Shown: piece after piece, positions 1 to 42,218 of the stretch
Position numbering within the stretch: the first letter of the stretch is position 1
Layout of the letters: each line of letters opens with the position of its first letter
Source of the DNA: Myxococcales bacterium
GTDB lineage: Bacteria; Myxococcota_A; UBA9160; SMWR01
NCBI GenBank assembly: GCA_029863845.1
Contig: JAOTUO010000002.1
Location: 1 to 42,218 of the forward strand
Direction of reading: 5' to 3'
Length of the DNA: 42,218 nt
Position numbers and translations under genes: made by a program
The notes under the pieces: generated by a model
The model's database searches: none
Told to the model about the DNA's origin: nothing
What the model saw: only the letters and a program-made list of their open reading frames with translations

Positions 1-45
1 TCACTCTCTGAACCCAAGCCGGAGCGCTTCTTCGCGAGCCTGGGG

Positions 46-693
46 ATGAGTTGGGACGAGGTTGCCAGGCAGTGCAAGCACGGCGACAAGGCGATCGCGG
101 CCTTCCTCGAGTCCTTCGAGCGAACGTTCCAGACCGAGAGAGCCTATGTCTTCCCCTGGTTCGAGCTGGGAAGAAGAACGGTCTTCATCGCGGACCTGGC
201 CGGAAGCGGGGCGCCTCCGGAGCTCCACGAGCAGGCGATGGCCGGCTATCACTCCCTTCTCGAGAATTCCGGTATCGACCCCCACGAGCGGGAACAGCTC
301 GAAGCTCTCGTCGGCGACGTGGCCGAAGGAATGCTCGAAGACGAGGAGTACAAGCTCCAGAGAATCCTCGGCCGACTCCGAAGCAAGGCAGCCGCCATGA
401 CGCCGGCCGCGGCCGAGCCGGTCGTGTGGAACGCTCTCTGGGCGAGAGGCGTTCTCATCCTCTTCGCCGCGTTGGTGATCGTCTCCGGCCTGCTCGCCGT
501 GTTGCAACAGATGCCGCTGCTCGCCCTCCTGGCGGTCATCGCGGCCTGCGCGCTCGGGGTAGGGGGGATCGGCGCGATGCAGCTTCAGAACGACGAGGAG
601 TTTCGCGGGCAGCCGTTACTCGAGTTGATGGGGCTGTCGTTCACCCATCTCCCTCTGATCCGAAGACGAAGGAGCGGGAACCAGGACAGCTAG
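46..693 (+). CDS. hypothetical membrane protein, possible accessory subunit of the downstream Rieske/cytochrome b operon
   Basis: 215-aa ATG ORF with ordinary protein-like composition, unlike the Arg/Pro-rich alternative frames. An acidic soluble N-terminal half is followed by two hydrophobic helices (GVLILFAALVIVSGLLAVL, LLALLAVIAACALGVGGIG). Same strand as the Rieske gene, with a 44-nt gap. No family recognised. Confidence 0.5.
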   Translation: MSWDEVARQCKHGDKAIAAFLESFERTFQTERAYVFPWFELGRRTVFIADLAGSGAPPELHEQAMAGYHSLLENSGIDPHEREQLEALVGDVAEGMLEDEEYKLQRILGRLRSKAAAMTPAAAEPVVWNALWARGVLILFAALVIVSGLLAVLQQMPLLALLAVIAACALGVGGIGAMQLQNDEEFRGQPLLELMGLSFTHLPLIRRRRSGNQDS

Positions 694-737
694 CTTCGCA
701 ATCGGAAGCATCCATTCCCGGATTTCTGAGGGGGCCC

Positions 738-1190
738 ATGTCGCATCACGCATCTCCCGCCCGTCTGTCGCGCCGCAGCGTCCTCAACGTCCTGCTCAGC
801 GTGGGAGTGCTGGGTTGGCTCGCGAGCGTTCTCTATCCCGTGATCCGCTACCTCACCCCCCTGCCCCTGGTGGGGCCGGGAGGTCCCGTCCAACTGACGA
901 GGTCCGAGGTGACGAAGATCGAGCGCGACAAGTTCGCGATCGTCCCTGTGGGCCGGCGGCGGGTTCTCGTGTTGGAAGACTCCGAGGGGGAGCTTCGGGC
1001 ACTCGACGCCAAGTGCACGCACGAGGGTTGCACCGTGAAGTACATGCCTCGCGACTCACTCATCGTGTGCGCCTGCCACAACGGCCGCTTCGACCTCCAG
1101 GGCCGCGTCGTGGCGGGACCGCCGCCGAAGCCCCTGGCGACCTACGCGGTCCAGCGCGACGAGGAAGGAGTCATCAAGGTCACGGTATGA
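738..1190 (+). CDS. Rieske [2Fe-2S] iron-sulfur subunit of a cytochrome bc/b6f-type complex
   Basis: Inner ATG of ORF 51..1190, in frame. Twin-arginine motif SRRSVL followed by a TM anchor. Rieske cluster boxes CTHEGC and CACHNGRF. The stop overlaps the cytochrome b start (ATGA). Confidence 0.9.
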   Translation: MSHHASPARLSRRSVLNVLLSVGVLGWLASVLYPVIRYLTPLPLVGPGGPVQLTRSEVTKIERDKFAIVPVGRRRVLVLEDSEGELRALDAKCTHEGCTVKYMPRDSLIVCACHNGRFDLQGRVVAGPPPKPLATYAVQRDEEGVIKVTV

Positions 1191-2581
1191 GCACCGCACG
1201 CGCGGACAAGCGCCTCTACCGTTGGATCGACGAGCGATACGGCGTCTCGCCGCTCATCGAGTTCCTCCGCCACAAGGAGGTGCCGCTCGGGGCGCACCCG
1301 CTGTTCTGGTACTTCCTGGGCGGAACCACCCTGTTCTTCTTCGCCGTGCAGATCGTCTCCGGCGTGCTGCTCCTCGTGTACTACCAGCCCGGCGAGAACA
1401 CGTCGTACGAGAGCATCCGTTACATCACCACGAAGGTCCCCTTCGGCTGGCTCGTCCGCTCCGTGCACTGCTGGAGCGCCCACCTGATGATCGTCTCGCT
1501 CGTCGTGCACATGCTGAGCACGATGATGCTGAAGGCCTACCGGCCTCCGAGGGAATTGACCTGGTTGACGGGGTTCCTCCTGTTCAATCTGGCCCTGGGC
1601 TTCGGCTTCTCGGGCTACCTGCTGCCCTGGAACGAGCTGGCGTTCTTCGCGACGGCCGTCGGAACGGACTCGGTCAAGTCGGTTCCCGTCGTCGGAAACT
1701 GGCTGCTTCAGGTGATGCGCGGCGGGCCGGACGTGACGATCAACACGGTCTACCGCTTCTTCGCCCTCCACATCTGCATTCTCCCCATCCTCACGGTCGG
1801 GCTGATCACCGTCCACCTGATCTTCATCCAGCGTCAGGGCATGGCGCCGCCGATCGCCAAGCACGTCGCGCCGCGCGGCATGCGATTCTTTCCGAACTTC
1901 GCGCTGCGCGACCTGCTGTGGTGGATCCTGTGCCTGGCGGCGCTGCTGGTGCTCGCCCTGCTCCTCCCCTATGGCCCGGGCATCCCGGGCGTCGAGTGGG
2001 AGCTGGGGCAGAAGGCGGACCCCCTGGCACCCGCCTACCCGGGGATCAAGCCGGAGTGGTACTTCCTCTGGATCTACCAGCTCCTCAAGGAGTTCCCGCC
2101 TCACCTCTTCGGGTTGGAAGGGCCGCAGGTCTGCCTGGCGGTGGTGAGCCTCCTGATGACGACGTGGGCGCTCGTGCCGTGGCTCGACCGGAAGGCTCGG
2201 CGCGACGAGCCCTCCCCCGCCTTCACCGATTTCGGGGTCGGCGCCATGCTGTTCATCACCTTCCTCATGCTCAAGGCATGGGACATCGGCGCGGGCGCAG
2301 TCGCTGACGGAGGGTTTCCCGATCCCGCGGCCGTGGCGAGGCCCTGCGCCTGGATCCTGTTGGCGGTCGCCGTCGCGGTCACGGCCGTGCGTATTGCAGT
2401 CTACCGGGATCGGTGGTTCGTCTTCAGCGGCGCGGCGGTCCTGCACGCCGTGCTGCACGGGCTGGTTGGACTTCCCTACCTGGCGGCGGGCGCGATCGCC
2501 GCCGCCGCTGCTGCGCTGGCGACGGGCTTCACCGTCGCTCGCGGTCGGACTTCGGCTATGCCCGCCGGAGGTGGACACTGA
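1187..2581 (+). CDS. cytochrome b (fused b6 plus subunit IV-like) with extra C-terminal TM helices
   Basis: Inner ATG of ORF 815..2581, in frame. Haem-ligand His pairs are SVHCWSAHLMIVSLVVH (13 residues between the outer His) and LHICILPILTVGLITVH (14 residues between, b6-like spacing). Qo-site PEWY motif (KPEWYFLW). About three extra hydrophobic helices follow the canonical core. Confidence 0.9.
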   Translation: MSTARADKRLYRWIDERYGVSPLIEFLRHKEVPLGAHPLFWYFLGGTTLFFFAVQIVSGVLLLVYYQPGENTSYESIRYITTKVPFGWLVRSVHCWSAHLMIVSLVVHMLSTMMLKAYRPPRELTWLTGFLLFNLALGFGFSGYLLPWNELAFFATAVGTDSVKSVPVVGNWLLQVMRGGPDVTINTVYRFFALHICILPILTVGLITVHLIFIQRQGMAPPIAKHVAPRGMRFFPNFALRDLLWWILCLAALLVLALLLPYGPGIPGVEWELGQKADPLAPAYPGIKPEWYFLWIYQLLKEFPPHLFGLEGPQVCLAVVSLLMTTWALVPWLDRKARRDEPSPAFTDFGVGAMLFITFLMLKAWDIGAGAVADGGFPDPAAVARPCAWILLAVAVAVTAVRIAVYRDRWFVFSGAAVLHAVLHGLVGLPYLAAGAIAAAAAALATGFTVARGRTSAMPAGGGH

Positions 2582-4134
2582 GGAGTCGGACCGTCGTTCC
2601 GCTTCTGATCCTGGCGATCCTCGCGGTCGGCGCCGCCGATCCGCCGGAGGGAGGGTTCGCGCCCTCGGAGGCGCTGAGCGAGCTGTTTTCGACGCAAGGC
2701 GAGGACGGTGAAGCGCTGATCGGAGCCGAGGAACGCGAGTATTTCGAGGGGTTGCCCGCACAAGCGAAGGATCTCTTCAACGATGCGATCGACAACGAGC
2801 TCTTGAACGAGGCCAGCCAGCTGAGAGAGCTGCTCTCCCTCGCTCTCAGCCCGTCGAAGCTCGAGCTTCTGATGCGGGACAACTGCGTCTTGTGTCACAC
2901 GGACCCCGAGGCGCAGGATCCGGAGACCCTGTTCTGGACCGATCCGGAGGCGGTCGGGTCGCCGCCGCACCTGAATCTGAGGGAAGTCGTCCGCGACGTG
3001 CACTTTCGCCGCGGCCTCTCCTGCTCCGGATGCCACGGCGGGACCCCCACCGACGAGGACATGGCCGACGAGATCTACGATCGCTGGCCGGAAGCGCCCG
3101 AGCGGCACGCGGATCGAACCTGGATCCCCGACTTCTGCGCGCGCTGCCACTCGGACCCGGCCTTCATGCGGCGCTTCGACCCGTCGCTGGCCACGGACCA
3201 GTACGCAAAGTACCGGGAGAGCCTGCATGGAAAACTGCTCCTGGAGCAGGCGGACTCGAAGGCCGCCCAGTGTGTGAGCTGTCATGGTGTCCACGGGATC
3301 CGCGATTCGAAGAGCCCCCGTTCGCCGGTCCATCCCCGGAACGTTCCCTACACCTGTGGCGCCTGTCACGCCGACGCCGACTACATGAAGGGCTACAAGG
3401 ACGCCGCCGGGGATCCCCTGCCGACCAACCAGCTGGAGGAGTTCGAGACCAGCGTCCACGGTCGCGCCCTGCTCGAGCGCGGGGACACGGGGGCTCCCGC
3501 CTGCAACGACTGCCATGGGAACCACGCCGCGATGCCGCCCGAGATCGCCAGCATCGGGCAGGTGTGCCGCACCTGTCACTCCGGCAACGGAGAGCTCTTC
3601 GAGGGCAGCAAGCACAAGAAGGCTTTCGAGCGCAACGGCTGGCCCGAGTGCGAGAAGTGCCACGGGAACCACGCGATCGCCAGGACGGACGACTCGATGC
3701 TCAACGAGAAGTCCAATCCGCTCTGCTATGAGTGCCACCGCGAGAACGCCGAGGACAACCCGGACTGCATACGGACCGCGGAGTACTTCTATGCCTCGAT
3801 CAGCACGCTGGCGACCGAGCAGAAGTCCCTCGCCGAACAGGTGCACCAGCTCGCCGAGAAGGGACTGGACGTCGAGCCCCTGGCGGCGACCGTCGACGAC
3901 ATGGAGGACACCCTCAGACAGTCGCGATCGCTCATCCACGCGTTCGACAGGAGTGAGTTCGAGAAGATCGAGAAGCGCGGACACGAAGCGGCTCGGCAGG
4001 GCTGGGAGCAGGTCGAAGCGGCGGAGGGCGAGTACCGGTTCCGGCTCACGGGGCTGCGCGTCGCCATCGGGTTCATGATCCTGCTGTCGGTCGCGCTGTA
4101 CCTGAAGATCCGCGAGATGGAAGCGCGCACCTAG
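2413..4134 (+). CDS. membrane-anchored nine-haem c-type cytochrome
   Basis: Nine CXXCH motifs: CVLCH, CSGCH, CARCH, CVSCH, CGACH, CNDCH, CRTCH, CEKCH, CYECH. Signal-peptide-like RSRTVVPLLILAILAVGA starts near nt 2581. The C-terminal region looks like a coiled coil and ends in a TM helix (VAIGFMILLSVALYLKI). 2413 is the only in-frame ATG/GTG/TTG start, but the first ~55 codons are Arg-rich and overlap cytochrome b, so the real start is probably near 2578 (see findings). Confidence 0.85.
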   Translation: MVRLQRRGGPARRAARAGWTSLPGGGRDRRRRCCAGDGLHRRSRSDFGYARRRWTLRSRTVVPLLILAILAVGAADPPEGGFAPSEALSELFSTQGEDGEALIGAEEREYFEGLPAQAKDLFNDAIDNELLNEASQLRELLSLALSPSKLELLMRDNCVLCHTDPEAQDPETLFWTDPEAVGSPPHLNLREVVRDVHFRRGLSCSGCHGGTPTDEDMADEIYDRWPEAPERHADRTWIPDFCARCHSDPAFMRRFDPSLATDQYAKYRESLHGKLLLEQADSKAAQCVSCHGVHGIRDSKSPRSPVHPRNVPYTCGACHADADYMKGYKDAAGDPLPTNQLEEFETSVHGRALLERGDTGAPACNDCHGNHAAMPPEIASIGQVCRTCHSGNGELFEGSKHKKAFERNGWPECEKCHGNHAIARTDDSMLNEKSNPLCYECHRENAEDNPDCIRTAEYFYASISTLATEQKSLAEQVHQLAEKGLDVEPLAATVDDMEDTLRQSRSLIHAFDRSEFEKIEKRGHEAARQGWEQVEAAEGEYRFRLTGLRVAIGFMILLSVALYLKIREMEART

Positions 4135-4169
4135 GCAGGACGCGTTCGACCGGGCCCGGGGGGCCTCGC

Positions 4170-5351
4170 TCAGAACTGGTCGAGCATCCAGGGAACGGGT
4201 CCGGCGAACGCAGCGTCGAGGGCGCCGCGTTCCTCGGGCGTGCCGCCGCTGAGCCGCCCGGCGCGCTCCAGCACCGACGTCGAGGCCCAGCCCGTGTAGA
4301 GCGCGGAGAAGGGGCCGACATCGAGGGCCACGGTCCCGCTGCCGCCGGACTCGAGGCGACCCCGGCCCTTGCTCACGGTGAGGACGAAGCGCCCGTCGTT
4401 GGTCGGGAGGATCGGGTCGCGCAGCGCGAGATCCACCTGCACGTCCACGCCGGGCGCGAATCCCCGCGCTTCGACGGCGCCCGCCGCATCGACCATTCGC
4501 GTCATCCAGCGAACCTCGGCGACCACCTCGAGCGACTGCTCCGGCAGCAGGAGCAGCAGCGGGTCCTCCGCCGAGCCGCGATAGATCACCCGATCGGCCT
4601 GGGACGACCACGAGCCGAGCAGTCGCCACAGCGCGGCCGCGGCGTCGCGGCCGGTCGCCACGGCGTCTTCCACGCCGAGCACGAAGGGCCCGCCGAAGGC
4701 GCTGTGCTCCCCGGGGACCTGGTGGTAGACGAGGTAGCCCTCGATCTCGCCGCCGTCGCTCTCCGCGACATAGACGCGTCGCTCGCTCCACACGTCCCGG
4801 AGCAGTGCCCACCAGTGCTCGGAGCGGTCGACGAATCCGTTCACGCTTTGCGCCAGGCGCGCGTAGCAGGCCCGGAGCGACTCCCACTCGTCCGGCCCAC
4901 AGGGGCGAACGCGCCCACCTTCGGGCGCCGCGATGGAACGCAGCACGCGGGGAGCGATCCGGCGCCACAGATAGGTGCCGGCGACCTCCCAGCCGAGGCT
5001 GCGGTACAGCGAGGTGGTGGCCGGGAACAGCGTCGAGATGACTTGGCCGCGCTCGAGCATCGCCTTCAGCACCGCGACGATCACCCGCCCGGCGACGCCC
5101 TGACCGCGCCGGTCGGGCGACACCGCGACCGACGCGAGCCCGCCCATGGGAACCGAGCGGCCGCCGAAGAACTGCCCCAACTCGTGCGCACCCGTCATCG
5201 CCACCAGGCGGCCACCGTCGAAGGCCCCGACGAGGCGCGACGGGTCCCAGCGCAGGAAGCGATCGCGGTGCTGCGCCGGAGCGTTGAACGAGTAGCGGTC
5301 CAGCTCCCACGCCTGTTCGAGCTCGTCCTCGCGAAGGCTTCGGATCTCCAC
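4170..5351 (-). CDS. Eis-like GNAT family N-acetyltransferase (GNAT plus SCP2-like C-terminus)
   Basis: Inner GTG (VEIRSLREDELEQAW...) of ORF 4170..6272, in frame. Acetyl-CoA-binding region RRGQGVAGRVIVAVL. The ~393-aa length and domain order are typical of Eis-type enzymes. The upstream part of the long ORF is antisense to the GT2 gene and Arg/Ala-rich. Confidence 0.75.
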   Translation of the reverse strand: MEIRSLREDELEQAWELDRYSFNAPAQHRDRFLRWDPSRLVGAFDGGRLVAMTGAHELGQFFGGRSVPMGGLASVAVSPDRRGQGVAGRVIVAVLKAMLERGQVISTLFPATTSLYRSLGWEVAGTYLWRRIAPRVLRSIAAPEGGRVRPCGPDEWESLRACYARLAQSVNGFVDRSEHWWALLRDVWSERRVYVAESDGGEIEGYLVYHQVPGEHSAFGGPFVLGVEDAVATGRDAAAALWRLLGSWSSQADRVIYRGSAEDPLLLLLPEQSLEVVAEVRWMTRMVDAAGAVEARGFAPGVDVQVDLALRDPILPTNDGRFVLTVSKGRGRLESGGSGTVALDVGPFSALYTGWASTSVLERAGRLSGGTPEERGALDAAFAGPVPWMLDQF

Positions 5352-5438
5352 GGCACCCGACGCTATCGTCGATGGCCGACTTTCGCCCGCGGCGCGCGGT
5401 CGGATACGCTGGGCGGGGATCGACTCATCGGAGGCCCC

Positions 5439-6452
5439 GTGCCGGAAGCTCCGCCCCGCGTCTCGGTGCTGCTCCCGGTCTTCGACGCCGAGGCCACGCT
5501 GGCCGCCTGCCTGCGCAGCATCCAGCGCCAGACCGAGCGCGATTTCGAGTGCGTGATCGTGGATGACGGCTCGCGCGACGGGAGCCTCGCCTGCGCGCGC
5601 GGCGTGGCCGCCGCCGACGCGCGCTTCCGCGTCGTCCGCGAGAGCCACCGCGGCCTCGTCGCCGCGCTCAACGCCGGCCTCGCCCTCTGCCGCGGACGCT
5701 TCGTCGCGCGCATGGACGCGGACGACCTCATGCACCGCGATCGTCTCGCGGCCCAGACCGCCGCGCTCGAAGCCGACCCGGAGCTCGCGGCGGTGGGCTC
5801 GCACGTGCGCCTCTTCCCGCGCCGCGCCCTCGGTAACGGCATGCGCGCCTACGAGCGGTGGCTCGCGAGCATCGACTCGCCCCGGCGGGTGCGCGAGGAG
5901 GCCTTCGTCGAGTGCCCCATCGCCCATCCCACGCTCGTGGCGCGCCGCGAGGTGCTGGGGGCGCTTCGCTACCGCGATCGCGGCTGGCCGGAGGACTACG
6001 ACCTCGTGCTGCGCCTGCTCGAGGGCGGACACCGCGTGAGCGTCGTACCGCGGCGGCTGCTCGCCTGGCGTCACGGTGCCGGGCGGCTCTCGCGCAGCAG
6101 TCCCGATTATGCAATCGCGCGCTTCACCGCCTGCAAGGCCGCCTTCCTCGCCCGCGGTTTCCTCGGCACCTCGGACCGCTACGTGCTGTGGGGTTACGGC
6201 GCCACCGGCCGGTCCCTGTGTCGGGCCCTGCGCGACCGTGGCAAGCGCCCCGCGGCCATCGTCGAGCTGCACCCGGGACGCATCGGCGAGACCATCCAGG
6301 GTGCTCCCGTGATCGCGCCCGAGGCGCTCGCCTCGCGCCCCGTCGAGCCGCTCGTGGTCTCCGTCGCCCGCGAGCGAGCGCGCGGCGAGATCCGCGCGGA
6401 GCTCTCCAAGCTCGGCTATCGCGAGACCCGCGACTACGTCTGCGCCGCGTAG
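5439..6452 (+). CDS. family 2 glycosyltransferase with a C-terminal Rossmann-like extension
   Basis: VSVLLPVFDAEATLAACLRSIQRQT, VIVDDGSRDGS and MDADD (DxD) motifs of GT-A family 2. The start is placed at in-frame GTG 5439, just before the conserved N-terminus, and is uncertain. Divergent from the Eis-like gene. Confidence 0.75.
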   Translation: MPEAPPRVSVLLPVFDAEATLAACLRSIQRQTERDFECVIVDDGSRDGSLACARGVAAADARFRVVRESHRGLVAALNAGLALCRGRFVARMDADDLMHRDRLAAQTAALEADPELAAVGSHVRLFPRRALGNGMRAYERWLASIDSPRRVREEAFVECPIAHPTLVARREVLGALRYRDRGWPEDYDLVLRLLEGGHRVSVVPRRLLAWRHGAGRLSRSSPDYAIARFTACKAAFLARGFLGTSDRYVLWGYGATGRSLCRALRDRGKRPAAIVELHPGRIGETIQGAPVIAPEALASRPVEPLVVSVARERARGEIRAELSKLGYRETRDYVCAA

Positions 6453-6462
6453 TCAGAGAACC

Positions 6463-6582
6463 GCGGCGGAGCCGGGAGGATCCCGCAGCGAAATCAAGCG
6501 CAGGCCGCCCGTGGTCTCCGGATGTCGGAACCAAGTGCGCGCGGCCGAGCCATTCGCGGAGGGATCCTCCCGGCTCCGCCGC
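6463..6582 (+). repeat. palindromic intergenic element, copy 1 (120 bp)
   Basis: Perfect 22-bp terminal inverted repeat GCGGCGGAGCCGGGAGGATCCC / GGGATCCTCCCGGCTCCGCCGC. It encloses conserved box A GCAGCGAAATCAAGCGCAGGCC, a 36-nt core and box B GGCCGAGCCATTCGCGGA. Lies between the convergent stops of the GT2 gene and asnS. Confidence 0.9.
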
Positions 6583-6656
6583 CTACGGCCGTGCAATCGG
6601 GGCCGCGCGGCGTTCGCGATCGGCGGTCGCCGGCTCGGCTCGTCGAACCGTCGCGC

Positions 6657-8044
6657 CTAAAAGTCCACGTAGCCGGGGACGCGCGGGAACGGAATCACGT
6701 CCCGGATGTTCGCCATCCCGGTCATGAACTGGACGACGCGTTCGAAGCCCAGGCCGAAGCCCGCGTGGGGCGCCGAGCCGTAGCGCCGCAGGTCCAGGTA
6801 CCAGCCGTAGCGCTCCTCGGGCAGGCCGCAGTCGCGCATGCGCCGGCGCAACACGTCGAGGCGGTGCTCGCGCTGCGAGCCGCCGACGATCTCGCCGACT
6901 TTGGGCACGAGGACATCCATGGCACGCACGGTCCGCTCGTCGTCGTTCAGGTACATGTAGAAGGCCTTGATGGCGGCCGGGTAGTCGGTGACGATGACGG
7001 GCCGGCGGATGTGCTGCTCGGTGAGGTAGCGCTCGTGCTCGCTCTGGAGGTCGGCGCCCCACTTCACCGGAAACTCGAAAGACTCGCCGCTGCGCTCCAG
7101 GATCTCGACCGCCTCGCCGTAGGTAATGCGCTCGAAGGGCGTCTCGATGACGTGGGTCAGCGTGGCGATGACGCTGTCGTCGATGCGTTGGTTGAAGAAG
7201 GCCATGTCGTCGGGACACTGTTCGAGGACGCTGCGGAAGACCTGCTTCAGAAAGGCCTCGGCGAGGTCCATGTCGCCGGCGAGATCGCAGAAGGCCATCT
7301 CCGGCTCCACCATCCAGAACTCGGCGAGGTGGCGGCTGGTGTTGGAGTTCTCGGCCCGGAAGGTGGGGCCGAAGGTGTAGACCCGGCTGAGGGCGAGAGC
7401 GGCGATCTCGGCCTCGAGCTGCCCCGAGACCGTGAGGTAGGCCTCCCGGCCGAAGAAATCGCGACCGAAGTCGACCCGGCCCTCTCCGTCGCGCGGCGGG
7501 TTCGAGGGGTCCAGGGTCGACACCCGGAACATGTCGCCCGCCCCTTCGGCGTCCGAGGCGGTGATGATCGGCGAGTGGAGGTGGATGAAGCCGCGCTCCT
7601 GGAAGAATGCGTGGATCGCTCGGGAGGCCGCATTGCGCACGCGGAGCACGGCCCCGATGGTGTTGGTGCGCGGCCGCAGATGCGCCAGGGTGCGCAGGAA
7701 CTCGAAGGAGTGGCGCTTCTTCTGGAGCGGGTAGTCGGGGTCGACGGTGCCCACCACCTCGACGCGGCGCGCCCTCAGCTCGAAGCGCTGCCCCTTTCCG
7801 GGCGAGTCGACCAACTCGCCCATCGCGGCGACGGCGCAGCCCGTGCCCAGCGGCCGCAGCTCGGCCTCGTAGTTCTCGAGCGCCGGGTCCACCACGACCT
7901 GGAGCCCGGCGAAGCAGGAGCCGTCGGCGACCTCGAGAAAGCTCACACCCTTCGAGTGGCGGGCGGTGCGGATCCAGCCGCGGACCGTCGCCTCGCCGCC
8001 CGCCGCCTCGCGGGCGAGGATCTCGCGGATCGACTCGCCGCCGC

Positions 8045-8048
<4 letters not shown>
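6657..8048 (-). CDS. asnS: asparagine--tRNA ligase
   Basis: Inner GTG of ORF 6657..8429, in frame. Class IIb signatures [24 protein letters not shown] and [16 protein letters not shown]. About 463 aa. The start overlaps the stop of the upstream aldehyde dehydrogenase gene (GTGA). Confidence 0.93.
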
Positions 8049-9475
<1,427 letters not shown>

Positions 9476-9547
9476 GGCCTGGACGTCCCCCCCCGTGCCG
9501 GCGCGGCCCGGGTCGGCGTAAGCGTATCGCAAGCACGCCCCGCGGCG

Positions 9548-12500
9548 TCAGAGCGTCACGATCTCGTCTCGGCGCAGGTACCAGAGCTCGAAGCGCGGCG
9601 TATACGCCAGCGCGAACGCCTCCCGCACGGCGCGGCGGTAGACGGCGCCCTGGCCCACGTAGGTGAGGCTGTACTCGGAGAGCGGCGTCTCGGGGGATAC
9701 GCGGTCGGTCTTGTAGTCGGCGATGACCAGCTCGTCCGATTCGGGATCGCGGTAGAGCAGGTCGATCGCACCCGAGACGTAGGCGGCGGGGCCGCCGTCC
9801 GCGTCCGGCGGCGCCAGCACCGGAAGCTCGCGGGCGACGACGCAGCCGGCGAGCGAGCGGAGCCGCGAGAAGAGACGGCCCGCGACGAGCGCGTCGAACA
9901 GCGCTCGCGCGTCTGCGACCGCCGCTGCGAGGCTCTCGGGCTCCACCAGCGCGCTCAGATCGCCCTCGAGCGCGTCGCGCCACCGCGCGAACTCGGCTTC
10001 GGGTTCGACCTCGAGGTCGAACTCCTCGAGCGCGCGGTGCAGCGCCGTACCGACGGCACGCGCGACCTCGGCGGGCGACGCCGTCGCAGCGGCTTCGCCG
10101 GCCGCGCGGTCGGCGCGCTGCTCGCGCCAGTCGCGGGAGCCGTCATCCGAGGCGGCGGCGCCGAAGCGGCGTTCGCGCTGGGCGGCGACGCGATCGCGCT
10201 CGGTCCGCAGGCGGCGCGCGTCGCGCTCGATCTCGGCGGGTCGGGGCAGCGCGGCGTCCCCGGCCTGCGCCCACGCCACCGACGGCGGCCGCTCGCGTGA
10301 GAGCGACGGGAAGACCCAACGCGCCGCGGCGGCGTCGAAGAAGTCCGCCTCACCGCGCTCGACGAGCCGTCCCAGCTCGGCGTCGAAATCCGGCGCCGGG
10401 AGCGCCCGCGCCCGCAGCAGGCCCGCGTGGGATCCCCGCCCGTCCTTCCCGGGATCCGGCCAGCGGCCGGAGAGCACCAGCCGGGACTTCGCGCGCGTCA
10501 TCGCCACGTAGAGCGTGCGCACAGTCTCGGCCTCGGCGACCCGATCGCGCGCCTGGCGCACCCGGTCGAAGCCCGGCGTCGGCGCCCCGAAGAGCGCGTA
10601 CTCCATGCGGCCGTCGACCGCCGCGGCGGGAACGCGCCCGGCCCCGGCGCCGCCCGATCCCTTGTGCAGCTGCATCACGTAGACGTGCTCGAAGTCGAGG
10701 CCCTTGGCGCCGTGAATCGTCAGGATCTGCACGGCGTCGTCCACGACCTCGCGCGGCGTGGCCTCCTCGGCCACCTCCTCGTCGCGCACGGCGCTTCGAA
10801 GTCGGCGCAGGACCGCGTGGCGGTTGGCTCCCTCGCACAGCTCCTGCGTGAGCTCGCGGAAGAAGCGCTCCAGATTGGCGGCGCGCCAGGGACCGAGGAA
10901 GCGCGCCGCCTCACTCGCCTCGAAGAGCAGCGCGGTGCGCAGCCGCTCGACGAAGACGTCAGGCGGGTCGCGGCGGGCAGAGCGGCGAAGCTCCTTCAGG
11001 GCGTCGATGGCGGCCAGCAGGTTGCTCTCCCAGCCCTCCACGCGCTCGCACCCGGGAACGTCCGACGGCAGGGAGACCGCCGCGGCGCGCACGCCGTCGG
11101 CGAGCTCCGCACACTTGTCCGGGGTGAGGTCCTCGAGATTCGTCAGGAGCGAGGGAAAGTCGCGGCGCCACAGCGGGAGCAGCGCGGCGTCCGGTACGCC
11201 GACGGCTGCCGAGCGCAGGAAGGCGAGGAGCGCCAGGTGGTCGTTGGGATCGAGCGCGCTGCGCACCAGCGCGGACGCGTCGATGATCTCGCGGCGCTGG
11301 TAGTAGCTGCGATCTCCCACCACCGCGTACGGCACACCGGCCTCGCGCAGGGCGCCGAGATAGATGTCCCACTCGCCCCGACTGCGGAAGAGGACGCCGA
11401 CGCCCTTCCACGCCACGCCATGGTCGTCGTGGAGCGCGCGGAGGTCGCGGGCCAGGGCGGTGGCCTCGATTCGCGCGGCGGCGGCCGCGGCAGTCGACGT
11501 CCGGACGCCCGCGGCGCGATCGACCGTGTCGGGCAGCCAGAACTCGACCGGGGCGAAGCGTCCGGCGGCGAAGCCGCCCGCGTCCCGGTTCTCGGGGCTC
11601 GGGACGAGCACCTGGAAGGGCGGCTGTACGCCCTCGCGCGGCACCAGGAGGGGCGCCGCGATCCGCTCGACCTCGTCGAGAACGGCCGGCACGGACCGGT
11701 AGTTGACCGACAGGCGGCGGCGAAGGCCGCCGGCCTCCTCGACGTCCCGAACGAACGCGTCGTACGCGGCGAGGTCGGCGCTGCGCCAGCCGTAGATCGA
11801 CTGCTTCGGATCGCCCACGAGGAAGAGTCCTGGACGCGACGACTCCGGGCCCTCGAGCGCGACCGCATGCACGATCTCGCACTGCCGGCGATCGGTATCC
11901 TGGAACTCGTCGACGAGCAGCTGATCGACGCGGTCCCTGACGCGCGCCGCCGCATCGGGTCGACTCGCGAGAAGGTGGGCCGTCTCAGTGAGCAGGCCCG
12001 AGAAGCTCAACACCCCGCGCGCGCGAAGCTGCGCTTCGACCGCGCCGAGCAGCGCGACCACCACCCGCCGGCCGCGGTCGAGACGCTCCAGGTCGAGGCT
12101 CGCGAGGTGCCGGATCAGCCCTGCGAGATCGGCGGCGGGCTCGGCCAGCGCCTCCGTCCGGTCGCCGAGGGCATTGCCCTCCTTCGTGCCGAACTTCCCA
12201 CGCGCCCATTCCCCGAGCCGGCCGACCTCGTTGTCCTGCCACTGCACCCCGAGCCACGCCAGGAACGCTTCGAATTCCGAGCGGGTCGAGAAGGGCTCCT
12301 GCTCCAGCCGCGTGACGGTCTGGCGGATGCGCGCGCTCGTCGCCTCCGCGACGCGGACGCCGCACGCATCCATGCAGTCCCCGGTGGCGGCCCGTACGGC
12401 TTCGAGTGACTCGCGCAGCCGATCTCGCAGGTGCTCGAGGCGATCGGGGGCAAGCGGGTCGCTCTCGAGCGCCTCGGCAGAGACCCCCTCCGAGAGAAGC

Positions 12501-13159
12501 GCGCACACCTCCGCCTCGATCGCGCGCGGACCCGCGTCCACTTCCGCCAGCGCCAGATAATCCGGATCGCCGGGGTCGTCGTACGCCGCGCGCAGTCGAG
12601 CCTCCAGCACGTCGCGCACCACCTCCGCCTGGCGCCGGCCCTCTGCGTCGATTTCGAGCCGAGGGTGCAGCTGCGCCTCGAGCGGATACAGCGAGAGGAG
12701 ACGGCGGCACCACGCGTGGATGGTGTGCACCTCGAGGTAATCGAGGGCGCTGCGCAGCGCCCGCGTGCGCTCGCGTCGCAGCGATGCCACCGGCAGGCAG
12801 TCCTCGACGACGCCGACCGGGAGCTCTCCACGCTCGACGCCGCGCAGCGCCGCGTCGACGCGCGTCGCCATCTCGGCCGCCGCCGCCTCGGTGAAGGTGA
12901 TGGCGACGACGCCCGACAGGACGCGCGCGGCCACGTGGTGATCGAGCCCCGCGGCGCCGTCTGCCCCACGCAGCGCGGCGGCCGCGCGCTCCCAGCCCTC
13001 GCCCAGGGTCCAGGCTGTGATGCGCGATACCAGGGCGGCGGTCTTGCCGGTGCCCGCACCGGCCTCGAGCATGAAGGGCCGGTCGAACACCTGCTGCGCC
13101 AGGCGGCGGGCCTCCGCGTCTTCGCGCCGCAGCTCCGCGACGCGCGCGTCTTCCGTCAC
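9548..13159 (-). CDS. addA: AddA-type UvrD-family helicase/nuclease (double-strand break repair)
   Basis: Inner GTG of ORF 9548..13450, in frame. Helicase motifs EAGAGTGKTAAL, LLVDEFQDTD, VGDPKQSIYGWRSAD and LYVAMTRAKSRLVLSG. C-terminal PD-(D/E)XK nuclease (IDLLYRD...LVIADYKTDR). The start overlaps the addB stop (GTGA). Confidence 0.88.
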   Translation of the reverse strand: MTEDARVAELRREDAEARRLAQQVFDRPFMLEAGAGTGKTAALVSRITAWTLGEGWERAAAALRGADGAAGLDHHVAARVLSGVVAITFTEAAAAEMATRVDAALRGVERGELPVGVVEDCLPVASLRRERTRALRSALDYLEVHTIHAWCRRLLSLYPLEAQLHPRLEIDAEGRRQAEVVRDVLEARLRAAYDDPGDPDYLALAEVDAGPRAIEAEVCALLSEGVSAEALESDPLAPDRLEHLRDRLRESLEAVRAATGDCMDACGVRVAEATSARIRQTVTRLEQEPFSTRSEFEAFLAWLGVQWQDNEVGRLGEWARGKFGTKEGNALGDRTEALAEPAADLAGLIRHLASLDLERLDRGRRVVVALLGAVEAQLRARGVLSFSGLLTETAHLLASRPDAAARVRDRVDQLLVDEFQDTDRRQCEIVHAVALEGPESSRPGLFLVGDPKQSIYGWRSADLAAYDAFVRDVEEAGGLRRRLSVNYRSVPAVLDEVERIAAPLLVPREGVQPPFQVLVPSPENRDAGGFAAGRFAPVEFWLPDTVDRAAGVRTSTAAAAAARIEATALARDLRALHDDHGVAWKGVGVLFRSRGEWDIYLGALREAGVPYAVVGDRSYYQRREIIDASALVRSALDPNDHLALLAFLRSAAVGVPDAALLPLWRRDFPSLLTNLEDLTPDKCAELADGVRAAAVSLPSDVPGCERVEGWESNLLAAIDALKELRRSARRDPPDVFVERLRTALLFEASEAARFLGPWRAANLERFFRELTQELCEGANRHAVLRRLRSAVRDEEVAEEATPREVVDDAVQILTIHGAKGLDFEHVYVMQLHKGSGGAGAGRVPAAAVDGRMEYALFGAPTPGFDRVRQARDRVAEAETVRTLYVAMTRAKSRLVLSGRWPDPGKDGRGSHAGLLRARALPAPDFDAELGRLVERGEADFFDAAAARWVFPSLSRERPPSVAWAQAGDAALPRPAEIERDARRLRTERDRVAAQRERRFGAAASDDGSRDWREQRADRAAGEAAATASPAEVARAVGTALHRALEEFDLEVEPEAEFARWRDALEGDLSALVEPESLAAAVADARALFDALVAGRLFSRLRSLAGCVVARELPVLAPPDADGGPAAYVSGAIDLLYRDPESDELVIADYKTDRVSPETPLSEYSLTYVGQGAVYRRAVREAFALAYTPRFELWYLRRDEIVTL

Positions 13160-16100
13160 GCCCCCTCCCCGAGCTTCCAGCCCCCGAGGAGCGCCCGCTC
13201 GGCGGGGCTGCGGTCTCGCGCGGCCGCGTCGGCGCCCGTCCAGCCCTCGAGTCGGCGCCGCGCCCCCGAGTCGCCGCGCAGGCAGGCGACCCTCACCTCG
13301 CACCACCCACAGCGATCGGGCTCCCTCCCCTTGGCGTCGGCCAGACGCGGGAAGAAGGCGCCGCGATCCCACACCTCGAGCACGCTTCGCACGGCGGACT
13401 CGAACGCCGCGGCGAATGCCTCGTCGTCGGAGCGCACTTCGAGGCTGCACGCGTGCTCCGGCGTCTCGGGGCTCAGGAACAGGTAACGCCCCCGGGCCGG
13501 TGCGCAGCGCCCGCCCGCCCGGGCGTAGGCGGTCGCCTGGAGCATCTCACCGCGGGCGACGCGCTGGCGATGGTGCTCCTCCCGAATCGAGAGCGTCTTC
13601 TGCGTGTCGGGCGGCTTTCCCGTCTTGTAGTCGGTGAGACACAACCCGCCCTCGCTGCGGTCGACGCGGTCCGCCCGAAAGCGCACCGTCCGCTCTCGCC
13701 CCTGCGCATCGCGCAACGCGACGGAGCCGGTCAGCTCGGCGCCGAGCACCGCAACCGCCGCGCTCGGCTCGGACCAGTCTCGTTCCCGTGCGATCTCGAG
13801 GCGCGCGTGAGCGCGCTTCGCCAGGATGCGCTCGAAGCCTCGCAGCGCGATCCCCTCCTCGCGCGCCACCGACTCCGCGCAGCTGCGAACCATCGCGTCG
13901 AGGGTCTCGGCGTCGGGCCAGCGCACCGGTACCGGATCGCGGCGCCATGCCGCGTCGAGATCCCCGGGCGCGTCTCCGAGCTCCTGCACCGCGATCCGCT
14001 CGAGCGCGCGGTGGACGACGCTTCCCAGGACCCGGGGCTCGACTCCGGGGAGATCCCCGAGCGAGTCGGGCGGGAGCTCGAGCCGAAGAACGCGGCTCAG
14101 GAACGTGCGCCACGGACATCCGGCCAGGTCCTCCAGGACGGTCACGTACGGAGTTTCCCCGGCCGCCGTACCCGGGGGTCCGCCCGTGTAGCCGAAATAG
14201 GGGCCCGGGTCGCGGGGCTGGCTCGAAGGGGGATCGAGCTCGGCGAGCACCGCGCAGCGCGAGCGAGCGAGGGCAAGCGGCTCCGCCCTTTCCGTGCGGG
14301 GACCCTCCGACGCCCCCTCGTCGAGGGCAATCCGCAGCACGCGTTCGAAGCGCTTGCGCGACCCGTAGAGCCCGGCCAGGATCGCGTGCTCGTGGGCGGG
14401 ACGCGGCGGGCGCGAGGCGTCCGGTCGTCCCGGCGCGCAGACCCCGTAAAGCGAGGGAATCGCATCCGGCTCGGGCACGGTCCCATCGGACTGGAGTCGC
14501 TCGACGAGCGGTGAAACGGGGTGCGGCTTGCCGTCGTCGTCGGTGATCGGACACGAGAGCGTGACCTCCGGGCTCGCCGACAGGAGCTGCGCGAACAGGT
14601 AGCGGTCCTCGTCGTGGCCCTCCGACTTGACGGGAAGGTCGGGAAGCACGGCGCGCAGGCGCCTTCGCAGCGCGTCGGACAGCAGTGGATCCTCGGCGAC
14701 CGGTCGGGGAAAGAGGCCCCGTCCGAGGCCCATCACGAACAGGTGGTCGAACGTGCGCGCGCGCGCCTCCATCACGTTCAGGACCGCGACGCCGGCGCCC
14801 TCGCCGCCGAGCGGCGTCGAGCCTGCGCCCCCCAGCACCCGGCCGAGCAGGAGGATGAAATCGTCGCGGCCCAGCTCGACGTCGCCGGGAAGCTCGGCCC
14901 GAGGCGCGAAGATCGCCGCCTCCAGCGCGCTCCGTTCGCGAGCGTCGCTCCGCCAGTTCAGGTCATCGTCGATCAAACGGCGCAGCCACTCGCGATGCGC
15001 GTCCAGTCGATCGCGTTCCGGCTGGTGAGTGAAGCGCTCGTCCAGGGACCGGGCTGCGGCGATGGCGCGCTCGAGAAGCGCGCGGTGGATTCGCCGGTGC
15101 GGGAGCCGGCCCGCCCCGGCGTCGTCCTCCCGAAGACCGCTGCGCACCGGAAGCGCGAGCGCCTCTTCGCTCTCCGGCTCGGAGATCTCCAGCGACGCCG
15201 CGTCCACCAGGCGTGCGGCGCCCCGCGCGTGGAGGGCCAGGCCGAGGTCGGCCAGCTCGACGCTCGTCGCCTCCGGCGACGAACGCCCGGGGAACACGCA
15301 CAGGTCGAGCCAGCGCTCTGCGGGCAGGCGCGGGCCCTGCGCGACGAGCTCCAGCAGGGCCGCGATCCGGCCGCCGACCTCATCGTTCGGCCCGCGCTCG
15401 CCCAATGCCGAGAAGGGGATCCCCAGCCGCCCGAAGTGCAGGCGCAGCGGCACCGCGTACGCCGCGAGGCCGCGCGCCACGACACCGATCCGCTCCGCCC
15501 GAGCCCCGGCGTCGAGCAGTGCGCGCACGCGATCCGCCACGCCACGAGCCTCCGCGTGGGGACCGGGCGCTCGCAGCACCGCGACCCGCGGGCGCTCGCC
15601 GCGCGGGGCGACGGTCTCGACGCCGCCCGCGGCGCTCTCGAGCCGCTCGCCGAAGCGTCGGGTGAACTCCGTCTCGGACGCGCCTTCGGCGGATGCGGGG
15701 TCGCGCGGGTGATCGAGGAGGACCCGGGCGCCGCCGTATCGCACCAGCGCCTCGATCCAATCGGCCTGAACCCCGGTGGCGTCGGCGAAGCCGTGTACGA
15801 AGAGCGCCCGACAGGGCAGCGCGCCCGCCGGGTCGCTTTGGAAGCGCTCGCGCGCCGCGCGGAAAAGCTGGGAGCGGTGACGGAGGCCGTGCTCCGCGAG
15901 GCTCGTCCCGACCCGCGCCGCCACGCGCACCAGCGCCCGGGCCCGCTCGGCCTCGGGGCCCACCTCGCCGGCGGCGAGGATTCCCTCGTCGAGGACCTCG
16001 GCGTGGTGGGGCTCGAAGCCGGCGTCGAGCAGGTCGGCGACGCCGGCCTCGACCGGACCGTAGCCGTCGACGAACGGCTCGAAGCCGTCGCGCAGGACCG

Positions 16101-16425
16101 GCTCGGCGCGCGCGAGCCGGCGCACCATCACCGCGAACAGCGCCGAGCCCACGGGCGCGCCCTCCCCCGTCCGCTCGGCGATCTCGAGGGCGAACGAGTA
16201 CAGGGTTCGAATCGAGATGCCCGCCACGGCACCGAACTCCGCCACGACGACGGCCGAGAGATGCTCGCGCAGGCTGCGCGACGGAACGACGATCCGCAGC
16301 GGCGCGACGAGCCGACCCGGCTCCCGGATGCCCGCTTCGAGCAACGGGCGCAGCGCGCCGAGCAGGCTGGCTTCGACGGCCCGCGGCCCCTGGCCGATCC
16401 GCAGCGGATGGGTTCCCCTCGTCAT
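13156..16425 (-). CDS. addB: AddB-type nuclease subunit with Fe-S cluster
   Basis: C-terminal RecB-like nuclease (LCLTDYKTGKP, LQATAYARA). The Cys set GCPW ... CGWCEVRVAC fits the AddB iron-staple cluster. The N-terminal helicase-like domain is degenerate. The start is set at the internal ATG (MTRGTHPL) preceded by GAGAGAGG; the ORF extends to 16488. Confidence 0.85.
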   Translation of the reverse strand: MTRGTHPLRIGQGPRAVEASLLGALRPLLEAGIREPGRLVAPLRIVVPSRSLREHLSAVVVAEFGAVAGISIRTLYSFALEIAERTGEGAPVGSALFAVMVRRLARAEPVLRDGFEPFVDGYGPVEAGVADLLDAGFEPHHAEVLDEGILAAGEVGPEAERARALVRVAARVGTSLAEHGLRHRSQLFRAARERFQSDPAGALPCRALFVHGFADATGVQADWIEALVRYGGARVLLDHPRDPASAEGASETEFTRRFGERLESAAGGVETVAPRGERPRVAVLRAPGPHAEARGVADRVRALLDAGARAERIGVVARGLAAYAVPLRLHFGRLGIPFSALGERGPNDEVGGRIAALLELVAQGPRLPAERWLDLCVFPGRSSPEATSVELADLGLALHARGAARLVDAASLEISEPESEEALALPVRSGLREDDAGAGRLPHRRIHRALLERAIAAARSLDERFTHQPERDRLDAHREWLRRLIDDDLNWRSDARERSALEAAIFAPRAELPGDVELGRDDFILLLGRVLGGAGSTPLGGEGAGVAVLNVMEARARTFDHLFVMGLGRGLFPRPVAEDPLLSDALRRRLRAVLPDLPVKSEGHDEDRYLFAQLLSASPEVTLSCPITDDDGKPHPVSPLVERLQSDGTVPEPDAIPSLYGVCAPGRPDASRPPRPAHEHAILAGLYGSRKRFERVLRIALDEGASEGPRTERAEPLALARSRCAVLAELDPPSSQPRDPGPYFGYTGGPPGTAAGETPYVTVLEDLAGCPWRTFLSRVLRLELPPDSLGDLPGVEPRVLGSVVHRALERIAVQELGDAPGDLDAAWRRDPVPVRWPDAETLDAMVRSCAESVAREEGIALRGFERILAKRAHARLEIARERDWSEPSAAVAVLGAELTGSVALRDAQGRERTVRFRADRVDRSEGGLCLTDYKTGKPPDTQKTLSIREEHHRQRVARGEMLQATAYARAGGRCAPARGRYLFLSPETPEHACSLEVRSDDEAFAAAFESAVRSVLEVWDRGAFFPRLADAKGREPDRCGWCEVRVACLRGDSGARRRLEGWTGADAAARDRSPAERALLGGWKLGEGA

Positions 16426-16562
16426 CGCCTCTCTCTGGACGTGCAGACTACCAGTAGGATGGGCGTGCGGCGTGACTGCCGCGGTCACGCTCTTCGAAAC
16501 CCGTAACTTACTGTTATTACTTGTATTTCAAGGGATCCTGCGGGACCGGGAGCAGATCGGCC

Positions 16563-16598
16563 AAAAATGATATTGAACTTCATTTTCAGATTGATACA
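16563..16598. promoter_or_regulatory. candidate Fur box / iron-responsive operator upstream of bfd
   Basis: One of the few AT-rich patches in the window. AAAAATGATATTGAACTTC matches the 19-bp Fur consensus GATAATGATAATCATTATC at 12 of 19 positions by my count. It continues as hexamer-like units ATGATA TTGAAC TTCATT TTCAGA TTGATA. Lies about 60-100 nt upstream of the bfd start. Confidence 0.35.
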
Positions 16599-16659
16599 CT
16601 CCCCTCCCAGATCGACGGCGCCACGGCGTCCGCTCGAGCAGGAGACCGGGGGACGCAAC

Positions 16660-16878
16660 GTGGTCATCTGTCATTGTCACGGGATCAGCGATCACGCGAT
16701 CCGCAAGGCGATCCGCGGCGGCGCGTCCTCGCGCCGGGAGATCGCACGCTCCTGCAAGGCGGGCGGCGCGTGCGAGGGCTGCGCTCCCGCAATCGACGAG
16801 ATCCTCGAGTCGCAGGAGGCCGCCGAGAACGCGACCTCGCTCCCGGCCTTCGCCGGCCTCGTCGCCAGCACCGGCTGA
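16660..16878 (+). CDS. bfd: bacterioferritin-associated ferredoxin (BFD-like [2Fe-2S] domain)
   Basis: Inner GTG of ORF 16567..16878, preceded by GGAGACCGGGGGA. Cys pattern VICHCHGISDHAIRKAI ... CKAGGACEGCAP is typical of Bfd. Lies directly upstream of bfr. Confidence 0.8.
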   Translation: MVICHCHGISDHAIRKAIRGGASSRREIARSCKAGGACEGCAPAIDEILESQEAAENATSLPAFAGLVASTG

Positions 16879-16903
16879 CCGCGCAACCGGCGCGGCGCCG
16901 CCG

Positions 16904-16928
16904 GAATTCGACATCCGCGGTCGAATTC
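16904..16928. other. perfect 9-bp inverted repeat between bfd and bfr
   Basis: GAATTCGAC-atccgcg-GTCGAATTC. Could form a hairpin or be a dimeric protein-binding site. No T-tract follows. Confidence 0.4.
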
Positions 16929-16996
16929 GATTAAGTAGCCCTCGCTGACGCGGCTGGTGGGCCGTCGCGGACTCGGGCTGAAAGACCGGAGGTCTC

Positions 16997-17467
16997 ATGA
17001 AAGGCGACGCCGCGGTGATCGAAGCCCTGAATGCCCTTCTCACCGCGGAGCTCACCGCCGTCAATCAGTATTTCGTCCACCACAAGATGTGCGAGAACTG
17101 GGGTTACGCGCGGCTGTCCCAGAAGAAGTACGAAGAGGCGCTCGCCGAGATGAAAGACGCCGACCTGGTGATCGCGCGCATCCTCTACCTCGACGGACTC
17201 CCGAACATGCAGCGACTCAGCCCCGTGCGCATCGGAGAGGATCCGATCGAGCAGCACAAGCTGGACCTCGCGTTGGAGACGGAGGCCATCGAACGCATCA
17301 ACAGCGCCATCGCGCTCTGCCACGAGAAGGGCGACAGCGGAACCGGCGAGATCCTCCAGGAGATCCTCAAGGGGGAGGAGGCGTCCGCGGACTGGCTCGA
17401 AGCGCAGCTGCACATCGTCGAAGCGGTCGGCAAGAAGGCCTATCTGGTCGAGCAGATCCGCGCCTGA
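16997..17467 (+). CDS. bfr: bacterioferritin
   Basis: 156 aa. MKGDAAVIEALNALLTAELTAVNQYFVHHKM and EALAEMKDAD (haem-ligand Met region). Ferroxidase-centre Glu/His pattern throughout. Confidence 0.93.
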   Translation: MKGDAAVIEALNALLTAELTAVNQYFVHHKMCENWGYARLSQKKYEEALAEMKDADLVIARILYLDGLPNMQRLSPVRIGEDPIEQHKLDLALETEAIERINSAIALCHEKGDSGTGEILQEILKGEEASADWLEAQLHIVEAVGKKAYLVEQIRA

Positions 17468-17550
17468 CCCTCCCCCTCCGCTCCGCTGGAGCGAGACGGG
17501 GAGCGCAGTACAATCCCGACGTCCACCCAGAATCGCCGGAGCACGCCCGC

Positions 17551-18120
17551 ATGCCCAAGGATTTCCTGGCAGACCGCAAGAAGGCCCTCGAGGATTCGTT
17601 CTTCGCCAAGCACAACGAGAAGCTCCTGGCGAAGATGCGCGACAAACAGCGCAAGCAGGCCGCCCGGGACGGGCTCGCCGAGATCTCGGGCGTCAGCGAC
17701 GGCGACGTGCTCGACCAGCTGGTGGCTCTCGACATCGAGCCGGCGACCTGGACCGCCATGTCACTGATTCCGCTGGTGGAGGTCGCGTGGGCCGACGGCA
17801 AGATGGACGCGAGGGAGCGGCGAGCCGTGCTCGCCGCCGCCGAAGCGAACGGCGTGTTCGTGGACAGTCCGAGCCACGCGCTCCTGGTGAGCTGGCTCGA
17901 GCGTCGTCCGGACGCGCGCGTCTTCCAGGCCTGGGGCGAGTACATCGTGCACCTGTGCAGCAAGCTGGGCGAGCGGGAGAAGCAGCGCCTCAAGTCCGAG
18001 ATCGTGGGCCGAGCGCGCGCGGTGGCCGAGTCGACCGGCGGCATCCTCGGTCTCGGAAACAAGGTCTGCGCCGAGGAGGCCGCGATCCTCTCCGAGCTCG
18101 AAAAGGCCTTCGAGGGCTAG
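17551..18120 (+). CDS. TerB-like domain protein (function unknown)
   Basis: Inner ATG of ORF 16957..18120, in frame; the upstream part of that ORF overlaps bfr out of frame. LIPLVEVAWADGKMDARERRAVL resembles TerB/DjlA-N-type helical domains. The assignment is by recollection of the family only. Confidence 0.5.
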   Translation: MPKDFLADRKKALEDSFFAKHNEKLLAKMRDKQRKQAARDGLAEISGVSDGDVLDQLVALDIEPATWTAMSLIPLVEVAWADGKMDARERRAVLAAAEANGVFVDSPSHALLVSWLERRPDARVFQAWGEYIVHLCSKLGEREKQRLKSEIVGRARAVAESTGGILGLGNKVCAEEAAILSELEKAFEG

Positions 18121-19403
18121 TCGGAACCCTGACGCAACGCGGCGCGCGTGCGCCGCCGCGCGGCGAACTCCGGCGCCTCGCGCAGGCACATGACGAGCAG
18201 GCGCAGCGACGTGCCGAACACACTGAGCCCGCTGCGCTGGAGCTCGGCCGCGCCCTCCCCCACGTCGGCGAAGCCGCGTTCGTCGGGCGTCAGCCGCTCC
18301 CAGTTCGCGAAGAGCCGACCCCACTCGCTCGCCATCACCGCGCGCACCCGCCGCTTCGCGACCAGCGGGTACCAGAGGCTGTCGTGGTAGGCCACGCTCG
18401 CGAGGTAGGCCCAGGGGGCGAGCACCGTCTTGAGCGACCACTCCAGGGGCCGCTTGAGCGGGCCCCAGTAGATCTGGTGTTGCATGCGCGAGGCGAAGGT
18501 CATCTTCTGAAAGGGGCCGGTGAAATTCCAGCGCTGCTCCGCCGCGTCCGCGTCGCCGACGATCTCGATCTGCGCGGGATCCCCGCACCCGAGCCCGCGC
18601 TCGTGGGCCAGTCGGATGAATCGGATCGAGAGCGGGTCGAAGCCCATCATCCGCGCCGCGACGGCATCGATCGCCACCTGATCGGCGCTCGCCAGCACGA
18701 CGTTCTTCACGTGCGGGACCATGCAGCGGGGCCCGGGGCCGTCCCCGGCGAAGGTCCCGTCCATCACCGCGAAGATACCCGGGTGGATCCGCTTCTGGAT
18801 CGCGAGCAGGTCCACGAGGGTCTCGTGGATCACCGGGTGGGTCCAGTGGCGCCGCTCGTTGAGCAGTCCTCCGAAGGCGTTCTTCATGGCGCCGGTGGTC
18901 GTGGTGAAAACGTGCGTCTTCACCGTCGGCAGGTGGATGATGTTCTCACCGAGGAAGCGCTTGGGGATCGAGAAGCCCTCGGGGTAGACGTCGTTCAGGC
19001 ACAGGAACTCGTCGGCCAGGTCGCCCACCGCCTCGCGGATGTGGATCCACTCCTCGCCCTCGTAGAGATGCACGTTGCGCAGGCCATGCGCCTGCACGAC
19101 GGGAAGCTGCTTGTTCTCGCGCTCGCCCAGGTGTGCGTCGATCACGACGGTGCGGTTGTGGCAGGCGTGCATGCGCTCGGCGGCGTAGCCGTCGCGACGC
19201 ATGGCGCGGATCACGCCGTCGAGCTGCCACGGCGTCGTCGAGCTCGCGGGATAGAAGAAGTGCCACGAGATGTTGACCTTCAGGGCGGTCTCGATGTCAG
19301 GGGCGATGACGGACCGGTAGTCCGCCAGATTCATGACCCGGTGGTAGTCCTCGAACACCGTCCGCGGCGAGGTGCGCACGACGGCGACCCGAGATCGGTT
19401 CAT
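18117..19403 (-). CDS. DUF362 domain-containing protein
   Basis: 428 aa. LKVNISW...[46 protein letters not shown] and [12 protein letters not shown] resemble the conserved blocks of DUF362. There is an extra ~120-aa C-terminal extension. Confidence 0.6.
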
Positions 19404-19546
19404 TCTCTCGCCTCCTGTCGCGCGTCCCGCCGCCGCTGCCGGGCGCGCGTCACGGCAGCAGCCTCGGCAGGCGGGCCAGTCTAGCGCCGGGGCCGGCCGG
19501 CGGCCCGGCGGGGTGCGCCGATCCGCGGGTTCGCTACCGTGCGCGC

Positions 19547-20122
19547 GTGCGCAATACAGCCCGTTTCGTCGTCGCCGCCGCTGCGTTTCTCGCGCTGCTG
19601 GGCGGGCTCCCCGGATGCGCCGCAGCGGAGGAGAACCCCGTGGTCGTCTTCACCACCTCCCTGGGAGAGATCCAGATCGAGCTCTACCCCGACAAGGCGC
19701 CGAAGTCCGTCGAGAACTTCCTGGCCTACGTCGACGACGGCTTCTACGACGGGACCGTCTTCCACCGCGTGATCCCGAGCTTCATGATCCAGGGCGGCGG
19801 GATGACCGCGGACATGACGCGCAAGTCCACCCGGCCCCCGATCGAGAACGAGGCGGACAACGGCCTCGAGAACGACATCGGCAGCGTCGCCTTCGCCCGC
19901 ACCCAGGTCAAGGACAGCGCCACGTCGCAATTCTTCATCAACGTGAAGGACAACGACTCCCTCAACCACGGACCCGGAAACGACGGCTACGCGGTCTTCG
20001 GCCGTGTGGCCGACGGGATGGACGTGGTGCAGAAGATCGTCGCGGTGCCGACGGGAACCCGGGCCGGGCACGCGAACGTGCCCACCACGCCCGTGGTGAT
20101 CGAGTCGGCGCGCCGGAAGTAG
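19547..20122 (+). CDS. cyclophilin-type peptidyl-prolyl cis-trans isomerase, probable lipoprotein
   Basis: [20 protein letters not shown] and [14 protein letters not shown] cyclophilin blocks. Signal peptide ending in the lipobox-like LGGLPGC. GTG start. Confidence 0.9.
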
Positions 20123-20159
20123 CCCCGGCGGCGCCCCGCGAGGCCCGGTCCGCGCGGGC

Positions 20160-21308
20160 TCAACCGATGCGTTTGGCGAGCCGGCGGACGGCGTCCTTCA
20201 CCTCCGCCGGGGGCGCCGACGTGTAGCAGAGCCGGACCCACTCGCCGTAGTCCCCTCCGCAGGAGGAACCGGGGGCGAGGGCGACGCCGTCGTCGAGGCA
20301 GTCGCTCAGGAAGCCTCGCAGGCCGCGGTCGTCGAGCGCGCGGCGCACGTCCAGGAAGAGAAAGGTCGAGCCCTCGGGCGGGGGCGTCCCCAGCTCGCTC
20401 GCCGCCGCCTCGGCGACCCCCCGATAGGACGCGCGCGCGCGTTCGACCCAGGCTCCGCCCTCGCGCAGGGCGCGCAGAGCCGCCACCTGCCCCATCGTGG
20501 GCGCGGAGTAGAAGGTGTGGGTGGCGATCTTTCCGGCCTGCGCCACCGCCTCCGTCGGGCCCACCAGATAACCCGTTCGATACCCGGCCATCCCGTACGC
20601 CTTGGAGAAGGAGAAGATGCTGAGCGTCCGCTCGGGGGCGAAGCGGCCGAGCGAGACGTGCTCGCCGCGGTACACGTAGTCCTCGTACACCTCGTCCGAG
20701 AGCAGCCACAGGTCCTCCCGCCGGGCGAACGCGGCCAGCGCCTCGAGCCAGGCCGGCGGCAGCACCCGCCCCGTCGGATTCGAGGGCGTCGAGACGTACA
20801 GCGCGGCGGTCCGCTGGCTGAGGCGCTCGCGCACGGCCGCGACGGCCGCCTCGGGCGAGTCGACGCGGTCGTAGAAGGGCACCTCGACGGGTGTGGCGCG
20901 AAACGACTGGACGATCCCGCGGATCAGCGGCCAGAAGGGCGCGAGAATCAGCACCTCCTCGCCGGGGGAGACGATCGCACCGACGGCGGCGCCGAGCGCT
21001 CCCGTCGCCCCCGCCGTCACCCACACCGACGCCGGGTCGCAGGCCAGCGCATTGCGGGTGCGGACCTTTCCCACGATCGCCTCGACCAGGTCGGGAATGC
21101 CCTGCGACTCGCTGTAGCGATGCAGGCCGGGGAAGTCGGCCTCGCGCAGGTCCTCGCAGCGGGCTCCGGCGAAGGGCTCCATCCACGTATCGCCCACGTG
21201 GAGCGGACACGCGCCGCGCTGGGCCGCGTCGAGCCGGCGGTCGGTCGGCGAGAACACCGCGCCGGGGATCGCGGCGACGGCGGGCGCGAAGCGCGGGGGA
21301 CGCGGCAC
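20160..21308 (-). CDS. class I/II pyridoxal-phosphate-dependent aminotransferase
   Basis: 382 aa. PLP-lysine block FSFSKAYGMAGYRTGY and NPTGRV block. GTG start lies 1 nt after the stop of the upstream epimerase-type gene. Confidence 0.85.
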   Translation of the reverse strand: MPRPPRFAPAVAAIPGAVFSPTDRRLDAAQRGACPLHVGDTWMEPFAGARCEDLREADFPGLHRYSESQGIPDLVEAIVGKVRTRNALACDPASVWVTAGATGALGAAVGAIVSPGEEVLILAPFWPLIRGIVQSFRATPVEVPFYDRVDSPEAAVAAVRERLSQRTAALYVSTPSNPTGRVLPPAWLEALAAFARREDLWLLSDEVYEDYVYRGEHVSLGRFAPERTLSIFSFSKAYGMAGYRTGYLVGPTEAVAQAGKIATHTFYSAPTMGQVAALRALREGGAWVERARASYRGVAEAAASELGTPPPEGSTFLFLDVRRALDDRGLRGFLSDCLDDGVALAPGSSCGGDYGEWVRLCYTSAPPAEVKDAVRRLAKRIG

Positions 21309-21309
21309 C

Positions 21310-22164
21310 TCAGGTCATCTCGGCGATCACGGCGCGGTAGCCCTCGCGGTACGTGGGGTACCGGAACGCGTAGCCGGACCCGAGCAGCCGCTCGTTCCGG
21401 CAGCGTTTGTTGCCGCCCGTCGCGCGCGCGTTGCCCTCCCTCGCCGGCACCTTGCGAGGCGGCTGCGCGCCCAGGGCACCCGCGAGCCATTCCAGCACGC
21501 TGCGCTCGTCCGTGGGCTCACAGTCGACCCCGAGATAGATCGGATCGGGGCTCTCGACGTTCATGAGGTGGCGGAGGGCCCCCGCGCAGTCGTCCCGGTG
21601 GATGCGATTCGTGAAGCGCGCGCGGCCGGACGCGTACTCGGCCCGACCGGCCCGCACGCTGTCGAAGAGCCGCGTGCGACGGGGGCCGTAGATCCCGCCG
21701 AACCGGACGACCACGCCCGGGAAAGGCCCTTCCAGCAACATGCGCTCGCCCTCGAGCAGGCGAGCCCCCGTGAAGTGCGTCGGCTGGGTCGGGGAGGACT
21801 CGTCGACCCACTCGCCGCGTTGCTGCGCGTAGACGGCGGTGCTCGAGACGAAGAACACGCGCGACGGTCGCTGTCCCTGCTTGCCGAGCGCCTCGAGCAG
21901 ATTGCGCAGGCCGTCGACGTAGGCGGCCCGATAGAGCGCATCCTCGCGGCCGGCGGCCGAGGCCAGGTAGAAGACGACGTCGAGATCGGACGGCAGCCCC
22001 TCGAGACTCGAGGGTACGGCCAGGTCGGCCGAGACGGGCAGGACCCCCTGCGGCAGGGAGAGCGGCCGGCGGCGCAGCCCCCAGACGCTGTGCGAGTCGG
22101 CGGCGAGCCGCTCCCCGAGCGCCGTGCCCACGTACCCGCAGCCCGCGATCAGAACCCTCGACAT
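21310..22164 (-). CDS. NAD-dependent epimerase/dehydratase-type SDR
   Basis: Inner ATG (MSRVLIAGCGYVGTALG, GxGxxG Rossmann) of ORF 21310..23130, in frame. The upstream part of that ORF is antisense to the amidotransferase gene. Confidence 0.8.
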   Translation of the reverse strand: MSRVLIAGCGYVGTALGERLAADSHSVWGLRRRPLSLPQGVLPVSADLAVPSSLEGLPSDLDVVFYLASAAGREDALYRAAYVDGLRNLLEALGKQGQRPSRVFFVSSTAVYAQQRGEWVDESSPTQPTHFTGARLLEGERMLLEGPFPGVVVRFGGIYGPRRTRLFDSVRAGRAEYASGRARFTNRIHRDDCAGALRHLMNVESPDPIYLGVDCEPTDERSVLEWLAGALGAQPPRKVPAREGNARATGGNKRCRNERLLGSGYAFRYPTYREGYRAVIAEMT

Positions 22165-22227
22165 CGGCCGATCCCCACTCACCCGCAGACGCCGGGGCGC
22201 TCCGCTCCCGGCGGTATACTCCGCACC

Positions 22228-22938
22228 ATGCGGCCGTTCATCGGCATCCCGCTGGGCCTGGACGACCGCGGCCGCTGGAACCCCGCCCGTGACTATCAGT
22301 ATATCGACAGCGCCTATGCGCGCGCCGTCGCCGATTGCGGCGGCGACGCCGTCGCCCTGCCGATCCAGGAGCGCGCCGAAGCGCTCGTGGAGCGCATCGA
22401 CGGTCTGCTGATCCCCGGCGGCGACGACTTCGCGCCGCCCCGCGCGTATCCGCAGGGCGTCGTCTTCGATCCCGCCCCGGAGCGTCAGATCGAATTCGAC
22501 CGGCGCCTGCTGGCGCACGCCCTCGGCCGCAACCTCCCCGTGCTCGCCATCTGCTACGGCATGCAGCTGCTGGCCCTGCACTTCGGCGGCGCGCTCGTGT
22601 ACGACATCCCCACGGACCGGCCCGACGCCGGACCGCACCGGCTCCCGGAGCGCGACGGCCGCCACGGCGTGCGCGTCGAGACGGGCACCCGCCTCGCGGC
22701 CGCCGTCGGCGAGACGCCCGAACCCGTCAACAGCCGGCACCACCAGGCCGTGGCCGAGCCGGGCGGCTCCATGCGCGTGTCCGCGCGCGCCAAAGACGGC
22801 CTGATCGAGGCCATCGAGCGCGAGGCTGCCGGCTTCTGCGTCGGCGTGCAGTGGCACCCCGAGCGCATGCGCGGACGCCACCGCGAAGGCCTGTTCGGCG
22901 CCTTCGTGGCGGCCTGTGCGGAGCGCCGCCCCGCCTGA
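22228..22938 (+). CDS. class I glutamine amidotransferase, peptidase C26 / gamma-glutamyl hydrolase (PuuD-like)
   Basis: Inner ATG of ORF 21568..22938, in frame. Nucleophile elbow LAICYGMQLL and VQWHPE His-Glu block. Confidence 0.8.
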   Translation: MRPFIGIPLGLDDRGRWNPARDYQYIDSAYARAVADCGGDAVALPIQERAEALVERIDGLLIPGGDDFAPPRAYPQGVVFDPAPERQIEFDRRLLAHALGRNLPVLAICYGMQLLALHFGGALVYDIPTDRPDAGPHRLPERDGRHGVRVETGTRLAAAVGETPEPVNSRHHQAVAEPGGSMRVSARAKDGLIEAIEREAAGFCVGVQWHPERMRGRHREGLFGAFVAACAERRPA

Positions 22939-22990
22939 GGCCGCGCCGGGGTGGGCGGAGCCGCTCCGAAGCGGAATACTAGGCACCACG

Positions 22991-23899
22991 ATGTGGTTGC
23001 GGCGTGCGTTCTCCAGCGTGTTCTGGGCGTTCCTCGTCGTCAGCTCGGTCGCCCTGTTTCCGATCGCCGTCTCGATCTGGCTGGTGACCGGGCTCTTCGA
23101 CCCGCGGCTGCGCGCCCTGCACCGCTTCACCTGCTTCTGGGCATCCCTCTACAGCTGGCTGAACCCGGCCTGGCGCGTGAGCGTGGAGAACGTGCACAAG
23201 ATCCGTCGCGACGAGACCTACGTCATGGTGGCGAACCACCAGTCCCTGCTCGACATCCTCGTGCTGTTCCGGATCTTCGCCCACTTCAAGTGGGTTTCGA
23301 AGATCGAGAACTTCCGCATCCCATTCGTCGGATGGAACATGTGGCTGAACCGCTACATCCGGCTCAAGCGCGGCGATCGGGCCAGCGTGGTTCGCATGCT
23401 CCGCGAGTGCGAGGAGACGCTGGCCGAGGGCAGCTCCATCATGATGTTTCCCGAAGGCACGCGCTCGCCCGACGGCCGGCTGCGCGCCTTCAAACCCGGG
23501 GCCTTCACCCTGGCCCAGTCCGCGCGGCGGCCGATCCTCCCGATCGTCATCCAGGGAACCGCGAACGCGCTTCCGAAGCGCGGCTTCGTGCTCCAGGGAC
23601 GGCACCCCATCCGCATCACCGTGCTCGACGAGATCCCGTACGCGAGCTTCGCCGACGAGCCCGTGGAGGCGCTCAGCGACCGCATCCGCAGCCTGATCGA
23701 GAGCCGCCTCGAGCCGCAGCCGAGCCCGCCGGCGACGGCCACCTCACCCGCTAGGCCGTCGTGGGATCGCTCGATCGCTGCCGGTGGAGTCGAGGGTCGA
23801 CGACGCTCGCCATCGCCTCGCGGTCGAGACCGCCGCCGAGAAAGCGATCGACCGCCGCCGCCGCCGCCTTCGGGTCCTCCAGCACCGCGTGGTAGTTGA
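22991..23899 (+). CDS. plsC: 1-acyl-sn-glycerol-3-phosphate acyltransferase family protein
   Basis: Inner ATG of ORF 22916..23899, in frame. N-terminal TM segment, NHQSLLD (HX4D) and FPEGTRS motifs. The last ~50 codons are Pro/Arg-rich and overlap the convergent sulfotransferase gene. Confidence 0.85.
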   Translation: MWLRRAFSSVFWAFLVVSSVALFPIAVSIWLVTGLFDPRLRALHRFTCFWASLYSWLNPAWRVSVENVHKIRRDETYVMVANHQSLLDILVLFRIFAHFKWVSKIENFRIPFVGWNMWLNRYIRLKRGDRASVVRMLRECEETLAEGSSIMMFPEGTRSPDGRLRAFKPGAFTLAQSARRPILPIVIQGTANALPKRGFVLQGRHPIRITVLDEIPYASFADEPVEALSDRIRSLIESRLEPQPSPPATATSPARPSWDRSIAAGGVEGRRRSPSPRGRDRRRESDRPPPPPPSGPPAPRGS

Positions 23900-24359
23900 T
23901 CGCGAGTGAGCGGAAGCCCGGCTGGGCCGCGACCCAGCGTTCGGCCTCGTTCAGCTGGGCGCGGAAGATGGCGGCGAGGCGCTCGGGGGCGAGCAGGTCC
24001 ACACCGGCACCGCGCCGCGCCAGCATCGCCCGCTGCGAGGCCATCACCTCCTCGAGCGGCCGCTGCATCCAGACCAGACGGTACTCGCGGTCTGCGGGCA
24101 GGGCCGTCACCAGCGCGTGGATCACCTTGACGGCGCGGCCGGCGGCGTCCTCCACCCAGGAGGCGTCGTACCGGGTGCGCTTGACGGCCTCGAGCTCGAA
24201 GTAGCCGCGTGGGTTGTGGGCGTCGGGCCGCCGCGCGCCGTCGGTGAGCGGCTCGATCCCGCCCGCGGCCAGCATCTGGAGCATGAGCGAGGTCCCCGAC
24301 CGCGGCACGCCCGTCACCACCGTGACGAAGGGGAGAGCCGAGGAAGCGCCGACCGCCAC
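23751..24359 (-). CDS. sulfotransferase family protein
   Basis: 202 aa. PAPS 5-prime-phosphosulfate loop TGVPRSGTSL and a 3-prime-phosphate-type R-x7-S block (MQRPLEEVMAS). Lies 6 nt downstream of the DCC gene on the same strand. Confidence 0.7.
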   Translation of the reverse strand: MAVGASSALPFVTVVTGVPRSGTSLMLQMLAAGGIEPLTDGARRPDAHNPRGYFELEAVKRTRYDASWVEDAAGRAVKVIHALVTALPADREYRLVWMQRPLEEVMASQRAMLARRGAGVDLLAPERLAAIFRAQLNEAERWVAAQPGFRSLAINYHAVLEDPKAAAAAVDRFLGGGLDREAMASVVDPRLHRQRSSDPTTA

Positions 24360-24365
24360 GGCGGC

Positions 24366-24827
24366 TCAGTCCAGGCAGCGCGAGCGTTCCGCGGCGGACG
24401 GCACGCGGCAGTCGCTGCGCCGTCCGAACACCCGGTAGCGAACGCGCGCGAACAGGCGGTAGGCGAGGTCGGTGCACCCGCGCGGAAGCCGGCTGAGGCA
24501 GGCGAGGCGCCGCCACGGGCCCTCGATCTCCGCGAGGACGCGGAGCGCGGCCTCCGATCGCAGGAAGACGCGAACCGATCCGTCGCTGGCGTCGACGTAC
24601 ACCAGGGTCGCGACGGCGTCGGGAATCTCCGGGTGGGCCCGCCGCAGCGCCGCGGCCGTCTCGCCCTGAAGAGGCGCGAAGCGCAGGCGCGCCGCGGGGT
24701 CGCGGTCGATGAGCCAGCGCACGAACCGGTCGCAGAAGACGCAGACCCCGTCGAACAGGACGATGCGGGACGGCAGCGACTGCGGCGCCCCCGACGGGGC
24801 GACCGTCTGGGAGCTCTCCACGGCCAT
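24366..24827 (-). CDS. DCC1-like thiol-disulfide oxidoreductase (DUF393)
   Basis: 153 aa. Signature FDGVCVFCDRFVRWL (CxxC). Confidence 0.8.
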   Translation of the reverse strand: MAVESSQTVAPSGAPQSLPSRIVLFDGVCVFCDRFVRWLIDRDPAARLRFAPLQGETAAALRRAHPEIPDAVATLVYVDASDGSVRVFLRSEAALRVLAEIEGPWRRLACLSRLPRGCTDLAYRLFARVRYRVFGRRSDCRVPSAAERSRCLD

Positions 24828-24880
24828 GCTCCGAGCCTAGCGCGCGGCGGTTGCGCCGCCCTGCCCGGGAGGGGCCCGCC

Positions 24881-27580
24881 TCAGGTCCTTTCACGCGCGC
24901 GGCCTTCGGCCTTGCCGGCGATCAGGGCCGGCAGAACGACCAGGTTGCAGAGGAGCGTGTAGGACACGCCGATGAGCAGCAACCGGCCCAGGCTCGCGAG
25001 GCCGGGATGCGTGGAGAGGGCGAGGCTGCCGAAGCTCCCCATCGTCGTGAGAGCGCTGAACAGCACGGCCTGGGCCGTGCTCGTGCCGAGAAGCTCCACC
25101 TCGGGCGCGGGGCCGTCCATCTCGTGCCCGTGCGCGACGCGGTGGCGGTGCACCAGATGGACGCCGCTGTCCACGCCGACCCCCAGCAACAGCGGCAGCA
25201 CCAGCACGTTCGCGAAGTTGAAGTCGATACCCAGCACCACCGCCGTCGCCGTGGTCAGGGCGGCGGCGAGCAGCAGCGGGAGGAGCACCAGCGCCATGTC
25301 CGAGAGCCGCCGCCACAGCACCCACAGGAGCGTCGCGACGGAGAGCACGGCGAGGCCGAGGGCGTCGCGAAACGACTCCACGACGGCGCGTCCCCAGAAG
25401 AGCAGGGCCACGGCGCTGCCCGTGGCGTGCGGCGCCACGCTCTGGACCCGCTCGACGAAGCGCGCGTACGCGTCGAGGTCGCCGAGGTTCTCGCTCGGAA
25501 GCACCTGCACGCGCGCGCGCCCGTCGGGCGCGACGAAGCGCGTGGCGAGTTCTTCGGGAAGATCGGCGAGCGTGACCTCGTCGGCGTCGATCGCGCGCCA
25601 CAGGCGTTGCATCTGATCCGGCATCGCGCCGGTCAGGCTCTCCTCGAACTGGTCGAGCTTCTCCTGCTTGCGGTCGATCGTCTCGAGTCGAGCCAGGAAG
25701 CGCTCCAGGTGCGCCGCCGCCCGCTCGGCGCTCGCGGCGCGCCCGGCGTCGCCATCCAGCAGCCACGGGGAGCGAAGCGCCTCCTGGAGGGCGCGCAGGG
25801 CCTCGATCTGATCGGCCAGGGGCGCGGCGGGCGCGGTCGCGCCGCTCGGCGTCGGAGGCACGAACAGCGACATGTCGGCGAGCAGGTCGAGCTTCTCCCC
25901 CTGCTCCGTCGGAACCCAGTCTCGCAGCGTGATCGCGCGCTCCACGACGTCGAGCTGGCGCAGGCGCTCCGCCGTGGCCGCGGCCTCCTCCAGGCTCGGG
26001 GCCATGAGGTCGATCGTCCAGGGCGAGGTGTCGCTCACGGCGAGCAGGTCCTCGAAGGCCTGCACCGACTCCGTCTCGGGGTCGCGCAACCTCGAGACGT
26101 TGTGGTCGAATCGCAGTCCGGGGATCGCCACCAGCGCCAGCAGCCCCAGCAGCGCGGCGGCGATCCGGACGTTCCTCGGGTGACGAACCGCGATGCCGAC
26201 GAGTGTCCGCTCGAACCAGGGCGCTCCCTTCCAGACGCGGCCGACGCTGCCCTTCGTCGCCGCCAGGATTGCGGGCATGACGGTCAAGCTGCAGAACAGG
26301 CTGAACAGCATGCCGGTGCCGGAGATCAGGCCCAGCTCCGCCACCGCCCGGAAGTCCGTGGGGATGAAGACGTAGAAGCCCATCGCCGTGGTGGCCGCGC
26401 ACAGGACCAGCGAGGCGCCGACGCTGCGGGCCGTCTCGGCCAGCGCCTGCGCGTCGTCGTCGCCGGCCCGAACCAGCTCGGCGAAGCGCATGCCCAGATG
26501 GATCCCGAAGTCGACCCCGAGCCCGATGAAGAGCACGGCGAACGCCACCGAGACGACGTTGAGCTTCCCCACCGCGAACGCCGCGAATGCGGCGGTCGCG
26601 ATCAGGCCCACCAGCAGTGCGCCCAGGATCGCGATCGCGATGCGCCAGGACCGCAGCGCGACGAACAGGACGATGCCGACGAGGACGAAGCACCCCACCG
26701 CGGCGAGGAGCGATTGCCGCGCCACGATCACCATCTCCTCGGTGTTGAGCGCGACGTTGCCGGTCACGCGCACGCTCACGCCGGCGCGAGCGTCGAGCCC
26801 CAGCTCCGCCGCGGTCTCGCGCACCGCGCGGATGGCGCGCCGGCCCGGCAGCAGGCTCGCGTAGTCGAAGAGGGGATCCAGAACGATCAGACGTCGCGCC
26901 CGGTCGCCGGGAAGCGTCCGCTCGATCAGGAGCTCCGTCCACGAGATCGCGCGCGGGCGCCCTTCGAGGACGGCCGCCGCGGCGGTGCTGAGGGAGTCGA
27001 ACACCAGGCTCATGTCGCCGACGGCCTCGGGATGGGTCCGCGCGTGCTCGATCCCGTTCCGCAGCACGTTCGCCAGGTTGCGCAGGCTGCGGTCGCGCGA
27101 GACCTCCGCCAGCAAGGGCTGGACGCTCGCGAGCTGGTCGGAGAGGTCCTCGAGCTCTTCGACGCTCAGGTACAGGAGCGCGTGCTGCTCGAAGAAATCG
27201 CCGCCGCCCGGAACGTAGACCCGCTCGAAGAGGTCCGTCTGAAGCGCGAGCCGCGCGGCAAGGGCGTCCGCCGCGTCCTGGGCGCGCCGCGGCGTCTCCG
27301 CGTCGATCACGACCAGCAGCGCCTCGTCGAGGATGGGGAAGAACTCCGCGAACGCCTGGTAGTCCTCCCAGAACGGAAGACCTTCGTCGAGGACCGCCGA
27401 GTGATGCGTGTTGATGCCCAGGTGGGTCGCGGCGTAGCCCGCGAGCGCGACGCTCACGAGCGCGGTCGCCGCCAGCACCGCGCGCGCATGACGGCGCACG
27501 CCGTCCACCCAGACGACGAGAGCTCGGCTCAGCCGATCGTCGACGCGGCCGCCCTCCGGCCCCCCCTGCTCCTCGGGCAT
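24881..27580 (-). CDS. RND/MMPL superfamily transporter, HpnN-like
   Basis: Inner ATG (MPEEQGG) of ORF 24881..28213, in frame, 899 aa. Two blocks of about six TM helices each are preceded by a large periplasmic domain. FIGLGVDFGIHL and LLLGVGVDSGVHLV are MMPL/HpnN-type motifs. Confidence 0.85.
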   Translation of the reverse strand: MPEEQGGPEGGRVDDRLSRALVVWVDGVRRHARAVLAATALVSVALAGYAATHLGINTHHSAVLDEGLPFWEDYQAFAEFFPILDEALLVVIDAETPRRAQDAADALAARLALQTDLFERVYVPGGGDFFEQHALLYLSVEELEDLSDQLASVQPLLAEVSRDRSLRNLANVLRNGIEHARTHPEAVGDMSLVFDSLSTAAAAVLEGRPRAISWTELLIERTLPGDRARRLIVLDPLFDYASLLPGRRAIRAVRETAAELGLDARAGVSVRVTGNVALNTEEMVIVARQSLLAAVGCFVLVGIVLFVALRSWRIAIAILGALLVGLIATAAFAAFAVGKLNVVSVAFAVLFIGLGVDFGIHLGMRFAELVRAGDDDAQALAETARSVGASLVLCAATTAMGFYVFIPTDFRAVAELGLISGTGMLFSLFCSLTVMPAILAATKGSVGRVWKGAPWFERTLVGIAVRHPRNVRIAAALLGLLALVAIPGLRFDHNVSRLRDPETESVQAFEDLLAVSDTSPWTIDLMAPSLEEAAATAERLRQLDVVERAITLRDWVPTEQGEKLDLLADMSLFVPPTPSGATAPAAPLADQIEALRALQEALRSPWLLDGDAGRAASAERAAAHLERFLARLETIDRKQEKLDQFEESLTGAMPDQMQRLWRAIDADEVTLADLPEELATRFVAPDGRARVQVLPSENLGDLDAYARFVERVQSVAPHATGSAVALLFWGRAVVESFRDALGLAVLSVATLLWVLWRRLSDMALVLLPLLLAAALTTATAVVLGIDFNFANVLVLPLLLGVGVDSGVHLVHRHRVAHGHEMDGPAPEVELLGTSTAQAVLFSALTTMGSFGSLALSTHPGLASLGRLLLIGVSYTLLCNLVVLPALIAGKAEGRARERT

Positions 27581-27668
27581 GGACGCACCCTCGTGCGGTG
27601 GAAGCCGCAACCCATAGCAGAGCGCCGATACGGACTCTAGGCAGGCGTCCGCCCGGCGCGCCGCCGTC

Positions 27669-28382
27669 TCACGCCCGCAGCAGCTCCGCAAAGCGGCGCA
27701 GGAGCGCCCGGCCGTCCGCGCTGTCGCGCACGTCTCGATGCAGACGCTCGGGATCCAGTCCCTCGCGGCGGAGGATCTCGCGACGTTCCTCGATGTAGGC
27801 GCGCGTGACGTCGGCGTCGAACTCCGGATGGAACTGCACGCCCCAGGCCGAGCGCCCCACCGCGAACACGTGGTTCGGGTCGCCCGCGCTCGCGGCCAGC
27901 AGCCGCGCCGCCGGCGGCAGCTCGAGGACCGATTCGACGTGGGTGGCCTGGACGCGCAACGGACTCGTGAAGCCGCCCAGCAGCGGGTCGTCGCGAGCAC
28001 CCTGGTAGAGCTCCACGTCGACGGTGCCGATCTCGCGGCCTCGCGGATTGACGCCGACCCGTCCCCCCAGGCCGTGCGCCAGGAGCTGGTGGCCGTAGCA
28101 GATCCCGAGCAGCGGCACTTCCGCCGCCACCGCCGTGGCGAGCCAGCGTGCGGCGCGCTCGCTCCAGGGCTCGCGCTCCGAAACCATGGCGCTCGATCCC
28201 GTGACCACGGCACCCGCCAGACGCTCCGGAGACGGCAGCCGATCGCCCGCGTGGACGCTCGCGACCTCGATCCGCTCGCCCGCGAGGCCGAGTCCGTCGC
28301 GGATCCAGTCCTCGTAGTCGCCGCGCCTCGCGAGCAACGAGGGGAGCGTGCAACCGGTCTTCACGATGAGCAGGGGGCGCAC
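27669..28382 (-). CDS. class I glutamine amidotransferase (stand-alone GuaA-N-like)
   Basis: 237 aa, GTG start. LLGICYGHQLL nucleophile elbow and VQFHPEF block. Confidence 0.8.
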   Translation of the reverse strand: MRPLLIVKTGCTLPSLLARRGDYEDWIRDGLGLAGERIEVASVHAGDRLPSPERLAGAVVTGSSAMVSEREPWSERAARWLATAVAAEVPLLGICYGHQLLAHGLGGRVGVNPRGREIGTVDVELYQGARDDPLLGGFTSPLRVQATHVESVLELPPAARLLAASAGDPNHVFAVGRSAWGVQFHPEFDADVTRAYIEERREILRREGLDPERLHRDVRDSADGRALLRRFAELLRA

Positions 28383-28605
28383 GGGGTTCGCGTCAGCCCC
28401 AACAGCCGACGGCGGCGCCCGCCCCCGCGGCGACGCGATCGCTCCGCGTTGCGGCGCCGCGATCGAGGTCCATCGCAGCGGGAGGCTATCAGCCGTCTTT
28501 CACGGCGCCACGACCGACGGCGACGGCGCGGCGCCCGGGACGGCGCACCCTTGTCCCGGTACGCACCCGCGGCATAGACTCGACCCGACGGGCGAGGAGG
28601 AGAGC

Positions 28606-29541
28606 ATGACGCGACCGGCGCGCTTCGGCGTGACGCTGCCCCAGATCAAACGGGGCTGGCCGGAGGCCCGCGAGGCCGCCCTCGAGTTCGACCGCCTCGG
28701 CTATGACTCGGTGTGGGTCTGCGACCACCTCTACGGGGTCCCGCTCCCCACGCTGCCCATCTTCGAAGCCTGGTCCGAACTGGCCGCGGTGGCGGCGATC
28801 ACCGAGCACGTGCAGCTCGGAACGCTGGTCACGCCGCCCTTCTTCCGCAACCCGGCCGTGCTCGCCAAGCAGATCGCCACGATCGACCACATCTCGAACG
28901 GGCGCACGATCGTCGGGCTCGGCGCGGGCTGGTTCGAGTCCGAGTTCAAGGGCTACGGCTGCACCTTCCCCAGCCTGCGCGAACGCATGCGGGCCCTCGA
29001 CGAGGCCGCCGAGATCCTGAAGCGCATGTGGACACAGGACAAGGTGACCTTCCACGGCCAGCACTTCTCGGTGGAGGACGTGCTGTGCGAGCCCAAGCCG
29101 TTGCGCCGCCCCCCGATCCTCATCGGCGGCGGCGGCGAGCGCGTCCTCATGGGCATCGTCGCGCGCTCTGCCGACATCTGGAACAACCTGGCGGTCTTCC
29201 AGCACCAGCTGGGCGAGAAGGTCGAGGCTCTGCGCCGCCGCTGCGACGACTTCGGGCGCGACTTCGAATCGATCGAGGTCTCGCAGCAGTGCATCGTCGT
29301 GATCGCGGAGGACGAAGCGCGGGCGCGGGCCAGCCTCGAGAAGGCCAAGAAGATCTACGGGGGCCACATGGGCGCCGCGCTGGAGGAGCACGGCATCTGG
29401 GGAGCCCCCGACGCCGTGATCGAGAAGATCGAGCGCCACCGAAAGCTGGGCTGCAGCCTCTTCTGCATCGAGTTCTTCGGGCGCGACACGCGGGTCCCGG
29501 CGCGGCTGTTCGCCGACAAGGTGATGCCCGCGTTCCACTGA
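28606..29541 (+). CDS. luciferase-like (LLM class) flavin/F420-dependent oxidoreductase
   Basis: Inner ATG preceded by GAGGAGGAGAG, in frame with ORF 28348..29541. GYDSVWVCDHL, LGTLVTPPFFRNPAVLAKQIATIDHISNGRTIVGLGAGW and PPILIGGGGE are typical LLM blocks. Confidence 0.85.
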   Translation: MTRPARFGVTLPQIKRGWPEAREAALEFDRLGYDSVWVCDHLYGVPLPTLPIFEAWSELAAVAAITEHVQLGTLVTPPFFRNPAVLAKQIATIDHISNGRTIVGLGAGWFESEFKGYGCTFPSLRERMRALDEAAEILKRMWTQDKVTFHGQHFSVEDVLCEPKPLRRPPILIGGGGERVLMGIVARSADIWNNLAVFQHQLGEKVEALRRRCDDFGRDFESIEVSQQCIVVIAEDEARARASLEKAKKIYGGHMGAALEEHGIWGAPDAVIEKIERHRKLGCSLFCIEFFGRDTRVPARLFADKVMPAFH

Positions 29542-29605
29542 CGCCGCCGCCGCGGAGGCGCAGGCGCTCGCCGCGGCGCGCCACGGCTCCTAGTCTCCCA
29601 CCGCG

Positions 29606-31045
29606 ATGCCGCGACGCGTGGGACTCCTGGCCCTGGCGGCCGCAGGGCTGGCCGCGCTCTGGCTCCTCGGACGCGCCGGCCGGGCCCCGCCGCTCGCGGT
29701 GCCCCCCCAGGGCACCGTCCTCGCCGGGGTGACGCTCGTCCACCCGGGCGCGGGTCGGGAGCCCGAACGCACCCTCAGCGTCCGCGGGGGGCGGATCTAC
29801 CGGATCGAGCCCGCGGGGCCAGGCGCCGGCGGAGGCCCCTACTCCGGAGCCTTCGTCCTGCCGGGCCTGATCGACCTGCACGTGCATCACCCCCCGGCCT
29901 GGGCGCCCGGCGAGCGCGAGCTCTACGCCCTCCTGTTCCTCGCACACGGCGTGACGGCGGTCCGGGAGACCGGGAGCTTCTTCGGAGCGATCGAGCCCCA
30001 CCGGCGACGCATCGCGGCGGGCGAGGTCGCGGGCCCGCGGATCTTCTCGTGCGGCCCCTTCCTCGACGGGGATCCGCCGACGTGGCCGGGCGCTCGCATC
30101 GTCACGGATGCGGCCTCGGCCCGGAAGGCCTTGGCGGAGCTGGCCGAAGCAGGGCTCGACTGCGTCAAGGTCTACAACGGCGTCTCCGAGGCCTCGCTGG
30201 CCGCGATCCACGACGCGGCCGCCGCTCGCAACCTGCCGGTCGTCGCGCACGTGCCCCGGGGCACGGGAATCGAGCAGCTGGGCGGGGCCGAGGTCCAGCA
30301 CCTGATGGGGCTCACGCGATCCTGGCGGGAGGTTTCTCCGGAACGGATCGCCTGGTACGTCGAGACCTCGCGCCGGAACGGAGCGCTCCACACGCCCACG
30401 CTCGTCGCCTTCGCCCAGGGCGCGAAGCTGACCGACGTCGAGAGCCTCCGCGACGAGCCCGCCTCGCGGCTCGTACCCGCCCACTATCGCGAGATCCTCT
30501 GGGATCCCGCCCGCAACCCCCTCGTCCTCGAGCTCTTGCGGGCGAGCGGCGGCCCCTGGGCTCCCCGCGTCGCCACGATGCAGGCCACCGTGCGCGCGCT
30601 TCACGCCGCCGGCGTTCCGGTGCTCGCCGGCAGCGACACCGGCAATCCCTTCGTCGTTCCCGGAGCGAGCCTCCAGGCGGAGCTCGGTCATCTGGTCGAC
30701 GCGGGCCTGTCCCCCGAAGAGGCCTGGCTCGCGGCCACGCGCCAGGCCGCAGCGGCCCTGGGGCGTCCGGCCCTGGGCCGCCTCGCGCCGGGGGCGCCGG
30801 CCGACCTCCTGGTGTTCCGGGACGACCCGACGCGCGACCTGGCCGCGCTCGCGACCCTGGAGGCCGTCGTCGCCGGAGGGCGGCTCTATCCGAAGCAGGC
30901 GCTCGACGCCGCGCTGGCGCGGCAGCGCACCGACTTCGACGGCCCGGTGCGCGCGACGCTCTCGCGCTGGGGCGCGCGCCTGCTGGTGGCCGCCATGGAG
31001 CTACGGCGGGCCTGGGTCGTCGCCCGGCAGCCGGCGCGCGAGTAG
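29606..31045 (+). CDS. amidohydrolase family protein with N-terminal signal/anchor
   Basis: 479 aa. Metal-binding LIDLHVHH (HxH), later GSDTGNP and APGAPADLLVF blocks. Hydrophobic N-terminus LLALAAAGLAALWLL. Confidence 0.8.
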   Translation: MPRRVGLLALAAAGLAALWLLGRAGRAPPLAVPPQGTVLAGVTLVHPGAGREPERTLSVRGGRIYRIEPAGPGAGGGPYSGAFVLPGLIDLHVHHPPAWAPGERELYALLFLAHGVTAVRETGSFFGAIEPHRRRIAAGEVAGPRIFSCGPFLDGDPPTWPGARIVTDAASARKALAELAEAGLDCVKVYNGVSEASLAAIHDAAAARNLPVVAHVPRGTGIEQLGGAEVQHLMGLTRSWREVSPERIAWYVETSRRNGALHTPTLVAFAQGAKLTDVESLRDEPASRLVPAHYREILWDPARNPLVLELLRASGGPWAPRVATMQATVRALHAAGVPVLAGSDTGNPFVVPGASLQAELGHLVDAGLSPEEAWLAATRQAAAALGRPALGRLAPGAPADLLVFRDDPTRDLAALATLEAVVAGGRLYPKQALDAALARQRTDFDGPVRATLSRWGARLLVAAMELRRAWVVARQPARE

Positions 31046-31062
31046 CCGACCCCGAAACGAGC

Positions 31063-31090
31063 GGCGCCCCGGCCGCGAGGCCGGGGCGCC
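31063..31090. terminator. GC-rich hairpin between convergent genes (candidate bidirectional terminator)
   Basis: Perfect 12-bp stem GGCGCCCCGGCC-gcga-GGCCGGGGCGCC. Begins 18 nt after the amidohydrolase stop, and 24 nt separate it from the stop of the 950-aa gene. No U-tract. Confidence 0.5.
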
Positions 31091-31114
31091 GAGTGGTCGA
31101 TCCGATCGGACGGG

Positions 31115-33967
31115 CTAGGCGCCGGTCCGCCGCCGGCGGCGGTGCAGCCACAGGATCGGCGGCAGAACGAGGATCAGCTCGAAGCCGATGCCGCAGCCAA
31201 AGATCGGCGCCGCGGCCTCATCGGGCGTGCAGTTGAGCTTGCCGCCGGCGTCGACGACCCGCTCGAGCTCCCAGGTGCTGATCAGGGTGGGATCGTTCGA
31301 CTTGCCGTCACCCTGGGGCTTGCCGCAGTCCTCGAGACCGTTCAGGTCCGAGTCGGAGCACGACAGGTGGAACTTCGACTCGCCGAGCTTGACCATCGTG
31401 GCGGCGTCGAAGATCTCCCAGACCACGTCGTTCGGCGCGAAGGTGAGGTTCCTATGCATGACCTCGTCCCCGGGCATGACGGTGGCGGTCACCGCGTCCC
31501 CCGTGCTGCCCACGTCGCCCCGCCACTTCTTGACCTTGATGTTCCCGGTGCCCTTCCAGATCATCCCGATCCGGTCATAGGGCTTCTCGCACTCGTAGGG
31601 CCCCGGCGGCGGCAGCGTCACGCTGACCATCGCCTGGTCGTAGTCCGAATCGCACATCTCCCCCCCAGCGAGCTCGGCGTGGGCGTGGGCCGTATTGGTG
31701 AGCGTCAGAGTCTGGTCGTCTAGAGCCCCCAAATCGAGCGTCTGCGTATTGTAGAAGGTCTTCTGTTCACCGATCTCGAGGGTCTCACCGCTCACGATGT
31801 TGCCGGCCTTGTCGTCCTCGACCGCCACGGTGATCTGCGCGCCGTTCGGGTTCGAGACCTTGTACTGGTACTCGACCGCGCCGCCGAGGGAGATGATGCC
31901 GTCGCCTTCGCGTTCCATCGACAACACCGCGAAGTCCCCGAAGCGGTCGCCCAGGTTGAGCGGCTTCGAGCAGGACGTGTGGATCACCAGCGACTGCGTT
32001 TCCGGGGGTCCTTGGCCCGTCGCGTCGAACTCGATCGAAGACGGGAGCTGGCCATCCGGGTCGATGGGCGCGATGGTGACATATCCGCCGAACGACACGG
32101 GGGTGTCCACCGTCAGCTCCGTCACGTCCTTCGTGAGCGTGATGGCGACGCTGTCAGCCGTCAGGTTTTGACCCGTGCAGCTCGCGGCGCCGCCCTGCGG
32201 GTTGCTGACGTCGCAGATCGTGGAGCCGAACGCGTCCTGGAGGTAGACGAGGGTCAGCGACTTGAGCTTGCTCGTGCAGTGCGGCGTCGGCGGCGCCACC
32301 GGCACCTCGCAGGCGTCGGCGAAGGGCGACGCGGGCGGAGCCGGATCGCACTCCACCTCCAGGCCGTCCTTCGTGCTGAATCCGATCAGCGTCAGGCTTC
32401 CGAACACGTCGCCGCAGGCGAGCGGCTGCGAGCAGGAAGTGTGGATGCTGATCGACTGCTCCACGCTGTTGTCGTCGGTGATCAGCAGCTTCACGTTCGG
32501 GTGGAAGTCCTTCCGACCCGTCGCCGACAGACGGAAGGTGTCGCCCGCTGCGATGTTGGAGGCCGGCTCGACTCTGATCCGGTCCGGCTGCTTCCCGACG
32601 TAGGTGACGGCCACGGGCAAGTTCGCGTCCGAGGCATCCCCGTTGCACGAGGCGGTCCCGCCCTGCGGGTTGGCCAGCGGATCCTGGCAATCCGAGGGGT
32701 TGAAGCGGAAGACCGCCTCGGTGAGCTTGCTGTCACACGGGGTCCCCGTCGGCGCGGGCGGCGCCACGCAGCGCGTCGCCGTCTGGGGCGCCTCGGGATC
32801 GGTGCAGACCACCGTCCCGCCCAGCTCCGACTCGAACTCCACGAGCTTCAGGCTGCCGAACTGGTCGCCGCAGCGCAGCGCCCGGGAGCAGGAGACGTGG
32901 ACTTCCAGGTTCTGGGTCAAGGTGTCTGGGTCCTCGCGGGTGACGAGCAGCTTCAGCTGGTTCACGAGCGTGGGGCCGGAGATGCTCACGATCTCGAACG
33001 TGTCGCCCACGGCGAGGCCGGTGCTCGGCGTCGCCGACATCTTGTCGCCGTCCTTGCGGAAAGCGACCGACACGGTGTCGCCGGTTACCGGGTCGTCGTC
33101 CAGGATGGGGTTCGGGCCGCTGCACTTGGCCTCGCCGCCCTGCGTGTTGGTCGTATCCTCGCAGTCCCCGCCGACCACCTCGAACACAGCGCGAATGGCC
33201 TTGCCGTCGCAGATGCTTCCGTTCACGAGGGCGGGCTGCGGAACGCAGCAGGTCTTTTCGATCGCGACACTGCACGTCGGTTCATTGATCATGATCGCTG
33301 CCGCCGGGCCGCTCACGACCTTCTTCTGGATCTTGCCGCTGGTGTTGCCCGCCCCGCAGTTCGTGGCGAGATCGTTGTCGAGCTGAAGAATGGCCTTGGT
33401 CGCATTGGGCACCTGCGAGACCACGTCGACCGTCATCGTCCCATTCCAGAGATTGGTCCCGAAATGTCCCGGAAGGCTGAAGGTGCTCGTCGGAACGAAG
33501 GTCCCCGAGAAGGGGATGACGACGGGAGCGATCGGCCCGCCCGTGTCCTCGATTACGGTCAAGAAGCCAGAGAGGCTCGCCGAGGCGTTGGTCGTCGGGT
33601 CGCCGAAGGGGGGAAACTTCGTGAGGGTGACATCGCCGCTCTCGACGAGCGTCACGGTATCGATGGTGTTGGTGCCGTGGGCAAAGATCGTCGTGGTCAG
33701 GAGCGACGAGGTGGTGTCGATGCTGCCCACAGCGCAGCTCGAGATGAAGGCGGGCGGGAAAAACTGGAGCTGGAGCAGGTCGCCCTGCTGACTCTCAATC
33801 ACCGTCGGCGTTCCCCAGAGAACCGCCGGGTCCCCAGCCGTCTGGGTGGTCTCGGTCACCTGTAGGAAATCGACGCTGGTTCCCAGGAAATCGCCGTAGT
33901 TCACCTGGGCGAGGGCCGGTGCCGCAGCCGCCAGGAGCATCAGTGTCACGATTGCAGCTCTACGCAC
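31115..33967 (-). CDS. 950-aa secreted Cys-rich multi-module surface protein with GC-TM-Arg-rich C-terminal sorting-type signal
   Basis: GTG start preceded by GGAGGG. Signal peptide MRRAAIVTLMLLAAAAPALA. Residues ~21-230 are paralogous to the neighbouring PEP-CTERM protein. Three full and one degenerate ~150-aa Cys-rich modules end in HVSCS/HTSCS/HTSCS/HLSCS motifs. The C-terminus is FGCGIGFELILVLPPILWLHRRRRRTGA. Confidence 0.85.
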   Translation of the reverse strand: MRRAAIVTLMLLAAAAPALAQVNYGDFLGTSVDFLQVTETTQTAGDPAVLWGTPTVIESQQGDLLQLQFFPPAFISSCAVGSIDTTSSLLTTTIFAHGTNTIDTVTLVESGDVTLTKFPPFGDPTTNASASLSGFLTVIEDTGGPIAPVVIPFSGTFVPTSTFSLPGHFGTNLWNGTMTVDVVSQVPNATKAILQLDNDLATNCGAGNTSGKIQKKVVSGPAAAIMINEPTCSVAIEKTCCVPQPALVNGSICDGKAIRAVFEVVGGDCEDTTNTQGGEAKCSGPNPILDDDPVTGDTVSVAFRKDGDKMSATPSTGLAVGDTFEIVSISGPTLVNQLKLLVTREDPDTLTQNLEVHVSCSRALRCGDQFGSLKLVEFESELGGTVVCTDPEAPQTATRCVAPPAPTGTPCDSKLTEAVFRFNPSDCQDPLANPQGGTASCNGDASDANLPVAVTYVGKQPDRIRVEPASNIAAGDTFRLSATGRKDFHPNVKLLITDDNSVEQSISIHTSCSQPLACGDVFGSLTLIGFSTKDGLEVECDPAPPASPFADACEVPVAPPTPHCTSKLKSLTLVYLQDAFGSTICDVSNPQGGAASCTGQNLTADSVAITLTKDVTELTVDTPVSFGGYVTIAPIDPDGQLPSSIEFDATGQGPPETQSLVIHTSCSKPLNLGDRFGDFAVLSMEREGDGIISLGGAVEYQYKVSNPNGAQITVAVEDDKAGNIVSGETLEIGEQKTFYNTQTLDLGALDDQTLTLTNTAHAHAELAGGEMCDSDYDQAMVSVTLPPPGPYECEKPYDRIGMIWKGTGNIKVKKWRGDVGSTGDAVTATVMPGDEVMHRNLTFAPNDVVWEIFDAATMVKLGESKFHLSCSDSDLNGLEDCGKPQGDGKSNDPTLISTWELERVVDAGGKLNCTPDEAAAPIFGCGIGFELILVLPPILWLHRRRRRTGA

Positions 33968-34194
33968 GCGTTATGCCCTCCTGCCCCGAAACCCCTCTCG
34001 GGCGAGTATCTGGAGATGCCACTTCCTCCCCTAGAGAGGTGCCCGCGCCGGCAACAAAGTGGCAAGGATTACCGTGAAGATGAAACGAGATTCCGATCCG
34101 GGCCGGCGACCTGCCGGCGCCAATGCGCGTCCTCCGGGCGAAATCGCAATCATCTCGGGAGGTTAAGCTCGATCTGCGCCCCCAGGGCACGGGC

Positions 34195-34959
34195 CTAGCC
34201 CCGCCTGGAGCGCCTCAGCAGACCCATGACCAGCACACCGCCGCACAGCAGGGCGAGGGTCGCGGGCTCGGGGATGACGGTGATGTTGATCGGACCGCCA
34301 ACCTTCTTCTGGATCTTCGCCGTCGTCCCGGCCTCGCTGAAGGCCGTCAAGTCGTTATCGAACGACAACTGGACCTTCGTCGCGTTCGGAACCACGGAGG
34401 CGACGTCCACAAGGGTGCTGCCCGACCAGAGCGTCGTGCCGAGATCCCCAGGAAGCGCCGTGAGATTCGACGGGGTGAAGGTTCCCAGGAAACCGATGAC
34501 CGTTGGGGTGACCGGTGCACCGAGGACCTCTAGCACCGTCACGAAGCCGGCCATGCTCACGAAGGTGCCCGTCGCCGCCGTGCCGATCCCCGTGAGGACG
34601 ACATCGCCGAACTCCGTGATCAGGATTTGATCGATCGTCATGACGCTGGTGGTCGTGATCTCCGCCTGAAGCTGTGAGCCGGTCTGGTCGAAACTGCCTC
34701 CAGCCGCGATAGCGCTGAAGTTGGCCGGGAAGAAGGTCAGCGTGTTGCCGGCCACGGCCGTGGGGCCCGAGCAGAAGAGGGGCTCCGGGTCGCCGAAGCT
34801 GGACGCCTCCTGCACCTGGAGGAAGTCGACGTCGGTCCCGTTGAAGGTACCGGTGCCGCAGGTGGTGAGGGCGAGGGCCGACGGCGCGATCACGTGGACC
34901 AGACCGACGCCCAGGAGGCCCCACAGCGCGACGGCAACGAATCTTCCCATCATCTGCAT
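34195..34959 (-). CDS. PEP-CTERM sorting-domain protein, paralogous to the N-terminal domain of the 950-aa protein
   Basis: Inner ATG of ORF 34195..35247, in frame. MQMMGRF gives three candidate ATGs; 34953 has the best spacing from GAGG. Signal peptide. The C-terminus VIPEPATLALLCGGVLVMGLLRRSRRG is a textbook PEP-CTERM (PEP, TM helix, Arg cluster). Confidence 0.85.
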   Translation of the reverse strand: MQMMGRFVAVALWGLLGVGLVHVIAPSALALTTCGTGTFNGTDVDFLQVQEASSFGDPEPLFCSGPTAVAGNTLTFFPANFSAIAAGGSFDQTGSQLQAEITTTSVMTIDQILITEFGDVVLTGIGTAATGTFVSMAGFVTVLEVLGAPVTPTVIGFLGTFTPSNLTALPGDLGTTLWSGSTLVDVASVVPNATKVQLSFDNDLTAFSEAGTTAKIQKKVGGPINITVIPEPATLALLCGGVLVMGLLRRSRRG

Positions 34960-35053
34960 CCTCAGCTGGCGGTTTCTAGTCAGCACGGACACCTCTCTTC
35001 TACCAAACCTCGAGGGAGGTGAGGATCCAGACCAAGCGCCCGACCGGACGAGT

Positions 35054-35069
35054 AGCAAGATCCGTTCCA
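35054..35069 (-). promoter_or_regulatory. candidate sigma-54 (-24/-12) promoter of the PEP-CTERM gene
   Basis: The minus strand reads TGGAACGGATCTTGCT, against the consensus TGGCACG-N4-TTGCW. GG and GC are correctly spaced, with one mismatch in the -24 box. Lies about 95 nt upstream of the first ATG. Confidence 0.6.
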
Positions 35070-35142
35070 CCCGGATCGCCGCGAGCCGGATATGTAAGTA
35101 TCTGTTAATAAAACTGTTTTTACAGGGCTTTCGCCGCCGCCC

Positions 35143-35200
35143 CCGAGGGAACAAGAAAGCATTTTCCCACCGAGGGAAAAACGGAAGAAGTTTTCCTCCC
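35143..35200. promoter_or_regulatory. tandem repeat units, candidate enhancer (UAS) for a sigma-54 activator
   Basis: CCGAGGGAA occurs twice, 27 bp apart (35143 and 35170). Each unit holds an inverted repeat of GGGAA/TTCCC type (GGGAA-N12-TTCCC; GGAAAA-N10-TTTTCC). An AT-rich block at 35088-35126 lies between these units and the -24/-12 element. Confidence 0.35.
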
Positions 35201-35217
35201 GACCCCCGTGGGGTCGG
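35199..35217 (-). terminator. hairpin downstream of the ChaC-family gene
   Basis: CCGACCCC-cgt-GGGGTCGG, an 8-bp perfect stem about 85 nt after the ChaC stop. No U-tract. Confidence 0.3.
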
Positions 35218-35301
35218 CTCTCCGCCAGCCCCCGGGCAGGCCCCCAACGGCCCCGGCCCGACCGGCGGGAAGACGCGCCCCGCCTTTCTCGGGAAGCGGG
35301 A

Positions 35302-35844
35302 TCACGCGCCGCACGCTTCCGGACCGACCCGATCCGCCACCTCGAAGACGTGGGCGTCGTGGGCGCGGAGCGCCCGCAGCGCCGCGGCCAGCCGCAGCAC
35401 GTACTCGCGGTTGGAGCCGCTGGGCCCCGCCGACCGGCGCACCTGGGCCGCGATCTCGGCGAGCGGGGCGGGGCCCAGGTAGTTCGGGTTGCCCGCGCCC
35501 GCCACGTAGACGAGCGCGCGCACCGGCGCGTGGGCGGGGTCGCGAAAGCCCAGCGGGACCTCGTGCCGCTCGAAGCCGCCCCGCTCGCGGCGGTCGAGCG
35601 TCTCGAGAACGGCGTCGCGGTCGCGCGGATCGACGCGGTAGGCGACGCCCCAGCACCGGGCGCGTGGCTCGGTCACCAGCGTGACCACGCGGCCGGGCGC
35701 CTCGGGCAGCCCGCGGTGATCCGTCGAGCCCTGCCAGAAGCGGCGCGACCAGCCCTCGACGTAGCCGGGCCGGCGCTCGACGTGGGGAAACGCCGGCCTC
35801 CACACGAGCGATCCGTAGCCGAAGATCCACAGCGCTCGCGTCAA
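35302..35844 (-). CDS. chaC: ChaC-family gamma-glutamylcyclotransferase
   Basis: The C-terminal 180 codons of ORF 35302..36222 carry WIFGYGSLVWRP (the YGSL motif) and the ChaC-like GYVEGWSRRFWQGSTDHRG. The start is set at in-frame TTG 35844 and is uncertain. The upstream part of the ORF is antisense to the SDR gene. Confidence 0.7.
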   Translation of the reverse strand: MTRALWIFGYGSLVWRPAFPHVERRPGYVEGWSRRFWQGSTDHRGLPEAPGRVVTLVTEPRARCWGVAYRVDPRDRDAVLETLDRRERGGFERHEVPLGFRDPAHAPVRALVYVAGAGNPNYLGPAPLAEIAAQVRRSAGPSGSNREYVLRLAAALRALRAHDAHVFEVADRVGPEACGA

Positions 35845-35914
35845 GCGCGGAACGCCTCGCAGCGCGGGCGCGGGGCCATGCGCGAATCCTAGCCGAGACC
35901 CGACTGCTAGCCTG

Positions 35915-36808
35915 GTGGGAACGACGCACGCGGGAGATCCGATGGCCGAGTCGAGCTTCGAGGGGCGCACGTGCCTGGTCACCGGCGCCAGCTCCGGCGT
36001 CGGCGAGCAGACGGCGCTGGGTCTGGCCCGGCTCGGCGCCCGCGTCGTGATCGTGTGCCGCAGCCGCGAGCGGGGCGAGCGCTCACGCGCGGCGATCGTG
36101 CGGGCGAGCGGCAACCCGGCCGTGGAGCTCCTGCTCGCGGACCTGTCCTCCCAGGCGGCGATCCGCCAGCTCGCAAAGGAGATCCTGGCCGGCGTTCCCG
36201 CCATCCACGTGCTGGTGAACAACGCGGCGGTCGTGAACCTGCGGCGCGCGACGACGATCGACGGACTCGAGGCGACCTTCGCCGTGAACCACCTGGCCTA
36301 CTTCCTGCTGACGAACCTGCTGCGCGAGCGCATCGTCGCCAGCGCGCCGGCGCGGATCGTGAACGTGGCCTCCGACGGGCACAAGTTCGGCCGCCTCGAC
36401 TTCGACGACCTGCAGCTCGAGCGCCGCTACGGCTGGTGGCGCGCCTACACGGCCTCGAAGCTCGCGAACGTGCTCTTCACCGTCGAGCTGGCGCGGCGGC
36501 TCGACGGCAGCCGCGTCACCGCCAACTGCCTGCATCCGGGCGCGGTGGCTTCGCGGCTGGGCCACAACAACGGCCGCTTCGCGAAGGTCGCGACAGCGCT
36601 CCTCAAGCCCTTCTTCCTGTCTTCCGCCCAGGGCGCTGAGACGTCGATCTGGGCGGCGTCCTCCCCCGAGGTGGAAGGCCTGAGTGGCCGCTACTTCGAA
36701 AAACGCAAGGAAGGGCCCACGTCCGCCGCCGCCCGCGACGAGACGACGGCGAAACGCCTGTGGCAAGAAAGTTGCCGCCTCACCGGCCTCGCCGACGACT
36801 CCCTCTAG
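35915..36808 (+). CDS. short-chain dehydrogenase/reductase (retinol-dehydrogenase-like)
   Basis: TGASSGVG cofactor motif, NNAAV, and catalytic YTASKLAN (YxxxK). GTG at 35915 or ATG at 35942 as start. Confidence 0.85.
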   Translation: MGTTHAGDPMAESSFEGRTCLVTGASSGVGEQTALGLARLGARVVIVCRSRERGERSRAAIVRASGNPAVELLLADLSSQAAIRQLAKEILAGVPAIHVLVNNAAVVNLRRATTIDGLEATFAVNHLAYFLLTNLLRERIVASAPARIVNVASDGHKFGRLDFDDLQLERRYGWWRAYTASKLANVLFTVELARRLDGSRVTANCLHPGAVASRLGHNNGRFAKVATALLKPFFLSSAQGAETSIWAASSPEVEGLSGRYFEKRKEGPTSAAARDETTAKRLWQESCRLTGLADDSL

Positions 36809-36832
36809 TCTGACAGTCCGACCCGACCCAAA

Positions 36833-36994
36833 GGGGGCCCGGGCCGAGGGAAATCCCGCAGCGAAATCAAGCGCAGGCCGCCCTCGGTCTATGCGCGGCA
36901 GCACATCGCACCCGGGTGATTTCCTGCCCGCATGGCACGTGGCTCGTTGGCGGCCGAGCCATTCGCGGAGGGATTTCCCTCGGCCCGGGCCCCC
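36833..36994 (+). repeat. palindromic intergenic element, copy 2 (162 bp)
   Basis: Perfect 25-bp terminal inverted repeat GGGGGCCCGGGCCGAGGGAAATCCC / GGGATTTCCCTCGGCCCGGGCCCCC. It encloses the same box A and box B as copy 1 and a 72-nt core. Lies between the convergent stops of the SDR and AEC genes. Confidence 0.9.
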
Positions 36995-37013
36995 GTCGCC
37001 GCGCCTCTGCCTC

Positions 37014-37886
37014 CTAGGTCACGAGCAGCAGCACGACGGGAATCGAAATGAGGCTTGCGAGGGTTCCAAGCACGATGGCCGAAGCGACGAGCGACGGATC
37101 CGTTCCGTAGCGCTGGGCCAGCACCGCGTTGATCACCGCCGCCGGCATCACCGAGCTGAGCAGCAGCACCTGGCGGTCGACGCCCGCGATTCCGAACAGC
37201 AGCACGAACAGCGACGCGAACGCGATCCCGCCGCCCATGCGGATGGCGACGGCGACCAGAGCGTGGGCGAGGTCGGTCACCTGCAGCAACCGCAGCTGCA
37301 TGCCCAGATTCAGCAGCATCAGCGGGATCGCCATGGCGCCCAGCATCTCGATCGGCTCCATCACGATGCGCGGGAGCGTCGTCTCCGTCAGCGCCAGGCC
37401 GATGCCTCCCACGCTCGCGTACACCAGCGGCAGGCGCAGCGCCTCGCGCAGTCCGTTCTCGCCCTTGGCGATCCAGATGCCGAAGGTCGAGCTCAGGACG
37501 GCCATCGTCACGAACACGATGGCCGCCGCCTCGAGCCCCTCCGGACCGAAGGCGAGCCGCGCGCAGGCGAGCCCCATGTTGCCGGCGTTCCAGAACACCG
37601 CCGGCAGCAGCAACCCCCGCCGCGGGCCCGGCCGGACGCGGAGATAGACGAGCGCCAGCACCGCCGTGCCGGCGGCGATCCACAGCGTGCCCCCCGCCAG
37701 CGCGCCCCACTGGCGCGGCTGGAGGCTCGTTCCCGACAGCACCGAGAACATCAGGGCCGGCGAGGTGACCAGGATGGCGAGGTCGGCCAGGGTCGGCAGG
37801 TGGAGCCGAAAGCGCCGCCCCGCGAGGGCATAGCCGACCGCCACGATGCTGAAGACCGGGACGATGGTGTCGAAGACGAGGGCCAT
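37014..37886 (-). CDS. AEC (auxin efflux carrier) family permease
   Basis: 290 aa, about 10 hydrophobic helices. N-terminus MALVFDTIVPVFSIVAVGYAL and C-terminal SSVMPAAVINAVLAQRYG are typical of the membrane transport protein family. Confidence 0.8.
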   Translation of the reverse strand: MALVFDTIVPVFSIVAVGYALAGRRFRLHLPTLADLAILVTSPALMFSVLSGTSLQPRQWGALAGGTLWIAAGTAVLALVYLRVRPGPRRGLLLPAVFWNAGNMGLACARLAFGPEGLEAAAIVFVTMAVLSSTFGIWIAKGENGLREALRLPLVYASVGGIGLALTETTLPRIVMEPIEMLGAMAIPLMLLNLGMQLRLLQVTDLAHALVAVAIRMGGGIAFASLFVLLFGIAGVDRQVLLLSSVMPAAVINAVLAQRYGTDPSLVASAIVLGTLASLISIPVVLLLVT

Positions 37887-38007
37887 CCGGGCGCCCTACG
37901 CTACCGCGGGAGGGCGGCAGCGCCGAGACCCGGGCGCGGCCCGGTGAACCCCTCGCCGCGTCTCGCTTTTTCGCCGGCTTGACATCTCCCTCAAGTTCTC
38001 CAACACT

Positions 38008-38027
38008 ATATCCGCATAAACGGATAT
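38008..38027. promoter_or_regulatory. inverted repeat, candidate operator in the ahcY promoter region
   Basis: ATATCCG-cataaa-CGGATAT, perfect 7-bp arms. Lies just downstream of TTGACA (37979-37984) and a weak -10-like AACACT at 17-nt spacing, 58 nt upstream of the ahcY ATG. Confidence 0.3.
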
Positions 38028-38084
38028 CATCCCGACCGAACACCGCGTTCGGGCGTCCGCGCTCGAACCGTCAGGGGGACCCCC

Positions 38085-39554
38085 ATGACCGTCGCCACGC
38101 CGGCCTCCGCGCCGGAGCGCCCCGCCTTCAAGGTCGCCGACCTCGACCTCGCCGACCTCGGCCGCAAGGAGATCCGCCTCGCCGAGCACGAGATGCCCGG
38201 GCTGATGGCGGTGCGCGAGCGCTACGTGGAGAGCAAGCCCCTGGCCGGCGTCCGCATCATGGGCAGCCTGCACATGACGGTGCAGACGGCCGTCCTGATC
38301 GAGACGCTCGTCGACCTCGGCGCGGACGTGCGCTGGGTCAGCTGCAACATCTTCTCGACGCAGGATCACGCGGCGGCCGCCGTGGCCGTGGGACCCCACG
38401 GCACGCCGGAGTCGCCGCAGGGCACACCCGTCTTCGCGTGGAAGGGCGAGACGCTCGAGGAGTACTGGTGGTGCACGCTCGAGGCGCTCGCCTGGCCCGA
38501 CGGCTCCGGCCCCCACCAGATCGTGGACGACGGCGGCGACGCCACCCTGCTCGTGCACAAGGGCGTCGAGTTCGAGCAGGCCGGCAAGGTGCCCGACTTC
38601 GATCCCGACGCGGATCCCGAGGAGTGGGGCGTCATTCTCGACGTGCTGCGGCGGCAGCAGCGGCGCGACCCGCACTGGTGGACGCAAATCGCCGAGAGCA
38701 TCCGCGGCGTCTCCGAGGAAACGACCACCGGCGTGCACCGCCTCTACCAGATGCAGGAGGCCGGCACCCTGCTCTTCCCGGCCATCAACGTCAACGACTC
38801 CGTGACCAAGAGCAAGTTCGACAACGTCTACGGCTGCCGGCACTCGCTGCCCGACGGCCTGGCGCGCGCCACCGACGTGATGCTCGGAGGCAAGGTGGCG
38901 GTCGTCTGCGGCTACGGGGAGGTCGGCAAGGGCTGCGCCCAGGCGCTGCGCGGGCAGGGCTGCCGCGTCGTCATCACGGAGATCGATCCCATCTGCGCCC
39001 TCCAGGCGGCGATGGAGGGCTACCAGGTCGTGACGCTGGAGGACGTCGTCGCAACGGCCGACATCTTCGTCACGACGACGGGCAACCGCGACATCATCCG
39101 CGCCGATCACATGGCGCGCATGAAGGACAAGGCCATCGTCGGGAACATCGGCCACTTCGACAACGAGATCGACATGGCCGGCCTCAAGAAGCTGCCCGGC
39201 ATCGAGCGCGTGAACATCAAGCCCCAGTACGACGAGTGGATCTTCGCCGACGGGCACGGCGTGCTGGTGCTGGCCGAAGGGCGCCTGCTCAACCTGGGCT
39301 GCGCGACGGGACACCCGAGCTTCGTGATGTCCGCCTCGTTCACGAACCAGGTGCTGGCCCAGATCGAGCTGGTCCGGAACCGCGAGAAGTACGGACGGGA
39401 GGTCTACGTCCTGCCCAAGGCGCTCGACGAGGAGGTGGCGCGGCTCCACCTCGACCAGCTCGGCGTGAAGCTCACCCACCTGACGCCGGAGCAGGCGGAC
39501 TACCTCGGCGTTCCGGTCGACGGCCCCTACAAGCCCGACCACTATCGCTACTGA
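38085..39554 (+). CDS. ahcY: adenosylhomocysteinase
   Basis: 489 aa. [27 protein letters not shown]-binding [10 protein letters not shown] and C-terminal PYKPDHYRY. Unmistakable family. Confidence 0.97.
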
Positions 39555-39571
39555 GATCACCCCCTCGGCTC

Positions 39572-39603
39572 CGGCGGCGCGCAGAGGCCGCCGCGGAGGC
39601 CTC
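39572..39603 (+). terminator. two mutually exclusive GC hairpins after ahcY
   Basis: CGGCGGC-gcgcagag-GCCGCCG and GAGGCC-gccgcgga-GGCCTC share nucleotides. They lie 18-50 nt after the ahcY stop and 10 nt before the protease start. No U-tract. Confidence 0.25.
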
Positions 39604-39612
39604 CGCTAGAAT

Positions 39613-41598
39613 ATGAGGATGCGTAGACCGCGACCCCGCGCCGGGCAGCTGCCCGCCCTCCTGGGCGCGGGCCTCGCCGCGGCGTGGCTCGCGGCGGCGG
39701 CCCCCGCCGCGGCCGCTCTGCACTGCAGCCAGATCCCGGGGCTCGTCGACGCCTTCTTCCAGCACCACGTCGTCCATCACGAGCTGTCGGACGAGATCCA
39801 GGCGCGCGCGATCGACACCTTCCTCAAGCGGCTCGACCCCTCGCGCACCCTGTTCCTGGAATTCGAGGTCGAGGCCCTGCGCGCCTCGATGGCCGGGATC
39901 TTCGAGCAGATAAGGGCGGGCGACTGCAGTCGCGTCCTGCGACTGCACCAGAACCTCGTCGCGCGCCAGCGCAAAGTCGAGCAGTCGGTGCGGACGGTCG
40001 CGAGCGCAGAGGATTTCGAGCTGGATCCCTCCGTCACCTGGGTGCTCGATCCCGACGAGCGCGGCTACCCCGAGACCGAGGAAGAGCGGGCCGAGCTCCT
40101 CCGCAGCCGCATCCACTTCCAGATCTCGAACTATCTGAACGCCGGAGAGACGCTGGACGAGGCGAAGCGGCGTCTGATCCACCGCTACGAGCTGCGCAGC
40201 AAGCACCTCGCCGACGAGAGCCCGGAGCAGGTCTACGCCCAGTTCGTCGACGCCGTCGCCGCGTCGCTCGACCCCCACTCCAGCTACCTCTCGTCGGAGG
40301 TGCTCGAGGACTTCCGGATCGGCATGTCGCTGTCGCTCGAGGGCATCGGCGTCGCGCTCTCCGAGCGGGACGGCTACGCCGTGGCCGAGCGCATCATCCC
40401 CGGCGGCGCGGCCGATCGCCACAAGGGCCTCGAGCCCAAGGACAAGATCATCGCGGTCGCGCAGGACGGGGGCGAGTTCGTCGACATCATCGACATGCCG
40501 TTGCGCGATTCGGTCAGCCTGATTCGCGGGAAGAAGGGCACCAAGGTCGGACTCAGCATCCTCCGGGACGCGGAGAAGACCGAGCGTTTCTCGATCACGA
40601 TCGTCCGGGACAAGATCGACCTGTCGGAGCAGGCCGCGAAGCTGCGCTTCGAGGAGCGCGTGGTGAACGGCAAGCCGCTCAAGCTGGCGATCCTCGACCT
40701 CCCGTCCTTCTATGGCGATCCCGACCCCGGCAAGCGCCAGTCCTCGTCCGACGTCGCGACGCTCCTGCACCAGGTTCAGGAGGAGAAGGCCGACGGCCTC
40801 GTGCTCGACCTCTCCCGGAACGGCGGCGGCCTGCTGCAGCACGCCGTCACGATCTCGGGGTTCTTCCTCCGCAAGGGCGAGATCGTCGGCATCCAGGATT
40901 CGAACGGGCAGAGCCAGGTGCTCGTGGACCGCAACGAACGCGTTCTTTACCGCGGACCCCTGGTGGTCCACACCTCTCGCGCGAGCGCCTCGGCCTCCGA
41001 GATCCTCGCGGGAGCCTTGAAGGACTACCGGCGCGCGGTGATCGCGGGCGACGACCACACCTTCGGCAAGGGAACCGTCCAGACCGTCGCCGAGTACCCC
41101 CCCGGCCGGGGCGAGGGAGCGCTCAAGGTCACCACCCAGCTCTTCTTCCGGCCGGGCGGCCGTTCGACGCAGCACGGCGGCGTGAAGGCCGACGTGGTGA
41201 TCCCGTCGCTGCTGAGCAGCGACGACTTCGGCGAGGAGCACCAGCCCTACTCGCTGCTCAACCAGGAGGTCGCACCTTTCCTGGGCGACAAGGCCAACGG
41301 GCGCAACGGGTCGCCGGCGCGCTGGCGCCCCGTCACCAACGAGATGATCGCGACGCTGTCCAAACGCTCGCGGGCCCGCATCGACTCCAGCGAGGACTTC
41401 GCGAAGATCCGCGACAAGCTGCGGAAGGCCGATGAGAACGGGGGCGTCATCCGCCTGTCGGACATCATGAACGAGAAGGATGAGGCGAAGACGGAGGACG
41501 CCTCGGAGACGACGCTCGACCCGCACGAGGCGACCCTCACGACGCAGCTCGAGGAAGCGGTCAACGTGCTGGCGGACCTGATCGAGATCCAGGGCTGA
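39613..41598 (+). CDS. S41 family carboxy-terminal processing (tail-specific) protease
   Basis: 661 aa. Signal peptide. PDZ-like GIGVALSERDGYAVAERIIPGGAADRHKGLEPKDKIIAV. Catalytic Ser block SRASASASEILAGAL and Lys block TFGKGTVQ. Confidence 0.9.
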   Translation: MRMRRPRPRAGQLPALLGAGLAAAWLAAAAPAAAALHCSQIPGLVDAFFQHHVVHHELSDEIQARAIDTFLKRLDPSRTLFLEFEVEALRASMAGIFEQIRAGDCSRVLRLHQNLVARQRKVEQSVRTVASAEDFELDPSVTWVLDPDERGYPETEEERAELLRSRIHFQISNYLNAGETLDEAKRRLIHRYELRSKHLADESPEQVYAQFVDAVAASLDPHSSYLSSEVLEDFRIGMSLSLEGIGVALSERDGYAVAERIIPGGAADRHKGLEPKDKIIAVAQDGGEFVDIIDMPLRDSVSLIRGKKGTKVGLSILRDAEKTERFSITIVRDKIDLSEQAAKLRFEERVVNGKPLKLAILDLPSFYGDPDPGKRQSSSDVATLLHQVQEEKADGLVLDLSRNGGGLLQHAVTISGFFLRKGEIVGIQDSNGQSQVLVDRNERVLYRGPLVVHTSRASASASEILAGALKDYRRAVIAGDDHTFGKGTVQTVAEYPPGRGEGALKVTTQLFFRPGGRSTQHGGVKADVVIPSLLSSDDFGEEHQPYSLLNQEVAPFLGDKANGRNGSPARWRPVTNEMIATLSKRSRARIDSSEDFAKIRDKLRKADENGGVIRLSDIMNEKDEAKTEDASETTLDPHEATLTTQLEEAVNVLADLIEIQG

Positions 41599-41618
41599 CG
41601 ACCCGGAGGACCCGCGCG

Positions 41619-41888
41619 ATGGCGCTTCGCATCCTGAGCTCGCCCGGAACGCCGGATCGCGTGGTCTCCGATCTGCGCATGGCGATCGAGAGCGCGATCG
41701 ACGGGGCGGAGGTCGAGGTGACGGCGAGCAGTCCGGGACACTTCGAGATCCGCGTGACCAGCGACGCCTTCGCGGGCCGCTCCCGCGTCCAGCAGCAGCA
41801 GCTGGTGTACGCGGCGATCGCGCATCTGATGAAGGGGGACGCCGCCCCGGTCCACGCGATCGACCGGATGCAGACGCAGGTGCCGTAG
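41619..41888 (+). CDS. BolA family protein
   Basis: 89 aa. GHFEIRVTSDAFAGRSRVQQQQLVYAAI ... VHAI matches the BolA/IbaG signature layout. Confidence 0.75.
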   Translation: MALRILSSPGTPDRVVSDLRMAIESAIDGAEVEVTASSPGHFEIRVTSDAFAGRSRVQQQQLVYAAIAHLMKGDAAPVHAIDRMQTQVP

Positions 41889-41901
41889 CGGGACGCGGAG
41901 C

Positions 41902-42061
41902 GCGGCCGGAGCCGGAGGCAATCCCTCCGCGAATGGCTCGGCCATCCCTTGAGAAGGACTTCGTTCGCCTTCGGCTCACTGCGCGGCGGCTCCGCCGCCT
42001 TGCGAAGATTGGGTTGGCCTGCGCTTGATTTCGCTGCGGGATTGCCTCCGGCTCCGGCCGC
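41902..42061 (-). repeat. palindromic intergenic element, copy 3 (160 bp, inverted orientation)
   Basis: Perfect 24-bp terminal inverted repeat GCGGCCGGAGCCGGAGGCAATCCC / GGGATTGCCTCCGGCTCCGGCCGC. The plus strand shows the complement of box B (TCCGCGAATGGCTCGGCC) first and the complement of box A (GGCCTGCGCTTGATTTCGCTGC) last. 72-nt core. Confidence 0.9.
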
Positions 42062-42092
42062 TTTGGCGCATTTCGGCTCCGGTCGCTTCGCC

Positions 42093-42218
42093 TCAGCGTC
42101 GCGCGCGCTTTGCCTTGCTGGGGGGCTCTCGGCGGTTTCGCGCCGCCCGACGCATTTCGGCGAGGGTCATGAGGCGGCCGGTGGCGCCGAGGGCGGTGCA
42201 GTTGAGCGCGGCGGCGCG
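42093..42218 (-). CDS. 3-prime end of a PfkB/ribokinase-family sugar kinase (partial, runs off the window)
   Basis: The minus-strand frame reads ...AAALNCTALGATGRLMTLAEMRRAARNRREPPSKAKRARR-stop. AAALNCTALGA resembles the C-terminal anion-hole helix of PfkB kinases. Only 41 codons are visible. Confidence 0.35.
   Translation of the reverse strand, partial: RAAALNCTALGATGRLMTLAEMRRAARNRREPPSKAKRARR

Follow-up and report, generated by a model that had tools for sequence, protein, structure and literature searches.

The window analysed here, a whole contig of 42,218 nt whose nearest genomes are uncultured Myxococcota metagenome-assembled genomes (MAGs; 71% Prc identity), carries three copies of a long palindromic element at the ends of protein-coding genes. 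Copy 1 lies between the genes for a GT2 glycosyltransferase (stop codon at 6452) and a class II aminoacyl-tRNA-synthetase-like protein (stop at 6657), copy 2 between the genes for an SDR (stop at 36808) and an AEC/Mem_trans permease (stop at 37014), and copy 3, which is inverted, between the genes for BolA (41619-41888) and, on the minus strand, PfkB (stop at 42093). All three junctions are convergent, and the copies start 10, 24 and 13 nt behind the stop codons of the GT2, SDR and BolA genes, as in the original prediction, which had placed the elements 10-24 nt past a stop codon between convergent genes. On an approximate gene map the window has eight convergent junctions, of which three are occupied by the copies and the remaining five are at most 70 nt each.

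Every copy has two conserved boxes, A and B, which in the window always occur as a pair (3/3 copies) and which flank a core and are in turn flanked by complementary arms. Each box has three exact matches in the window, where shuffled sequence would be expected to give none for box A. The parts are as follows, with copy 3 given in element orientation.

6463-6484, plus strand: copy 1, left arm, 22 nt, perfectly paired with 6561-6582
6485-6506, plus strand: copy 1, box A, GCAGCGAAATCAAGCGCAGGCC, exact match
6507-6542, plus strand: copy 1, apex or core of the short class (type III), 36 nt, from the core classification
6543-6560, plus strand: copy 1, box B, GGCCGAGCCATTCGCGGA, exact match
6561-6582, plus strand: copy 1, right arm, 22 nt, from inverted-repeat and stem analysis
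36833-36857, plus strand: copy 2, left arm, 25 nt, from the inverted repeat and the fold
36858-36879, plus strand: copy 2, box A, exact match
36880-36951, plus strand: copy 2, type I core, 72 nt, with the motifs GCCCTCGrTCT.., GGGTGATTTCC and GTTGGC
36952-36969, plus strand: copy 2, box B, exact match
36970-36994, plus strand: copy 2, right arm, 25 nt, from the inverted repeat
42038-42061, minus strand: copy 3, left arm, 24 nt, from the inverted repeat and the fold
42016-42037, minus strand: copy 3, box A, exact match
41944-42015, minus strand: copy 3, type II core, 72 nt, from the core classification
41959-42007, minus strand: module M, a separate small repeat nested in the core of copy 3, CTTCGCAAGGCGGCGGAGCCGCCGCGCAGTGAGCCGAAGGCGAACGAAG
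41926-41943, minus strand: copy 3, box B, exact match
41902-41925, minus strand: copy 3, right arm, 24 nt, from the inverted repeat
42075-42120, no strand assigned: relics adjoining copy 3

The boxes, their coordinates and the inversion of copy 3 are thus as originally described, and so are the outer stems of 22, 25 and 24 bp, which contain no mismatch, and the cores of 36, 72 and 72 nt. As RNA, copies 1, 2 and 3 are calculated to fold with −88.8, −115.8 and −105.5 kcal/mol, corresponding to z-scores of −8.5, −8.4 and −9.7 relative to shuffled sequence. A search with nhmmer found no further or relic copies in the window beyond the three. The relics adjoining copy 3 are short pieces: GGCTCCGGTCGC at 42075-42086, downstream of the PfkB stop codon, duplicates the 12-nt end of an arm, and GCGCTTTGCCTTGCTG at 42105-42120 is a degenerate reverse-complement box A that lies inside the C-terminal extension of the PfkB frame.

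The element belongs to a genuine repeat family that is far larger than the window implies. An 18-mer of box A matches at least 116 metagenome contigs, which bears out the high copy number that had been suggested from three copies, and nearly all of the true matches are in DNA of ~70% GC; two matches in viral contigs, in DNA of 48-52% GC, were dismissed as chance. Among the matches listed there are ~100 copies with both boxes, in which box B is found 44, ~80 or ~142 nt from box A, and 79 of these are distinct full copies with an outer stem of at least 17 bp. The elements range in length from 89 to 225 nt, with a half-unit of ~46 nt and terminal stems of 20-25 bp, and in the 79 copies the conservation signal ends 24 nt outside the boxes on both sides. 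The exact 22-mer of box A has no match in 185,579 GTDB species genomes, regular-expression and nhmmer searches of the syntenic loci of the nearest MAGs did not find the element, and BLAST against plasmids and phages gave no match. Rfam returned no family at the gathering score over the window, the check that the original prediction had called for, and at E ≤ 10 the individual copies gave only sub-threshold matches, mostly to generic hairpins (mir-642 with 37.9 bits against a required 90; MIR1858, PyrR204, terC), so that a known Rfam RNA family is ruled out. The family is non-coding, previously undescribed, and restricted to one narrow lineage of uncultured Myxococcota.

It is important to point out that the copies were collected by means of an exact box A word, which overestimates the conservation of the boxes, and this search is in part the reason why box A looked invariant in the family. 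When the search was instead anchored on box B and complementary arms, box A was altered in about a tenth of the copies, mostly in the AUCAA loop (AUAAA, AUAGA, AUCAC, AUCGA), whose positions are the most variable of the boxes. The boxes, which had been called invariant, are indeed exact in the three window copies, but in the family as a whole they are only near-invariant, owing to the AUCAA loop and a GGA to TGC change in box B. The arms differ from copy to copy as had been claimed, but they are not unrelated, since a loose common consensus, GCGGCCGGGGCCGAGGnnGATCCC, can be written for them across the family. In a subfamily found in contigs of 74-76% GC (L063-L115) the arms are entirely different, yet the internal-loop sequence is conserved.

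We next consider the anatomy of the element. Box A and the reverse complement of box B agree at 14 of the 18 box B positions, and box A has four extra nucleotides. From this it follows that the element consists of a ~46-nt unit, a 24-nt arm plus a box, and an imperfect inverted copy of that unit. The boxes had been described as only partly complementary, and the structural picture given originally is right in outline; they are not fully paired, but they are diverged inverted copies of one unit, and the conserved bases predicted to be unpaired are the places where this palindrome has its indels and mismatches. The original idea that these bases form a recognition site for a protein or ribonucleoprotein is a hypothesis only, and it is in the AUCAA loop that box A varies most. 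The bases of the 3x3 loop GCA/GGA may be matched as G·A, C-G and A·G, and in one copy (L073) the loop is swapped to GGA/GCA with this geometry preserved.

The cores had been described as variable; they are not free in form but sort into about four classes. The element is closed by an exchangeable apex that consists of almost nothing, of a 36-nt core (type III), of a ~72-nt core (type I), or of one or two tandem copies of module M (type II). The near-coreless case is exemplified by a copy of only 89 nt in total (L016:6012-6100). Type I cores are found only inside elements, and neither a consensus structure nor covariation is predicted for them. Module M, of ~50-62 nt and with the motif GCGCAGYGAGCCGMAGGCGARCGRAG, also occurs outside elements in 12 cases. 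Among these are four M-like matches in a GTDB Myxococcota MAG without the element (L122), including two full copies in which the hairpin stem co-varies and the 3' tail is conserved. Type II cores thus represent a second repeat inserted within the first.

We turn to the pairing of the arms, for which the original prediction was that base pairing rather than sequence is kept. This is what the larger set of copies displays. In an alignment of 40 type I copies, 20 of 21 outer-stem pairs have two-sided changes, and 98.9% of the cells of the whole structure and 98.1% of those of the outer stem are paired; none of 500 shuffles equalled the observed pairing, and partners slid out of register reached at most 48.5%. 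The type II alignment gives the same covariation picture. Arms that are not self-complementary would have made the pattern of three copies a matter of chance, but the outer stem is perfect in 53 of the 100 two-box copies and has one mismatch in another 26.

At orthologous sites, the arms persist via compensated changes while the core class switches. The orthologous copies of L016 and L069 differ at four arm positions, all four compensated, and also in core class; the copy at the BolA site is of type II in the window and of type I in L174, L175 and L176, with one compensated arm change; and the orthologues in L021 and L052 have type I and type III cores, respectively. A hand tally of orthologous pairs gives a divergence of ~8.5% of positions in the arms versus ~15% in the flanks, and two-sided arm changes between orthologues number ~12 versus ~0.6 estimated by chance in a hand calculation. 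Larger corrections recur as well. The change from GGA to TGC in box B is found in eight copies with differing arms and core types, and a ninth copy has a matching CGC; TGC is the exact complement of the GCA of box A, and the reverse change was never seen among the copies. Template switching is a documented route to the correction of stems (PMC8794818, PMC8604942), and multi-base reverse-complement changes that arise at a rate of the same order as changes in the flanks fit such switching between the arms of a quasipalindrome. Given the arm and flank divergences and the recurring multi-base corrections, the perfect compensation may have arisen without selection acting copy by copy. The arms are probably kept complementary by template-switch correction, and selection for pairing is probably no more than a partial explanation.

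The presence of the element is polymorphic among relatives. In L170, a syntenic relative whose BolA is 89% identical, the SDR/Mem_trans spacer at the site of copy 2 is 27 nt long and holds no copy, and the BolA and PfkB genes overlap where the window carries copy 3. The orthologous sites in L177, L119 and L121 are also empty, and the ~72 kb of L181-L186, with BolA 76-80% identical, contain no copy. These empty orthologous sites imply that the whole palindrome, arms included, is an insertion. Another option considered was that the boxes had invaded the tip of a pre-existing family of REP-like or terminator hairpins. However, an arm-loop-arm hairpin lacking boxes was never encountered, and of the 146 motifs that resemble arms, 138 are attached to a box, either A or the reverse complement of B, which rules this out. 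The absence of direct target-site duplications around the three window copies, noted originally, extends to the family, for no flanking direct repeats are present in the 79 distinct copies; nor do these have a conserved target motif, with only a weak A at −25 and a C-rich stretch from +25 to +30. The empty sites in L170 and L177 have junctions too diverged for base-by-base alignment. The lack of a duplication, a target motif and an exactly alignable empty site, any of which would help to define the ends of the element and the chemistry of its transposition, counts against the reading preferred below. No excision or very recent insertion was observed, and the persistence of copies at orthologous sites over ~10% protein divergence suggests that the family might be weakly mobile or no longer mobile.

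The insertions are not distributed at random with respect to genes. They lie 2-98 nt behind stop codons, and with a GC3-based frame caller 84 of the 115 callable flanks are gene 3' ends (p = 8e-7). Convergent, tandem and divergent contexts occur in the ratio 22:13:4 versus an expected 1:2:1 (p = 3e-5), so the convergent placement of the window copies is the preferred one in the family but not an exclusive one. The distance to the stop codon is shorter on the box B side, with a median of 19 nt versus 34 nt (p = 0.01). The gene to the right reads into the element in the B-to-A direction in 49 of 62 cases, and the gene to the left in the A-to-B direction in 35 of 53; in tandem contexts the two orientations are found 9 and 4 times, independent of the direction of transcription.

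The two strands of the element are not equivalent. At 32 loci with one or two stem mismatches, read on the A-to-B strand, there are 21 G·T or T·G versus 3 A·C or C·A mismatches (p = 3e-4), and 16 purine·purine versus 3 pyrimidine·pyrimidine mismatches; in the full set the split is 32 versus 8. Either the C residues of the A-to-B strand are preferentially mutated, or the least destabilising mismatches are tolerated on that strand, and both readings imply that the A-to-B strand exists folded alone. An excess of G·T is what a strand transcribed into RNA classically shows, and selection at the RNA level could equally account for it. On the whole, the asymmetry tips towards a single-stranded DNA form, as in REP/RAYT, IS200/IS605 and attC, while an independently transcribed RNA would also be compatible with it.

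Recombination between copies is visible in a hybrid, L178, that combines the window's Mem_trans-proximal arm with an inverted inner unit and a type II core, and in which the distal arm does not match and the downstream gene is different. Other products are four tandem units of arm plus box A in L038, seven tandem units of box B, arm and flank in L110, a duplication that includes unique flank in L045 and a head-to-tail dimer in L095. The junctions of the half-element arrays lie at or near the border between box and core.

No transposase or recombinase was found adjoining any copy, which likewise counts against the reading preferred below. When 528 ORFs from 102 contigs were clustered, the only recurring neighbours were ordinary paralogues, namely NtrC-type regulators, ECF sigma factors, acyl-CoA synthetases, HtrA and SDRs, and a gene in L046 that has an inverted copy on either side does not, on visual inspection, resemble a transposase. 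A phmmer search with E. coli RayT against the six-frame ORFs of at least 70 aa in the analysed DNA gave nothing at E ≤ 10, a test of low power, as it included no host genome.

We turn now to the comparison with known families. The original prediction was unable to match the architecture to REP/BIME or attC sites, and the mismatch stands with respect to unit size, end tags and core sites. A REP/BIME unit is an imperfect palindrome of 20-40 nt, and REP/REPIN systems have a single-copy gene for a RAYT, a Y1 HUH transposase, that is usually flanked by the repeats. A conserved GTAG or CGTC tetranucleotide at one end of REP/BIME is described in PMC3733652. The present element, with its 89-225 nt and a half-unit of ~46 nt that is no small palindrome, has ends of the form GCGGCC.../...GGCCGC without GTAG or CGTC in the 79 copies, and REP/BIME was rejected on these grounds. 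REPINs, which are REP doublets that form hairpins and are mobilised by RAYT transposases (Bertels & Rainey 2011, PMC3116915), are more similar. They likewise have two inverted repeat units with a spacer, a long ssDNA or RNA hairpin and compensatory changes, they occur in hundreds of extragenic copies with ordered clusters or arrays and singlet remnants, and one of their strands is presumed to be the active one. In REPINs, however, the ends are most conserved and the middle is variable and compensated, whereas the element described here has variable ends and, in mid-stem, conserved boxes; it is also longer and has a modular apex, it lacks the tetranucleotide, and a RAYT was not found in what is a weak test.

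By analogy, the nearest architecture is that of the pneumococcal BOX element, boxA-boxB(n)-boxC, in which partly complementary end modules surround a middle module present in zero, one, two or more copies. Repeats of the BOX, ERIC and Correia type share further features with the present family, being intergenic, mostly downstream of genes, able to form stable hairpins and without coding capacity. BOX differs in that it has an unrelated sequence and belongs to another phylum, and here module M is an independent repeat and the outer stem is variable yet compensated. Membership in ERIC, BOX, Correia or RUP is implausible in view of the Myxococcota taxon and the GC content of 70%.

The attC sites of integrons are imperfect hairpins of one strand, with paired boxes separated by unpaired spacers, extra bases that give the strand its identity and an apex from a few nt to more than 100 nt, and on this analogy the element may follow an attC-like recognition logic. 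It is nevertheless not an attC site, because its boxes and arms have no RYYYAAC/GTTRRRY core sites and it does not form such arrays; attC sites stand in co-oriented cassette arrays beside intI, whereas the element is dispersed in both orientations between housekeeping genes and has a 24-bp variable stem outside its conserved boxes. Finally, template switching in quasipalindromes (PMC8794818, PMC8604942, PMC7202029) is known for multi-base compensated changes, homogenisation of arms and possible inversion of the spacer, all of which are seen here, but it is a mutational process and not an element family, and it leaves dispersal and the retention of asymmetric boxes unexplained. The element is best read as an interspersed hairpin-forming non-coding repeat, a relative of REPINs and BOX, and not as something categorically new.

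The reading that we prefer, with a probability of roughly one half, is that of a non-autonomous, hairpin-based element, mobile or recently mobile, that acts as one folded DNA strand and whose arms are maintained by template switching. In this mechanism, the A-to-B DNA strand would fold into a long hairpin, and the conserved asymmetric internal loops, at which boxes A and B do not pair, would mark the folded strand and form the module recognised by an enzyme that acts in trans and has its gene elsewhere. In a similar way, HUH/Y1 transposases read the hairpins of REP or IS200/IS605, and IntI reads the extrahelical bases of attC. The outer stem would have pairing as its sole requirement, its complementarity coming mainly from hairpin-templated correction, with selection for a foldable stem on top. 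The inner part would be homogenised or exchanged among copies by recombination or gene conversion, and the same process would give hybrids, half-element arrays and chromosomal rearrangements. It should be noted that AUCAA, when taken as the recognition signal, comprises the most variable box positions, which counts against this reading.

The most serious alternative, which we nevertheless consider doubtful, is a hairpin exapted by the host as a 3'-UTR RNA, i.e. a bidirectional terminator without a U-tract, a roadblock or a stabiliser against exonucleases, with the boxes as a site for an RNA-binding protein or RNase and with selection on each copy. The location shortly behind stop codons, mostly between convergent genes, agrees with such a role, as do the very stable folds, the covariation, the preference for G·U over A·C and the arms that stay paired at orthologous sites, and REP and ERIC have been reported to stabilise mRNA. 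On the other hand, the strand favoured by the mismatches is A-to-B, yet read-in from the box B side is both nearer and commoner, also in the tandem contexts, which argues against a purely 3'-UTR RNA explanation. An intrinsic, Rho-independent terminator is ruled out, because no U-tract directly follows the stem, the next 6 nt being 43-55% C and 12-22% T, and a scan of 6000-7000 and 36400-42218, which cover all three copies, gave no terminator-like site. Furthermore, the element is dispensable, given that the corresponding junctions of close relatives have spacers of 0-27 nt and no copy; if selection acted on each copy, the arms should have diverged more slowly than they have; and the half-element arrays and relics resemble the debris of selfish DNA.

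A more specific version of the preferred hairpin-element reading can also be formulated, which we regard as speculative and rather unlikely as it stands. Here, the element would be the substrate of a strand-specific enzyme (HUH, of the tyrosine-recombinase type, or other) that reads the mid-stem loops on folded single-stranded DNA and performs cutting or strand transfer at the border between box and apex. Cutting at this border would explain the exchange of the apex, the nesting of module M and further elements at this place, and the half-element arrays.

Quite improbable, in our judgement, are small structured RNA genes transcribed A-to-B from a promoter of their own, in which the 24-bp stem would be used for processing, e.g. 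by RNase III, to release an RNA of box A, core and box B that acts with a protein partner. Such genes would account for the strand-specific mismatch spectrum, for internal loops that are conserved across subfamilies with entirely different arms and, as in many RNAs, for a modular apex. However, no promoter-like site was found in the same two regions, scanned for the sigma-70 consensus only, and Rfam has no match. The type I core is without consensus structure or covariation, the core is swapped or absent at a fixed locus, and hundreds of dispersed copies in both orientations together with truncated arrays would be atypical. About equally improbable is a scenario without any dedicated machinery, in which slippage, template switching, unequal or ectopic recombination and gene conversion act on a hairpin-prone sequence. 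Half-arrays with junctions at the box/core border, duplications that include flank, hybrids, core swaps and templated corrections are what such processes would produce, but they leave unexplained how the repeat came to be inserted at more than 100 scattered, unrelated sites and why the insertions end cleanly 24 nt outside the boxes, as well as why the boxes are near-identical in subfamilies with unrelated arms.

Least probable of all is a classical cut-and-paste MITE derived from an insertion sequence (IS), with the 24-bp arms as terminal inverted repeats bound by a DDE transposase and the interior as filler: the element does have terminal inverted repeats (20-25 bp), a suitable length of 90-225 bp, many intergenic copies and a presence/absence polymorphism, but the 79 copies have no flanking duplication of fixed length, the termini are the least and the interior boxes the most conserved parts, the opposite of transposase-bound repeats, compensated changes in the terminal repeats and strand-asymmetric mismatches are unexpected for a double-stranded DNA substrate, and no parent IS with the ends of the element was found in the 0.57 Mb of element-bearing contigs.

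If the preferred reading of a hairpin-based non-autonomous element is correct, a populous and structurally unusual family joins the short list of persistent non-autonomous hairpin repeats of bacteria; to our knowledge it is the first of its kind in uncultured Myxococcota, as our literature search found none described. Should the more specific version with an enzyme cutting at the box/apex border be true, it would amount to a new class of hairpin-mobilised element that combines attC-like recognition with dispersed, REPIN-like spread. The inverted pattern of conservation, with variable paired ends, a conserved asymmetric middle and an exchangeable apex, constitutes a natural test of how hairpin elements are recognised, with more than 100 copies and several orthologous series, and the same data allow templated mutation to be gauged against selection in what is called compensatory evolution. 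The phyletic contrast between the window and L174-L176, which have the element, and L170 and L177 (at the same sites) and L181-L186, which have none, makes the partner gene findable once genomes are at hand. For the lineage itself, the repeats break short-read assemblies and mediate rearrangements.

The inner ends of the arms usually read GATCCC/GGGATC in both arms, as at positions 6479-6484 and 6561-6566 of the window, and about 80% of copies have two opposed GATC sites where the box region has its base. Upstream of copy 1, the two mechanical ORFs at 4170-6272 (-) and 4704-6452 (+) share 1.5 kb. Pfam places the two proteins in separate stretches, and the long overlap is thus a shadow-ORF artefact of high GC:

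~4170-5350, minus strand: Eis-like GNAT/SCP2 protein (Pfam)
~5460-6452, plus strand: GT2 glycosyltransferase (Pfam)

The stretch 9548-16488 (-) has two very long reading frames, of ca 1300 and 1110 aa, whose GC3 is coding-like.

We now turn to the effect of the element on assembly. The short-read contigs of this lineage frequently terminate within or beside an element, as seen at the following locations:

contigs L001 and L002: their ends, with L002 terminating inside copy 3
metagenome contigs: many box A loci
P0121-P0125: their contigs

The Mem_trans homologues are found on contigs of 1.1-1.25 kb. The assemblies are broken up by the repeats, and this fragmentation may be the reason that the element is not seen in any GTDB genome.

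Several contigs carry tandem half-element arrays or irregular copies:

L038, ~6030-6340, minus strand
L110, 8248-8720
L045, L095 and L078

The half-elements are repeated either as four units of arm plus box A or as seven units of box B, arm and ca 17 nt of flank, with the junctions concentrated at the border between box and core. These contigs also include a duplication that takes in 32 nt of unique flank and a head-to-tail element dimer, and one element begins within the core of another. At the Mem_trans junction of a related strain (contig L178, 934-1094, compared with 36833-36994 of the window), the proximal arm is unchanged. The inner unit is inverted, the core is of type II, the distal arm shows no match, and another gene follows downstream. 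This junction looks like the product of recombination between two element copies, by which the chromosome would have been rearranged.

Beside copy 3, the 3' end of the PfkB gene was found together with relics of the element:

42075-42218: PfkB C-terminal tail and element relics
42105-42120: degenerate reverse-complement box A
42075-42086: 12-nt arm-end duplicate, just 3' of the PfkB stop codon and out of frame

The frame stops at 42093, with a tail ending in …LAEMRRAARNRREPPSKAKRARR, and is ca 18 residues longer than in contig L176 (…RKEMP before the stop). Since the extra coding sequence overlaps the box A relic, the gene appears to have taken in element debris at its 3' end.

In copy 3 the type II core is formed by module M, which is a small repeat separate from the main element, consisting of GCAAG, a variable co-varying hairpin and GCGCAGYGAGCCGMAGGCGARCGRAGTYCA:

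41959-42007, minus strand: module M in the window
L122, 7530-7600, 8360-8392 and 19766-19911: module M
L034, L036, L053, L111, L074, L110, L049, L089 and L103: module M in other contigs

Tandem units measure ca 62 nt each, and solo copies lie just 3' of stop codons. The GTDB Myxococcota MAG contig L122, which is without the main element, has four solo occurrences. Module M matched no Rfam family, and an exact search of viral contigs also found none.

Finally, a subfamily combines the common boxes and a type I-like core with wholly different arms (GTCGCCGGAGGAAGGGATGGGGGCC):

L024, L063, L066, L068, L079, L088, L105, L107, L112 and L115: contigs mostly of 74-76% GC (range 69-76%)

The occurrence of the same boxes with different arms in this high-GC subfamily suggests either that the boxes are deeply conserved or that transfer has taken place from one lineage to another.

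Follow-up and report, generated by a model that had tools for sequence, protein, structure and literature searches.

Adjacent paralogous genes place one N-terminal domain on two different C-terminal sorting signals

The display of proteins on the bacterial surface is determined by C-terminal sorting signals, of which, to our knowledge, only a handful of classes has been catalogued. Two adjacent genes on the reverse strand of the window (the whole 42,218-nt stretch of Myxococcales bacterium DNA analysed here) raise the question of why one domain should be attached to two different signals of this kind side by side. We consider it probable that the genes are old tandem paralogues forming a conserved two-gene module, which directs the same Sec-exported domain into two different C-terminal sorting pathways, with PEP-CTERM as the ancestral anchor and that of the long form replaced. 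Both products would then be exported by Sec, each displaying a beta-sandwich domain of about 205 aa. In the short protein it would be followed immediately by a PEP-CTERM signal, the substrate presumably of an exosortase whose gene lies elsewhere, and the long protein would carry it at the tip of a stalk of about 700 aa (three DUF7467 repeats plus further modules). The end of the long protein would act as a separate tripartite signal, made up of a Cys-containing motif, a membrane segment that contains proline and closes with W-L, and an Arg cluster; it would presumably be cleaved and lipidated, and the two pathways would deliver the short and the long protein to the envelope, probably to its surface. 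Tandem paralogues on different anchors suggest a need for one binding module, whatever its ligand may be, at two places in the envelope.

The short paralogue (34195..34959, reverse strand, as are all features described here) encodes 254 aa according to the ORF list; a database gene call, P0001, matches it at 100% and starts 27 nt further upstream, giving 263 aa. Its predicted Sec signal peptide (aa 1-30, 34870..34959, ending ...PSALA before LTT), judged like that of the long protein by sequence inspection only, has a basic n-region, a hydrophobic core and an A-x-A site. The shared domain follows (aa ~31-228, 34276..34869), delimited by BLASTP, an AlphaFold2 model and the family profile, and runs into a PEP-CTERM sorting signal (34198..34275). 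Its assignment to the PEP-CTERM proteins in the preliminary description is confirmed by scores above both curated cutoffs: 22.4 bits with TIGR02595 (cutoff 16; 27.5 for the tail alone) and 21.0 with PF07589 (cutoff 20.7). The protein terminates in VIPEP-ATLALLCGGVLVMGLL-RRSRRG, a succession of motif, helix and basic cluster as in the known PEP-CTERM/exosortase system, from which the locus differs in that the window shows no exosortase or EPS locus. The passenger domain matched none of the named PEP-CTERM families in NCBIfam above cutoff.

The long paralogue (31115..33967, ORF list) encodes 950 aa, beginning with a predicted Sec signal peptide (aa 1-20, 33908..33967, ending ...APALA before QVN). 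Its copy of the shared domain (aa 21-228, 33284..33907; delimited by BLASTP, HMM envelope 18-227) includes C78 and C204, the latter being a marker of the non-PEP subclade described below; a Cys equivalent to C78 was seen by eye in relatives. Three Cys-rich DUF7467 repeats follow at about aa 232-388, 400-540 and 553-685 (31913..33274), recognised by PF24269 in 3 stretches (191.3 bits vs a gathering cutoff of 27, E 8.9e-57) and by self-BLAST (aa 256-378, 414-530 and 587-682). Further, unassigned C-terminal modules (aa ~686-915, 31223..31912) are kept in orthologues, as indicated when segments were compared by BLAST with tail-bearing proteins from other loci. The protein ends in a Cys-type sorting signal (aa 921-950, 31118..31207), PIFG-C925-GIGFEL-ILVLPPILWL-HRRRRR-TGA, identified by motif recurrence and a tail profile; the earlier statement that the long protein ends in a different tripartite signal is supported. 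Among the papers searched, none deals with DUF7467 or with the Cys tail.

The N-terminal domain of about 205 aa is what the two proteins have in common. In a single BLASTP comparison, residues 37-232 of the short protein aligned with 25-230 of the long one at 94/207 identical positions (45%), with 12 gap positions and E 4e-38. This establishes the homology proposed in the preliminary description, all of whose listed blocks (VDFLQV, GDP, TID, GDV.LT, GF.TV.E, GTF.P, LPG..GT.LW.G, VDV.S.VPNATK, DNDL, KIQKK) lie in the alignment; its estimate of "a third or more" identical residues was too low. Homology ends exactly at the position of the PEP motif, where the long protein has the junction I-N-E-P-T-C (aa 227-232, 33272..33289); its residues 225-234 read ...IMINEPTCSV..., after which 720 further residues lead to FGCGIGFELILVLPPILWLHRRRRRTGA. 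The E-P pair had been interpreted as a relic of the PEP motif, a view not supported by comparison with 17 other DUF7467-type long forms. Counting the register from the conserved IQKK, all 17 have [VI]-N-P-x-x-C at this point; only one junction Pro is conserved in the long forms, which aligns with the first Pro of PEP, and the E-P of the window is offset by one position and unique to it.

A consensus scan of the 227-nt spacer between the genes (33968..34194) found no promoter or terminator, nor a terminator-like hairpin. Logan contigs from three sediment-metagenome runs cover the region with no indels. One X1 contig spans 32932-35300, comprising the N-terminal third of the long gene, the spacer and the entire short gene, while X1 and X2 contigs connect the C-terminal domain, the tail and downstream DNA; because contigs of X1/X2 span these parts, the junction and the tail are no assembly artefacts. 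The runs holding the locus are sediment-metagenome DNA only, and RNA evidence was not found among them.

The shared domain had been described as uncharacterised, and indeed no matching family exists in NCBIfam or Pfam. A profile search retrieved 2001 representative clusters at E≤1e-3, 1394 at E≤1e-10 and 473 at E≤1e-30. The AlphaFold2 model (pLDDT 94, pTM 0.89) is an all-beta sandwich of 15 strands, for which Foldseek found only weak beta-sandwich or lectin-like neighbours in the PDB (jelly-roll, ConA-lectin and CBM-type, best TM 0.31-0.38). This gives no functional lead, as the best match, Bd1399, is a secreted beta-sandwich that itself has no assigned function. The preliminary description had proposed a survey of the anchors of homologues. 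Among 294 full-length copies, a strict pattern recognises PEP-CTERM in 250 and visual inspection in about 10 others; 14 end in the Cys tail, 1 in IPTL-CTERM and 5 are anchorless; PEP-CTERM is the anchor of about 85-90% of the family members. The domain thus corresponds to the choice-of-anchor concept of NCBIfam, one homology domain with two or more sorting signals, and like the domains so named it is found with alternatives (PEP-CTERM, Cys tail, IPTL-CTERM, none). It differs in that neither copy matches any choice-of-anchor model and in that the alternatives here stand side by side as conserved tandem paralogues. What emerges is a large unnamed beta-sandwich family (>1,000 representative clusters) that behaves as a choice-of-anchor domain.

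A neighbour-joining tree of 281 sequences (195 columns, midpoint root) indicates how the anchors are distributed. The alignment column of C204 contains Cys in exactly 24 of the 281 sequences, none of them PEP-CTERM, and these 24 hold all of the Cys-tail and IPTL forms and most of the anchorless ones. They cluster with 3 PEP-CTERM sequences at a bootstrap support of 80/100, the 24-sequence clade by itself reaching only 26/100. The group sits 8 nodes deep in the midpoint-rooted tree, where the other tips have almost all PEP-type tails, and the mean distance within the clade is 0.57 vs 1.04 among the remaining sequences. This topology fits PEP-CTERM as the ancestral state, with one derived subclade in which the Cys tail or IPTL-CTERM took its place or the anchor was lost. 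Of the two scenarios in the preliminary description, the one that starts from a PEP-CTERM ancestor, with replacement or extension of its anchor, agrees with the tree, while a recent truncation of a long form is contradicted by the 45% identity and by the recurrence of the gene pair.

A recent truncation that turned a long gene into the short one, or a recent fusion that gave rise to the long gene, might be suspected from the adjacency of the genes and from the exact coincidence between the end of homology and the PEP position. We regard such a fresh rearrangement as extremely unlikely. The copies share just the 45% identity given above, and each is closer to relatives elsewhere than to its neighbour. 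Moreover, the arrangement of a short PEP-CTERM gene and then a long one, with order and strand preserved, occurs in at least 12 other loci (L002, L003, L004, L006, L038, L057, L066, L087, L093, L113, L139 and L140), whose short partners are 0.5-1.3 substitutions per site apart. The locus is therefore not a transition caught in the act, as had been supposed, as the pair recurs elsewhere.

The tail of the long protein has the motif C-G-[ILF]-G-[FP]-E-L, then L-P-[PG]-L-x-W-L, then RRR. Its Cys lies at a distance of 21-32 residues from the end of the protein (26 for Cys925 in the window), in most cases directly after a small residue (VPA-C, PPA-C, FG-C). Invariant in the 16-sequence seed are C, G, G, E, W, L, R and R. 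The tail profile matched 305 clusters at E≤10; the best 120 of the 305 all have E≤3e-10 and contain the Cys, which in nearly all of these 120 is at the above distance from the end. A degenerate DNA pattern applied to species-representative genomes gave 14 matches, 13 of which are in-frame C-terminal tails on unrelated proteins. Their carriers are a family with a GxSxG-type motif resembling alpha/beta hydrolases, FG-GAP-like repeat proteins, and other large or Cys-rich-repeat proteins. A metagenome scan yielded at least 120 stretches, from which 108 tail-bearing ORFs were recovered; in all, unrelated proteins terminate in this motif at 13 loci from genomes and over 100 from metagenomes. No NCBIfam model matched when seven tails were scanned alone (E≤10) or the whole long protein was scanned (E≤1), and no Pfam model detects the tail on the long protein. 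It is a distinct, strongly conserved class of tripartite signal, invisible to present NCBIfam and Pfam models, and therefore hundreds of surface proteins are "hypothetical" and have no recognised sorting signal. The locus thereby exposes a further Cys-type signal class, abundant in sediment and soil metagenomes.

With other Cys-type signals, for which a processing model has been published (10.1101/2023.06.07.544157, PMC11980579), the tail shares the tripartite plan, an invariant Cys in a signature motif, a single helix, an Arg cluster and occurrence on many unrelated secreted proteins; Synerg-CTERM likewise has a Pro within the helix and CGP-CTERM a Gly straight after the Cys. It differs by its own motif, C-G-x-G-[FP]-E-L...L-P-[PG]-L-x-W-L, by an acidic residue with which the helix begins and by matching no model, and a crude motif scan found no CPBP protease near Cys-tail genes. 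It could be argued that the tail is a MYXO-CTERM variant particular to one lineage and cleaved by a usual myxosortase of the MrtX, MrtC or MrtP type, so that the locus pairs two known anchors. The long protein does have an invariant Cys in a signature motif near its C-terminus, and the plan (Cys then Gly, hydrophobic helix, Arg cluster) is the same; the labels of several source MAGs read Myxococcota or Deltaproteobacteria, and Haft has pointed out that MYXO-CTERM, being divergent, calls for models specific to individual lineages. We think this unlikely, however, as the published MYXO-CTERM description excludes Glu and prolines from the membrane segment and includes a second Cys, whereas these tails have a Glu and one or two prolines in that segment and lack the second Cys; that of the window, GIGF-E-LILVL-PP-ILWL, with one Glu, two Pro and a single Cys, departs from the description. 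TIGR03901, with which the preliminary description had proposed to score this C-terminus, gave no match with the seven tails alone at E≤10. Furthermore, the tail is far more uniform than MYXO-CTERM (CGIGFEL in 78 of the 120 best among 305 profile matches) and is present, too, in MAGs that carry the labels Gemmatimonadota/Gemmatimonadales and Spirochaetales.

Alternatively, the tail might be a conserved C-terminal helix and nothing more, retaining the protein in the inner membrane and undergoing neither cleavage nor lipidation. A helix and Arg residues suffice for membrane anchoring, and no processing enzyme was found near tail genes, but such a role does not need an invariant outer-side C-G-x-G-x-E-L or a conserved Pro and Trp in the helix across unrelated passengers. 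The tail is, moreover, always at the extreme C-terminus of signal-peptide-bearing proteins, like known sorting signals, and a plain anchor appears very unlikely to us.

If the tail is a sorting signal, as we favour, an enzyme acting on it might be encoded nearby. The 42-kb window seems to be an entire contig, the longest contig of its cluster also measuring 42,218 bases. Among its annotated ORFs there is no recognised exosortase, CPBP protease, rhomboid or Lgt-like enzyme, the last being absent also by tblastn. Across 137 loci no protease gene recurs beside tail-bearing genes, and a crude motif scan revealed neither CPBP nor rhomboid candidates. Clustering of the ORFs of these loci gave, after antisense shadow ORFs, Lgt-like, PAP2-like, SDR and tyrosine recombinase genes as recurrent neighbours, the Lgt-like and PAP2-like genes recurring only beside the long gene. 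In related loci with a CGFGPEL tail, a divergent Lgt-like gene, with a PAP2-like neighbour, lies directly downstream of the long gene. The encoded protein is a homologue of E. coli Lgt (5azb; E 1.1e-11) in which GRLGCALQHDHVG takes the place of GRLGNFINGELWG; it scores 69.0 and 60.2 bits with TIGR00544, below the equivalog cutoff of 118.9. The myxosortase field predicts an "Lgt-like acyl-transferase" for lipidation of the Cys, which it has yet to find. Reminiscent of the Lgt/lipobox pathway are the adjacent Lgt homologue and the tail Cys, which sits on the outer side of a helix in the inner membrane, in most cases behind a small residue; the tail differs in its inverted topology, with the Cys before the helix and at the C-terminus, as does the Lgt-like protein by its score and the window by having no such gene. 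That C-G-x-G-x-E-L defines a new sorting system, in which the Lgt-like protein of the CGFGPEL lineage is a dedicated transferase lipidating the C-terminal Cys, is a speculative proposal, with a rather small chance of being correct. If true, this would be the first identified enzyme of the predicted type, and short paralogue, long paralogue, Lgt-like and PAP2-like genes would form a self-contained target-plus-enzyme unit. The cassette offers a concrete candidate for the enzyme that lipidates the Cys of MYXO-CTERM-like signals.

A minor observation concerns IPTL-CTERM (TIGR04174, PF18203), a signal absent from the window. P0127, which belongs to the same derived subclade as the long form, ends in this signal (36.3 bits vs a cutoff of 20.5). 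A second mixed pair, with P0052 (PEP-CTERM) beside P0127 on one contig, was considered and rejected, as the contig of P0127 holds three paralogues, the first two of which are anchorless.

The locus brings together a PEP-CTERM protein family, acting as a choice-of-anchor domain, and a new class of Cys-type C-terminal sorting signal; neither the shared-domain family nor the signal class is present in current family libraries. The ORF for the short protein (254 aa; 34195-34959, minus strand) lies upstream of that for the long protein (950 aa; 31115-33967, same strand), with 227 nt between them; the span 33278-34959 covers the short gene, this spacer and codons 1-230 of the long gene. That the two N-terminal regions are homologous, as proposed in the preliminary description, was borne out by pairwise BLASTP (residues 37-232 of the short protein against 25-230 of the long one; 45% identity, 94/207, 12 gap positions, E 4e-38), and all of the shared blocks listed there fall within this alignment. 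Putative Sec signal peptides were recognised by inspection in both (short, ...PSALA|LTT; long, ...APALA|QVN). In three independent sediment-metagenome runs, Logan contigs span the region free of indels and bridge both the gene pair and the join of C-terminal domain, tail and downstream DNA, so that an assembly artefact can be excluded. As there is no terminator-like hairpin between the two genes, they may be co-transcribed. Overlapping terminator-like hairpins with T-runs are found upstream of the short gene at 35160-35201 (minus strand), just past a ChaC-like gene (35302-36222).

The shared domain, which had been taken to be uncharacterised, indeed matches no model in Pfam or NCBIfam. A profile built from 60 sequences retrieved 2001, 1394 and 473 representative clusters at E<=1e-3, 1e-10 and 1e-30 from 1.84 billion representatives; because this profile includes PEP-CTERM columns, matches are safely due to the domain only below about 1e-10. 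AlphaFold2 predicts an all-beta sandwich of 15 strands (pLDDT 94, pTM 0.89). Foldseek returned only weak jelly-roll or lectin-like neighbours in the PDB, the best being Bd1399 (E 1.7e-5, TM 0.31-0.38), a secreted sandwich without known function; the model suggests no more than a binding-type beta-sandwich, without enzymatic signature. Among 294 full-length copies, 250 carry a PEP-CTERM by the strict pattern and about 10 more a PEP-like variant (IPAP, IPVP and similar, by eye), while 14 end in the Cys tail, one (protein P0127) in an IPTL-CTERM (TIGR04174, 36.3 bits, cutoff 20.5), and five are anchorless, their stops lying close to the PEP position or right at it (...GEPDV or ...AEPVK, then stop). 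The rest are longer forms, either carrying other extensions or truncated by contig ends, and a few have a degenerate C-terminus. With all these endings found on one domain, its behaviour is that of a choice-of-anchor domain, although none of the families so named in NCBIfam matches it.

The short protein is a PEP-CTERM protein as originally described, exceeding the cutoffs of both TIGR02595 (22.4 bits, cutoff 16; tail alone 27.5) and PF07589 (21.0 bits, cutoff 20.7). The long protein contains three DUF7467 repeats (PF24269, E 8.9e-57), has no NCBIfam match over its whole length, and ends in the 30 residues PIFG-C-GIGFEL-ILVLPPILWL-HRRRRR-TGA. The earlier assignment of this signal to MYXO-CTERM is unsupported: neither this tail alone nor six homologous tails matched any NCBIfam model at E<=10, TIGR03901 included, and the presence of Glu, Pro-Pro and just one Cys conflicts with the description of MYXO-CTERM by Haft, in which the helix lacks charged and proline residues and GCGC is common.

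In species-representative genomes, a degenerate DNA pattern of the tail motif matched 14 times, in 13 stretches, and 13 of these matches are in-frame tails at the extreme ends of unrelated proteins. The carriers include N-domain proteins, a family resembling alpha/beta hydrolases (GxSxG-type motif), an FG-GAP-like-repeat protein and other large or Cys-rich-repeat proteins, in MAGs labelled Deltaproteobacteria, Myxococcota, Gemmatimonadota and Spirochaetales, among others. The same approach found at least 120 motif-containing stretches in JGI metagenomes, with at least 108 tail-bearing ORFs from at least 101 loci. A profile of 16 tails, in which C, G, G, E, W, L, R and R are invariant, matched 305 protein clusters at E<=10. 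None of the 120 matches listed has an E-value above 3e-10; nearly every one places the Cys 21-32 residues before its C-terminal end, and among these 120 the motif reads CGIGFEL in 78, CGLGFEL in 23 and CGFGPEL in 6. In these respects the Cys tail behaves as known tripartite signals with a Cys do, in the manner of a dedicated signal for C-terminal sorting; by sequence it forms a distinct class. The tail sequence seems to change from lineage to lineage, which would be the expectation for a signal co-evolving with its enzyme. A further long orthologue, at the related locus L139 (10923-13685), ends in the variant CGLGAELVLLLPGFLALAYYRRRR, in which the conserved Trp is missing.

Contigs from two sediment runs (X1 and X2) that cover tail-coding DNA at 31020-31268 continue into unrelated sequence on both sides, so near-identical tail-coding DNA seems to be present in other genes of the same communities. 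In most tail-bearing fragments (P0154-P0270; P0122, aa ~235-340; locus L007) a module of about 100 aa with two conserved Cys directly precedes the tail. This module has no Pfam match. The passenger domains to which it is joined differ, and it may belong to a larger unit for sorting or for the stalk. A 597-aa protein (L001, 15456-17255) with faint NHL/TrAA12-type Pfam matches, encoded some 4 kb away from the Cys-tail protein P0122, ends in another tail, ...GVPLMGPWALGCLAALLCASAARVGRRIPR, which by sequence alone loosely resembles the IPTL/VPxxxP type.

The pair had been viewed as a transition caught inside one locus. Every long orthologue with readable upstream DNA, at no fewer than 12 other loci (L002, L003, L004, L006, L038, L057, L066, L087, L093, L113, L139, L140), is immediately preceded on its own strand by a short PEP-CTERM paralogue, which argues against that view; judged by this synteny, the pair is an old, maintained arrangement. 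Divergence is greater among the short partners (0.5-1.3 substitutions per site) than among their long counterparts. Nor does the INEP of the long protein hold up as a relic of the PEP motif. Counted from the conserved IQKK, the junction reads VVSGPAVVITV-I-P-E-P-G in PEP forms, VVSGPAVAILV-N-P-x-x-C in 17 other DUF7467-type long forms and VVSGPAAAIMI-N-E-P-T-C in the window. The short/long homology stops exactly at the PEP position and the single Pro common to the clade aligns with the first Pro of PEP, whereas the E-P of the window is shifted by one position and occurs in no other long form compared. Anchorless relatives that stop after ...GEPDV or ...VGPAP are, by their endings, better candidates for relics.

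Of the two histories initially envisaged, a PEP-CTERM ancestor whose anchor was replaced or extended and a long form that was truncated, a neighbour-joining tree of 281 domains with midpoint rooting favours the former; as the tree method is simple, our confidence in this polarity is moderate. The IPTL form, every one of the 14 Cys-tail forms and all but one of the five anchorless forms belong to a group of 24 sequences without any PEP-CTERM (0/24). What sets this group apart is a Cys specific to the clade (C204 of the long protein); relatives also keep, as judged by eye, another Cys at the C78 position within an insertion. Together with three PEP-CTERM sequences the 24 group in 80/100 bootstrap replicates, against 26/100 without them. 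This larger group sits eight nodes deep, its sister lineages having almost all PEP-type tails, and mean distance is 0.57 within the clade versus 1.04 among the remaining domains.

Other arrangements were also seen. Loci L141 (384-2889) and L142 (4264-6724) have three tandem shared-domain paralogues with overlapping stop/start codons: an anchorless protein of 246 aa ending ...VGPAP, an anchorless one of 230-232 aa ending ...VGPAP or ...GEPDV, and one of 359 aa with a terminal IPTL-CTERM. On a 5.8-Mb contig (L138, 10001-11557) the short PEP-CTERM gene is intact and the long gene is reduced to two short fragments of C-terminal modules, the module having apparently decayed in that genome. A 16.8-kb ENA contig (L002) has about four copies of a 4.2-kb unit with short and long genes, some frameshifted; an artefact of long-read assembly is more probable here than a true tandem array.

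In every case where a long orthologue with a CGFGPEL tail has readable downstream DNA, a divergent Lgt-family gene follows within a few bases (L003, 12397-13236; L004; L006, 5302-6243; L008, 2385-3149; L009, 4946-5845, minus strand; L038, 3222-4070; L039, 777-1661; L057, 9357-10262; L066; L087, 5565-6440; L094, 3135-4082; L113, 4067-4909), and nearly always a PAP2-like gene on the opposite strand comes next. The outer flanks of these loci have no genes in common, so the conserved unit is the cassette itself. The encoded protein is related to E. coli Lgt (5azb, E 1.1e-11) and retains the GRLG arginine, but it scores 60-69 bits against TIGR00544 (cutoff 118.9) and the remaining signature is altered (GRLGNFINGELWG to GRLGCALQHDHVG, HGG to FGG). 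The gene is absent beside long orthologues with other tail variants (CGIGFEL in the window, CGLGFEL in L065, CGLGAEL in L139 and L140) and beside unrelated tail-bearing genes. The myxosortase literature explicitly expects that an "Lgt-like acyl-transferase", yet to be found, acts on the Cys in signals of this type, so the cassette provides a testable candidate lipid transferase for the C-terminal Cys, proposed from synteny inside a single orthologue group.

The same domain is found on two exported proteins, one with a PEP-CTERM signal and the other with a stalk of about 700 aa ending in the Cys signal. We infer a mechanism for the Cys-tail pathway that is modelled on MYXO-CTERM and its sister signals, for which Cys modification and release from the helix have been proposed (10.1101/2023.06.07.544157; PMC11980579). 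The C-terminal helix would first hold the long form in place, its Cys lying at the outer face of the inner membrane; this Cys would then be modified and the protein released from the helix. The short form would be processed by an exosortase; one binding domain would thereby be placed at two envelope depths or compartments. The 42-kb window contains no sorting enzyme.

Elsewhere in the window, a cluster at 1-4134 comprises a Rieske-type iron-sulfur ORF (CTHEGC...CHNGRF), a cytochrome b-like protein (by eye) and a multihaem cytochrome c (Cytochrome_C7, paired CXXCH), and may encode a respiratory complex. Two adjoining large genes at 9548-16527, for a UvrD-type helicase with a PD-(D/E)XK nuclease domain and for a PD-(D/E)XK protein, look like an AddAB-type helicase-nuclease pair.
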